NCBI GenBank assembly: GCA_051294375.1 | Contig: CM119269.1 | Span: 19,567,936 to 19,631,935 of the forward strand | Reading direction: 5' to 3' | DNA from: Paraspadella gotoi | Taxonomy: Eukaryota > Animalia > Chaetognatha | DNA length: 64,000 nt | In this document: piece after piece, positions 1 through 64,000 of the stretch | Numbering within the stretch: the stretch's first letter is position 1 | Layout: each line of letters begins with the position of its first letter | Made by a program: the position numbers and the translations under genes | The notes under the pieces: generated by a model | Database searches by the model: none | Told to the model about the DNA's origin: nothing | Seen by the model: the letters and a program-made list of their open reading frames with translations, nothing else

Positions 1-1195
1 CTTCGTCTGACCCCATCATCCTCTGCTTCGCCCCATTTCGATGGGCGCGCGCGCCATCATCGGGGTGCTCCGCAGATCATCTCTTACCCTCTCTGCGTCA
101 CCCGGATGCGATCCCGGGCGGTCTTTCCATCTCCATCACCCAATCCTGGCTGTGTCTTCCTCATCTCTCTCTCCACATGGCCTCTTGTGTCCCATCTCTC
201 GTCCATCATGCAGTCTTTCCACTCATCTCTTCCCATCTCTTCTCTTTCCATCTCTTCCCGCCTGCCCCGCGATTTATCTGTGAACTGAATCGCAGTCGTT
301 TTGAGCGGGATTTATGCTCGCCTGCGTTTGTATTCGTTCTCTTCCGGTGCAAGATACGATAAGCGCATGTCTCGCGCGGAGTTTGTAGCGCGTGACGCGT
401 TGGGCCGCGATATTCTCGGCCATTCTACAATTCACGGGCCAATATATTCGATCTCATTTCCTTCTCCTCTTTTGTTTGGTCGGCCGTCTCGGTTTCGATC
501 TTTATTTGTTCTTCTTGCAAGAAACGAAATTTTAGTTGTAATTTACAATACAAAATATGTCAGCATGCGTTTTGACAGGATGGAGAGCTCCCGGCGGCAG
601 TGTTGCTCTCTCCTCGTACATTACGGAGAATTATAACGATCAACAGCTGGAGGTTCCATTCTAGACTGTTGTGTTGGAAAAATAGTCTGATTCAATCCTA
701 TTTTTATCCGTATTTTTTACCAATTTCTTCTCTGATTGGCAGTTGAATTGGTATCCGGAAAGTATTTCTCAAAAAGTTTCCCTAATAACCAATTTTCCCG
801 TTTCAATTTGTCTAGCAAACTTTGAAAAAATTCCCCTCAAAACTCTTCGTCCGTCTTCTCTCTCTCTATCTCTCTTGTCCTCTCTCCCTCTCTCTCTCTC
901 TCTCTGTCTCTCTGCTCTCTTCCTCTGCTCTCTCTGCATCTCTCCTGCATCCGCGTCTCCGCTCCTCATCTTGGGGTCTAGTCAATTCGAAGTCGTTATC
1001 GAACGTTCTTCGGTTTTGTTGGTTTTCTCGATTTCTGTTTTGTGGCAGCGAAATGTGAGCAAATGTCACGAAGAAACAGCATAGCTTGTTTTTTTTTTTC
1101 CCCTTTTTGTTTTCTCTTTCTCTCTCTCTCTTCCTCTCTCTCTCTCCTCTCCTCTCTCTCTCTCTATCTTCTCCTCTCTCTCTCATTCGTCTTTC

Positions 1196-1231
<36 letters not shown>

Positions 1232-1814
1232 ACTCTCTCTCTCTCCTCTCGTCTTTCAGAAATGTTTCGACATGAAAAAGACTTTTAACAACCCTTCCAA
1301 AAATGGTTCATAAATTTTCATCCATTCTCAAAATTTCTCACGTTTAATTTAAATTTTTTCCTTTTACTCTCCATTTTCGTGATGGACGTTTTCACCGAAA
1401 ACGAATCAGTTTCCTTCAATAATTTCAGGAAAAAGAGAAGTGAAATAAGTTTTGATTTTCTTAAGACAGCAGAAAACCGGGGGCAATTACTTGGCGGTGG
1501 ACGTCCTGGACCAAATGGTATGAATTAAGTAAACGTAAAAGTTCGGAATTTTTCTTTCCGTAATCTTATGGACCAATGTTTTTTTTTGGAAGAAAAAAGT
1601 ATTTTTTATTTCTCATGTAGCTTTAACTGAGCCCCTCGCAAGATTTTGTGTAATTAAAAACAAATGAATAAGCAACTATTAAATCAGTATGAATTGTCGA
1701 GCTCTCTGGTTTACTCTCCTGGAGGAGGGATATTTGGGGTGGCAATTGTCGAAACGAAGTGAATTTAGCAGTTTTCCATTAATCAGATGAGCAGATTATT
1801 CTTATACATTAATT

Positions 1815-2020
1815 AGAGTCGGTTATGGCAACGGGGGAACATGTGGTGATGCCGGGTGTGAGGCATCTCCTGACAAAGCTGGACGCTCAGGGTTTGGAAC
1901 TCTGCAGTGACCGTGTTTTTGCCGCTCCAATCACACTTTAACCACAGCGTGAACCGTGGAGGGGATTGAAACCCGGAAAACTCCATGGTTAGTAAACGAA
2001 TCTGTGGCTGTCTTACTCTA
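1815..2020 (-). mobile_element. Possible degenerate SINE-like repeat
   Basis: GC-richer island in AT-rich DNA; the minus strand has a B-box-like CCGGGTTTCAATCCC near 1962-1976. No clear A box or TSD. Confidence 0.2.
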
Positions 2021-3744
2021 GTTTAAATCTGTTTTTTCATAACCAAAAAGAAAAAATTTAAAGTTTACTCCTCTTTTAAAACCCTTTTTTGGTCAAAAAT
2101 TCATGCCCCTTCTGATATTTAAGATCCGGATTCTCTCCCCTCCTCTCGGCACGGCGCTCCTACCTTCAGGGTCCAGTGCAATGGTTCTACGACGACGACG
2201 AACAACAAGACGACCCGTCCCGTGTTTTGATTTAGACCGCCTTTTTCCCCATCGACGCGTGAAAAAATTGTGTCGTCAACCAAAAAAAGGATTCAATTTT
2301 TACGAAAATGCGATCAGCACGCCTCGGCGTCCATCATCATCGGCAAAGGCCATGGTCGGACTCGAGCGTAGGCGGGGTTCTCCCCCTCTCTCTCGTCTCT
2401 CTCTCTCTCCGTCTCTCTCTCTCCTCCCTCTTGCTCTTCTCTCTCGTCTCTCTCTCTCTCGTCTATTTTCTCAGGTTTTCTCTTTCTTGGTTCTTTCTCT
2501 CCAGTGCAGAGTGAGCATGCGTGTCTCTGTCGTCTCTCTCGGGTATGTTGTTCCTGGAGGGCGAGGTCACAGGTTCCAGTGTGATCTCTCTATTACTCGT
2601 CTCTCATCTCTGCTCTTCTCTCTCTCCCGATCTTCTGCTGCTGCTCTGTGTCTCTCCTCTCTTCTCCTCCGTCTGGCGGTCTTTATCGCCTCTTTCCTCT
2701 CTCTTTCTTTCTCTCTCTCGTCTCGTCTCTCTCTCCCGTCTCCTATCGTCTCCTCTCTCTCTGCTCTCTGTCACTTCTCCTCATCTGTGGTCTCTCCTCT
2801 CCTCTCACCTCCTCCTCTTTCTTTCTTTCTTGACTTCGTGTTATCTAAAAAAAACGGAAAAATTTGAAATTGTAAATAACCTCTGAACGCTAAAGAAGAA
2901 GGAAATAAAATTTTAAGACCGACCATACTTGTTCCTTTGGCTATTATTGATGTTGCTAGAATACAATGTATGCTCTCTCTCTCGTCTCTCTCTCTCTCTC
3001 GCATCGGGAGTCACCGTCTCGTCTCCGAGTCTCGTCTCTCTCCTCTCTCTCTTCTCCTCTCTCTCTCCTCTGAATAGACCCCTGGTTGCGCGGATTGCCG
3101 CAATTTAAAAAATTTCCTCGTCTCCGCCCTTTTTATTTCCCACACACGCGGACGGCGGACGCGGGGGTCGTGGGCGCGGGATAGAACCCCCCTCCCACAG
3201 CCACCACCGCTCTCTCACCCCTTTCTATCTCTCTTCTCTCTCCGCTCCCTCCTCCACAGTCTCGTTCCCCCTCTCGCTCTCTCTCGCCTCGCGCGTCATA
3301 TTCGCCCGGTCCGTTTTCCTGCCTCGAATTGATTAGTGGGACCTCCTTTTTCGCAACATAAAAAGCTCATATGCTGTCGCCTAACGAACGACCCCTGCCG
3401 ACGACGAACGACGAACGGATACGAATGAACGGCGAGACGACGACAGCGACAACAACGACGACGACGTCCGCGTCGCGCGCAGAACGTCCTTGACATCGTC
3501 GTCGAGTCATCGTCATTAGGATTCCTCCTTGGAATAAAGAAATTAAAAGAAAAGAAATAAAAAAAAAAAAAAACCAGAATCGAAAAAAAAGAAGAAAGAA
3601 AGCGAGTACCGGGAAATTGAGCGTCAAAGAAGACGGAGGAAGGACGGAGAAAGGAGGCGGGGCTCCGTACCTGACGAACGACGACGACGAAGACGAACGA
3701 GAACGAACAAAACGAACTTTCGGCTACAGGACATCGACGTCCGC

Positions 3745-4213
3745 CTAGCAACGAAAAAAACGATCGTCCTTCAAAAAATCAATATAAGACGTCGCACTCT
3801 GTATCTCAGGAATGTGGGAACCGCAAAGATCCCTGAATCTCCGGTTCCGAACTGCGAACTTTCCGAATTCGGAAAAAAAAACAATCTTTGCGTTAAGCGT
3901 CGAAGATTCGAATTTCAGAATGAAGGGACGAAAATTTCTAAAAGCGACGATTTCGCCTTCGTCCGCGACGTACTCCTTCACGACGAACCACCCAATTTCC
4001 CCGATTGCCAGCGCCGAGCCCATCGCCACATCGTCGACCAGCCCAGACAACCTATCCTTCTCCCTCCTCATTTTCATGTCCCGATCAAATTCCGCAGAAC
4101 TATAAGCCGAAAAAGAGACGACGAATCTGCGGTCGCTCTCTTTCGCCTCACCTTCGGCCGTCGCCAACGGAGGCGGAAGGGGACACCGTGAGGCGGCGGC
4201 GAAGAATGACGGC
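3745..4213. CDS. Probable coding exon, strand and frame ambiguous, unknown product
   Basis: Non-repetitive segment with three overlapping open frames (minus 3745-4167, extendable to the gap; plus 3814-4191; plus 3812-4105). Plus-strand acceptor-like tgtatctcag near 3800-3809. No domain recognised. Confidence 0.3.
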
Positions 4214-4883
4214 NNNNNNNNNNNNNNNNNNNNNNNNNATGGGAGAGATGGGAAGAGAGGATGGGAGAGATGGGAAGAGATGATGGGAGAGATGGGAAGA
4301 GAGGATGGGAGAAATGGGAAGAGATGTCAAAAGAAAGTCAAAAATGGGGAAAACGGAAAATCAGAAATTGGGAAAGACGAAGGAAATGGAGGAATAGAAA
4401 ATCAGAAATAAGGAAAGACGAAGGAAATGGAGGAATAGAAAAGAGGAAATAGGGAAGAGCTCAAAACGGGACTGAAGGAAAAGAGAGAAAGAATCAGAAG
4501 GAAACAGAAGCCCTGGGACAAAGAGAGAAACCGCTTGGTCTGCTGACGACGAAGGAGAGGGAGAGATCGAGAGAAAGGGAACGAGAGGGAGGAAGAGAAG
4601 AGAGAGAGGAGAGAGAGAGAGAGAGAGAAGAGATGAGAAGGAGAGAAGAGAGAGATGAGAGAAAGGCGGAAATGCTTCTTGAACCTCCGTTAAGTGTCGT
4701 GTTATCAGCGACGCTTTATCAATTAGTCTAATGGGCGTCGACGCTGGGGACGACTGACGACGACGGTGGACGACGACGGACTAGTTGACGACGTGACGGA
4801 GCGTTGACGACGAGACGAGACGATGACGACGAATGACGACGAGGAAACCGTTTTCAGGAGAAATCGGACCAAAAAGTTTCAGA

Positions 4884-4962
<79 letters not shown>

Positions 4963-6789
4963 ACGAGAGAGCAGAAGGATAGGCTCAATGAATATGGAAA
5001 TATCTTCTTTCTTTTTTCCTCCTGTTCTNNNNNNNNNNNNNNNNNNNNNNNNNAAAAAAAAAAAAACTCGAAAAGTCTCAGCGAAGAAGAAAAGAAAGCG
5101 AGACTGAGTCAGACGCAGAGGGAAAAGAAAAGGAGAGAGGAAAAAGGAAGTATCGGGGAAAAGGTGAGACAGATAGAGACAGAGATACGAGGAGATGAAA
5201 GCAATAAAGATGGAGACGGAGAAGAAGCAAAAGTGAAAGATAAGAGGAGAACTTGTTAAATATAATGAATTTAACTAAACGAAGATAGAAACAGCAATAA
5301 ATATGAAGAATTTGAAATCTCTCTTGATCTTATTATATATTATTATTTCCTAGATTTCCTGGAAACATTTAACTTCGAATGTACAATGTACAATGCTACA
5401 ATCCGAAAAGCTTCACCATGGACCGACCGAAAAAAAAGGTGTTAAAGTGTAGCTGAGACGCACGAAAATGGAATCTGGAGAATTTCGACGAAATCGAAGA
5501 AGCGGAACGTAGATCTGGAGAAGCGAGAAAGAAAAAAATAATAGAAAAAAAAAGAAAAAAGGATAGAAAAAAGGATATAATGGGATGAAGTGAAATAAAA
5601 ATCGTAAAAGAGAGAAAATGACGAAAAGAGGTAGAGTTTAACAAAGATTGACAAATGAAGGACAGAAAAGGGGGAAAAATGATTACGAGAACAGATGGTA
5701 ATATAGTACATGATATACGATGTGTAAATCGTAAAAAAGAAAAAAAAACACGAGTTGGAGGTGAAAAAGTTGATGGGGATAAAAAAAATTAGTATTAAAA
5801 AAAAGGAGAAGAAGTGAAAGGAAATCTTTGAAAAGCGCTCATACATGTAAATGTTCTCGATGCCTCGGAGTCGAATCGCGTAAATGAATCCCGAGATTTT
5901 CTCTCAGAAAACTCGAATTTTCCTTTTCTCTTTCCGAATAAATTTTAATGGGATGAAAGGGATTCGAAAAATAGAGGAAAGGAGGAAAAAAATTGAAAAA
6001 AAAAGGGGGAAAAAAAGGGAAAAAAAAGAAGGAGAAAGAAATGGTGGAAGATAATGGGATTTAAGGAGAATTGGAAGAAGTTGAATGCGATGACGATGAT
6101 GACGACGGAAAATACGATGACGATGAGGCAGTTTACGATTCTGCTGATAATGTAGATGGCGACGACTTGGATCAACACGCGACGATAAGTTTGACTACAT
6201 TTTCCACCAAAATGTCAAATTTGTTGAAAAGAGAAACGATAGCAACGTCGATGATTATCATTGAGAGTTTTTAGATAGCTATAAAACTGTATTTAATCTC
6301 AGCCTATTTGATTTAAATTCGAATACATAGTCGTAACAATTATAAATCGACATAAGGTGATAATAAATTTCACGACGTTTAATTATAGACACGGCGAAAA
6401 AAAATTGGTGCCGCAATTTAATTTTTCCTCGAGATTTAATTTTTTTTTTTTTTTTTTATGATACGATCTCCGTTTTTCGACGGTTTTATTAATTGTCCTA
6501 TTAGAGCAAAAGCACAAAACATACTTTCCATCTTTTTCCATTCCATTACTTTTTAAAATTTTACATTTCCGTTTGGAATTCTGATTTTATGGCCTCGTTA
6601 TTTCTGAAATTAAAACAATAAAGAAAGATTTATTCAATAAAAAAAAAATTTGGATCTGGATTTTTAAAAAGAATTACCCCTTCAAAGATTTGGGGGCATT
6701 AACCCTGATTTCTTTTTTTTTTTTTTTTTTTTTTGCCGTTTTAGTCGAAGGTTCGTGCGAAGAAATTTCTTTTCTGTTTTGCTTCTCTT

Positions 6790-7125
6790 TTTATTTCTTC
6801 ATTTTATTTCTCGTTTTCTTTGTTTTTCTTTTCATTTCTTCATTTCTTCTCTTTTTCTGTTTTTCTTTTCTTTTAATTTCTCCATTTTATTTCGTTTTCT
6901 TTGTTTTTCTTTTCATTACTTTATTTTTTATCTTTTTTATGTTTTTTTTTTTCATTTTCTTTTTTTCTCTTTTTTCTGTTTTTCTTTTCTTTTCATTTCT
7001 TCATTTTATTTCGTTTTCTCTGTTTTTATTTTCATTTCTTCGTTTTTCTGTTTTTTCTCTTTTTCTTTTCATTTCTTCATTTTTTCTCTTTTTTCTGTTT
7101 TTCTTTTCATTTTATTTTGTTCTCT
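6790..7125. repeat. T-rich minisatellite, ~40-bp degenerate unit
   Basis: Recurrent cattttatttcgttttct and ttttcatttcttcat blocks. Confidence 0.7.
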
Positions 7126-7805
7126 TCTTTCGATTTCTCTTCCCTTCATTTTCCTTAGGCCTCGTGACACGTAAGGAAAATAATGAAATTCTTAAGGCTC
7201 CGTCTGAAAAAGTAAGTTGAGGTAAGTAACTCTCTCTTTCTCTCTCTTTTTTCTCTCTATCTCTCCTTTTCTCTCTAACTTTAGATTCGATTTCCAATAT
7301 TATCTCTTTCCTCCTTCCCTTCCTTTACTTTTCTATACTTGCTTTAATGACTCATTCTTTTTATGTTTCATTAGTTTCTTGCCCCTATAAACGTGACATG
7401 TTTTATTTGTATTCATATTTGCGTTTCATGTCCAATCTCATTCTAAATCTTTATTTTTTTTCTTCTTTCCTTTCCTTTTCGTTCGAGTCGCGATATTTCT
7501 GTCTTTTCTTCCTTTTACTGTTTCTCTTTCTGCCTCAGCTATCCTTTCCTCTTAATTCTTATCTTTTCTCTCACATCCTCTCTTCTCAGTCTTGTTCTTG
7601 ATGAGGTGCAGTTTAGAGACGCGAATTTCGTTTCTCCGTCACGTGATCGGTCGAGGAAGATGAGAGGGAAGAGAAGCAAAAAAAAAGAGAGGAAAAAGCG
7701 GAAAAAACGAATAAAAGGGAAAGAAAGAAAAGAGAGAGGAGAAAAAAAGGAGGAAAGAACGAGAGAGGAAGAGAGAAAAAGAGGTAGAAAAAGAACGAAT
7801 GCTGC

Positions 7806-7895
<90 letters not shown>

Positions 7896-8348
7896 AAAGG
7901 ATATTCAGGTATGCGAGGACGCTGAGGGGAAAAAAAGAAAGCCTTAAAAACACGAAAACGCATAGACTATAATGTTGCTTCATCGTCCCTCCCACTTCTC
8001 TTTTTTTCTTTTTCTCTTTCTACATATCTTTCTCTACAGTTGGCAGTTTAGTATTTCAAGGACTATTTTAATAAATAAATATAAATATCTCATAAATCCG
8101 AGTTCTAAAAGGAAATGTTACCTTGGTTTTTTCGGATGAAAAAACAAAACCAATTTTATATTCAAGTTTCAACTAGAATAAGTTCAAATATCCATCTATT
8201 ATGACTTTGAAAGGAATCGTAAAATTCACTGGGCTTAGCCTTTACCTCCATATTTTCGGATTCTATCTGGATTGCTTTCTTTCCTGGGCGTTTAACACAT
8301 GTTCATTCTCCATATAGTGCCTCTATTCTTTCTTCCCTGATTATATGC

Positions 8349-8393
<45 letters not shown>

Positions 8394-8496
8394 CTACCTT
8401 TCTTTCTCTTTTTCTCTGCCATGCACAAAGCAGAGGCTGAATTGAATTTTAATTAATAGATCCATTGGGAGAAATTTTTTTCTCATTTCCCGCGCA

Positions 8497-8615
8497 TCTC
8501 TGCGTGCGATTTAGTCTCTGCGTGGGTCCTAGTATCTGCGTGCGTTTTTGTCTCCGCGTGCGTCTTAGTCTCTGCGTGCCTTTTAGTGTCCTTTTAGTCT
8601 CTACGTCTCTGCGTC
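8497..8615. repeat. ~18-bp minisatellite (tctgcgtgcgtcttagtc)
   Basis: About 5-6 degenerate tandem copies are directly visible. Confidence 0.8.
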
Positions 8616-9410
8616 TCTTTTATTTTGTCACTAGTTCGGGTTCGAAATAAAGAGCGAGAGAAAAAAACAAAAATTTTCGCCGATAAAACAAACGCCGATA
8701 ATTATCGCGTTTAGCGGCATTTTTTTTTGGTGATGATAAAACTTTTATATATCTTTTTCGTCGCAAGCTTTTTACGAATTTGCTTGTTAAATCCAAGTTA
8801 ACGAAAGACTACGTTTGATGTGTCGCTTTAATTCTTACTAATCACGAAAAAAAAAAGATTAAATCGATACTCGTTTTAAAACAACCACAAGAGGGATTAA
8901 AAAGAAAACCAGTTTGATGGTAGAAAAGCAGAGAGAGAGATACGAGAGAGACGGACCAGCACGGAAGGAGAGAATACGCGGGAAGCAGGAGCGACGAGAG
9001 AGAGAGAAAGAGACAGACGATGGGAAAAAGAAGATGAGAGAAAGAGAACGAATGAGCCGATGCGAATTTGACCACGTTTTTGGCTTTTATTACCTTGTGT
9101 CTGCATCTGACCTGAAAAACGAGAAAAATCGAAGAACTGAGTCCAAATGGAAAAAATTGGAATTGAAAAAAAAAAAACATAGAAATGGAAAAGTGTCAAA
9201 ATGGAAATAGATTGAAAAGGATAGGTTGTGAAAAGTAATAAAAAGCAACTAGAGAAATATTTCGCGCAAGGAATGAAAATTGTCAAAATTAAACGTAATG
9301 ATGGAAAAGGTATGTAAAAGTAAAAAAATTTTATCTAAAGAAAAGAAGTCAATTTTTGTAGTTATTCGCGTGAATCATTGCGTATTAATCACGAAAGAAT
9401 CCGGAAACCA

Positions 9411-9508
<98 letters not shown>

Positions 9509-9596
9509 CAAGCTCGGCAGAGAGCGATCACTTTGGAAGATGGATGTTCGGTTGGTTCGGTGTTCGGGAACGAGAGCGCACCTTCTCTTTTTGGAG

Positions 9597-9687
9597 CTGT
9601 GATAGAACTGTGATAGAACTGTGATGGAACTTGGATAGAACTGTGATAAATGGCGATGGAACTGCAATGGCACTACGATGGAACTGT
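9597..9687. repeat. 11-bp minisatellite (gatagaactgt)
   Basis: Tandem gatRgaactgt copies that decay toward the 3' end. Confidence 0.85.
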
Positions 9688-11431
9688 TTTGAAATTTCGA
9701 GCTGCGACTATACGTAGCGGTGTTCGAATATGACGAGACTGCAATTGGTGAGATAATTAAATTAATTCGGGTAGGGCTTTATTAAGAAACAAAAATTACT
9801 AAATATCCACTTCGAAATAAAGAAAAAAACTAATTGAATAATAAAATTTTCTCATTAATGTTCACGTTTGCGTCGCTTCGTAATTATCTAGTTTATTAAG
9901 TCCTAACTAATTAGTTACAATTAAATCGGCTTCCCCCTTTTCACTCGGTCCGTTGACCAAAAATCCAGGTCAGAAATGGATTCCCTCCTCATAAATTCGG
10001 TCTCGGTTTCGACGGCTTAAGGGGATTGTCAATCGTGGCTTCGGAATGACGTTCTTTTTAATCGTTTTAGAATAATTTACTCAGTTCGAAGTATAAACTA
10101 AAAACGTTTAAATTCCGTTGTGAAACCCGTTGTTACTATCATTGCATTATTCATTTCTGATTTATTTTCATGTTGATAGGAATAGCCGATTAATTATTTT
10201 TTTATCAATATATCTATTTACCTGTAATCAGTTTTCAATCAATTTTCTCCGACGGAAAAAAATTTGAAATTTGAAATTTGAAATATACTTTAAAAAATAT
10301 ATTTTAAATATTTTTTGCATCACTTTATTGACTATTAGGTAGTAAATACTTAAAATAAATTTTACGAAAAGCAACATTCCGTCGACTCTTCTCGAGAGAA
10401 CAACGTCAACTATACCAAAATGTTGAGCACAACAACAACAACAACTTTTAACTCAATCACCCTTCGAAATATTCGTGACCTTAAATCGTTGAGATGAAAC
10501 GAAGACAAAAATTAGTTATTCATTTTTTTTTTTTTTGCATCTGGATGTTCAAGTCTTTCAGTTTTCGGCCCCTTTGGCGTTTTGGCCCTCGTACGATTTA
10601 TCCCCTTGAATTTTTCGGCACAATGAGAGTTTAACCTCTTAAAATATGGACTTGTACTTTCCACGTAAAAAACCGGGGACTTTTTTATGATTAGGCTACT
10701 TTATTCTTTGCTTTAGCTTCCCCGAGTATTAATCTTCATTTTCGGCTAAATCAAGTTTATCCACTGGATAAACATTTAGTCTTTGCCTCTGATCCGGAAA
10801 GAAAATCCATTGAAGTCGCTAACAAGTGAACGAGGGATTCCGCTCAACCTCAGCAAAAAGGAAAAAAGGCTACAAGTACAGAAATGTTTAGAGCTTCTTC
10901 TCCGCGTATAACAAGCGTCACATTATAGACGAACACCTTAAGTTACGCAGCAGAGCGGGACAATCGTATTGCAAACGAATTCCGAACCTCAACAGTAAAA
11001 ACTGCCGAGCATAAAGAAAGTAGTTCTTGGCGGCTGGGCGCCAAAAAATGTATTCAACTTCTTGAAATGGTGACATTACAGCGAGACGTGTCTATCCGAA
11101 ACGAAAGCGAACGTACAGTGGAACACGTGCGTCATTTTCATACTTTTTTTTATTCGTCCTGAAAAAAAAAAGTCCATTTTTATTTCGACGAAACGAAGAA
11201 ACAGGAAAATAAAAGAGAGAGAAAATGCAGGAGAAAAGAAAGAAGGAAAAAGAAAGAAACACAGAAGGGATAAAAGGAAGAGAAAATGGGGAAATTTCTT
11301 TGCCATGAAACCTATTATGGAGCAGAGAGAGAGAGAGAGAGAGAGAGAGAATTTCGGTTTTTTCCTATTCGTTTTTCCTCCGAAATCCAGTGTGGATGAA
11401 TTTAAAAGGAAAAACACGAAAGTTCTCTCTT

Positions 11432-11472
<41 letters not shown>

Positions 11473-11473
11473 G

Positions 11474-12076
11474 GAAAAAATTGGCTTACCTAAAAAGGTT
11501 GTTCTCTGAAACGGGAGTGCAAGCGACGTCGGGCGTGCGTCTCGACAACCGACGGCTTTTCCTTCGTTTGACACCCGGCCCGAGAAGGGAGTTGTGGTGG
11601 GAGGGAATGAGGTTGTGGTGAAAAAAAAAAGGCTTAAATTGCGCAAAGGATTTGGTTAATGTGGTGAAAAAAGGTACAAATGGAAAAAGAGATGGGATCA
11701 TGGAAGTGAATTTTAATGGTACCGAGTTGAAGATACATTGACCGCTGAAAAATGCTCGATGTCGTTGCAACATTAAAAGTTTTTACTGTGAGGACGATTG
11801 GGGCAAAAATGAATGGTAAATGATTGGGGTCGGGGTTTTCCGGGAGAGACTTTGAAACCAATCGGCGACGACAGGATTTTGACGGCCTCATCGGTTTTAA
11901 GCTGGATTTTAGGTTTTACGGAGAAAGGATTTCCTTTGAGTGATAAAAGGAAGGGTTATATTCAGTTCAAGCTTAGTTTGGAAAAGGGTCTTAACCCTAT
12001 CTTTGCAGGGAATTCATCCGGTGATGCAATCCTTCTTTCCAACCCTAATTCGTTCATTTATAGATTATTTCAATGA
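11474..12076. CDS. Probable coding exon, strand ambiguous, frameshifted
   Basis: Complex sequence between microsatellites. On plus, the acceptor ctctcag at ~11473 is followed by KKLAYLKRLFSETG..., and ORF 11813-12076 ends ...PIFAGNSSGDAILL. On minus there is a strong donor AG|GTAAGC near 11489. Confidence 0.3.
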
Positions 12077-12521
12077 TTTATAAATTTATTATTTATTCGT
12101 TCGTTCATTTATTCATTCATTCATTAATTCATCATTTCATTCATCAATTTATTCATCGAGTTTACTTCATTCCATTTGTATTTTATGTATATATTAACTC
12201 AGTCCTTCATGCCGTCGTTCACCTCCTGCATGAGAGCAATTCATGTGCTGATCAAACCTAATTCATTCGGCAGCCATTCATTCACACGGTTACTCAAGAC
12301 CAATACAACGTTACGCGGAATCTTTATCCAGGTCAAAACCCATTTGAAGCACAGAGAGCGAGAGAAAGAGAGAGAGAGACAGAGAGTGACAGAGAGAGAC
12401 AGAGAGAGGCATATAGAGAAAGAGAGACAGAGCTAGAGAGAGAGACAAACACCATCAAACTTTCAGTCAAAGAATTGAGAATGCAGAGGCTTCTAATTCC
12501 TCTGTCACAGATAGAAAAGAA

Positions 12522-12565
<44 letters not shown>

Positions 12566-13018
12566 ATGCTAAAAAAAAGATAAAATATTCATGAGGTTGG
12601 AGAGAAAAAGGAATGAAGGCTCTCGGGGTCCGGGAGAGAGGATCCGATAAAAACCCAGTTAACGATTCAAACGGTAACTTCTTTTATCAGTTTTTATCAG
12701 TTCTTTTTATCAGCTTTACGAGTTCTTTCTAGAATTTTTTTTGTATATAATTAAAATTTTTTTTTGTGAGAAATAATAACATTCCAAAAAGTATCGTTTG
12801 AAAAATTGAAAATAAGTGAAAAGGACTAGCTAATATATAAGCTTCTAAATTTGATAGTCTCAAACTTATTTTTTTTTGGATATGAAATCAGATAAATATT
12901 ATCCCGAAGATAATTTGTCTTTCAAGAAATATTTTTGTTCAGCGATTTCTGCGATTCCCTGCTGCATGTTTTCTCTTATTTCAACTGTAATTAAGTTAGT
13001 TTCTCTCTCTCTCTCATA

Positions 13019-13050
<32 letters not shown>

Positions 13051-13362
13051 CTTCTCTTCTCTCTCTCTCTCTCATCATCCGCTCTCTCNNNNNNNNNNNN
13101 NNNNNNNNNNNNNNNNNNNNNNNNNNNNNNNNNNNNNNNNNNNNNNNNNNNNNNNNNNNNNNNNNNNNNNNNNNNNNNATCGTAGTTACCTTAGCTTAGC
13201 AATTTGTTTTCAATTTATAGAATTTCAATTCTGAAAGCCAAATATTAACCCACTTTGACATTCTATATTCCAGTTAAAAAGCGCCTCGCCGGATCGTGCA
13301 GTTCTTCACCCAACATACATCCTTTCACACTTCAATCCCTGCCACGTGCGCATTCGTTGGAG

Positions 13363-13393
<31 letters not shown>

Positions 13394-14075
13394 NNNNNNN
13401 NNNNNNNNNNNNNNNNNNNNNNNNNNNNNNNNNNNNNNNNNNNNNNNNNNNNNNNNNNNNNNNNNNNNNNNNNNNNNNNNNNNNNNNNNNNNNNNNNNNN
13501 NNNNNNNNNNNNNNNNNNNNNNNNNNNNNNNNNNNNNNNNNNNNAAAAAAGAGCAGATGTTTTTGGACTTGCAATTAAATTTGTTTTAAATTAATTTAAA
13601 AATGTATTCTACGTAGTAGCAACTGAGGCAGCCCTTCATCATCATCTTCGTCGTCATCATCATCTTCGTCGTCATCATCATCTTCGTCGTCATCATCATC
13701 TTCGTCGTCATCGTCGTCATCATCGTCAACGTCCTTGTTCTCGTCGTTAAATGTCATTAAAAATTTGGCCAAAATCGGATTTGAGTCGCTTAATTTTCCC
13801 ACTGTAATAAAGCTTAATTGATTTCTTTTAATTTCAAAATGTCATTACCGAAATTCAATTACGCCAAATAAAGAAAAGGAAGAGGAAGGCGAAAAAGTTA
13901 TTACATAATTTAAATCAGACGGCATCCTGAGTTAAAAATATATTTAGAAATCGTGAATTTAATCTTAAGAAATAAAGTAGTTTCAAAAAAATGGGTGCCA
14001 CATGGAGAAATTTAAAGAGAGTAAATAGGATAGTGATGGAGAATAAATAAGAGAAGAGGAGAAGAATGAGAGTGG

Positions 14076-14113
<38 letters not shown>

Positions 14114-14807
14114 NNNNNNNNNNNNNNNNNNNNNNNNNNNNNNNNNNNNNNNNNNNNNNNNNNNNNNNNNNNNNNNNNNNNNNNNNNNNNNNNNNNNNNN
14201 NNNNNNNNNNNNNNNNNNNNNNNNNNNNNNNNNNNNNNNNNNNNNNNNNNNNNNNNNNNNNNNNNNNNNNNNNNNNNNNNNNNNNNNNNNNNNNNNNNNN
14301 NNNNNNNNNNNNNNNNNNNNNNNNNNNNNNNNNNNNNNNNNNNTTGAGAGAGAAAAAGGGAGAGAGAGAGAAAGGATAATTTTTTTCAGCATTTTGAGCA
14401 AAAAAGAAAATATATCCAAACGGCCAGCGATAAATGGTCACAGAAGAAGGCTAAATGATGACTACCAAAAATATTTAAAAAATTTAAAAATAAAATCGAA
14501 TAATTAAAAAGAAACGTGTATTTATTAAAGAACGTTTAAAACTCTTTCATGCTTAAAAATGAGAAATAACAATTAAAAAAAAAACAAAATCTAATTAACG
14601 TCCGACAGTAAAAATCCCTTTAAAAATTGGAATCAAGTTTCATCGGTCGGAATTACGTTTGCGTTATAAAATATTTCAATTGACTGATGAAAAACAAAAT
14701 AAAAGGAAATAAAAGGAAATAAAAATGAACGAGAAGCCGAACTCCACTTCTGCTTCTCCGGGAAATGAACGAGGCCGGAATGACAATGAATTGACTCGAA
14801 TTTCGTT

Positions 14808-14864
<57 letters not shown>

Positions 14865-15318
14865 TGTAATTGAAGCAGAACCGAATTTTGATATAGGATG
14901 TCAAGAAGTTAATAAAAATTGTCATGTTTAAACTTTTAGGATTTTTTTTAAAAAAAATTGTGAAATGAGATCTGAAGGTTTTATGAAAAATGGTCGATTA
15001 TGTAAAAATGGGGAAAAAAAAAGATCACTTAGCAATTTTAGTTCCCGTTCGGAAAACAACTTGATCAACGTAAATATGGCAAATATCACCTAGTGAAGTA
15101 AATCCTTCCCAAATATATAAAAAAAAGAAAAACAATTATTATAAGTACTTGGCAATAAGCAAAAAAGCTATTGTGAACGACGTGGTTAAAACAGCGCAAT
15201 AACATTCTCGAAAATAACGTGTTTTTTTTTAGCTCTTCTTTTACGGAACCTCAGAGGAGCAAAGAAAATTCAAGGTCGAAGGAAAGAGAGTTTTTCCCCT
15301 TGTACTCTACGACCGCTC

Positions 15319-15386
<68 letters not shown>

Positions 15387-15547
15387 CCTTTAGATTTATC
15401 TCTCTCATAGAATAGCAAAAATAAGTAGTTTTTCACAGCTTTCTTAGAATTTTAATGTCTAGTTTAAACTAAAATATATAAACCAAAATTTTTTTGGGAC
15501 AATTGACAACACTTTTTACGATTTTTCTTTTCTTTTTCTTTCTTTAT

Positions 15548-15623
<76 letters not shown>

Positions 15624-16978
15624 TTTTTCCAATCTCTTTCTTTTTTTTCACGCTTTCGTCTCTATACAAATTCTTCAAAACCCGGCGCCGCTTTTCTCAG
15701 CATGAAGGTAATGCGACTTTTATTCAGATCTGCTCTGGAGAAATTCCGTCTAAAAACCTTAAAAGTCGAAANNNNNNNNNNNNNNNNNNNNNNNNNNNNN
15801 NNNNNNNNNNNNNNNNNNNNNNNNNNNNNNNNNNNNNNNNNNNNNNNNNNNNNNNNNNNNNNNNNNNNNNNNNNNNNNNNNNNNNNNNNNNNNNNNNNNN
15901 NNNNNNNNNNNNNNNNNNNNNNNNNNNNNNNNNNNNNNNNNNNNNNNNNNNNNNNNNNNNNNNNNNNNNNNNNNNNNNNNNNNNNNNNNNNNNNNNNNNN
16001 NNGAGAGAGAGAGAGAAAGAGAGAGCTATCAGATCGCGCTCTTTATTTTTTTAATATAATTATTTTTTAGCCGTTTTTATATTCCAATCGAGCCTTCGAT
16101 TCCCCAACTAATTTGCATATTGACAGCGCGCTCGTTTTTAAAAGTCATTAGCTAAATGGCGCGTGAACGGCCATTTTTCTTTTCCTTCTAATTTTTTTTC
16201 TTTTTTTAATTTTTTTTNNNNNNNNNNNNNNNNNCTCTTGCAAAAAATAAAAAGCACAGCAAAAAGACGAGAAAAAAATGTAAACAAAAACGACGCGGAA
16301 AATGGAAAAAAAAAAAAGCTTTAAAAAAGGTAAACAAAAGAGCAGAAGGTTTTTACGACTCGAAAACAAACATCGACGCTCGGAAATTTCGCCTCCTCGG
16401 TTCGCGTGAGAAAAGAAGAGGAAAAAGCTTAAAAATCTCGTGACGGGACGACAAGGGGGGGCGGTGGTGAGGTGGTGGGAAGGTGGAAAAGTGGGAAGGT
16501 GGGAAGGAGGGATGGACAAAAGTCAAAAATAATTGTCGTCATTGGTGCTGCTCTTAACTTTTTTTTACGAAAAGCAGCGTTGTCACTTTCATCTCATTGG
16601 CTGTTTGCTCGTTGATAATATTCGAGTCGCAGTTTTCGTTGCTAAGGATGTTTTCGTTGCTATGGATGTTGTCGTTGTTTTTCCGCCTCCTTATCGTAGT
16701 TTTTTTACAGCGTCGGCGCCGTCAACCCATTAGTGGGCATCGTCCTCATTTGCGTCATCGTCCGTCACTCTTGTATTTCTGAGTGACAAGACGTCTTAAT
16801 CATTGATTATGTTTTACTAAATTTGATTACATTAAAACATTTGGTTTTAATTTAGTCCATTTTGGGTACATACGACAATTACTTCAAAAGTAAGTATTCG
16901 GGTAAACCAAAAAAATGAAAAAGAGGCCTGGTAAAGTAGAAAGTGGAAAGACCAAAACAGAGAGAGAGACGAGAGAGA

Positions 16979-17016
<38 letters not shown>

Positions 17017-17675
17017 GAGACGAGAAGAGAGAGAGAGAGAGAGAGAGAGAAGAGAGGAAATGGTTTGAAACTCCATCGTTCTCTTCCCCCCCCTCTCCAC
17101 GCCTCGACCCGACGATTCTTCCATCCCGGTGACTGTGATTAATTTCCTAGTTCGTTTCTTTCTTTTTTGCTTCAAAATCTTAAGTTCCAAATTCATGTGA
17201 ACTCAATGCTGTGCGACGCTACGGAATGCAGCAGGATGCTGCGTTTTAATACAGCATATATCCGTGCGACAACATCGCAGTCTACGAGATTATTATGGGA
17301 TGACTCCGACTAAGAAGATCTATCAAATACGACGAGGCATGAAATTTTGAAAAAAAATGGATTTTGGTTGATTTTAAGTTATGTTTTAATATTCAAGCAG
17401 CGACATATGTATTAAAAAGCGTCAGTTGAAGGAACGTCCAATAAGATACAATTTAATAGAAAAACGAAAAAAAAATACGACCTATAATACGCACTAGTTG
17501 ATCAGAAAAATGAGCCAATAAAAATATTAAATACATCGAAGTTTTTAAAAAAATAAAATAGAAAAACTCGGAGAAAAACGTTAAAAAGAAATCCGAGGAT
17601 TGAGTCGCAGAAGGGAAAAAGGCCAGGCTTTGCTTTACAAGGACGATAACGACATCGCCGGAGCTTAAGCTCACT

Positions 17676-17891
17676 CTGCTTTTTTTTTGTTTTTTTATGT
17701 TTCATGAAGCTTTTTTCTTTTTCGCCGCTGAAGCTTTTTTTTTCTCTGTTTTGTTTCATTGTGCGAACGAGAAATGTATCATCTGCGCCTTCGTTTCCGC
17801 GCGACTGAAACGCGGGGATTGCGTCGGTGGCGCCGTCGTTGTTGTTGTCATCCGCCGGTGACGCGGTCTCAATCGGTCTCGCCATCATTTC
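17676..17891 (-). CDS. Possible exon (MMARPIETASPADDNNNDG...KKTKKKQ)
   Basis: Acceptor ccgcatttctcag and donor A|GTGAGC flank an open frame. No homology recognised. Confidence 0.25.
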
Positions 17892-18135
17892 TGAGAAATG
17901 CGGAGAGAGATTACGAAAGGCCTGGTTTTTCATACGCGCTCGTTACTCCCGGGTGTTTTAGTTGTGCATAGAAGCTATGCAATACCGTAATATTTTTTTC
18001 AGGGAAATTTTTAAAGAATATGATTTAAAAATGGAAACTCGTTTTTTTTTAATTTTTAACGAAATTGTTTTAAAAATTTAGGTGAGAATAAAGCTAAAAT
18101 GTCTCCATATTTTATAACACCATTATTTTCATCGA

Positions 18136-18172
<37 letters not shown>

Positions 18173-19125
18173 GTCATTGTGATCGTCGTCGTCATCATCG
18201 TAATCTACGAAGCATCTGCTCGAGAAGAACCGATAAATTTCTCTATTCTATCGCCTTTTTTTCCAATCCTGTCTGGGGTTGAAAAAATAACGCGAAATAA
18301 AAAATATCTCCAGAAAAATTAGAGGAAAAAAAACATGAAATTTTATATTTTGAATAAGTAGGATATGATTTTATTCACTGTTTGGTACCGCACTGATTTT
18401 AATATCATGATACGTTTTTTTTTTTTTTTTTATTCTCAACGATAATTGTTTTACTTATATATTCAACTAATGAACAATAAATAAATGTTTTTTTTTCTAA
18501 AAAAAGATTTATCGATAAAGAAAAGAATTTGAATCGAAGTTAAAAAAGTTTGTTAATCCAATTACAATTTTTTTTACTCCATTTTCGATTTAGAATATTT
18601 TCTTTTACGATCGCTGTGTTTTTTGTGTTTTTTTCGCGTCTTTTGTTTATTTGTTTCCTCTTCGACAGAGGGCACGGTCGCGACCCTCGATTCCGCCTCA
18701 CAGAATTCAAGGAGAACGCCAAAAAAAAAAAGGGAAATCAGAAGTCTTTTTTATGGGGCGAAAAAGAGAATGACGACGACGACGACGACGACGACTATTC
18801 GATTCGACGAAAAGGAACGTTTATATTCCCCGCAGACACTTTTCTTTTCCTAATAAAAAAAAAATCGTGGCGCCGAAGTGAAGAAGGCGAAAAATGTGTT
18901 ATGAGGAGAAGAAATGTAGAACAGGACGGAGCACGTTGGCTTTTTTCGCTTCCCTCAGACTCCTCTCCTCCTCCTCCTCCTCCTCCTCCTCTTTCTCCTC
19001 CTCATCCACGTAATCACAGTTCTCTCGGACAGCGGGTCTGGGATACTGAATTGAAACATGCACAACTCGGAAGAGAGAGGGAACGAAAAAAAAAGGAAAA
19101 AGGGTAACGAGAGAAGGAGATAGAA

Positions 19126-19207
<82 letters not shown>

Positions 19208-19235
19208 GTGGAAATCCTTTCTTCGCTTCCTCTGT

Positions 19236-19319
<84 letters not shown>

Positions 19320-19392
19320 TTCTCCTTCGCATCTTTTTCTAGTTTTTTCTTTCCTCCCTATTTCCGGACGCGGCTCGATTAGACGAAAAACC

Positions 19393-19580
19393 TCACGTGA
19401 CGAAAGAAAATTCTGCCCTTCTGATTGGTCCGGCCAACGTTCCTTCGCACAGATTGGTCAGAAAGGCGCACCGGTTTTCCTGATTGGCCGGCTTCACGCC
19501 AACGGACGTTCATTGGCCGATTCAACGCTTCTCGTCTTTCAATTGGTTGAGGAGTAGAAGGAAGTCGTGGATTGGCCGGC
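19393..19580 (-). promoter_or_regulatory. Array of six phased CCAAT (NF-Y-type) boxes plus a TCACGTGA E-box
   Basis: ATTGG at 19424, 19453, 19483, 19512, 19542 and 19571 (spacing 29,30,29,30,29) with unrelated spacers; flanks fit the RRCCAATSR-like consensus on minus; TCACGTGA at 19393-19400. Confidence 0.6.
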
Positions 19581-20153
19581 CTGCGCTTGGGCCGCTTTAC
19601 TGCATCAACCCACGAGAAAAAGGAGGAAGCGGAGGAGAAGGAAGAGGAGAATTGAGAAGGAAACGAATTCATCGACCCGGTGAACGGAGGAAAGAAGAAA
19701 AAGGAGGAAAATAGAAAAAAGGAGGAAAGGGATGGCAAGGAAGGAAAGAAAAAGGGGAAAGAAAGGAAAGAAAGGGAGAACGTTTATGATAGAGATAAGA
19801 GATGTTAAATGAAAATGAAATAACCAGACAAAAAGAAAAGAGAGCTGGCAAATAAAACGAGAGGAAGGAGGAAGAGGAAAGAAAAACAGTGGAGCAAAAG
19901 AAAGAAGATTGAATAAAGAGAGTCAAGGACGACAGCCGGAATAGACAATTTTTTGATCGACAAATCCGATGGATGGAACTTGCAAGGAGGATAGAAAAAG
20001 ACAGACGAGCGGGACAAGATAGACAAGCAAAATAGACGGGCGAGCCAGGAGTGCGAGGGATGAGGCGAAGAAAAAAAAACGAAATAAGGAAGAAAAGCAG
20101 AGTTAGTCGAGAAGAAACAATTAGAAAAGTGGAAAAAAGAAAAGACGGGAAAC

Positions 20154-20224
<71 letters not shown>

Positions 20225-20225
20225 G

Positions 20226-20264
<39 letters not shown>

Positions 20265-21891
20265 AAAAAGAAAAAAAGAAAGAAAGAAAATAAATGAGGG
20301 GAAATACAGAAAGTAAAACGATAAAAAAATTAGGAAAGAAAAAAAATTTTGTTTATACTTTTTACTTTGTAACAAAAAGTTAAACCGTATGAATTCTTTG
20401 AAAACTAATTATATAATTGTTTGAGAACCGACTGTCGATGAAAATGAAATAAGATTACTGACGTCATAGCAAATTGTTCGATGACGACTTCCACAACGAG
20501 GACGACAACGACGACGACGATTGCGTCAATTTTGATGATGATGGTGATTATAATTATGTTGATGATGATTACGATGACAGTAATTGAGCAAAGTGAACCA
20601 CTTAAAAATTTAACGTCGTCATTATGATAAGCCTCTGATTAGATAACAACCTTTTTTCGCTATCATTTTTTGCCTTACGTTTCCCTACATCATTTTTTTC
20701 CCTCTTCTCTTTCTCGCCTCACGCAATATTGCATTTTCCCCTTTTTTTTTCTTTTTTTTTTCCCCATTCATTTCTTATTTCTTTCTGTTTCTTTTTCTCT
20801 TTCTCCTTCTTATTCTTTTTATTCTCGAGTTGCTTCAAATTTTATGATTTTCCCGGTGGCTGCTTCTCTTTGGCGGAAGAAGAGACGATGGGGAAAAAAA
20901 TGGGTAAGGGCCGCTTTCCAGGCGGTGGGGATTTCAGCCTGCAATCTCTTTCTTTCTCTCTCTTTCGGTTCATATCTCCCTCAAATAAATGAGGCTATTT
21001 TATGTATTTTTCTTCCGGACTCCTTGACGGCCTAGTACCTACTAAATTTGAAATATTGCTAAGTTTCTACATACATTATTGTATCCTTCAAAATATATTA
21101 TTATAAAAGATGCACGAAAATATTAATACGGATATTATTTGGGTGTTTATTAAGGAAATTAAGGAAATAAAAATTAACAAAAACGGTAATTCCAATCTGT
21201 TACGCCGTGTACTTCTGGGTGGTCACGTGAAATGTATGAGAAACTAACGTCCTATGGTTACATTGGTTAGTCACTTATCTAGTTTCAACTAAAACAACCA
21301 AATATTACACGAATTATAATGCAATTAGATTTATAGAGTTGCTCCGCGAGTACACGCGGCGCAAATAATAATGGTTAGTAAATTCGAACTCTTTGCAATA
21401 TAATACTTATCATCTTTATTTTTTTTTGCATAACTCAACTTTTATTTGGTTTTCCTTTTTTAAAGTGGATTTTTTTTGGGTTTTGTTTTTCATCTTTTGT
21501 TGTTACTCGTTAAAAATATTTTTTTAAGTTTTTTTAGCGAGATAAGAGAAATGACAAGAAGTGAAAAAGCAAAAGACATCAGCAATAAAAACCCGAGAGT
21601 GAAATACGAGAGAATATTAATAACATCTACACGAGAAAGACGATAGGGGATTACATTAATGGCGATAGACACGCGTGTCGTGGATCTCGCTACCTTCAAT
21701 AAAGCCGAGCGGACGATTACGGGGGAGAAGCGTAGAGAGAAGAGACCAGAGAGAGAGAGAGAGAGACGTAGATAGCTATGAGAAGATTGAGACGAGAGAT
21801 TGAGGAGAGATGACGATGGAGGTAGAGTCACATCGATGACGAGGCAGGGGAGAGAGAGAGAGAGAGAGAGAGACAAGAGAGACGAGAGAGA

Positions 21892-21950
<59 letters not shown>

Positions 21951-22070
21951 ATTGATAGGATTCGAAGAAGCTGTGAATGTTGAAGAAGGAAGAATAAGAT
22001 TTGAAAGAACGAGACTCCGCGTGAGGAGAAGAGAGAAGATTAGAGAGAAAAAAGGATCAGAGAGAGAGAG

Positions 22071-22160
<90 letters not shown>

Positions 22161-22296
22161 AAAAGCTAACGTTATCAGCTGAAATCTTCTTACACGAATT
22201 CTAACTTTACGTAACGTTATCATTACTCAACTAAGAAATGTTAATAATATACATTATCAAAGAAAGAAAAGAAAGGAGAAAATAAAGCAGAAACGA

Positions 22297-23691
22297 ATGC
22301 GCAAAGAGCCAAACAAAGGAGCAGCGAAACGCTCGATCAATCAACGAAATCGCTGGCGAAATTTTCGGGATATGTCGGCGCCGGAATTGCCAACGGCGCT
22401 GCCGGAGCCTCGTTCGCCGGTACCGTTTAAAGCAGCGCCCGGGACTTTGCTTCCGCTGACGCCGCTTCCGCTGACTTCGCTCCAGCAAATGCAGTTTCCT
22501 TTCACGTTTGTTTCCTTTTGTATTCCTTTCACTATTCGTTCTACCATTTTCGTCCCCTTGCCATTTTTTACGAGTTCCTCCTTCGCAACAACCACAGTCA
22601 GTTTGAAGGAGTTTCCCTACATTCAAACTAAAAATATTTCCATCACCACTATCGCTTCCACCGCTTCCGTTCCTTATCCGCTTCCGCTTTCGCTGTTTCA
22701 CCCCCCTCAATCGCTTTCGGGCGCGTGATTGATCACGTTTCTCGCGCTCGCTTTTGACGGCGCCCGACTGACGCTTTTTGGCCGCCACGCCTTCTACGCA
22801 ACGTCTGCCACCCTTTAGCCGCCACCTCAACCACCTTTCTATAGCCTCCACGTTAAGGGCCTCCCGTTAACAATTTCCACAACCAGAATCAGCCACATGG
22901 CGTCTCACTTTGACCACCAACCGTCCACTTTTATTCTCTTTCGCCCGTTTCGTGTATACATAGTTTACTAGTCTTTTTAACAATCCATCACATTACACGG
23001 ATCTCAAAACGCAATACCTGTTTCGCTTCCATGAAGTAAACCAACAACCACCACCTTTTTTCAAAACTAACCCCATATTTCGTTCATAATTTTTGACCAG
23101 ATTTTTTTATATATTTTTTCCACTTTTTTTTCTTTTATAATTTTTTCTTTCCTTTTGCTTATTTTCCCTTTTTTTTTTATCAATTTTTTCCCCTCTTTTT
23201 TCCCCTTTTCTCTTATGTGTATTTTGTTCTGACTCTACTATCTCCGTTTTTTTTTTCCTTCGGCCTTTTCCTTTTTTAATTCTCATTTTTCTTTCTTCTT
23301 TCCTCCCTTTTTTTTATTTCCCTATATTCTTTCCTTCCTTCTTTCCTTTTATTTCCCTTCCGACTTTTGGTCTCTTGTATGGAATTCTTGTCAAAAGGAA
23401 ACCGATAGACCGAATTCGCCGTCGTCTCGTCAAGGCCGTTTGCCCCCGCCCGAGCTTGCCTCATTTTGCCCTTGCCCTCCAATCTTATATCCTTGCACCC
23501 TTCCACCCTCGCATCACCCTTCCACCTTTCCCAATTTTAGCCGTCGAACTCTTCCCGTTTTGCCCTCAGCAAACTCTCTGGTTTATGTTTACTATTTTAA
23601 AATATTTTTCAATTATCCCCCTTTAACTCTCTCTACTTTACTGTCCGTATGATTTCTTTCTACACTCGGCCGCTCCCCAGGACCCACCCAC

Positions 23692-23751
<60 letters not shown>

Positions 23752-24115
23752 CCTCTCTCTCTCGTCTCTCTCTCTCAAACAGAGTCAACCCCCTCTAAGA
23801 CCAACGAGAGTCTAAGGATTTTCCCGATTCCAAGTCAATGCCATCCTCCAATCCGCAGTTATCGATGCCATTGCAGACGCCAAAGCAAAGGGACTCGCGA
23901 TGCCATTACTGGATTTTCGATGTCATTGTAGTCAAACCCTGTCGGGCTTTAATTTGACGCCGAAGCAAACAGATGATTTATGGCGAAATTTTAGGCGCCA
24001 ACAGACGAGGGATTTCAACCGAAATAAGCATAACTCCAGATGCCTTACGGACGCGAATGTCGCCAAGCCTCACCAAATTGAACGAAAAGGCTCTTTTCTA
24101 ACACGATATTTGTAA
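22297..24115 (+). CDS. Putative multi-exon gene, P/T/S-rich N-terminal part, possible BEN-like C-terminal domain
   Basis: Open frames at 22297-22728, ~23398-23580 (...SLPHFALALQSYIL...) and ~23819-24115 (QVNAILQSAVIDAIADAKAKG...DDLWRNFRRQQTRDFNRNK...). Splice phases do not fully reconcile, probably because of indels. Confidence 0.35.
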
Positions 24116-24155
24116 AATGTACGTAGAATGTTTAAAATATAGACCAGAAAAAAGG

Positions 24156-24215
<60 letters not shown>

Positions 24216-24501
24216 TTGATCTGGTGATTGATTTATAGCGGAAGCGAAAGGAAAACCCGACTTCGATTCAGCGAAGGAGAAAAACGTGAAAAGTCAAAAA
24301 GTCGTTTCGAGCAGAAAACTTAAAGAAAATTAAACATTTAAAAAACCCTCTCAAGTTTATTTCACTATTTTAAACCAGTTACCTAGCACGATTATTACAT
24401 TTTTATTGATAATAACATTTATAAAGCAGCATTACAGTGTATATATATATATACACTGTCAATATTTCAAAAATACGAAGACGTAAAAACGTAATTAGGA
24501 T

Positions 24502-24607
<106 letters not shown>

Positions 24608-25167
24608 CTTTCTCATTTACTGCCGCAGTCTGTAGATTGTTGTTGTTGATGCAGTATCCGCGGCTCAAGGCTTTGGACGCTCGTTCGCTCGTCTCGTTGT
24701 TATTGTTGTGATTGTCTTCTTCATTGGCATGCCCCTCCGCACGCTTCCCTTGGATCAGAGATTCTTATCTAATTCACTTTTGGTCTCATCTTTTCTTTTC
24801 TTCTCTTTTCTTCTCTTCTCTTTTCCTTCCTCTAAACAAAAATTGTTCTATATTTCACGTTATCTGTTTCTTTCAACTTGTCTAGATAACTCCTCTGTAT
24901 CGCTCTCTCTCGTCTCACCTCTCTATCTCCATCTCCCACGCTTTTGTCTCATCTTCTCTCACCACAGTCTCGCGAAGGAACGAATCTCACATTTTTCTCG
25001 ACGAAGTGAGATGAAGATTTACGATGCAGCGAGAAATGGTAAATGGCATGAGTCGAGTTATGAGTTGAATTATTGGCTGAAATGATGATAAGATTAAAAA
25101 TTTTAACACATGAAAAGCTTAAATACGACTGAGGGGGACACAAAATAAAAACATTAGAAAAGATATC

Positions 25168-25582
25168 TGAATTTGGTACAACCAATATAAAAATTATCCA
25201 TTCATCTAATAAATAAGCTATCTTGCCATTGACTTTGGACAGGCTTTGGTGGTTTAAGGCCTCCATCTCTCTTACAAGATAATAACATAGCAGGTCCCTG
25301 CAAGCTTTCAATCAAGACTCTCTCACAGTCTCGTTTATTCACCCCCAGAGTACTTGGCTTCCCTATCAATGAAGTGGTATAATATTTCAAAGAATGTTTC
25401 AATTGTATGAAAAGACCACTCCCTTATGTATTAGATCGGGGAATACTTATTGTACTCCGCACTAGCATCAAAATACAAAGAGCTGAATTTTATGAAATTG
25501 GTACAAACAATATAAAAATTATCCAATCATTTAATAAATAAGCTATCTTAACTCTGACTTTTGACAGGCTTTGGTGGTTTAT
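25168..25582 (-). mobile_element. Penelope-like element 3' relic (GIY-YIG C-terminus) with directly repeated end
   Basis: Minus frames give SGLF..KHSL/YHFIDRE/LGVNKRDCERVLIESL...KRDGGL, fitting the PLE endonuclease tail H..H.IDW...R..ES....NRD.G. An ~85-bp direct repeat lies at 25170-25256 and 25496-25581. Confidence 0.55.
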
Positions 25583-25724
25583 TCAATTTTCTCTCTCTTT
25601 TCTTTCCCTTTTTTCTGTAAACTAACATTTTATCATTTATCATTTAAAAATGTAACAGGTTTAAAACTATTGCGAATGTTCACGATGTTTTGAAAGCATG
25701 AAACAAAAAATTCAAAATGGCGTC

Positions 25725-25761
<37 letters not shown>

Positions 25762-25880
25762 CCTCTCTCATTTTCCTCAACGCTTTGGGATCAAAACATA
25801 ATCCTCGAGGCTGCTTCCTCCCTTTTTTCTTCGCCACAAATTTTGTCCTCTCTCCTCTCTCTCCTCTTCTCCCGTCTCTC

Positions 25881-25926
<46 letters not shown>

Positions 25927-25929
25927 TCA

Positions 25930-25967
<38 letters not shown>

Positions 25968-26610
25968 TCCCTCCTTATCTTTCTCATTTCTTCACTGCAA
26001 CATACGTATTTTTAAAATGTTTTTCGTAAGGATTCAGATTAGAATAAAACTTAGGTATCTAAAAAAATTACTTAGAGCAACTAGACAAGACAAGCATAAT
26101 TTTAGTAGTGTACAATTCCCAGTTCTCTTAATAATTCTTACATACAGCTGTCTATCAGAAAAGAGAAATTACTGCGAGATATTCGGATCTGATCTCTCAC
26201 AGTTTGACGATACTCACTGACAGGGAAGTTTTTTTTTGTTGATGTCGGAAGCATTACATAATTTTTTCGAAATAAATAATCTTTTCATTGTTTTATTTCT
26301 TTAGCTGTTTCTTCATTTCTTGCTTTCTTCTAAACTTTCTTTCTTTCTTTCTTTTTTCTAGCCTTGTTGAAGATCCTCCTCTCACGCCCTTTCTACAATT
26401 TACCTTGCCATTCTTTCTCTTAAGGTTTTTTGCTGATTTTATTTTTCTTTTCTTTTCACCTTTTACCCTCATTCCTTCTCTCTCTCTCTTATCACTCACC
26501 CATTTGTTCTTTCATTGTGATTAATCCTTTTTTTACCGACGACGACGACGTCATCGTAACTTTTATCTTCGTTGTCGTCATTATAATCGTCATGAAATTG
26601 TATAACCATC

Positions 26611-26693
26611 TTATGGAATTGGTACAACAATAATAAAAATTATCCATTCATTTAATAAATAAGCTATCTTGCCGCTGACTTTGGACAGGCTTT
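26611..26693 (-). repeat. Third, isolated copy of the 25170-25256 repeat
   Basis: ttatggaattggtacaacaataataaaaattatccattcatttaataaataagctatcttgccgctgactttggacaggctttg is nearly identical to the two copies at 25.2-25.6 kb. Confidence 0.85.
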
Positions 26694-27587
26694 GATTTTG
26701 TTATCATCGTTGTCTTTAAGTTTATCTGAATCTTTGGCGCATTCTGCTATTTTAATTTTCTCAGTCTTAGTGTGATCAATTTGGATTTTCTCATTGTCAT
26801 CCATCCTCGTCGTCTTTATTCGTCGACTTCTTCTCCTTCGTCGTTTTCGTCTTCTTTTTCGTCGACTTCTTCGTTGTCGTCGTCGTCGTTGTCGTCGTCG
26901 TCGAGCCAAAAGGTCGACGCTTCTCAGGATTCGATTGAATTCTCTCTTTTCGTCTTTTTGTCTCCTTCACTTTTTTTCCTTTGTCTCCCACTGCTTTTGA
27001 CTTTTGTCCTTTTATAATCTTCGTAGTCTCGATTCTAGACTATCTGTGTGAATCTGTCGGAATGTCCTCACGCTCTACTCACAGAACACATAAAGCAGAT
27101 ATCGAAATTGCCATTTTAATTCTTCAGTTGATTGGCCCGATTTTATTTTAATCTTTAATTCTACAGGGTTTTTCTTTTCTTTCCTCCATTTCTTTTCCTC
27201 CTCTCCTTTCCTCCGTTTGTCTTTTTGTTCTCGTCAGTTTTGTCTTTTTTTTGAGTTATTTCCCGTTTGTTTACACAAACCCGAGGAGAAAAGCGTGATT
27301 CATGCCGAGTTCATGTCACTGTTCAAAAACAAAAAAAAAGCGTATTCGTCTTCAACGTCGACGTTGTGTTCGTCGTTGTTTTGTTCGTCGTCGTTGTCAT
27401 CGTGGTAATCTTCGTTGTCATCGTTGTCATCGTCATGGAGGTCTTTGTCGTCGTTGTCTTTGTCCTCGTGACTATGTAAAGAGTCGTGAAATAAAAACGT
27501 ACGTAGGTTCCATTATTGTCTACGTTATTGTGAGGTCAAGGAAGGTCTTTCTGTCATTTTCAGCTTCTGTATTGTCAGAAAGAGAGA

Positions 27588-27672
<85 letters not shown>

Positions 27673-28981
27673 ATAGAGACAGACTGTGATTGGTTTTGTT
27701 GTCTGTGACTTCGCTCGTTTTTCTTTGCTTTGAAACGTTCCCTTTTTTTTTTGCGTCTGATTTTTTAACAAGGGGATCATTTTTCTCCCCCAAACTTTCA
27801 TTTGTTTCTCGATCAGTCCATTATTTTGTAAATCTTCTCCGCTGAAATTTCTATAATTATTTTCAGCCAATGAGAATCGCTGTAAATTTTTCCGTCGAAT
27901 TGAAATCACAAAAACCAGCAGGATTATAATTTTCTTTCGAAACGAGAAACAAACAAAGAGATTGGAATGGAGACCCGTATGTAAATTGTAATTGAGAGAG
28001 AAATATGCTGGCTCGTTGAGAGAGGTGGGTAAAAAGGGATGAGGTGGGAGAGCGAGACGGATGGCAAGAGGTGAAAAGAGAGATTAACTTTATGCATTGA
28101 GGCTTATATCATATTTGGATTTCATGTCACTTCTTTTCTTCTATTTCACTTCACACTCCCTTTAGAGCGTCATCTCTTTTTTGTGGATCATTTTCTCTGC
28201 TTTAACCATTAACGGAAATAGAAAGAAAAAAAAAGATTCGACTTATGAAATTTAATTCTAACTTTCAATATTATTTTAAAGGAAATTCAATTATAAATAT
28301 ACTTTTTATATTTTTCTCTCTCACCGTCACAAAAACATCCTCGAATGAAATCGACCGTCACTGATTCGTTTCCACCAAATTTTCGCTCCATGAGTCAAGG
28401 AATCACGAGCCTCATTAACTTTATCGATTTGTAGGTGAAATGTGGGTCAATGGGTTCATGAGAGAGAAAACAAGATTGTTTACAATCGTTCCACTGGAAG
28501 AGCTACAAATGATAAAGTATTTTTGATTTTCATTGTCTAAAACAAGTTAAAAAGAATAAATAAGAAAAACCCTATACGTTTTAGTGTATAATTGTATGTA
28601 TTTTTTGACTTAATATAAAGTAACCTAATTTTAACGCTCGTTTTATTAGCAAAACCTGGAAAATTGAAATCGATTTCTATCGGCCAAACCCCGCTTACTG
28701 TCAGAGCGGGAGAGAGAGAGAGAGAGAGCGAGAGAGATGAACGAGAGAGAGAGAGAGAGAGAGAGAGACGAGTGAGAGAGAGAGAAAAAGAGAGATGTAC
28801 TAGAATCGCCCCCCTGATTTATTTCGCTTGCGACCAAAAACAATTTGACTCATCGAGACTAATAGAGATTTTCGTTCGAAAAGTCATTCAGCTGCTCCGA
28901 CTACGAAAAGGACAACGACGATCAAATAAGTCAAAATAGATCGACTTCACTTTTCATTAGGATCGATTTTTCCCCCGAATA

Positions 28982-29347
28982 ATGAATATGGATTGGAGGA
29001 GACCTTACCCCGATCCTCACCAACGCGCTTTACCCGATTTCGTCCCACGGATAGCGATCGAGGACGCAGCCGTAATTGCGCGTGGGGGCGGGGCCGTAGG
29101 AGGAGGAGGCGGGACGCCAGTCCAGCGCTACGTCGAACCCCATCAACGCAGCGAGGGGCGAGGCTTCAACATCAACCGAACCGGGTACAACCTCAGCAAC
29201 GACAACAGCAAAACGCGAGGCATCGACAACGAAAGTTTTCGCGATAACACTTATCAGAACATCCGCGATTACGACGGCGACAAGGGCGACATCTATCGCA
29301 ACATTCCTGACATGTTTATCGGTGACGCGAGCGTTCGGATGAAGCAG
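28982..29347 (+). CDS. Exon 1 of a tail-anchored YxN-motif protein gene (122 aa)
   Basis: Acceptor ttttcattag at 28960, ATG at 28982, clean frame MNMDWRRPYP...YQNI...YRNI...RMKQ, phase-0 donor CAG|GTAGCT at 29347/8. Confidence 0.7.
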
Positions 29348-29454
29348 GTAGCTAAAGCTCTCTCTCTCTCTCTCTCTCTCTCAATTCGCTTCGACTGCGA
29401 AAAAGAGAGAGAGAGAGAGAGAAGAGAAGACGAGAGAGAGAGAGCAGATGCGGA

Positions 29455-30470
29455 AAATTGAGGAAGACGTTTCCAACAGTGGTCAGGGCAGTGGTGAAGG
29501 ACACAGCTGAAGGTGAGGAGAGGGAAGAAGTAAGTTTGTTTTAAAGTTTTAATTAATTTTAATGGGCACTTTATCTCTTGTGTACTATTAAGGCGTAGTA
29601 ATATTTCTAAAATATAACTTTAAATTAAAAATTCTAAAAGTGAGAATGAACACATTATAATCTAATGAACAATTTATATAATAAAAAAAATTGTATAGTA
29701 AATTTTACAATTTACAGCAGTAGGCATATTTAATAGTACTAAACCATAAATGTTAAAATTTCAAAACAGTTTTTTTCTTAGATTTTTTTTATGCAGATTT
29801 GGATTTGCGTCATAAAAAGTGATAAAAAGAAAGATAATTCTTTTTAAAAATTCTTTCATTAAGTGGTCAAAAATTAAGAAAAAGCCTATATTTAAAGCCT
29901 GAAAATTAACTTTTTATATATTAAATATATTTTTTTAAATTTGTTAAACCACTTAATGAAACAACAATTTTAAAAAAAATGATTTATATGAAAATTTGCA
30001 AATTATTGTTTCACTATTTTGTTTATTTTTATATTTTATGAAGGATTTTATTTCTTTTATAAAAACTTTTTGCGAGGGAATTCTAATCTTGTAATCAAAT
30101 ATTAAGAAAAGCCTATTTTGAAAATTTTTTTCAAGATTTATAAGGATAGTACTATATATAAATATAGCTTACTGCGAAATTAAAAAGCGATAAAATATTT
30201 TTTTTTACAAATTTTAATGTTCACTGATGGCTAGTGTTTGTTCATAATTGATTTTTAGAATTTTCATATGGTACTTTCTGCAGCCTACGGCCTTATTGTA
30301 CATTGGCTAATATGTATTGTTTAATTTTTTGCTCTCACACTCTCCTCTCTCTCTCTCTCCACTCTCTATTTAAGTTTTTCACAAACTTACTTCTTCCCTC
30401 TCCTGCACCTTCAGCTGTCCTCACATTCCCGGAACCACTGTCCTTATTCTATTGTGGAAATCTCTCAATT
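29455..30470. repeat. Inverted-repeat pair (~29455-29545 / ~30370-30470) enclosing the MITE
   Basis: cagctgaaggtgaggagagggaagaagtaagtttgt matches the reverse complement acaaacttacttcttccctctcctgcaccttcagctg. Confidence 0.8.
29592..30292. mobile_element. AT-rich foldback MITE, copy 1
   Basis: TTAA|GGCGTAG...CTACGGCC|TTAT ends, internal palindromy (cattaagtggt/accacttaatg; gcagtaggcatatt/aatatagcttactgc), and similarity to 46016-46643. Confidence 0.75.
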
Positions 30471-30959
30471 TCTCTCTATCTCTCTCTCTCAGGTCTCTCT
30501 TCTCGTCTTTGCTCTCTCTCTCTCTCTCTGCTCTCTCTTTCTCAAACTAACTTATCAACAGAAGATTGCAATTCATATATTGATTGTCAAAGTACTGGAT
30601 GTAAGGCTCTAACTGAATGAGCGCGAAACATGTCCTTGGCTAATTATCGTCAAACCAAACTTTTTTCCTCCTAATACTTGTCAAAAACGAAACTCGATAA
30701 AGGAGTATATACACATTGCGAGTTCACACAATAGGTTAATTCCCATTGAGAAAGCTAAGCCAGAAAGATAAGAGTGGAGTCAGAACTGAATTGAATAAGC
30801 AAACGTCGAAAATCGTTTAGACAGGAGTTTCAAGGAAGGAGAAATAAAATCCCTATTCAGAGATGTGGAAAAAAAAGTTTCTCTGCACTCTACAATCTCT
30901 CTGAAAAATTGAATTCAAAGGAGAAAATCAAAAACACTGGGAGAAATTCAATTCCCAAT

Positions 30960-31280
30960 TTCGCGCCACTATGTCAAAGAGAGTGCGAAGCAAGCGAGCA
31001 AGCTTGCAAGCGGAGTAACAGTTAATATGAAAATGTAGGGGAGAGATTATTCTTCTGAACGAATATAGATGATCTGTCAGAACTTCTAAAATGAAAGTAA
31101 AGTCAGACGCGTGCGCGGGACAAAAACAATGACGCGAAAAGCGTGAACCCTATGTCTCCCTATTCCGCGCACTATTCATGCTGTCGAGCACGCCCAAGCG
31201 CAACTCTTTTCTTATCTTGGTTTGCGAAGCACTCAAGAATGCAAGATGGCTTTTGTTTGTTTATCTTTTGACGCGCTCCG
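30960..31280. repeat. Possible small foldback element
   Basis: Imperfect inverted arms aagagagtgcg...taggggagagat / atgtctccctat...cgcaactctt. Confidence 0.3.
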
Positions 31281-32637
31281 TGTCCTCTCATGGGCGGCGC
31301 ATCGTGCGTGTGTCCTTCATCGGCAAATTGTGTGTCATTGAATCCTTGAGATTAAATAGCGCTACGAGCTTTAGTGTTTAGTCAACCATGATTTGTAATT
31401 AAAATATATGAAACAAACACTAAAGCAATTAATTATATATGTCGGGAAACCTTAGGAGCTTAGTGCTTACCATTTAGAACCGCATAATGAGTTGTATAGT
31501 GGAATTTTCTTTGAATGACCGAATATTATCATGAATTTAAATGATTATTTTTGTTGTTATGTCGCGGTTGATGATGAGTACTCTTTCTGATATCAGAAGT
31601 CGTTCGATATATTTGCCAACACGTTGCGGGAGAAAAATCAGCGGAAACGAGCCGAGAGCAAAAACTGAATGCACATTTCCACGCACATAAGTAATGTCCG
31701 AATCCAAAATGGCTGGCTGCTGGCTGCGTGGCTGGCTTTCTTTTCTTTCTTTCTTTCTTTATTTCATCATATCATTCATTTCATGTCATTCATTCATTCA
31801 TTCATTCCATTTATTTCATGTCATTCATTCATTCATTATTCATTCATTTCAAAGCTGTGGATTATGGATTCGGTTAAAGGTTGAAAGGTTAAGGTTAAAA
31901 GGTTAAAAGGTATATAAGGATTCGATTGAAAGGTTAAGATATTGTATAGAATTGTAAAATTTAGAGCATAAAATTTTGGAGAGGAAAGTTAAGAGACAAG
32001 AAAGGGAAGAGGGAGAGACATTACACTAACAGGTCAATGCAGACCGTGGGCATTTTGCTTTTTTACATGCGCTCATCTTTGTAATTGTTTCTACTATGTC
32101 AAGAACGTAGGAAAGAGAAAAAAAAATTATTTCGATCCATACGTGATAAGGCCAGTGTTTTTCCGATTGAATACATATAGACTTGTGCATTACACAAGAG
32201 GTTTTTTTAAAAAGACTTTCATTTTTGTGCCGAGAGGCAAGACTCTTGTCTGATATTTTTTGCATCACGTTAATAATTGGTCACTGCGGCAACCAACTAC
32301 GTACGTAAGATATAGTGCTAAATAATCCTTATAAAATGAATTGAAGAAGACTAAAGATATTTAAATACATAAGGAAAATAGAAATGAATAGATGTGTAGT
32401 TAAAAGGAAAAAAATGAACGTGAAAGGATAAAGAACAGGAAAATAAAATTCTTGACAGTGTTGAAAAAGGATTAAAAAAAAAAAAAAATTGCTTAAAAAC
32501 GTCAAAGGATGTTAAAAGAAAAACCGTGTTTTGATTCTCCGCGAACGAGAAATACTGCTCCTGCCTTACCAGACTAAACAAGCCGAGAAAACGAGAGGGG
32601 AGAAGAGTGGATGTGAATGAAGGGGTTGAAGAAAGGA

Positions 32638-32668
<31 letters not shown>

Positions 32669-35027
32669 AGAGACGAGAGAAGGAGAGATGAGAAGAGAGA
32701 GAAGAGTAGTAGAGGAGAAGTAGAGAGAAGAGGAAAATGCGCAGCAGTTGATTAAAGAAAAACGACGAAATGAACTCCGGTTGAGCATTTCATTCACTTA
32801 AGGGTGATAAATGAGTGAATTAATTCTAAGCGCCGCGTTGATGGAATCTTGGTTGGGCAATTCAAAAAAGAAAATAACGCTAACGGTTTTGCAGTTTCGT
32901 CATGCTCTGCAACGCTCCTATATCGCTAATGAATTCCACGTATAAACAAATGCTAATTTAAAGTTAATTCCAGCCAGAACAATCATACGAACGAAAGCAG
33001 GAAAACGACTAAGATGTTGAAATAGTCTTGTGAACCAAAACAAAAAAAAACTATTTTATAAGAATAAAAGGCTGCTATTGGGTGAGCTGTAGAGATGGTA
33101 CACTGGTTAGTCCTGGGCTCAACGTCACTACTTAAAGTCTCACTGACGAAAAAATAACTGAGGGGTTGAAATGGCCCCAGGAACGCCGTAGGATATGTGA
33201 ATCTCGTGAATAACGCACGCTCAAAGCAAGAGCTGACTGTCTATTATGGACCTATATCCAACAAACGCTGCGACGATGCACCCAACACTAGCGAAAATGC
33301 CCCGTCGATTTGAGAATCGATGCCTTTGGGTTTCGAAAGAAAGAGGGAAGTGATCATCGGGTCCAAACAAAGAAGATCTTTCGCGAATCATTACATGTTT
33401 AGTGTGTCTTGTTCGCTTGCGAAAACTACAGACCAGTTGGAAGAAATGATGCCATATGAATTTTATTTAATTAAAGCCAAATGTCTTTCTATTAAAGAAT
33501 TAACCATTTACATTGAAAAATTTATTTCATTTAGTAGTGAGAGTTGGTGGTTATTTTTTATTTTGATATCATACTATCACGGGAAGGTGCCGGTATTGTG
33601 TTTTCTTGATTTAAAAGCCAAATTGTCCATGAGAAACAGCCTGTCTTTCGCAGAAGAGACGAGGTTAATAAATTCTTTGCACCCGAACGTTTGGCGCCGG
33701 AATGCCTCATTTCCGCGCATTCTTTTTTCTGCTGACTCATCGAATTTTTGGCTCAGAAAGTCGACGCCCAACTTCGCCAAGCGAACCGCTTTGACATGCG
33801 GCCGCAACAGACGATAACCGACGTGACTGACAAAAAGACCGCCCAGTGAATACTGATCGAAATTGTTTTAGAACCCGGTTTTTGTGAACGAAGTCGGGCA
33901 CAGGTAGCGCCAACAAATCGTATAGGGCCAGTGTGGCGTAAAGATGTTGCATGGATGACTACAATTTTTCACCTCCCGAAACGGACGTTGTTGTTATCAA
34001 AGAAGAGAAGCCTATTACGTAAACAGTTATGGTAATGAATGTTGATTCTTTCGTCTTTACTAATGGGGACTTACTGCCTATTAGCCGTTGTCGTAGTTTG
34101 GTGCCTTATTTCTTTTTGGTCACGCTGAGGACTCTAAAATGGTCGGCGCCGCTCATCTGTCGGCCACTGTTCGTCGTTCTTCGTCATCGTCTTTGTCGTC
34201 GCCGTCGTCTTTTGCTTCGCGTCATTGCCACGCGGATACAGCTGTACGAGAAAACGGAAAACAACCATTGGGCGGAAATGGGAGACATTCCTCGCTAGGA
34301 TTAAATGCCTGGCCGCAACCCCGAGGTTACATCCGGACCCGGTCGAGATGAATTACATACGGGATCCCGTGCATAAGGATTCATCCGGGCCACAGCGTAA
34401 TAGGGATTTCATCCGGGGCCCCGGTAAATAAGGATGAAAAAGGAAATAGGATTAGAATTCGACGGCGGGTGACAAGTGTCGAAGCGAGATTAAATGAATC
34501 GAATGAAAGAAGAGGAGAGACAGACTCGATAGAGAGAGAGAGACTAAGAGAGAGAGACGAGAGTAGGAGAGAGAGAGAGGAGAGAGAGAAGAGAGACCAA
34601 GAGAGAGAGAGAGAGTGCGAAGAAATTTTCGGCAAGACAATGAAAGTGTGAAAGACGTTTCGTCAAAGTTGGCGGAGTATTGAAGACTTTTGACGTAGCT
34701 GATAAACGGATGGGGGAGGGTGGGTTAAATCCTTCGGACAACCGTCCCGTTACCAGGATCGTCAATATCCAAAGTAGTAAGGGCTCATAGTAAGTGTCTA
34801 ACAGATTCCTCGAGTGAGGTCAAAAAATAAAGTTAAACGAACTTCTCGACAGATAATTAAAAGGCCAATAGAGGATAAAGTGATCTGGATAATGCAGCAA
34901 CACCTGGGTATGAGGCGAAGAACGGAAACAATAGGAGAGTGGAAAAAAAGTAGACATGGTGAGCTTAACCAGAAAGAATAAAAAAAAAAAAGAGAGAATA
35001 AAGGTAGAAAATAAGCGGAGAAAAGAT

Positions 35028-36560
35028 ACTGTTGGAGACGCATCGGAAGTCAGGAAAGGACGTAACAGGGACTTCATCAGGCAGTGGTCTTGCAAAGCAC
35101 GGGAGAGAGAAGGTCCTAGTGTCTTGCACTTCTCTGGTGGTGTAGAGGTTTGCTTGTGGTTGCTCGGTGCGTGCATTGGTCTAACTCTTCACCGGTGTTC
35201 TTATTTTTATAAGACAGAAAAAGGCCACGTGAGAGAGCAGGAATACTTCTTGTTATTTTTATGGTTCGTTAAATCCAGGTAATATGCGTTTTCTTCTCTT
35301 CTTTTTGCTCCCAGATTCCCCCGCTTCGTATTTTTGTCACTAGACTCGGTCGCGCGCTTACCGTTTCAGGATCCCTTCCCTGTGTGATGTTGTTGCCTGC
35401 TCTTAGGATTGCCTTACTGACTCACATCGATAATCGTCTACTGCGCGCGTGGCGCACCTTTCCGCATATCGTCAGTCGTAGAGTTTGAAATCAGAAGCTC
35501 TGTTACGATTTATCGTTGGTTCCCTGCTATTTCTTTTACTATCGATTCGTTAGAATACGCTATTTGTTTCAGATCCAGCAATCAAGATGAGAGAAGCATT
35601 TCTTAGGTAAGATGCTTTGATAACCGCGAATATTCTTTTTTAAGAGACTGTTACAGTACTTTTACGAAAAAATAGCTGGTGTCTGAATGTAAGAAAGGCA
35701 GCGTTTGTAGAACGAGAATAAATTTCATACATTTGACATTCCAGAATATCAATCATACAACTATTATTCATTAAGTGAGACATTTTTTTCTGATAGTAAA
35801 AAAGCATACAACGGAAAATATTTCAATTTCTTGAGATCATGTCTTATGATAAAGTAAAAGCGTTAAAGCTCATGTCACCGAAGATTTGTATGGCTGAGTA
35901 AGGCTGTGACGGAAGGGTTGTCGGATAGGGGGTGAAGAGCAAGAAACTGTCGTAGAAAGGGGCTGTGGAAGAGCAGGTCATACGAGAGATTTGCCGTTGA
36001 ATCAATTTCCCAGGTGCTTCACAGAGAGCGAATCCCATTATGGTGCAGACGAGGACGTCAGCTGTTCGAGTGCGGACGGATTGTGGTTCGGGTTGTCATC
36101 AGAGGCGAGGGATGAGAGACTAGTCGCGGGGGACTTGAAGTTGCTAAGTGGAGTTAAGGCTCAGACACACAGGATACGCGGAGAAATAAAAGTTCGATAG
36201 GAGCGAAAGAAAGGTATATATGGCAAATGGCATGGCCAAGCAGATTGCATGTCGGTAAATCTGTTTCTATATTGCTGGGTGTCCGGTTACCTTCGCACTT
36301 ATTGACCAATGAGCTGTGCGGATTGTAGAGATGGCATCGAGCCTCGCATCCTTTTCCCGTAGTTAAGTGGAGGTCCTGCTGTTTTCATAGTTTCTCTGTT
36401 CATAAATAAAAAATGGAGGATGAAGGGTCGATCAAGCGGGTTAAGGATTAGTGCAGTCCAGGGTAAAAGAGATGTCAATCGTGTGACTCGATGATGGTAG
36501 TACGTGTTGCAAAGTTGGAGCGTGCGTCGTCTTCGTACTCATCGCGACTCTGCACGGGTC
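35028..36560 (-). mobile_element. Degenerate Penelope-like retroelement (RT, thumb, GIY-YIG, hammerhead remnant)
   Basis: Frameshifted minus-strand motifs occur in PLE order: LFMNRE...PLNYGKR..LDAI (YxDD region), HPAI...YIPF (HP.I/LPFLD), SALEQL..RLHHNG (L..NGY), FTPY, KCL...ST.R..LHI, SKHLT, EPTINRNR, then CTGATGAAGTC at 35080-35070. Confidence 0.55.
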
Positions 36561-38248
36561 TCGAAATAATCGCCATCACCTCTCGCTTCTATCTTTAGTG
36601 CTCCTCTCTAAAGGTCTGCGGCCATGATCGCTGCGTCCGCAGGTATGGCATTCAGTCGCTGATCAGGTATGTAGAGTCTCGGTGTGGCGCCCGTCGTTAG
36701 TGTAGCGCCTTCGGCAGACGCATGCGCGCGAGATCGGCCTGCTCGGCGGCCAGATGCTCTCTCACTCCTTTTCTCCTCTCTCTCTGTTAACTTAATCCAG
36801 TAATTGTACATTCTCATGTTAGCTGTTGATTGAAAGATTTGAATACGTTTGGAAAACTTAACATCAGTCTGAAAGCAGAGCACGATCCAAGGTGAATGAT
36901 CCGAATACGCGTAGGGAGCTCTTAACTCGATCAAAGTAGTCGATCTGCGGCCGTCGCATCTTTGGTACGAATCTTTTTACAAATGATCAGTATGTGTGAA
37001 TTATTAACGAACAAAAAACAAAATACCCCCTTAGGACGTAACTAGTATGCTGTCCAGGTCCATGTACTGTTGCAAGTAAATGCAACTTGTCCGAGGTTCA
37101 TTCAACTTTCAATTCTCTCCTCATCTCGTCTCTTCCCTCTCGGATGGGCAAGCCCCGTCGTCGGTCGTCTGTCCGAGGTCCGCGGACCGTCTGGCCTCAC
37201 CCCGCGTTCGTCGGTCTCCGTTCTTCTCAGACGCGTTCACTCAGGTAGAGTCGACCAGTAGGTGCGCTCGTCTCGTCTCCTCTCTCTCAGTCTAGCTCTC
37301 TGCTCGCTCTCGTCGCTTTCTCATACTTGCTCTTTGTCCGGTAGTCTTATAGAGATTCGTGTGGTTGGATCGTTAATTGCGGTAAGTCCAGAAGGGTCTC
37401 ACGTCGGAAGTTACTGGTAATTTGTTGAATGTGCCGGTTGCACATAAAAAAATTATAGCACCATCGGCAATAACCGATTTGAAAGCCGACGGAATCGAAA
37501 TCCGATCGGTTCTTAAACTTGGTCGCAAATCAACCCGGTTCGGTCCTGCCCCGTCGGTAATCGGTCCGTCGGCTGCCGTCGGTTTATCTCCGTCGGTCCC
37601 CGCCCGTCGGTATCATCGTCGTGGGTCCGCCAGCGTCCGGGTTCCGCCTCTTTTGTTTATGTCTCGATCTGAAGGTGCGGCTTTCGCTTTTCTTTCCTCT
37701 TTTATTTAGTAAAGCAGAATAGTAGAACATCGCCGGAAGTTATTAAACTGAGAATACTGAGTTTTAAAACCGAATTTTCACATAAAGAGCATAAAGTAAT
37801 TAACGAAGTCAAGATATCTGCTCAATATGCCTCCTTCTAGTCTATCTAATCCCTAGCTGACATGAAATTTCGACGAACTTTTTTGAGAAAATCTCGTCGT
37901 GGGCATACACCGAACGGACAATCGGCCGTCGGCACCATCAAAGGGCGCGGCCCACTGCGCTCGGATTGGCAGCAACATGCTTTGAGTGATATCAGGGCTC
38001 TGGGGCGAATGAAAAAAAAATACTACTAAAAAGCAAAAAAACAGAAAAATAGATAATTCCCAAATCCGAGTCCCTCATNNNNNNNNNNNNNNNNNNNNNN
38101 NNNTAAACGGGCAAAAAAAACCTGAAGAAAATTGAAATAGAAAGACGCAGATATGCAAATCGAATCCAGAACCCTTTTCCTTTTTTTTCCTTCCTTTTTC
38201 CTTTTTTTTTCCACCGGTTTCCTTGTCCTTTTTTCGACTCAAACGCAG

Positions 38249-38372
38249 CCGGTGACGACGACGACGACGACTGACGTCGACGACAAGAATCTGGACGTCT
38301 TTTGTTCGACGCCCGGCGACCACGAATACGCCAACGCGGATCTCTGGTCGCCCGGTGGAAAAACGCGACACG
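38249..38372 (+). CDS. Exon 2 of the tail-anchored YxN-motif protein gene
   Basis: Polypyrimidine tract + cgcag acceptor, phase 0 matching exon 1; encodes PVTTTTTTDVDDKNLDVFCSTPGDHEYANADLWSPGGKTRH; phase-1 donor G|GTATTG. Confidence 0.7.
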
Positions 38373-38473
38373 GTATTGGGTTGGCAGTGCGTAAAGTGGG
38401 GCGTGGCAAAAGATGGTGTGGAGATTGGTTAGGGAGTGGTATGACATTGGGAAAGGAGTGGCAATCAGTTAGT

Positions 38474-38522
<49 letters not shown>

Positions 38523-38608
38523 AGATAGGAGAGAGAAGAGAGAGAGTAGACGAGAAAGAGATTAGGAGGAGAGAGAGATCAAACCCTATTTTCAAAATAT
38601 CTCCCCAG

Positions 38609-38928
38609 CTTCCCCATTTCGCCAATTCGCCAAACCACAACGAATGAGCGCCATCGAGCGTTGGTTCTACAAAATCGATTACGTCATACAAGACACGAGA
38701 ATGGACGCCGCCGACGCCGGATCGAGAGACGCGGCGCCTTTTCGCAGCTTCTGCGCCGCGGCGACGTCGTCTACGGCACGGTCTTCTTCCCCCGACGTCG
38801 TCTTCGTCCGCCTGGACATAGCCAGCGTCGTATTCGTCACGATGGCGCTGTTCGTCGTCATCTTCGCCGCTGCGTTGGCGCTGTTTTTGGCGGTGAATTG
38901 TTACTTTAGCGTCGTTGTCGGATTTTAA
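38609..38928 (+). CDS. Exon 3 (terminal) with a C-terminal transmembrane helix
   Basis: Acceptor ctccccag; the phase-1 join keeps frame into ASPFRQFAKPQRMSAIERWFYKIDY...IASVVFVTMALFVVIFAAALALFLAVNCYFSVVVGF-stop. Confidence 0.75.
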
Positions 38929-39699
38929 TTGGGTTGACGTGTTTCGGGTTGCTTTTGTACTGTGCAATGTGAAGTAGAGCACGAATGTAACAGTTTTCGT
39001 AACTGTTTTCGTATTGTTGACGTTGTCGTCTGTGGCATAGTTGATGGTTTATGTTTTGTTCTTGTCGGCGATAATTCTTTTTGAATTGGAGTTATTTGTT
39101 GTGCAGGGATGAGATACTAACGAGAAGTCGTCAATTTCTTTTTTAAAAGTATTGAATATTTTTTTTATGTTTATTTTTGTAGTACTACCGTTTTTTATAA
39201 CGTTTTATATCGCTTTATATCGTTTCTTCTCAATTTTTAACCATTGTAGTAGTTAAAACCTAGGTCTCGTTTCATATTAACATTTCGTATTCGCTTTTAA
39301 TTTGACTTATCACTTTTTCATCTTCCCAGTTCGCCCCCGCCGAGTTTTTCGCGTCTCACTTCGCCCCGACTCTGCGCCTCACCTCTTCGATTCTATCCAT
39401 TTTGTTTCTGTGAAGAAAAAAAGGAGTTTCGTCGAAGGCAGCAACGAGCGTCTTGGCTGAAATGAGACGAATGAACTCAATCGCTTATGCTCGACAAACA
39501 TTCCAGGCCACGATCCGCCAGTCCGATCTTTCTGCCAAATGAAAGATTTTAAAAAACATTTTTCTTTAATTTGCTAAATTTATTTCATTCCGAGAGTCGG
39601 CGAAAAGAAAGGGGGAAGAAATGAAAAGCCATTTCGAGGACAGAGCTTCACTTCGTCAGGAAACCAAACCACGCAAACAAGCCAACACATTGTATTAAT

Positions 39700-39820
39700 G
39701 TCACAGACTGGCCAAGAACTGCCGCCATTCTCGAAAGAGGCCGCATGCTACGTATGGGATCCTGAACCGTCGAACCTCACCGAGAAGGCGGCACGTTCAA
39801 ATCACGGGTGCCACTGGGGG
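39700..39820 (-). mobile_element. Degenerate tRNA-derived SINE-like repeat
   Basis: Minus strand has A-box-like GTGGCACCCGTGATTTGAACG and B-box-like GGTTCAGGATCCC; internal inverted repeat tgccgccattctcg / cgagaaggcggca. Confidence 0.35.
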
Positions 39821-41467
39821 TACTTGGGGCGGGGGGTATCTTAGTCGGGAGGAACGTTTCGCAAAATTTTCCGCGCTTAATCGATTTTCATCTTAATTTA
39901 CCTGATTTACTTCTTCTTAATAAGATTTTTTCTTTTTCCTAAATTTCGCGTAATTCTTTATTAAGCTTCTACCCTGTCTCTTTACCCCCCCACCCGACTC
40001 AGCCCCTCTCCCTTATTTTTCTCCTCAAACTACTGGTCTCCTCTTCTTCTCCTCATTTTCCTCCGCTCGTAAATCCGTTGGCGAATGTCCTCCTACTTTC
40101 GAGAAAAGCGTCGATTCACTTTCTTAAATTCTGTTCCCCTCGAAACTCACTCGATGTTTAAATTCTGTAAGCGATCTTTATTTATATTTATTTATTTTAC
40201 TCTTGTAGACGTTTGGGCGTCTGAATATCTTCGAAACGAATCAATAAAAAAAAAAAAAAAAACTCTGCTGACATAATCATGTTAGTCTTGTTAAGTCGAG
40301 GATGGACAGAGAGAGCACGAGGAGATGAGAGACACAGAGAGATCATCATGGAGCAACCAGAATATCCACCGTTCCGTACGCGAGAAGCTCGAGAGATGGA
40401 AGAGATACGACCGCGCGTGTCCTGTGCTTCCGGTCACGTCGTTACGGTCGTCTACGATGAGTTACTCCTTCTAGCCGACATCACGTTACCTATCCGTCAT
40501 CTCGTGACCTTTCAGTCATCTCCCGGATCATGCCACCTGTTTCTAATATCTGCTCTCAAACGAGGAGAGATTACTCGGGTTATTTGGCCAGCGCCGTTCT
40601 ATTTTTAGATCTTATTCGAAGAGGGGAAAGGGGGAAGAGCAAGGCGAGGGGAAGAAAGAAGGGAAATAGAAAAAAAGAAAGTGAGAATCGGGATGAGAAG
40701 AGGATTGAAGAAGTTCGGGAGATTTGCTATTAAATAGACTAGAAGACATTCCCTCAAGGAGAAAAGTTTGAAAGAAAAAAAAACCTTATTCCCAAGTTAA
40801 TATTATCAACAAAATTTGAGGAGTGAGGAGAATATAAATTATGGTACTGATTTCCACTGTGGGCCGAAAGTAGCGGAGAGAGATGCTTCCCTCACTTGGG
40901 AATAATATAGAGAGAAGAGAGACGAAAAAGGGAGAGAGGAAATGAGGGGGGGGCGGGTTCCTCAGATTCAAGGTTCATGCGAAACTTTATTAGGATAATT
41001 TGATGGGAGAAGCAAAGGTTAAAAGGAAAGGAGAGAAAAAATAAGGAAATAAAGGAAGAGAACTATGAAGAATAAGAATACAAAGTATCGGGGGAAGTAC
41101 ACAAGTAAAAAAAAAATCACGTAATTAAGATCAAATGCAGTTAAAATGTTGTTCGTTTGTTTCTATATCGATTAAATGAATTTCGAAACTAAGACAATTA
41201 ATTTAAGATCGTCCTGGAATCTTAATGGGCACGCTTTAATTTTCATTTATTTTATTTTTTTTGCAAACATGTAAAACAATTCAAATTGCTTTATATTTTA
41301 AGAAAAGAGAGAGATTAGTCAAGTAATTCTTGGAGGGTCGGTTATTCGGAACGTCAGCGTGCACTTATCTGCATGGCCAACATAGAACTGTTTTTGGCCA
41401 GGGTCGAGAATGGAAGAGAGGGAGAGAGAGAGTATAGGAGAGAGAGAAGAGAGAGAGAGAGAGCGAG

Positions 41468-41515
<48 letters not shown>

Positions 41516-42775
41516 GACAGAGAGAGAGGGGCAAGGGAAGGGTGAAGAATCGCTAAGATGGATGGAAGGCCGTTGTCTCTGTAGACATTCGTTTCCTCTT
41601 TCCTGAAAAAAATGGGATATCAGGAGGGCAAAAGTCAAGGGCAGGTCGTTAGTCCCTCTCGTGCGTCGTCGTCCTTCAGTGTTGTAGGCAGTAGGAGTAG
41701 CTTTCGTCGTATTGTCGGTCGGTTTTGCATTGTTGTATTCGTGATCTCTATCCTGGAAAGAAATCTTCTATCATAACTCTTGTAAATCGTCTTTTTACTA
41801 TTTACTTTTGCTTGCGGCATTCATCATAGTTTTTCGTTTAAATTGGAATGCTTGACAATTTTGTTATTTGTTTGTTATGTTCTGGCTAATTCACGCCGTC
41901 TTCTGCAGAAAGCTGATTTACTTCTGTGACATTGTACATGTTTTATTTTTTTATTTTTTTGAAAGGAAAGAAAACGTTTGTTTTGCGTTCAGGTTATTAT
42001 CCTATGTCNNNNNNNNNNNNNNNNNNNNNNNNNNNNNNNNNNNNNNNNNNNNNNNNNNNNNNNNNNNNNNNNNNNNNNNNNNNNNNNNNNNNNNNNNNNN
42101 NNNNNNNNNNNNNNNNNNNNNNNNNNNNNNNNNNNNNNNNNNNNNNNNNNNNNNNNNNNNNNNNNNNNNNNNNNNNNNNNNNNNNNNNNNNNNNNNNNNN
42201 NNNNNNNNNNNNNNNNNNNNNNNNNNNNNNNNNNNNNNNNNNNNNNNNNNNNNNNNNNNNNNNNNNNNNNNNNNNNNNNNNNNNNNNNNNNNNNNNNNNN
42301 NNNNNNNNNNNNNNNNNNNNNNNNNNNNNNNNNNNNNNNNNNNNNNNNNNNNNNNNNNNNNNNNNNNNNNNNNNNNNNNNNNNNNNNNNNNNNNNNNNNN
42401 NNNNNNNNNNNNNNNNNNNNNNNNNNNNNNNNNNNNNNNNNNNNNNNNNNNNNNNNNNNNNNNNNNNNNNNNNNNNNNNNNNNNNNNNNNNNNNNNNNNN
42501 NNNNNNNNNNNNNNNNNNNNNNNNNNNNNNNNNNNNNNNNNNNNNNNNNNNNNNNNNNNNNNNNNNNNNNNNNNNNNNNNNNNNNNNNNNNNNNNNNNNN
42601 NNNNNNNNNNNNNNNNNNNNNNNNNNNNNNNNNNNNNNNNNNNNNNNNNNNNNNNNNNNNNNNNNNNNNNNNNNNNNNNNNNNNNNNNNNNNNNNNNNNN
42701 NNNNNNNNNNNNNNNNNNNNNNNNNNNNTCACAGGGAAAATCAGGCCTTATCGTTTTCGTTATCAGACCACCACG

Positions 42776-42905
42776 TCTATGATACAAAGTTAACTTTGTC
42801 ATCAAACTCATTTATTCCTTTGAACAAGAGACAAAGAGGTTCTATGATACAAAGTTATCTTTGTCATCAAACTCATTTATTCCTTTGAACAAGAGACAAA
42901 GAGGT
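42776..42905. repeat. 65-bp tandem duplication containing a hairpin
   Basis: tctatgatacaaagttaactttgtcatcaaactcatttattcctttgaacaagagacaaagaggt occurs twice, next to an assembly gap. Confidence 0.9.
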
Positions 42906-44040
42906 TCTCTTCGTCTGAGGTCGAAGAAGTACTCGATTGTCACCGGGTGCTTTCGCCCCTTAAAATGTGACACGTCCTGTCAGGAATTCCGCTTCCTCGA
43001 GAAAGTCGTTATCACTCACAATTGACTAGATTGTTATTTTGCCTTGAATAGGCAGAAATTTTTCTAAGCGGATATTTTCATGGCCGCAATCTTTGTCTAA
43101 TATTATTTCTCAACTAACAAGGTGAATTTTTATATTTTTTTTTAAAGGAAGAAAAAAAAACGAATTGGCTTCTTTCATACTATCGCTACTTTTTTAGTCG
43201 CTTTACAAATTATTCCAAACTACAAATTTACCTTTTTTAAACTAATTCTGTCATCCCGAAATCACCCTTTGTGAACAATATCTATCTCGATGGCCGATAT
43301 CCTATTTGTTGTATTTTTAAATATTCGAAGGAGAAATATTATACATAACCCTTAAATATTATATTATATTATATTATATTATATTATATTTAACCCTCAA
43401 ACCAAAATCCATCTTCTGTTCTAAATCCAAATTTCAAATGCATCTTTGTCATTCTTTAATCCTCTTCCCACCCCCACCCTGAAAAAAAAAAAGAAATAAT
43501 ACAAAATCGCGACCCACAACAAAAAAATACTCCTCCCCCCCTACGACCCCCTACTATGAATCCGTCTGAAATGGCGCCGTTCACAAAGCCTTCTCACACT
43601 ACCCTCCTTTAACGTTCACGAAGATGACGCCGCTAAGGCGATGAATCATCACCGACGTCGCGTACCTGCGATGGCGCGGAACGATAGGCGCTCATTTTCA
43701 TTTTATCGCCACTTCGTTCCCGTTTTATCACCAATTTCTTATCGTTTTATCAATACTCGATCTTGTTATACCGTTAAAACTTGAAACGTTTTTACCCTTT
43801 CTTCTACAAATTTAAATTTCAATACAACTTGTGTTGTATCAAACAAATAACCAAACGACCAACCTTCAGACCGACCGACCGACTTACCGACAAACTTACG
43901 TAGAAACAAGTGAACTGGCAATTCACTAATTGATCCAACGAGTTATCGAACCGAAACTAAAAAAGACCTTGAGCTTCACGATGATAATCATTGTACAGTA
44001 ACTAAGATTTAACGAAAAAATTGTTACGTTAAACTTATAG

Positions 44041-44380
44041 ATGAAATCGTTGGAATTCGTCGTCTTCGTCGTCGTCATCGTCGCAATTTCTGTGGCGCCG
44101 CTCGACGGAAAATCCTTTGCTAAGGTTCGCGCTTTAATTTATCTATTAAAATCGATTTCGCATTTAAAAATTGATTTGGACTTTCAAAATTTATTTGTAC
44201 AATTATGAATTATTTTTACTAGTATTTTTTAAATTGTTTATTAAACAATGTTTAAGTTCTTTTTTCATTTTTTCAGGTGGAATGAAATGGAAAGGGACAG
44301 ATCGGACTCTGCTCGGGAGTGGGAAACGTTCTTTTGGTAACGATTATTAAAGGAAATTAAACGTCTCTCTCTCTCTCTCC

Positions 44381-44412
<32 letters not shown>

Positions 44413-44912
44413 GTCTCTCTTCTCTCTTTGCGTGTATTTATATTAAGCGTATTCACTTATTAATTCAGTCACATAGAATAACAAAGACAGTTTGGATCCC
44501 CTTTGGGAGGTGGGAACATTCTCCTTGGTTGTGGTGAGTGATTTATTCTTTTCTCTCTCTGCTCTCTCTCTCTCTCTCTTCTCGTCTTCCTCATCGTTCT
44601 CTCGTCGTCTCTCTCTCTCTCATATATGAATTTACAAATCTCTTCCAGCGTGAAAATTTTCGGCGAGTCCGACTCGACGATCCCAATGGAGTTGGAATTA
44701 ATCTTGGAAAGAGGGTAAGAAGATTTCATCCGCTTGTGCTCCTTTTACTCCGAACTAATAAAACTGGTTTTTAAAACTTGTATACAAACTGAGAATAATA
44801 GAACTTAAATAAAGAACGTCATTATAAAATTTTCATTATACAATTGATTTTCAGTTTCCGCAGTTCGATCGCATTCAACGAAAACTTCCCTAAAGGCAAC
44901 GCTGGCTTCTAA
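44041..44912 (+). CDS. Neuropeptide precursor, orcokinin-B/pedal-peptide-like (5 exons, frameshifted in this assembly)
   Basis: Exon 44041-44124 encodes signal peptide MKSLEFVVFVVVIVAISVAPLDG. GT-AG exons 44277-44336, 44469/77-44533, 44649-44714 and 44855/64-~44912 carry, allowing single-base indels, DSLGSGNVL, RQ.LDPLGGGNIL, RLDDPNGVGINLGKR and FDRI, with basic cleavage sites. Confidence 0.6.
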
Positions 44913-46015
44913 GCACTATTCGGAAGAATAACAAGAATTTTAAAAATTATTGTTAACCTCAAAGTTAACAACATTGCGGTAAACCTTAAAATTAAATTTC
45001 GGACTTTTCGTTATGGTTTTGTTTATTATTTTTCTCTTTTTAAAATTCCAGGTGGAAAAAAAAAGTAGTTTACGAATATGTACTGTTCACTTGATCCATT
45101 TCATTCACATTATTCGTATGAACAGTGAACAACTTGCAGTGTCAATGCTGCATTCATCCGAATCCTTTCGGGGCCATTTTGCCCAGAATTTGCCAAACGC
45201 GGATCAGGTTAAATGGATTTTATGCAGATGCGATGTTTTGCTGGTTGTTGTTGTTGTTGTCCTTTGTTCTCGCTCGGCTCAGTAAGGATCGCCTCGCTGT
45301 TTTCAAAGTCAAGTTGACGATCGGCGATGAGACGAATGAACAGCGGATTTTGTAATTCGTAAAAAAAAGGGAAAAAAAGAAGGAAGAATATCGGAAACAT
45401 TTTTTATTCGATCAAAAAAAATGAAAAGAAACTCAGAGATAAGTCAAATTTTGTAATGATATATAGCAAGGAGAATGGAATTTGGTAACGATTTTGCTAA
45501 CCTTAACTTTAACGCCACCGACCGCACCTCGCTCGCCCTATTATGTAGAAATCAAGACCTGAGACAGGGGAATGCGTATGTCGTCGTCGGTCGTCGTCAT
45601 CTCTTCGTCGTCGGCGGCGAAAGTTTGGTTGTTTCCGCAATTTAATGAAAACCAGTTTTTTTGTTCCTCTTTTTTTTCTGCAATAAAAAAAATTTTGAAA
45701 GAAAAACGAACGAAAAGCGAATTTAGGAGAGAAAATGGAATCGAGATGACAAGAAGATGACACTGACTGACGGAGAAACGTCGATGGCTGACATGAGGGA
45801 GGAATAGGTAAGCTACAAGAGAGTAAAGACAATGCGAAAGCGAAAAATCATTAACGTTGAAGAGTATAAGTAAAAAGGCAAGTACGAATAGTAAGGTATT
45901 TTTAAAGAATGCAGATGAATATGGAATTAATTTTTTCTAACTTATGTTATTTAATCTTCAATACTATAATGAAATCAGTTAGGCAGCTTTACTCAGGCGT
46001 CGAATGGGTACATAA

Positions 46016-46643
46016 AGCATAGTAAAAAATTATTATTTAACTTTTTGATTAATTAATTTAATTAAAATTATAAAAGTGAGGAACCGAACAACCATTATAA
46101 TCTAATGAACAATTTCTGTATGAAAATGTATTTAAATTTTACAATTGCTCGGCTAGGCTTATTTATACATAGTACTAATCAATAAATGGTAAAAATTTCA
46201 AAAATAAGTTTTTGTAAGATTTTTTTTTGCTGATTTAGATTCATCATGAAAACTTGATGATTAAGAAAAATATAGACTCTTTTTTAAAATTGATGTCATT
46301 AAATGGTCAAATATGCAAGCAGAAAAACCTATATTTTAGCTAAATTTTAGCATGTTAAATATAGTTTTTTATAATGTTTTAACGGCTACTTAATGAAAAG
46401 AATTTTTAAATGAATTATATTTACTTTTATCAACTTTTGACACGAAATTCAAAATCTGCAATCAAAAATTGAAGAAAAGCCTATTGTTGAAATTTTTGAT
46501 TTTATAAGGATGGTACTATATATAAATATAGCCTTACTGCGAAAATAAAACTATAATTTTTTTTTTTACAAACATGTTACTAAAATATAAGAATGTTTCA
46601 TGATTGATTTTAGATTTTTCGTAACGTTAACTTTCACTACGCT
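46016..46643. mobile_element. AT-rich foldback MITE, copy 2
   Basis: AGCATAGTAAAA...TTTCACTACGCT TIRs; shares blocks (cattataatctaatgaacaattt; gtactatatataaatatagc) with 29592-30292. Confidence 0.8.
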
Positions 46644-47541
46644 CTAGATGGGGAACTTTGGAATAAAATTAGCAGGGTTTTTTTTTCTAATTAGAGTCAT
46701 ATTGCGAAAACCTAAACTATCGATGTCGGTTAAGGAGATGAAGGGAGTCAGCCCAAAAACGTTGACGGAAAAATCTGAGCTTTGCTATCTGAAACGTCCT
46801 TATCCAGTCTGAACAGACTGTTTCAATTTTCAACTTCCTTACCTAACGCCATAATGTTTATATATAAACGCCAATTTTTTAGTAATATAGACCATCTTAT
46901 ACGCCCTGGATTGCTTTCTCTCAAAGTTAAAACTCAACACATAAACTCCCTCAGGCCGGGTCCAAAAGTATTGAAAGTAACATTTAAAAAAAAGAAAATT
47001 TTAGCAAGATAAGTTTTTATAAGATAGGGTGTAAGTTTTCACTGCTATATGAATTAAAACAATTCCAATGGAAGAGATGCATTCTCGATAGAGAAGTAAC
47101 GCTCCTTCTTTCATACAATCCAAGCATGTAACTTGTAATTGTTAATTTAGGTCTCGAGATATAAGCTTGAAAAGATTTTAACTGCTAATGACTGTAAAGA
47201 AAAACAGTAAAGTTTATCCAGTAAAATATTAAAATAGTTGCTCTGTCTTTGTACATAACTAAAAACTCATAATCTGAAAAGACTTTAAAATGTTTTGAAA
47301 AATCTTTGCTTTATGTTGTTAAGGTCACGCAATATATCAGAAAAAAAATATTTTCTGACAGCTAGTAAGTAAAAAAATTGCTGAGTTTTGAAATTGTGTT
47401 GGAGGGCGGGAAATTCGCATCAACGGACATTTAAAAAGTTATTGAGTCAACATCATTGAGCATCACCGCAACAGTTGCAGAAGGTAAATTGGATAGATAG
47501 AAAGAAGTCTTTCCTATTTATTTAATTTATATGGTTTATTC

Positions 47542-47903
47542 ATTAGAAAAGAAGTTTGAAATTATTTCAATAACGATTTTATATTTCAGAGAAAAACGTA
47601 CATGGTGTTTTCGGCTTTTTGTTCAAGCCTTCATCAGCGTTAATTGATATGTGAAAGAAAAGTTAAACAAATCTGTGGAAAAGAAGGAGAGAAAGAGAGA
47701 GAGGGCAAATATTGATTAAAGAAAGTGGTCAAATGGTGGAGGAGAGGCTAACAGGTGAGGACAGATTGAGTTAGTTTTGAAAAGAAGTGAAAATGGTAGG
47801 AGGACAAATCAAATTAACGCTGATGAAGGTGAACAAAAGCCATGTCCGTTTTCTGCGTAAAAAAATAAAATCGTGTTGAAATAATTTCAAAACATCTTCT
47901 AAT
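47542..47903. mobile_element. Inverted pair of Penelope-like pLTR fragments nested in the TTAA element
   Basis: ~100-bp inverted arms 47542-47648 and 47808-47903; each has a hammerhead core, followed by AATAAA (right arm) or ATATAAA (left arm). Confidence 0.7.
47595..47641 (-). ncRNA. Minimal type-I hammerhead ribozyme
   Basis: AACG-CTGATGA-A-GGCTT-gaacaaa-AAGCC-GAAA-ACA-cca-TGTA-CGTT: stem I AACG/CGTT, stem II GGCTT/AAGCC, core CUGAUGA and GAAA (one extra A). The sister copy at 47816-47850 has GTC but has lost GAAA. Confidence 0.75.
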
Positions 47904-50900
47904 TCTACAGACACCAATGAAAGAAGAAAGGATTATAAACACATGGATGTTTATCATAGTACATTCATATTCATATTCATGATGCAAGTTCTAAAATAAA
48001 GGCGTAATCGGTAATATAAAAAAAAGTTTAACATATTTTTATTTTTAAGGTGGTCCACTATTAAAGAGTCACGTGATCAAATTACATGGCCAGAAAAAGC
48101 AAACACTTGAGCTTGCCGGTTCTTGATTCATTGGTAGTAGATTAATATTTTTCTTTTCAGTGCGAAAGAGTGAAAGAGCGATTAATTGGTGCTGCAATGA
48201 AAGTCTTGGTCCCCTCAAACAATGCAGGGAAAAAATATAACAGAATTGTGACTAATGGAATTAAAAGGTATTGAAATACTGGAATATTCTAAAATGAGAA
48301 AATTATGTTTATTGACAAGAATCTTTTATTTTATCAAGGAGCATAAAAATCATTGTGTTGTTACTTACTGGAAGATCATCGACTGCAGGACCCAAAGTTT
48401 TTTGTGGAGGAGATTAAGAATATGCTGGCAGCTGTAACTTTTATGTTATCAAAATATCCTAATCTCTTCTCAAGAGGATATTTCAAAAAAACAATCAAGT
48501 TAAATATTGCTAGCAGATGCCAGAAAATTATTGTTTTTAAAAATGGTAATTATTTCTTAGTAATAAAGCTTTGGTGATTTTTGTATGCTTCTCTCGCAAT
48601 GCTCGGAAGCATAAAATTAATGAGATTACTCCATGTTGACTTACAAAAATTTTGAGTGCGCCTGAGGAGTATAACGCGTTTAACTAGTAGCTCATGCAGG
48701 AATGACGCCTAATTTTTTTTTAAAATCTGATGAAATAAAAATTCTTTGTAAAGAAAAAAAAAACTTTTTTGAAGGTCTCAAGTTTTAATGCGTATTTCTT
48801 AGCTTAACCGTCTAAAGAAGATAAGAATGACCCTGATCCAAAGTCTGAAAGTTATTATTCCGAAATTTGATCATTGACCTTTAAGTTCTCGTCGAAAAGA
48901 TAACTATAAATTACTTTAAAACAGATTTTTAAGAGGCATTGGTGCTATGGCTGAGTTCCTATGAAGCCCTTAAAATCTTTCTCGTTAGAAGATCGTGGTT
49001 TTCCTTACCGAGATACGACGAAAGACGCGACCAGAGAGAAAAAAAATAACCATAAAAGTTAGTTTTTTCTTCTTCTTTTTTTTTAAATTTAGGGATTTCA
49101 CGACGAAAGAATTAGCGACTTGGGAATATTAGCGTTTTAGCTGCAAAGTTCAGCTCCACAGAAAGGTATAAACATTGGAACGATGTTAAGCAGGAGAGAA
49201 AATTATATTATTTTTCTTTTAAATTTGTTTTTTGCGTGCAAAGATAGTTTAAAATATGACAGCTTGACATTTCCGGATGTTTGTTGTTACAATTGGCCGA
49301 AAGTGAATGTTAAACGTTTCCTATTTCAGTGCCTCTCTTGCTCTCTCTCTGCTGTCTCTCTCTCTCTGTCTCTCCGTTCATCTCTTCTCGTTCTCTTCTC
49401 GCTCTCTTCTCTGCTCTCTCTCTCTCTCGAACCGCTCCAGTCACATACATTTGCCCCCCCCTCTTCACCTCCCTCGTCTCTGAATCTCGTATCAGGATTT
49501 ATCAGATCGCTTTCCCTTAAATATTCTTTTCTATTTCGTTAATTCGATAACCCCCAAAAGAAAAAGGAGAAAAAAGAAGGGAAAGAAAAAAAGAAAAAAA
49601 ATCGACCGGGCGGACGAAATGGATTCTTATTTTCTGCCTCCTTTTTTGGGCGCTCAGAAAACCGCGGTATCGAGAGATCGAGAGAGAGAGCAGATGTGAG
49701 AGAATGAGAGGAAAGCAAAGGAAAGAAGATGAGTAGGTAATGATAAAGAGAAGGAAGAGAGAGAGAGTAATTGATGAGAAGAGAGAGTAAATGAGTCTAA
49801 AAGATGAACCGAAGTATGATGAAAGTAAATGAAGCGTGCATGCGCATAGAACCATACAGGGCATAAGAATTCTCCTAAGCTTTTCCAGGCCATCACGTAC
49901 TCGCCTTACACAACAATAGATTGAAAAAAAGATGTGGATGACTGTCTGCGTAAAGTAGTGGATACAGTACTTGTTTTGATATTAAAAATATACTCTTCTG
50001 TTTTTAGTTGCAACTAACGAGTTAAGAATTACTTAGTTTGGATATGGCAGAGGATTACATTCACGCTAGCGGAAAGACTCTTTTCGATCCCTTAAGCGTC
50101 GGCAAATGACCACGAGGTACAAGTCGTCTATGCTAATCTCAAAACAATGATGAAACAATGAGTAAATAATGTTAAGGAAAAGCGATCATGGACAAAAACG
50201 TAATAACGACAACCTTGGCTAAGGACCAAACTGGCCGAATTCGATTCGCTGGCAAAGTGCGATGCAGCGTCTTGGTGACGCTGCGTGGCGGCTACTGTCT
50301 TTGGCCGCTGGGCTTCTCTGCTTCTGACAACTGATCGTACTCGGTCCTCGGTCCGAGATAAACGGAGAAAGTGAGAGAAAGGCAGAGTGACCCGAGCGAG
50401 GCAAAAGGAGGACAGGGCCCTCTTCTTCTCTCTTCGTCTGCCGGCTGAGACGAAGATTACGCGCCTTTCTGCCTCACTATCTTTTTTTTATTTCTGCTCT
50501 TCTTTCTTTCTTCTTCTTTTTCTCCTTCATTTCCTTCCTTCCTTCCTTTCCGTTCCTCTTGTTCATTCATGTCATTCGAACATTCATTCATTCATTCCTG
50601 GACATCCATTATCTCTTCCTGCCATTCCTTCTTCCTTCCGTTCCCTTCTCTTCTCCTTCCGTTCTATTCCTTATTCTCATTATCATTCACATCATCATTA
50701 TTCTCTCATTCATTATTATTCATTAATTCATTCACTCCTTCTTTCTTCCTTCTTTCCGCTTCCTTTACTTTTTTTTCTTTCCTTTCCTTTCCTTTCCTTT
50801 GCCTTTCCTTTCCTTTCCTTTCACTTTCGCTTTCCTTTCTTTCCTTTCGTTTCCATTTCCTTCCATTTCCTTCTAAACATTTATTCCGCTTTCCCTATTT

Positions 50901-51247
50901 TCTCACTTCTTTAATTATTTTATATAAGATTATTTTCTACTCGTCCCATTCCTAACAAGTCTAAGGATAGTAAAGGAATAATTTTGATAAGGAATTGTTA
51001 TTACAAGAAGTTAAATTGCAGAAAATTTTACAATAACTATTTATGCTGCCAATGGATAGAAAGATTACAAAAAGGAAAATTAACAATTATTCATTATAGT
51101 TTTCACCGAATAAGAAATTATTCAGCCTCAAGATACTCTTTGTTTGCTTCGTTTAAGTAAATTTTCCATTTTCACTTAATTAGCAGCAATCGCATCACAT
51201 TCGCAAATCCGGTCATAATTATTTTTACGAGTCTAGAATTGGTTCCG

Positions 51248-54200
51248 CTAGACCCACCCGCTCCCCCTCTTCTTGCCCTTGGCCATCGTCTTGTGCAACG
51301 ATTAAAGCGTTCGTCGCAACTGTTAAACAAACGGGAGAGAGTTTCGTTAGCTCAAGCGTTTTGTTCAAGGTTTCAATCGTTAAAGGCACAAACGACTTGT
51401 ATAAAATTAAATGTTAACCTTCAAAATATTTATTTCACTCGGCGGTTCACTTCCACGCGTCATTTTACCTTCCGATCGTCGAAGCATTTCGCGCCTTGGG
51501 AGATTTTTCGGCGCCCTGATGGACCTTTTTTTCTTTTCGAGGGTCTTTGCATTTCGCCGTCTTTCCCGGCATTTGGTAGTTTTCAGAGCACGAACGAAAG
51601 AGACGATATGGACGCCTGTGAGGCTTGGGACGGCTTTTGGTGCATGCTCCGAGTGTCGCATGGGGCGTCTATCGGTTTTTCCAATCAAAAAGAAGCATGT
51701 TGTTATCTTTTTTTGATCTTTTTTATCGTTTTTAACATCAGAATAAATGTCACTAAGTCTATCGAGCACTGGGTCGATTCTCCTCTATCTCTCCCCTCAA
51801 GAAATTGCCCGCACTGCACCCCGTAATCACCCCCCGAGAAAAGGTTCTCGGCCCGCGAACCCTTCTCTTCTTCCGCGCGGCGGAGGAGGCGGCATCTGTC
51901 GAACGATTGTCCGTTCTTTGTCGTTGTCCATCGTCGTCCTTTCCTTCGGCGGTCAGACACAAAACGTCGTCGTTGTTTTTGATCATCAGATTCCTTCGAC
52001 GGACCCTTGAGCAGCAATTAAACTTTGCGGCAGAACAGCAGCAAGAGCTAACGGCGAGTTGTCTGATCAAATGCTAAACGAACCTTCACTGCGACTCCTT
52101 GGAAGTTTCCGTCACTTTTTCGATTCTTGCAACGAAGCGCGATGATGACTGTCGACGATGACGAGACGGCAACTTGGGATTCTGAGGAGAAATTTTCGGT
52201 TCATATCACGAGAAATTGTCAGAAGAAACTGAGGAGCGGCCTCCGAATACATCAATCCCAACACTGCTTTGCAAGCTGAGCGCGATACAAAGTTGGATAG
52301 ACTTACCCCGCCCTTAACTGACCTTAACTCTATTTCTTGTTTATGTGTGTGACAGAACTGTTGGTTTGTTGACGATGGAGCGTGGAGTCTGAACCCATCG
52401 AGGATTCACCTTCTGCAGATTTTTCGGTTCAGTGAAGGGGCAGTCTGGAGCGGCTGCTCTCGGTCGACGGGAGGCAAGTGTCTCCACTGGAGCCTGAAAG
52501 AGCAGTTTCATTCGATGAGGCTGAGTCGACGGAGGTTACGATTGCAAGTTCGGCTGGCTGGGTTGCAGGAGGTGTGGTGCACTGGAGGCTGGCTCTCGCT
52601 CTCGCTTCTCGTGCATATGAGGTCGCTTATTTGTTTAACTGTTGAGGTGTTGATAAGAACGGGTCGCGCGGCTTATTTGTCAACAGAGACGTCTTCTGGC
52701 GTTGGTAACTGTTATGCCCCGCTCTTCCTTTTGGAATGCGACTGATTATTCGTCCTTGTTGACAACTGGCTGGTTTTCTTTGTCGGGTTGTCTCTGCTAG
52801 TCGAACTGTGGATTGCCTGTGGATTCTGTTGATTTTTTTTTCTGATTTTCCGACCGGGTTGGGCTGCTGATTGTCCGCGCTCTGAATCGCCTCGTGTCGT
52901 CGTCTGTTTGGGTGCATTGACTGGCGATGCCTCCTCGCGTCCTTTTTGCGTTTTTCCGAACTTCGAAAGAAAAAAACGTACAAAATTTTAATCGCCAATT
53001 TAATTCTAGTCGATTAACCTACGTTAGAGAAATATAAGTGATGAGCAAAAGTAACAGAAGCTTCGAGGCTGGGCATCGTCTGCTTACTCTGGGCATAGAA
53101 GGCGGTTTGATTGGCTCAAGCAAAGCTCATCGACATTGCCTTGCTCCAAATGTCTCTGTCGCGCTTGATCTGACGAAAAAAAATCATATCGTTAAATATT
53201 CATGGTGTAAAAAATGATAGATTAATTATTTATTGTTGCAAGTATTTTTACTCAGATCGAAGGCCGCTTGTGTTCGACTAAGTTGGGGATGTCCGGCAGA
53301 GCTGAGATTGGCGTCTGGCCGCGATCAAACTCATTAGAAGACGCGGTCTTCCAAATATGCAGCGTGACATGGTATAAAGTAGATAGGTATTGTATATGTC
53401 CTAAAACTAAAGACAAATACACATGAAATGTACGTGAGTTGAATATAATCTATGGAGGACTAAAGATCCACACAGGAAGTCACGTTCATGTGCAGCGGCA
53501 TTGGTGCCGGAGGGCAAGTCAGCTTCGCCTACCAACTCAAAGGTGCGCGGGAATTCTCACGAACCGGATGGGCCGCCTAGCAGTTAAGAGGGACGGGGCA
53601 ACTTAAACGCCGCGCTGTAACATGGTGTTACAGCTGATCCGAAGCTCAGGGACTGCTTAACTGAATGGTTTCTGTCACTAACCATAAGCCAATAATTACT
53701 GTCTCTTCAATTGTGACTCGACTTCGAACACAACAGCAGAGCAACAACATTTTCAGGGCATGCCTCAACCTGGCGATGGCACTTTCCGCCAAGGCCGATA
53801 ACAAATCAGGCGACATGCCTCAAACTTGGTGAAGCGCACTTCCACCAACAACTACAATTCACTGAAGAAATGCCTAAAACAGACTTCTGCGCTTCGTGGG
53901 AGGGGGGGTGTATGGTGAACTAAAATCCACCAACTGCGTTGATAGGCGGCGCTTAAGGTATGGGAGGCGTACGGCATGCAGCGACCATTGGTGCGCAGTG
54001 GCGCAAGTCATTCGCCCCCAACCCAGAAGGTTCGGGGTTCTACGCGCGGTGGCCGCTGAGCAGTTAAGAGGGACGTGGCGCTTGGACCGCCTGGAAACCA
54101 TGGTGTTACAGATGCCTGATCGCGAAAGCTCAGGGAGCTGCTTATTGAATGGTCCGTCACTAAACTCATAACAATAATGTACTGTCCTCTTCAAGAATCG

Positions 54201-54675
54201 AATAATCTAACCAACCTTTTGGCAGAACCAAATGGTGCTTGTTCACTGCGCGAAGAAATTTTGCCTGGCGACTATGATCTAACGAAGCGGTTAGACTGAC
54301 CCAGGAGACTATTCGACATTGCTTGGCTCCATATGTCTTGTTTGGATTGGCCTCGGAGGAATGAAAAATTTTAAAATGTATAAACTGAATTGTACGTCAC
54401 ATGTTATCTATATTATTTGTGAATATCACAATCATGTTGTCCTTGTAATGACCAGATTGCTGGTCGTCCGCCCTGATTTGGGCGACGGACGACGATGCTG
54501 CAACCGGACTGAGCCAATGAGACGTACATCGTCGATGCGTTCTCCTCAAAGGTCTGGATTTTTGGAAAGGAGAAGTATAATGAGACAAATTTACGCCCCA
54601 TCCAAGCTTTTGATTCAAAGGGTTCCAGAGCGGATCGTCACTGAATCGCGAATTCTATTGGTGGACCAGATTTTG
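51248..54675 (-). CDS. Copy 1 of the DxW-repeat gene (indel-corrupted, cut by a gap)
   Basis: Colinear with 57196-60410; many frameshifts. Confidence 0.6.
53495..53657 (+). ncRNA. tRNA-like head + twister ribozyme, copy A (indel-noisy)
   Basis: AGCAGTTAAGAGGGACGGGGCAACTTAA...CTGTAACATGGTGTTACAGCTGATCCGAAGCTCAGGGACTGCT; counterpart of 59329-59479. Confidence 0.7.
53981..54142 (+). ncRNA. tRNA-like head + twister ribozyme, copy B (indel-noisy)
   Basis: Counterpart of 59753-59902; A-box-like TGGTGCGCAGTGG is visible. Confidence 0.6.
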
Positions 54676-54700
54676 NNNNNNNNNNNNNNNNNNNNNNNNN

Positions 54701-54833
54701 TGATATTAAGAAATATAACTCTTTTTTAAAAATTATGTCATTAAATTGGTCAAATATCAGAAAAACCTATATTTTAAGCTAAAATTTTACATGTTAAATA
54801 TAGTTTTTATTAATTTTTAACCTACTTAATGAA
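54701..54833. mobile_element. Foldback MITE fragment between gaps (duplicate of ~46255-46397)
   Basis: Matches the centre of MITE copy 2. Confidence 0.8.
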
Positions 54834-57195
54834 NNNNNNNNNNNNNNNNNNNNNNNNNNNNNNNNNNNNNNNNNNNNNNNNNNNNNNNNNNNNNNNNNNN
54901 NNNNNNNNNNNNNNNNNNNNNNNNNNNNNNNNNNNNNNNNNNNNNNNNNNNNNNNNNNNNNNNNNNNNNNNNNNNNNNNNNNNNNNNNNNNNNNNNNNNN
55001 NNNNNNNNNNNNNNNNNNNNNNNNNNNNNNNNNNNNNNNNNNNNNNNNNNNNNNNNNNNNNNNNNNNNNNNNNNNNNNNNNNNNNNNNNNNNNNNNNNNN
55101 NNNNNNNNNNNNNNNNNNNNNNNNNNNNNNNNNNNNNNNNNNNNNNNNNNNNNNNNNNNNNNNNNNNNNNNNNNNNNNNNNNNNNNNNNNNNNNNNNNNN
55201 NNNNTTTTTTTTCTAATTAGATCATATTCGAAAACCAAACTATCGATGTCGTTAAAATCTTTCTCGTTAAAATCGTGGTTTTCTTAACGAGATACGCGAA
55301 GACGCGACCAGAAGAAAAAAATAACCATAAAAAGTTAGTTTTTTTTTCTTCTTTTTTTTAAATTTAGGATTTCACGACGAAGAAATTAGCGACTTGGGAA
55401 TAATTAGCGTTTTAGCTCAAAGTCTCAGCTCCACAGAAAGGTATAAACATTGGAACGATGTTAAGCAGGAGAGAAAATATTTATGTATTTTTCTTTTTTA
55501 AATTTGTTTTTCGGCCAAAGATTTTAAAATATGACAGCTTGAACATGTNNNNNNNNNNNNNNNNNNNNNNNNNNNNNNNNNNNNNNNNNNNNNNNNNNNN
55601 NNNNNNNNGAAGAGATCGACGAAGAGAGCAGAGAGGAGAGGGTCTGAGAGACCCATCTGAAATAGAAGGACAAGTCAAACGGTTAACAGTTCTCGACTTT
55701 CGCCATGTGTGATAACAAACACCCGGTACAAAAAAATCGACGGCGGACGAAATGGATCTTTTTTCTCCTCTTTTTTGGGCGAAACCGATATCGAGGATCG
55801 AGAGAGAGAGAGAGGAGAGAGACGAGCAGCACGACGACAGAGAGAGAGAGAGAGAGAGATCTGATCCGGTGACGTCTCGAGGAACATCAGGGCAAGAATT
55901 TTAAGACTTTTCCGGCATCACGTTCCCTCACAAAATAGTATTAAAAAAGATGTCGGATGGTGTCTGCGTAAAATGTAATACTAAGTACTTGTTTGATATT
56001 AAAAATATATCTTTTTTTCAATGAAGAGTTTAGAAATTACTTAGTTTATATTGGCAGAGGATTACATTCACGCAGCTGAAAGACTCTTTTCGATCCTTAG
56101 CGTCGGCAAATGACCACGAGGTACAAAGTCGTCTATGGCCAATCTTCAAAACAATGATAAACAATGATAAAAATGTTAAGGAAAAGCGATATGGACAAAA
56201 CGTATTAACCGACAACCTTGGCTAAGGACAAAACGAATCGGCAAAGGACGTCAGCTCGGGACAAAGCGCGTCGGCTAACCTTGTCGGGCGCGGGCCTCGT
56301 CTTCCAACCTTCGCCTACTCGGGTCCTCGGGTCGCGAAGATAAGCGGAGAAGGAAGAGAAAGGCAGAAGTGGAGGGCAAAAGGAGCGACAGCCTCCTTCT
56401 CCTCCTCTTCGTCTCCGGACTGAGACAAATTGCGACGCCTTTCTGCCCTCACATCTTTTTTTTTATTTCTGCTCCTTCTTTTCTTTCTTTTCTTCCTTCC
56501 TTCCTTCCTTCCTTCTTCCTTCTTCCTTCCTTCCTTCCTTCCTTCCTTCCTTCATCATTCATCGGACATCATTCATTCTATTCTGGTCATTCTTTTTTTC
56601 CCAAATCACATGGTCCTTCCCTTCCTTCTTCCTTCTTTCCTTCCTTCAATTTATTTCCTTCATTCACTGCATTCATTCATTTATTCATTAATTCATTCAC
56701 TCCTTCCTTTCTTCCTTCCTTTCTTCCTTCCTTTACTTTTTTTTCTTTCCTTTCCTTTCCTTTCCTTTCCTTTCCTTTCCTTTCCTTTCCTTTCCTTTCC
56801 TTTACATTTCCTTTCGTTTCCTTTCCTTTACATTTCCTTTCCTAAACATTTATTCGCTTCCTATTTCTCACTTCTTTAATTATTTTATATAATTATTTTC
56901 TACTCGTCTCCATTCCTAACAAGTCTAAGGATAGTAAAGGAATAATTGATAAGAATTGTTATTACAAAAGTTACAATCAGAAATTTACATACATATTTTC
57001 ATCTGCAAATGATAAAAGATTAAAAAGGATAACAATTATTCATTATAGTTTCACCGAAATAAGAAATTATCAGCCTCAAGATACTCTTTGTTTGCTTCGT
57101 TTAAGTAAATTTTCCAATTTTCACTTAATTAGCAGCAATCGCATCACATTCGCAAAATCCGTCATAATTATTTTACGGAGTCTAGAATGGTTCCG

Positions 57196-60100
57196 CTAGA
57201 CTCCACCCGCTCCCCCTCTTCTTCCCTTGGCCATCGTCTTTGCACGATAAAGCGTTCGTCGCAACTGTTAAACAAACGGGAGAGAGTTCGTTAGCTCAAG
57301 CGTTTTGTTCAAGAGTTCAATCGTTAAAGGGCGACAAACGACTTGATAAAATAAAATGTTAACCCTTCAAAATATTTATTTCACTCGCGTTCACTTCCAC
57401 GCGTCATTTTACCTTCCCGATCGTCGAAGCATTTCCGGCCTTGGGAGATTTTTCGGCCCTGATGACCTTTTTTTCTTTCGAGGTCTTTGCATTCGCCGTC
57501 TTTCCGGCATTTGTAGTTTCAGAAGCGACGAAAGAGGACGATATGGACGCCTGTGACGCTTGGGACGCTTTGGTCATGCTCCGAGTTCGCATGGGCTCTA
57601 TCGTTTTTCCAAAAAAAAGAAGCAATGTTTTATCTTTTTTGATCATTTTTTATCGTTTTTAACATCAGAATAAAATTGTCACTAGTCTATCGAGCACAGG
57701 GTCGATTCTCCCTATCTCTCCCCTAGAAATTGCCCCACCACCCCGTAATCACCCCCGAGAAAAGGTCTCGGCCCGCGAACCCTTCTCTTCCGCGTCGGCG
57801 GAGGAGGCGGCATCTTCGAACGATTGTCGTCTTTGTCGTTGTCATCGTCGTCCTTTTCCTTCGGCGTCAGACACAAAACGTCGTCGTTGTTTTGATCATC
57901 AGATTCCTTCGACGGACCCTTGAGCAGCAATACAACTTTGCGGCAGAAACAGCAGCAAGAGCAACGGCGAGTTGTCTGATCAAAGCTAAACGAACCTCAC
58001 TCGACTCCTTTGGGGTTTCCGTCACTTTTTTCGATTCGTCAACCGAAGGCGATGATGACGTCGACGATGACGAAGACGGCACTTGGATTCTGAGGAGAAA
58101 TTTTCGGTTCATATCACCGACGAATTGTCAGAAGAAACTGAGGAGCGGCCTCCGATTCAAATCCCACATCTTTTCAAAGCTGAGCCGATACAAAAGTTGG
58201 GATAGACTTACCCGCCCTAACTGACCTTACTCTATTTTCTTTTTGTTTCACAGAAGTTGGTTGTTTGACGATGGAGCGTGGAGTCTGACCCATCGAGGAT
58301 TCGACCTTCTGCAGTTTTTCCGGTTCAGTGAGCAGCTCGGACGGCTGCTCGGTCGACGGAGGCAAGTTCTCCACTGGAGCCTGAAGAGCAGTTTCATTCG
58401 ATAGCTGAGTCGACGGAGGGTTAGATTGCAGGTTCGGCTGCTGGGTTGCAAGCTGGGGTGATGGAGGCTGCTTGTTCGTCTGCTCAGAGGGCTTATTTGT
58501 TAACTGTTGATTTGATAAACGGGTCGCGGGCTTATTTGTCAACAGAGACGTCTTCTGCGTTGGTAACTGGATCCCCTGCTTCTTTTGAATCGACTGATTA
58601 TTCGCCTTGTTGACAACTGGCTGGTTTTCTTGTCGGGTTGTCTCTCTAGTCGACCTGTGGATTGCCTGTGGAGTTGCCTGTTGATTTTTTTTCTGATTTT
58701 CCGACCGGGTTGCCTGCTGATTTCCCCTCTGAATCGCCCCGTTCGTCGTCTGTTTGGTCATTGACTGCGATGCCTCCTCGCTCCTTTTTCGTTTTCGAAC
58801 TTTCGAAGAAAAAAAACGTACAAAAATTTTAATCCCATTTAATTCCTAGTCGATTAACCCTACGTTAGAAAAATAAAGTGATGAGCAAAAGTAACAGAAG
58901 CTTCGAGCTGGGCATCGTCTGCTTACTCTGCATAGAAGCGTTTGATTGGCTCAGCAAGCTCATCGACATTGCCTTGCTCCAAATGTCTCTGTCGCCTTGA
59001 TCTGACGAAAAAAAAAATCATATCGTTAAATATTTTCATGGTGTAAAAAATGATAGATTAATTTATTTATTGTTCAAGTCATTTTTACTCAGAATCGAAA
59101 GGCCGCTTGTTGTTCGACTAAGTTGGGATGTCGGCAACGGATCTGAGATTGGCGTCTGCCCGATCAAACTCATGGAAGACGCGGTCTTCCAAATATCAGC
59201 TGACATGGTATTAAAGCTAGATAGTATGACATGTCTAAAACTAAAGACAAATACACATGAAAGTACGTGAGTGAATATAAAATATATGGTGGACTAAAAT
59301 CCAACTACAAATCGCGTTTGCATTTCAAGCGGCCATTGGTGCCGGAGCAAGTCATTTCGCTCTCCCAACTCAAAGGTCCGGGGTTCTAGACGCGTGGCCG
59401 CCTAGCAGTTAAGAGGGACGGGGCACTTAACCCGCCTGTAACATGGTGTTACAGCCTGATCCGAAGCTCAGGGACTGCTTATACTGAAATGGTTCTGTCA
59501 CTAACTCATAACAATAATTACTGTCTCTTCATTGGTGAAACTCGACTTCCGAACACAACAGCAACAACAACATTTTCAGGCGACATGCCTCAACCTGGCG
59601 ATGCACTTTCCGCCAAACAACAAATCAGGCGACATGCCTCAACTTGGTGACGCACTTTCCACCAACAACTACAATTCACTGAAGAATGCACAGACTTCTC
59701 CTTCGGGGAGGGGGGATGTATGGTGAACTAAAATCCACCAACCGTTCATCCAGCGACCATGTGTGCCGGAGGCAAGTCATTCGCCTCCCAACCCAAAGGT
59801 CCGGGGTTCTAGCCCGGTGGCCGCCTAGCAGTTAAGAGGGACGGGGCGCTTAACCGCCTGTAAACATGGTGTTACAGCCTGATCCGAATCTCAGGGACTG
59901 CTTATATTGAATGGTTCGTCACTAACTCATAATCAATAAATTACTGTCTCTTCAAATCGAATAATCTAATCCAAACCTTTTGGCAGAAACAAATTGCTGT
60001 TCATCCGAAGCAATTTCCTGGGCGGACTCTGATCTATCGAAGCGGTAGACTGACCCAGGAGACTCATCGACATTGCTTGGCTCCATATGTCCTTGTTGGA

Positions 60101-60446
60101 TTGGCCTCGAGGAATGAAAAATTTTAAATGTAATAAACGTGAATTTGTACGTACATTATACATATTATTTGTGAAATATCACAATCATTTGTCACTTGTA
60201 ATGGACCAATTGCTGGTCGTCCGCCTGATTTGGGCGACGGACGACGATGCTGCAACGGACTGACCAATGAGACTCATCGTCGATGCCGTTCTCCAAAGGT
60301 CTGGATTTGGGAAGGAGAAAGTATAATGAGACAAAAATTACCCATCCAAGCTTTTGATTCAAAGGGTTCCAAGCGGATCTCACTGAATCCGAATTTATGT
60401 GACCAGATTTGATTTTATCTACCTAATCCGACCTGCGTCTGATTAC
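57196..60446 (-). CDS. Multi-exon gene of unknown function with 4 DxWxxAxxMSLxxQ repeats and a Q/N/T/S-rich, basic (nuclear-like) C-terminal part
   Basis: GT-AG exons 60300-60196, 60105-59977, 59199-59089 and 59001-58927 (all phase 1-1; 105/129/111/75 nt), 58799-~58230 (RKRKRSEEASQSM...), ~58178-57681, 57597-57413 and 57264-57196 (stop). The 5' end is not defined. Confidence 0.75.
59329..59402 (+). tRNA. tRNA-Gly(CCC)-derived head (pseudo-tRNA), unit C
   Basis: Acceptor stem GCGGCCA/TGGCCGC, A-box-like TGGTGCCGGAG, anticodon loop CTCCCAA, B-box-like GGTTCTAG; the anticodon stem is imperfect. Confidence 0.65.
59404..59479 (+). ncRNA. Twister ribozyme, type-P5 permutation, unit C
   Basis: P5 AGCAGT/ACTGCT; P2 GG/CC; GA + T1' CGG pairing with L4 CCG; P1 GGCACT; U^AA cleavage motif at 59428/9; T2 GC(59434-5)/GC(59466-7); P3 TGTAACA/TGTTACA; P4 CCTGA/TCAGG with loop TCCGAAGC. 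Confidence 0.85.
59753..59825 (+). tRNA. tRNA-Gly(CCC)-derived head, unit D
   Basis: GCGACCA...TTCGCCTCCCAA...CCGGGGTTCTAGCCCGG-TGGCCGC. Confidence 0.65.
59827..59902 (+). ncRNA. Twister ribozyme, unit D (L4 AAGC>AATC weakens T2)
   Basis: Same fold as unit C; P1 GGCGCT is palindromic with G-U ends; U^A at 59851/2. Confidence 0.75.
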
Positions 60447-60859
60447 CTGAACGTGAATTTTGATTGCTGACGGTTTCTGCGGAAATAAGCGTGTAAATCA
60501 TAACGACAGAATGTGATTTGAAGGACTATTAACGGGAAAATGATTCCAAAAATAAAAATAATAATGATTCATTACTTGGATATACGCTTTTCATTTTGTA
60601 ATTTGTTTTAATCTCCAAATATTTTTGCAAGTGTCGGTTTGTAGGCTTCACTTTTACCGTAGTAATCGATTGTAAAACATAAATTTTAGGCGAAAGCATC
60701 AAGAGACCACCCTATTCTACAAGATGTCTTTCTCTCATTATCCTCGTAGCCCTTTTGTCCTTAACTTTCTCGTCTCACCTTTTCCTTACTTTTTTATTCC
60801 ATCCTTTTTACCTTCCCCCTTCCCCTCACCCTCTCTTTATCCTTTCCCTCCCTTACCTC

Positions 60860-61290
60860 TCACCCGTTCCCCTCCTCATCACCTCCCTTCTTCCTCACCT
60901 TTCCTGCTCCTCACGCGTTCCTCGAGCGATTCACCTTCGAACCTCACCTTTCGCGCTTCGCTTCACGAATCTCGTTTCTTCGCGTGAGCCTCACCTTTTT
61001 TGCTTATCTCTGCTTCGATCACGACCCCTCCCTCGATTAAGAGGAGACCTAACCTTTTATCGATCCGTCGTGACCCTCGACTGAGTCATGACCTTAATTT
61101 CGATTTATTTTAATACTTTAAAAGTTTAAATATATCTCTTCTTAATCTTATGATCCATAATGATAATCTTCATAAAGGCGTGAACTAACCTTTGAATTTT
61201 TTATCCCTGACTTGAATTTTAATTTAAATATAATGAGAGGGCCTTCACAGGCCCGAACCCATGCGTCGACCTGCTTTCGGCTGGGCTCCT
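60860..61290 (+). mobile_element. Penelope-like 3' end with a degenerate hammerhead
   Basis: Frameshifted SSPFLL...SNLTFR...HESRFFA(R)...HDPSL..EE resembles a PLE GIY-YIG tail, followed by TAATGA-GA-GGGCCT-tcac-AGGCCC-GAAC-ccatgc-GTC at 61231-61267. Confidence 0.55.
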
Positions 61291-61934
61291 TTACAAAATT
61301 GATTTCTTAAAAGTTTTAGGGGGAGAAAAGACGGGATGGTTCGAAAAACATGGAGGGGGAAAATAAAAACCTAAAAGGCCATGAGGATAAAAGAATAAAA
61401 CTAAGCTGCAAGTAATAACGAGAGTGTATGCTGAGAAATACGGGATAAATGAGGTTAGCGACTTAAGAGGCAGGGAGGGGGTCAGGCGACCCGGCAAGCA
61501 GCAACCCCGTTTAAGTTTTATGAGTCGCTTGGCCAGAAATTTAGTTTTGAGGCGAAGATGATGGACAAGACGAAGCGAAGGGAAAGCGAAGAAGATATGA
61601 GGTCGTCGTCGCTGTCGTCCTTGTAGACGTCGTCATTGTTTCGTTGTCGGATTCGTTTTCGTTGTTGATGTCATAGAAGCGGTCGTCGTCGTCGGCTTTG
61701 TTGTGGTCGTCGTCTTCACCGTCGTCTTCTGTCACTCTATCATACCTCTGACGGACGACGCGATTTTTTGTTGTTGTCATTCTCCGTTATTTATTCTTGT
61801 TATCATTGTCACCAACACCGTCATCGAAACTTTACAATCTTTATCAGCGTCATGATGTTAGTCGTCGTCGTGATTGCAGCCAGCCTCTTTTTCGCAAATT
61901 GTCTTCGAAGGTAAACTAATATTCTAGGTCGAAG

Positions 61935-61997
<63 letters not shown>

Positions 61998-62045
61998 GAA
62001 GAGAGAAAGAGAGAGACAGAGAGAGAGAGAGAGACGAGAGAAGAG

Positions 62046-62084
<39 letters not shown>

Positions 62085-63019
62085 GAAGAGAGAGATAGGC
62101 AGACAGCAGACACACAGACGACAGACTTACACAAAGACAGAGAGAGACACAGACAGACAAAAAAAAATATACGTTTTATTCCGCGAAGCAAAAGTTATTG
62201 CATTTGGTAATTGGATAGTCCTTGCAGAAGCGAAAATCTATTTCTAAGAAAAGAGTCTGATGAGAGAAAGAAATGGAGATAGACAGTGCGAGGGAGAGGG
62301 AGAGATTTTTCTATGGAGAAGCCTGGAAAAGGTTCATTCATTCCGCTTTTCATTTCCCTCTAATTTCTTTCTCGTTTTTTTTCGCTTCATATATTTTTTT
62401 TTGTATTTATATTTTCCTGTTTTTCTTCTTTTTTTTTCAGTCCCCGCCATTTACAGCGCCTTTTTCTTCCTCTTATTTCTTTTCTATTTTTTTTTTCCTT
62501 TTTCTTTTCTGTTGCCTTCTCTCTTTCAGTTTCATTTTCTCGGCTAATTGAATTTTTCAGTGTTTCCTGTTCCTCCTGTTCCTTCTTGATCATCCGCCTT
62601 ATCCTCGTCCTCCTCCTTCTCCTCGTCCTCCTCGTCCTCCTCCTCCTCCTCCTCCTCCGATTCTTTTTCTTTCTCTTTCCCTCTACTTCCCCTTCTTTTT
62701 TTCCTTCCTTTTCCCCAGAGTTCTCTTTAATTTTCTTTAATCCTTTTCCCGCTGGGCTTCCCCACTCTGCCTTACCTGTTCCTCGCTACTTACTTTTGAC
62801 CATTTACTTTCTTCTCTCTCGATTTATCCGATCCTCACTCTTTTCCTCCTTCATTCCTCCCCTTTTCTTCCCCTCTTCTCCCTTCGATTGACTCAAGGAG
62901 AAAAATTATCGCTTTCGTCGACGTAATGACTTCAATTCCGTCGAATCTCATCCTCTTCCTCCTCGCTGCTCCGCCCCTCCTCCGGCCCCCACTCCCCTTT
63001 TCGTCTTTTGTCTTTCTTC

Positions 63020-64000
63020 CCCACCCTCTCTTTATACCTAGCTTTTTCCGCCCCCTTTCTCCTTCCTTCAACTCCAACGCGCCCCTCCTTTTCTCTTTTC
63101 TTCTCTCCCACCTCTCTTTATCCTACTTATTTTCCCCACCTTTCTCCTTTGCCTTCAACTCCATACGCGCCCCCCTCCTTTCTCTTTTTCTTCTTTCTTC
63201 CCACTTCTTTATCCTCATCTATATTTCCCCACCCTTTCTTCCTTCTTCAACTCCAACCGCCCCGCCTCCTTTTCTCTTTTTCTTCTCTTCTCCACCTCTC
63301 TTATCCTACTTATTTCCACGCCTTTCTCCTTTTTCAACTGCCAACCGCCCCCTCCTTTTCTCTTTTTCTTCTCTTCCCACCTCTCTTTATCCTACTTATT
63401 TCCCACCCTTTCTCCTTCTTCAACTCCAACCGCCCCCCTCCTTTCTCTTTTTCTTCTCTTGCCCACCTCCTTCTTTATCCTACTTATTTCCCCACCCTTT
63501 TCCTTTCTTCAACTCCAACGCCCCCACTCCCTTTTCTCTTTTTTCTTCATCTCCCACCTCTCTTTATCCTACTTGTTTTCCCCACCTTTTCTCCTTCCTT
63601 CAACTCCAAACCGCCCCCGCTCTTTTCTCTTTTTCTCTCTCCACCTCTCTTTATCCTACTTGTTTTCCCCCCCTTTCTCCTTCTTCAACTCCACGCGCCC
63701 CCCTCCTTTTCTCTTTTTCTTCTCTCCCACCTTCTTTATCCTAACTTTTTTCCCCACCCTTTCTCCTTTCTTCAACTCCAACCGCCCCCCTCCTTTTCTC
63801 TTTTTCTTCTCTTCCCACCTCTCTTTGTTATCCTACTTGTTTCCCCACCCTTTCTCCTTCCTTCAACTCCAACCGCCCCCCTCCTTTTGCCTCTTTCTTC
63901 TCTTCCCAACGCTACTCTTATCCTATGCTTGTTCCCCACCGCTTCTCCCTTTCTCAGACTCAACACCGCGCCCCTCCTTTCTTCTCTTTTTTCTCTTCCC
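63020..64000. repeat. Pyrimidine-rich ~88-bp satellite, ~11 units, running off the window end
   Basis: caactccaaccgccccc...cccacctctctttatcctacttatttccc recurs every ~86-97 bp. Confidence 0.9.

Follow-up and report, generated by a model that had tools for sequence, protein, structure and literature searches.

A probable miniature LTR retrotransposon with a tRNA-like segment and a predicted type-P5 twister in each LTR

Anatomy of the element

An intron of a host gene within the 64-kb window (the whole stretch of DNA analysed) contains a non-coding element of 670 bp with the layout of a miniature LTR retrotransposon (Table 1). Direct repeats of about 240 bp flank a 187-bp interior (247 + 187 + 236 bp), and no ORF of at least 120 aa was found in the element. 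The earlier note had described a tandem unit of 423 nt, in place of which we find the two repeats and their interior. It had also filed the element among SINEs or tandem non-LTR retrozymes; this filing is unsupported because the order is LTR-PBS-interior-PPT-LTR, features that metazoan non-LTR retrozymes lack according to PMC7229834.

Table 1 Features of the element and its surroundings; positions refer to the window
Feature	Position	Strand	Remarks
Second reading of the same element	53451..54192	+	inside redundant unpolished locus copy 49857-54673
Host-gene GT-AG intron, 777 nt	59200..59976	-	contains the element in antisense
Left TSD candidate AATA	59281..59284	+	3/4 letters agree with the right side
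LTR1, 247 bp, TATGG...CTTCA	59285..59531	+	5' end possibly 2 nt further left
Degenerate tRNA-like segment, 74 nt	59329..59402	+	7-bp acceptor stem; weak A box near 59337
Type-P5 twister-like motif of LTR1	59404..59479	+	starts 2 nt past the tRNA-like segment
LTR1 motif P5	59404-10/59473-79	+	7 bp
LTR1 motif P2'	59415-16	+	
LTR1 motif GA	59417-18	+	
LTR1 motif T1' CGG	59419-21	+	
P1 region of LTR1, GGCACU	59422..59427	+	self-duplex -2.1 kcal/mol; off the palindrome at 59425
LTR1 motif U^AA	59428-30	+	
LTR1 motif P2	59431-33	+	
LTR1 motif GC	59434-35	+	
LTR1 motif P3	59436-54	+	8 bp
LTR1 motif P4	59455-59/59468-72	+	5 bp; L4 59460-67
Interior, 187 bp, non-coding	59532..59718	+	49-bp internal duplication at 59576-59669
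PBS, tRNA-Trp type	59533..59546	+	1 nt past LTR1, after a single T
Polypurine tract (PPT) GGGGAGGGGGGA	59705..59716	+	then TG, then LTR2
LTR2, 236 bp	59719..59954	+	tRNA-like segment 59753-59825; twister-like motif 59827-59902
P1 of LTR2, palindromic GGCGCU	59845-50	+	self-duplex -8.3 kcal/mol
Right TSD candidate AATC	59955..59958	+	imperfect 4-bp match to AATA

Where exactly does the element begin and end? Contig loose ends gather at 59531 (171 in run X1, 188 in X2 and 46-51 in X9), and the 3' terminal CA is fixed. The 5' end is recurrent at 59716-59719, as judged from contig loose ends and joints, with loose ends before 59719 in 11 contigs of X9; the left flank of the present locus is backed by an X1 contig identical over 59150-59303. 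In the preferred register, which reflects one locus, the 5' terminus is TA, and moving the LTR end 2 nt to the left turns it into TG, but the target duplication is then lost. In the window as a whole, 0.2% of positions have CA with TGG after it. The redundant, unpolished copy of the locus has AATC on both sides of the element and two extra letters on the right.

Both inner junctions carry priming signals. The PBS was compared with those of Gypsy-32_NVi and Helenus-2_SyJa (Fig. S2, PMC10886601): of the 14 nt of the Trp PBS, this locus shares 7 letters at the start and 4 at the end, and in most family copies (contigs of runs X1, X2 and X9) 13 of the 14 letters agree. The PPT has G at 10 of its 12 letters, the first letter differing in about half of the X1 depth, and a comparable G-rich run of 12 purines precedes just 0.01-0.04% of window positions. 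The interior sequence is itself multicopy in X1 and X9. We therefore regard the element as very probably a non-autonomous LTR retrotransposon (TRIM).

This anatomy bears on two other explanations. A tRNA-head SINE in tandem arrays, similar to SM-alpha but with a twister, would explain why the tRNA-like segment lies immediately 5' of the ribozyme motif, and schistosome SM-alpha offers a precedent (PMC6765202). However, the start of the repeat precedes the tRNA-like segment by 44 nt, its end is CA with no A-rich or simple tail, and PBS and PPT mark the junctions; the LTR anatomy largely refutes this idea, which we consider highly improbable. Also very unlikely is a non-autonomous derivative of a Penelope-like (Naiad-type) element or a non-LTR retrozyme, whose pseudo-LTRs would have arisen by partial tandem insertion. 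A non-autonomous Chlamys element was once misread as an LTR element (PMC8557442), the target duplication is imperfect, and two X1 contigs carry a 422-nt back-join, which implies that longer tandems exist. Such arrays are, however, also formed by Helenus LTR-11_DR; PBS and PPT sit exactly at both junctions, and the recurrent 5' end contrasts with Naiad copies, for which frequent 5' truncation is described (PMC8557442).

Copies, family and host locus

That the element is mobile and multicopy, as had been proposed, is supported by 171-188 contigs that share the fixed 3' end and have unrelated flanks, the 188 contigs of DNA run X2 leaving the element at 59531. Summed contig depth in X1 amounts to 2-4 million over the LTR core versus about 240 in the flanks, which suggests thousands of copies, summed depth being neither a copy count nor a measure of expression, nor able to reveal cut sites or circles. 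No matching contigs were found in runs X12 and X13. Runs X10 and X11, from two other organisms, gave 2 matching contigs each; these do not extend over the ribozyme core and thus provide no cross-species covariation. None of the runs with matches is recorded as RNA.

The host intron is seen to be spliced: one contig each in X9 and X10 has the joint 59199>59977 with CT..AC ends, and X9 shows no cover over 59214-59245 inside it. Without the element and its duplication the intron would measure 103 nt. The second reading of the element lies in a locus copy that differs from the polished one by 107 mismatches and 431 gap openings; at 297 of these gaps it is the copy that has the extra letters. Taking the four LTR copies as two separate insertions was ruled out by the indel profile of 49857-54673.

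No helper element was seen. Pfam searches of ORFs, 10 at first and then 150 of the 204 filtered ones, returned no credible match, and protein searches yielded nothing usable. When metagenomes were scanned with a 17-nt stretch of the core, 28 matches appeared, 0 of which extend into the element, and a viral contig scan for the exact motif layout gave 0; no homologue was present in the metagenome or viral contigs scanned.

The tRNA-like segment

In addition to its acceptor stem and A box, the tRNA-like segment has a B-box-like GGTTCTAG at 59382 and a GGTTC box. The earlier note had read a tRNA-like segment followed within 2 nt by a type-P5 layout. This order stands, with a segment of 74 nt, but the tRNA is degenerate: ARAGORN called none at its default or at a threshold of 90, and at 80 it called both LTR copies, but also 27 sites window-wide. 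Rfam found no tRNA match in the element at E<=10. The promoter of the element is quite probably tRNA-derived, and the segment is likely to act as a Pol III promoter. The sole T4 run within the element is missing from 99.6% of the X1 depth.

The twister-like motif

Directly behind this segment, the blocks follow the order P5-AAG-P2'-GA-CGG-(6 nt)-UAA-CCC-GC-P3-P4-UCCGAAGC-P4'-P5', a layout that agrees with Table 1 of PMC8501958. Two pseudoknots are present, as are all the letters of the twister core (U^AA, GC, U...AAGC, GA). P2, first described as 2-3 bp, has 3 nt on its 5' strand and forms 2 bp, not 3, the third pair being a C-A mismatch; the phage twisters examined have 4 here, and among 59 pattern matches whose P2 has 3 nt, a single one resembled a twister. 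The family tables list no indels in P2 at >=3% of depth. The assembly lacks a loop G at 59889 in LTR2 that 96% of the X1 depth has, and most family copies keep the core letters together with both pseudoknots, and also the palindrome and three perfect stems.

This palindrome concerns P1, which had been placed inside the motif. It cannot form there because a hairpin made from the six letters that separate T1' from U^AA would leave a loop of just 2 nt; between two copies, in contrast, P1 could form 6 bp. At 59425, where LTR1 departs from the palindrome, 98% of the X2 depth and 99% of the X9 depth have G, as LTR2 does. P1 of twisters has been described as dispensable or variable (PMC6154101; PMC8501958). 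The predicted cuts, U59428/A59429 in LTR1 and U59851/A59852 in LTR2, lie 423 nt apart, in agreement with the spacing proposed before.

How specific is this arrangement? A generic type-P5 descriptor, which was written with the candidate known and permits a short P2 and no P1, has its sole match in the window at the element's site. Shuffled window sequence amounting to 82 Mb contains 5 matches, 3 of 288,962 LTR shuffles match, and the descriptor recovers all 10 of the Rfam-confirmed phage P5 twisters tried. The claim that CCG/CGG is a natural variant of the pseudoknot is corroborated by phage loci, 8 of the 15 tested matching RF03160 at E-values from 1e-11 to 2e-7; the UCCGAAGC/GACGG pseudoknot also occurs in phage type-P1 twisters.

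Covariance models are less favourable. The Rfam check suggested in the earlier note gave no twister match at the gathering score or at E<=10, including a truncated stretch run against the P1 model, and the remaining Rfam output for the element consists of chance snoRNA matches, with no hammerhead match. With a custom model of 12 phage P5 twisters, the site comes first in the window (11.6 bits, E 0.37). The register of this match differs from the proposed motif and was rejected, since GC is missing and the pseudoknot is mismatched.

Sequence variation among copies was also consulted. Variants at >=3% affect 3 of 77 motif positions, including two in the apex of P3, versus 8 of 51 tail positions (Fisher p 0.026), a test that is weakened because 5 of the 8 tail variants sit in a depth trough. 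Covariation, likewise suggested as a check, did not appear: the per-position tables of this young family (runs X2 and X9) contain no compensatory pair, and G59463A, which breaks a pseudoknot pair, makes up 11% of the X2 depth and 4% of X9, with no partner change listed. In folding energies that do not count pseudoknots, the minimum-energy fold of the monomer is at -29.0 versus -23.0 for the active fold, and that of a two-LTR transcript at -152.0 versus -138.2 for the double twister, which is fully nested and compares with -134.1 for two monomers.

These results could also be explained by a Helenus-type TRIM in which the twister-like segment is a captured relic or else a non-cleaving structured RNA. 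Neither Rfam nor the custom model gives a significant match, P2 is short and P1 impossible in one copy, a competing fold exists, and covariation is not seen, low variation perhaps reflecting just a young family. Against this explanation stands the joint preservation of core letters, pseudoknots, stems and palindrome in most copies, and we deem the explanation unlikely, though to be taken seriously. We lean towards an active twister.

A predicted double twister and its possible role

Given the palindromic P1 in most copies, the two LTR motifs would form a nested double twister, in the manner of dimeric hammerheads. Axolotl hammerheads whose tetraloop is palindromic need to dimerise in order to cleave well (PMC7229834). 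Our best explanation, offered tentatively, is a Pol III TRIM in which a predicted twister pair would cut out a 423-nt RNA, to be circularised before a Gypsy-type helper copies it. Transcription would start near 59329 and read through the interior into LTR2. In this transcript the P1 palindromes of LTR1 and LTR2 are predicted to pair with each other and yield one nested double twister, in which each catalytic core would combine the 5' half of one LTR motif with the 3' half of the other. As the cores are split across both LTRs, efficient cutting would need the full two-LTR transcript.

By analogy with plant LTR retrozymes, a tRNA ligase would then close the circle. It would contain U5-PBS-interior-PPT-U3, and terminal redundancy would no longer be needed; tRNA-Trp might prime reverse transcription and a Gypsy integrase insert the product with a 4-bp duplication. 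Provided that the twister is active, the circle is probably the transposition intermediate. A stronger version is possible but somewhat doubtful: a Pol III-driven LTR retrozyme outside plants, the first built on a twister, in which an obligate double twister lets only two-LTR transcripts be cut to the 423-nt circle for Gypsy reverse transcriptase.

Could a single cut suffice? In a Helenus-type TRIM the predicted twister might cut mainly LTR2 and replace the Pol III terminator, with no circle; the linear RNA 59329-59851 would then have a 100-nt terminal repeat, consisting of the tRNA and the 5' half of the ribozyme, and use ordinary strand transfer. The evidence from LTR, PBS and PPT fits equally, and most copies are without the T4 terminator. 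The predicted 423-nt circle is poorly structured, with 52% paired and z -0.54 on the noisy assembly, that is, not unusually structured. Cassandra transcripts, moreover, begin and end within the LTR RNA gene with a short redundancy (PMC10886601). Yet both motifs have the same sequence, and the double fold that they form is symmetric, so no observation favours a single cut, and we judge this variant to be quite unlikely.

Relation to known systems

If the motif cleaves, the element would unite Pol III TRIMs such as Helenus and Cassandra with the hammerhead-bearing LTR retrozymes of plants, two lines that have so far been described separately. It would also mean that the retrozyme life cycle is independent of ribozyme class and of plants, and give a eukaryotic type-P5 twister a concrete role and a natural dimer-dependent example. 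If it does not cleave, the family is just one more of the Helenus kind.

Novelty, too, has to be divided. tRNA-derived LTRs are already known from Helenus/TRIMp3 (Kojima 2024, PMC10886601), while the combination of a tRNA-like LTR with paired twister-like motifs was not found in the literature searched. In a comparison based on motif searches rather than family-level homology, the element shares with Helenus/TRIMp3 a TRIM size below 1 kb, a probably tRNA-derived LTR segment with a GGTTC box and a PPT (PMC10886601); it further resembles Helenus in the PBS after a single T, a candidate 4-bp duplication like that of animal families and the Trp primer of Helenus-2_SyJa. Unlike Helenus, it has a 76-nt twister-like motif behind the tRNA. 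For Helenus no ribozyme is reported: a text search of PMC10886601 gave 0 occurrences of 'twister' and of 'self-cleav', and the loop motif occurs 0 times in its supplement.

LTR retrozymes are primarily plant elements (Cervera et al. 2016, PMC4918200). Like them, our element is non-coding, with a motif of predicted self-cleaving type in each LTR, PBS, PPT and a candidate 4-bp duplication, and the RNA between the ribozymes is the predicted intermediate (PMC4918200). The plant elements have type III hammerheads, a tRNA-Met PBS, LTRs of 300-400 bp and highly paired circles of about 700 nt, with >70% pairing reported for retrozyme RNAs (PMC4918200), whereas here we find a twister-like motif, a Trp-type PBS, a putative tRNA-like promoter in the LTR and a predicted RNA of 423 nt that is not highly paired. 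Because the motif is twister-like and not a hammerhead, we would say that the element may work like an LTR retrozyme rather than that it is one.

With the type-P5 twister RF02684 (clan CL00120) the motif has in common all core letters and the order P2'-GA-T1'-P1-UAA-P2-GC-P4-L4. RF02684 has an 8-bp P1 hairpin, a 4-bp P2 and no P3; the motif instead has a 6-nt palindromic P1, a 2-bp P2, both P3 and P5, and CCG/CGG as T1, and the model does not match it. Metazoan non-LTR retrozymes and SM-alpha, as described in PMC7229834 and PMC6765202, likewise have a ribozyme-to-ribozyme unit of a few hundred nt, but with type I hammerheads, larger target duplications and no LTR, PBS or PPT. SM-alpha has a tRNA-derived Pol III promoter (PMC6765202), as the element probably does, and the dimer-dependent axolotl ribozyme with its palindromic loop can be likened to the predicted double twister. 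Retrotransposon twisters whose P1 is weak or absent are also known as variants in Perere-3 RTE (Liu et al. 2021, PMC8501958); these autonomous non-LTR elements have a single twister of type-P1 order at their 5' end, and its P1 comes from the target site.

Anatomy of the element

The feature is real, but it was misfiled in the earlier note, which read it as a 423-nt tandem unit belonging to a tRNA-headed SINE or non-LTR retrozyme. Pairwise alignment of the copies (220 matches, 12 mismatches, 15 gap openings) instead resolves them into direct repeats 247 and 236 bp long that enclose a 187-bp interior; both repeats start with TATGG and end with CTTCA. The primer-binding site (PBS), TGGTGA...CGAC, begins one base 3' of LTR1, and the polypurine tract (PPT), GGGGAGGGGGGA followed by TG, lies directly 5' of LTR2. 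Background rates in the window are 0.2% of positions for CA then TGG, and 0.01–0.04% of positions have a G-rich run of 12 purines directly before them. According to Fig. S2 of Kojima 2024 (PMC10886601), a tRNA-Trp primer site is common to Gypsy-32_NVi and Helenus-2_SyJa; the PBS of the window copy agrees with it over 7 letters at the start and 4 at the end, and most family copies are identical to it at 13 of 14 letters (variant tables of run contigs). With this LTR–PBS–interior–PPT–LTR anatomy, the tandem SINE first proposed is highly improbable; a Penelope-like derivative is improbable as well, if somewhat less so.

Coordinates of features in the window
Feature	Positions	Strand	Remarks
LTR1	59285-59531
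LTR2	59719-59954
tRNA-like segment	59329-59402		LTR1 copy
Twister-like motif	59404-59479		LTR1 copy
Twister-like motif	59827-59902		LTR2 copy
Host gene	58868-60337	minus	four or more short exons with a recurring DIW(S/K)xAxSMSL(L/I)xQ-like motif; one splice joint in runs X9, X10
Locus duplicate	49857-54673		versus 55888-60410
Second repeat pair	53451-54192		inside locus duplicate
MITE-like repeat	29620-30278; 46057-46635; 54701-54833		self-matches at 46155-46534 and 29834-29983
~90-bp repeat	25168-25256; 25487-25581; 26608-26694		~90% identity
Tandem array	62977-64000		pyrimidine-rich, units ~85-90 bp, continues past window end

The flanks read AATA on the left and AATC on the right. A second repeat pair was rejected as a separate insertion: the whole locus is duplicated (84% identical), with an insertion-dominated indel profile (107 mismatches; 297 insertions, dominantly of 1 nt, among 431 gap openings). 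We take this profile to be PacBio-like. The duplicate is probably the same site present a second time as unpolished long-read sequence, and its left flank reads AATC. Small assembly errors are present within the repeat itself.

Family copies and host intron

Family evidence comes from the contigs of seven of 13 public sequencing runs (X1, X2, X9–X13) aligned to the locus. In X1, 14,079 contigs align to 59150–60100, and summed contig depth, which is not a copy number, reaches 2–4 million in the LTR core, 0.4–1 million in the interior and ~240 in the flanks. Contigs leave the element at its 59531 end for unrelated, AT-rich flanks (171 in X1, 188 in X2, 46–51 in X9) and 11 enter at 59719 in X9; the element thus has many copies with a fixed 3' end. 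A 422-nt back-join in two X1 contigs means that longer tandems exist. Two contigs each from X10 and X11, runs of other organisms, lie outside the ribozyme core, and X12 and X13 have zero contigs aligned to the element locus.

A spliced joint from 59199 to 59977, with CT..AC ends, occurs in one contig of X9 and one of X10 and marks a minus-strand GT-AG intron. The element lies antisense in this intron, which would measure 103 nt without it. The host gene matched no Pfam family. Intron sizes, together with the Gypsy-type signals, suggest that the host may be an invertebrate animal.

The tRNA-like segment

Of the tRNA-Gly-like cloverleaf in the earlier note, the tRNA-like length, the 7-bp acceptor stem and the B-box-like GGTTCTAG at 59382 stand, whereas the A box is weak and the Gly label derives from the CCC loop of LTR2 alone. 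ARAGORN called neither copy at default or threshold 90 and Rfam gave no match to the segment, so that it appears at best a degenerate tRNA derivative; at threshold 80 both copies are called, among 27 calls window-wide. Helenus (TRIMp3), a TRIM family, is likewise described as carrying a degenerate tRNA derivative, GGTTC being the conserved part of the B box (PMC10886601). The sole T4 run in the element (59573) is missing from 99.6% of X1 contig depth, an absence not significant by itself.

The twister-like motif

Assigned by the block layout of Table 1 in PMC8501958, the motif runs P5 (7 bp), AAG, P2', GA, CGG, six letters, UAA, CCC, GC, P3 (8 bp), P4 (5 bp) and loop UCCGAAGC, with pseudoknot pairings of CGG with CCG and GC with GC. 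The core blocks and both pseudoknots of the claimed full core are therefore present, but six letters between CGG and UAA are too few for a P1 hairpin and P2 has two pairs, not three. The 423-nt spacing between the predicted cuts 59428/9 and 59851/2 is borne out by the layout.

A generic descriptor, composed with the candidate already in view, has this site as its sole match in the window, against five matches among window shuffles totalling 82 Mb and matches in 3/288,962 LTR shuffles. It recovers 10/10 Rfam-confirmed phage P5 twisters and one of the four LTR readings in the window; two misses are the noisy duplicate, and LTR2 misses by one loop letter, present in 96% of X1 contig depth. Variants of at least 3% occur at 3/77 motif versus 8/51 tail positions (p 0.026; five of the eight in a depth trough), setting aside 59425 in the motif and 59484 and 59506 in the tail, where the window copy is an outlier. 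A scan of viral contigs for the CCG/CGG pseudoknot gave 24 loci, and because 8 of 15 tested match RF03160 (E 1e-11 to 2e-7), this pairing is by sequence match a natural twister variant.

Several results speak against a twister. Rfam scans, a check proposed at the outset, found no twister model match to the motif. RF02684, the true P5-order model, has an 8-bp P1 and a 4-bp P2, unlike the window motif. With a custom model of 12 phage P5 twisters (12 of 14 loci passing a pairing filter, from 120 fetched) the site has the top rank, at E 0.37 and in a different register; a 3-nt-P2 pattern had 59 matches, only one of them twister-like. The variant tables show no compensating change among copies: G59463A, carried by 11% (X2) and 4% (X9) of depth, disrupts a pseudoknot pair, and the partner position is unchanged. 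Relative to the active nested fold, the free fold is favoured by 6 kcal/mol in the monomer and by 14 kcal/mol in the two-LTR transcript, pseudoknots uncounted. A Helenus-type element whose twister-like segment does not cleave is, on balance, an unlikely reading, though the foremost of the rivals.

Palindromic pairing and a possible life cycle

P1 is the palindrome GGCGCU (self-duplex -8.3 kcal/mol) in LTR2 and 98–99% of contig depth; LTR1 of the window copy has GGCACU (-2.1 kcal/mol), as does the duplicate reading. P1–P1 pairing is predicted to give a fully nested double twister (-138.2 versus -134.1 for two monomers), each core combining one LTR's 5' half with the other's 3' half. This would mirror axolotl hammerheads with a palindromic tetraloop, reported to cleave efficiently only as dimers (PMC7229834). 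Since P1 is reported dispensable in twister (PMC6154101), slow cleavage by the monomer is possible.

We tentatively favour a circle-forming twister retrozyme with LTRs. Pol III would start at the tRNA-like segment and read through into LTR2, the double twister would cleave at both predicted sites, the RNA would be ligated into a circle, and tRNA-Trp would prime before Gypsy machinery integrates. As two cuts remove the terminal redundancy, the element needs a circle, the route described for plant LTR retrozymes (PMC4918200, PMC7761336), or cutting biased to LTR2. The latter, with the twister as terminator leaving a 100-nt terminal repeat, seems decidedly unlikely. The predicted circle is 52% paired (z -0.54), and such low pairing weighs against a classic retrozyme RNA.

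Relation to known systems

A tRNA in a TRIM LTR is already known from Helenus; the text of that paper (PMC10886601) does not mention twister or self-cleavage, and a search of its supplement with six short motifs, which line breaks can hide, revealed no LTR with a twister loop. LTR retrozymes are described chiefly from plants, their ribozymes being type III hammerheads, whereas the window element carries a twister-like motif. In the mainly open-access literature searched, twisters were listed neither in a TRIM or other LTR element nor as palindromic dimers; the supplements of bioRxiv 10.64898/2026.07.22.740005 may contain additional retrozyme families. The element appears to combine two known kinds and to carry a candidate ribozyme.

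Additional observations

All eight phage type-P1 twisters with CCG/CGG that match RF03160 (among viral contigs L029–L051) fall short of that model's gathering score, 67.2 bits, and are therefore missed when Rfam is scanned at default settings. Another phage type-P1 candidate, L204:27–79, has a 3-bp P2 (RF03160 33.5 bits, E 4.5e-5). In the window, AG microsatellites are abundant and gaps are present; a second interspersed repeat, MITE-like, has long inverted repeats.

Follow-up and report, generated by a model that had tools for sequence, protein, structure and literature searches.

A twister-like ribozyme motif with a six-base palindromic P1 in a high-copy miniature LTR element of Paraspadella gotoi

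The element and its family

The window analyzed here is a 64,000-nt stretch of the Paraspadella gotoi genome (CM119269.1, assembly GCA_051294375.1), to which all positions refer, and the features described below lie on its forward strand. It contains a non-coding LTR-type element of 672 bp, made of an LTR, a PBS-like site, an interior, a polypurine tract (PPT) and a second LTR. The 5' LTR (unit C, 59283..59531, 249 bp), as delimited by alignment with the 3' LTR, starts with TA and ends with CA, and the 3' LTR (unit D, 59717..59954, 238 bp) runs from TG to CA; the alignment between C and D has 221 identities, 13 mismatches and 19 gaps. The internal region (59532..59716, 185 bp), non-coding and present in many family copies, includes a 49-nt repeat in two copies (59576-59669). 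The PBS-like site (59533..59550), which we judged by its position and its TGG start, begins one base past the terminal CA of the LTR, and the PPT, 12 purines at 59705..59716, abuts the TG of the 3' LTR. The PBS-like site may resemble the 3' end of tRNA-Trp; the 64-kb window contains no tRNA gene for comparison, and contig depth indicates that C differs from most family copies at 59539-59542. The longest ATG-initiated frame anywhere in the element has 53 codons, and Pfam searches with 33 of the 122 long frames of the window gave no match. No target-site duplication (TSD) was seen at the locus, where the sequences flanking C and D differ and the left flank is read differently in an error-rich duplicate described below.

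Units C and D had originally been predicted to be tandem twister copies, a description that has to be given up in favor of the two LTRs of one element. A tandem satellite and a Penelope pseudo-LTR were both considered and rejected, because the PPT, the PBS-like site and the TG...CA ends point to a true LTR element. The ribozyme motif sits in both LTRs of this non-coding element, as in the definition of an LTR retrozyme, and the TRIM-like features are all present, namely short repeats (TG...CA in D, TA...CA in C), a short non-coding interior and a dispersed high copy number. Diverged repeats (71-80%) flank the element on both sides (58932-59018, 60036-60122 and 60258-60301), which suggests insertion into an older repeat. 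Elsewhere in the window we noted a pyrimidine-rich tandem array with a period of ~88 nt, which reaches the window end (62992-64000), and an AT-rich, MITE-like self-inverted repeat (46155-46534) with a second copy at 29620-30278.

Part of the element is present in 12 of the 14 sequencing runs listed, nine of them from one organism and three studies. Contigs from runs X1, X3 and X9, one from each of the three studies, were mapped on 59250-59730 (8059, 1574 and 588 contigs, respectively), whereas X10, X11 and X12 contributed 2, 0 and 1 contigs, which are small shares. Contig depth in X1 climbs from 719 to 12,163 at 59284, the start of the 5' LTR, and is highest over the ribozyme motif, summed contig depth being a quantity distinct from copy number. 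Directly past 59531, 182 (X1), 121 (X3) and 51 (X9) contigs run into unlike flanks. Since hundreds of distinct flanks follow the LTR end, we conclude that the element is a member of a dispersed high-copy family.

Two further units, A (about 53440-53907) and B (about 53909-54194), lie inside a duplicate (49857..54673) of 55888-60410, which has 84% identity and 333 gap openings and stops at an N gap. Comparison of the duplicate flank with the original revealed 21 mismatches as against 257 gap letters, of which 193 are insertions, and on the strength of this indel-dominated error spectrum the duplicate is probably a false duplication made of a raw long read, that is, an assembly artefact. At the P1 hexamer, located at 54077-54082 in B, A has the reading of C and B that of D. 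A reading as four independent units was therefore rejected: A and B lie within an indel-ridden duplicate of the C/D locus, so that the window holds two independent units, one of them palindromic. The false duplication beside N gaps also takes in 55205-55548, and other findings in the window may count twice. Unit B has ~35 extra bases at 53935-53975 that are absent from D and include another GGCGCT, probably a low-quality stretch of the read.

The twister-like motif in the two LTRs

The motif in C (59404..59479) has the element order of a type-P5 twister. By the listed pairings, it comprises P5 (59404-09/59474-79), P2 (3' strand 59413-16, 5' strand 59431-33), the catalytic G-A pair of L1 (59417-18), the T1 3' strand (59419-21), T2 (59434-35/59466-67), P3 (59436-54) and a 5-bp P4 (59455-72) with an 8-nt L4 (59460-67). 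From twister anatomy, cleavage is predicted at the U-A step 59428..59429, within the U-A-A cut site (59428-30). The motif in D (59827..59902) also has the U-A-A and the G-A pair, and its predicted U-A cleavage site (59851..59852) lies 423 nt from that of C. Both pseudoknots, T1 (3 bp) and T2 (2 bp), are complementary in C, and T2 is broken at 59889 in D as assembled. Element order and motifs of ribozyme C match the Schistosoma mansoni table and the Rfam consensus lines, and its fold has a z of -2.78. When the window and the motif were scanned against Rfam, no twister was reported, whether the cutoff was the gathering score or an E of up to 5-10, and the window gave no hammerhead.

Several positions depart from known twisters. 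L4 is closed by A-U instead of G-C, and one T1 pair is swapped relative to Osa-1-4. In the published double-mutant matrix of Osa-1-4 (supplement of PMC5113685), in which pairs were measured one at a time, the equivalent L4 double mutant G23A/C32U keeps a relative activity of 0.85 and the same T1 swap, C27G/G47C, keeps 0.86, as against 0.13 for C27G alone. The 5' strand of P2 has 3 nt in the whole family, where no indel reaches 1%, versus 4 bp in the twister consensus. Two phage type-P5 twisters that pass Rfam (L130 and L139) also align with a 3-nt P2 strand.

Family variation was followed in variant rows covering 59431-59453 for the P3 region, where the P3 loop is variable (13% and 53% of X1), neither a change in the P3 stem nor any indel reaches 1%, and P2 and T2 bases are altered at 1-2%. 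A common family change at 59404 keeps the end pair of P5, as G-U. The T1 base at 59463 is altered in 14% of the depth of X1 and in 3-4% of X3 and X9, as expected of decaying copies. Compared with C, ribozyme D lacks one C of P2, has one more A in P3 and carries U in place of G in its T2 pair (59889). In Osa-1-4 the corresponding base is G30, and whichever base replaces it, relative activity is <0.2 (PMC5113685); D as assembled is predicted to be inactive; duplicate B reads G at this place, and the U may be an assembly error. Because D has U for the T2 G and C has no palindrome, this locus is probably a decayed copy. Judged by its sequence, the motif is a twister variant, likely self-cleaving, which we treat as outside RF02684; Rfam would in that case overlook a twister variant that one genome contains in very many copies.

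The P1 hexamer

In C and in D, exactly 6 nt separate the T1 3' strand from the predicted U-A cut site. This P1 hexamer is GGCACT in C (59422..59427), where a G-to-A change at a CpG, private relative to most copies, leaves it non-palindromic, and GGCGCT in D (59845..59850), which is self-complementary with G-U ends and represents the family form. A six-nt P1 had also been ascribed to B; the readings for C and D stand, while B, as a duplicate of D, is no independent witness. In agreement with the predicted self-complementarity, GGCGCU forms a 6-bp self-duplex of -8.3 kcal/mol, compared to -2.1 for C with C and -2.9 for C with D. The expectation that the hexamer would stay palindromic across copies was borne out as well: position 59425 reads G in 97.0% (X1), 99.8% (X3) and 99.4% (X9) of contig depth, in three studies, which makes the palindrome the form of the family and C its deviant. 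It is position 4 of the hexamer that was measured directly; the other positions are absent among the 40 of 127 variant rows listed.

With G-U pairs allowed, 216 of the 4096 hexamers (5.3%) are self-complementary, 47 of the 4096 self-pair at least as strongly as this one (8 of 256 among hexamers of the form G....U), and 3 of 50 chance pattern matches carry a self-complementary hexamer (0/28 from metagenomes, 3/22 from genomes). As one family is one draw, the palindrome taken alone is significant only at the 1-5% level. No covariation was found in this one family with its one hexamer, and the pattern scans found no relatives with another hexamer: viral contigs gave 0 matches, and the 28 metagenome and 22 genome matches include a 5-bp P4 in 0 of 50. 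A stretch in a Bacteroidetes MAG (L030:100-147), itself selected by pattern, has a weak Twister-P5 score of 16 bits (E 1.3), with a six-base P1 that is perfectly palindromic and a 3-nt P2 strand; its P4 is imperfect, and it may be a chance match.

We compared this length with P1 of other type-P5 twisters. RF02684 in whole genomes gave matches in 0/5, 2/151, 1/2 and 0/151, and 97 phage and bacterial type-P5 loci were gathered, many of them found twice; 86 could be parsed into 27 distinct P1 segments, which sample one subgroup since the gathering patterns demanded one T1 sequence. All but one of these segments (26 of 27) form hairpins that are 15-34 nt long with 6-14 bp, and long P1 hairpins occur also where the predicted P5 duplex equals P5 of this element in strength. 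Five of the 11 unparsed loci (L051, L052, L087, L130 and L139) have long P1 hairpins by eye or by Rfam alignment, and one (L110) is type P1. An apparent counter-example, the 6-nt P1 of L081 and L089, was rejected as the junction of two tandem type-P1 twisters. By this sequence comparison, a six-base P1 is clearly abnormally short for a type-P5 twister. Among the phage loci we also noted that L089:20-112 (also L081) consists of two type-P1 twisters placed head to tail with few bases between them, and that the long P1 loop of the type-P5 twisters at L130:58-123 and L139:83-140 contains a second U-A-A-like module.

Secondary-structure energies, in which pseudoknots are uncounted, agree with the claim that P1 is too short for a stable hairpin, closing it as such costing a modeled +3.9 kcal/mol relative to the open form. 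Pairing of P1 between copies, also proposed originally, is favored in the model for two D copies but holds in part at this locus, where C with D gives no full palindrome duplex: the P1 duplex would gain a swapped dimer 8.6 kcal/mol for D-D, 3.2 for C-D and nothing for C-C. Two misfolded monomers are more stable than any of the swapped dimers, by 7.9-18.3 kcal/mol, and no swapped dimer came out of unconstrained cofolding. Monomer C is predicted to have an off-state 9.9 kcal/mol below the native-like secondary structure: a hairpin in which the 5' strands of P2 and T2 are paired with the T1 3' strand and the catalytic G, and whose 8-nt loop contains the hexamer. A circle joined cut site to cut site favors the same blocked pairing by 6.6 kcal/mol, and the unit-length RNA is 52% paired (z = -0.56). 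The palindrome would thus help a dimer, in a model that can show it neither needed nor enough.

A possible dimeric twister and its relation to known systems

Our main reading, to which we assign a probability of roughly 0.45, is that two copies pair through P1 and would then cut faster than one alone. A transcript across both LTRs would carry two twisters ~430 nt apart. A lone copy would drop into the off-state hairpin, with the catalytic G buried and the hexamer exposed in the loop, and two copies could meet via their hexamers to form a 6-bp P1 duplex. With halves swapped, the 5' half of one copy joined to the 3' half of the other, two active cores would form as in double hammerheads, and once both sites are cut, a unit-length RNA would be released that is probably circularized. 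Priming at the PBS might then let the reverse transcriptase of an autonomous partner element of LTR type copy this RNA, and host transcripts running through solo LTRs would be spared by a preference for dimers. In favor of this reading are the palindromic family form, the abnormal length of P1, the compensated pairs that retain activity in Osa-1-4, the variable P3 loop beside a constant stem, the modeled gain from a P1 duplex together with the off-state of monomer C, and the LTR ends with PBS-like site and PPT. There is precedent in Penelope-like elements, whose hammerheads with a short palindromic helix III are established to cut as dimers (PMC6765202, PMC7761336). More tentatively, and with the odds against it, the family may represent the first dimeric twister, an LTR retrozyme family whose P1 has shrunk to a palindrome, so that cutting and circularization are confined to two-LTR transcripts or paired RNAs. 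If this is true, an unrelated ribozyme fold has reached the trick of minimal hammerheads independently.

Pairing through P1 has to be weighed against a monomer that cuts well, with P5, P2 and the pseudoknots holding the core, the hexamer serving as a short linker (a G-U pair with a four-base loop, or open) and the palindrome being founder chance, an account we regard as rather unlikely although much of the published work speaks for it. Twisters without P1 are reported to cleave at almost the wild-type rate (PMC5408937), P1 mutants are robust and P1 defects harmless for cleavage (PMC5113685), and the same holds for P1 defects in natural twisters (PMC11662667); the tolerance of a shortened P1 allowed for in the original prediction is in line with these results. 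The dispensability of P1 in such tests, in contrast to hammerhead helix III, counts against the dimer, as does the fact that one conserved sequence is not covariation. The missing Rfam match, the lack of a visible TSD, the unremarkable stability of the unit-length RNA and the energy deficit of the swapped dimers also weigh against our main reading. Moreover, the 6-7-bp P5 closes the monomer, and ~1-5% of hexamers are as good by chance (3/50 in the chance matches). However, the published P1 tests used open-ended type-P1 constructs and not a closed six-base linker; natural type-P5 twisters retain a long P1 hairpin, a monomer has the competing off-state predicted by the model, and the P3 loop varies in the family while hexamer changes beyond that of C itself are absent among the listed rows.

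Two other explanations set aside the cutting reaction or the part of P1 in it. That the motif is inactive, either a twister-derived fossil or a structure kept for another reason, is consistent with the lack of an Rfam match even at E 10 and with the 3-nt P2 strand in place of the 4-bp consensus, P2 length having been suggested to matter in twisters; in addition, several departures are combined here, whereas each pair was tested singly in another twister. It is nonetheless improbable, as C keeps all catalytic and pseudoknot positions, with compensated pairs, natural twisters tolerate P2 defects (PMC11662667), L130 and L139 pass Rfam with a 3-nt P2 strand, and contig depth peaks at the motif. 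We consider it very doubtful that the palindrome is an RNA dimerization signal for packaging by a helper Gag, of the kind known from LTR retrotransposons and retroviruses, with little role in catalysis. The host element is of LTR type, the modeled off-state hairpin would show the hexamer in an 8-nt loop, and Ty1 RNA dimerizes via short palindromes (PMC6844567), but the palindrome lies exactly at P1 and is so placed that the base following T1 pairs with the one preceding the cut-site U, a placement that would be needless for packaging. A twister that requires a partner would, if true, be new to its class and would explain why P1 is kept though dispensable in open constructs.

From the sequence evidence we conclude that this is a real high-copy, twister-bearing miniature LTR element whose P1 is abnormally short and palindromic. 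In our full-text literature search, with most subscription papers and the CHiTA supplement outside its scope, we found neither a twister in an LTR nor a dimeric twister, and the L4 motif has at least 11 occurrences in the Naiad supplement (PMC8557442), of which the four examined are not twister-like. With the type-P5 twister RF02684 (PMC5408937, PMC10085705) the motif has in common the element order, U-A-A, the G-A pair, T1/T2 and P4/L4; it differs in having a P1 of 6 nt instead of a 15-34-nt hairpin, a P2 5' strand of 3 nt, an A-U pair closing L4, one swapped T1 pair, a long P3, no Rfam match and a location in a eukaryotic LTR. RTE elements are known to carry twisters at their 5' end (PMC8501958, PMC7761336). 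The Perere-3 T-variant twisters of S. mansoni (PMC8501958) are likewise retroelement twisters with a weak or missing P1 and a long P3, but they are of type P1, and the non-LTR (RTE) element has just one, at its 5' end, whereas the twister described here is of type P5 and duplicated in LTRs.

Minimal type I hammerheads of Penelope-like elements and non-LTR retrozymes (PMC6765202, PMC7761336) likewise have a short palindromic cut-site helix and two copies per transcript; here the ribozyme class is another one, the repeats are true LTRs and not pseudo-LTRs or a tandem array, and twister P1 is dispensable in tests where hammerhead helix III is not. TRIM or miniature LTR elements (PMC4918200) resemble the element in size, short LTRs, PBS, PPT, non-coding nature and high copy number, and what sets it apart from them is the ribozyme motif and that no TSD was seen. 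Retrozymes have been defined by their hammerheads, and LTR retrozymes have been described from plants (PMC4918200, PMC7761336). The plant elements (Cervera et al. 2016, PMC4918200; PMC7761336) are also non-coding, with a ribozyme in both LTRs, a PBS and a PPT around a short interior and a ribozyme predicted to be blocked in the unit-length RNA. The element described here has a twister-like motif and not a type III hammerhead, is smaller (LTRs of ~245 bp and a unit of ~430 nt), shows no TSD, and has a unit RNA that is 52% paired in the model, as against the >70% reported for the plant elements (PMC4918200). A twister in the slot of the retrozyme hammerhead, if true, would make the circular-RNA strategy of retroelements independent of ribozyme class.
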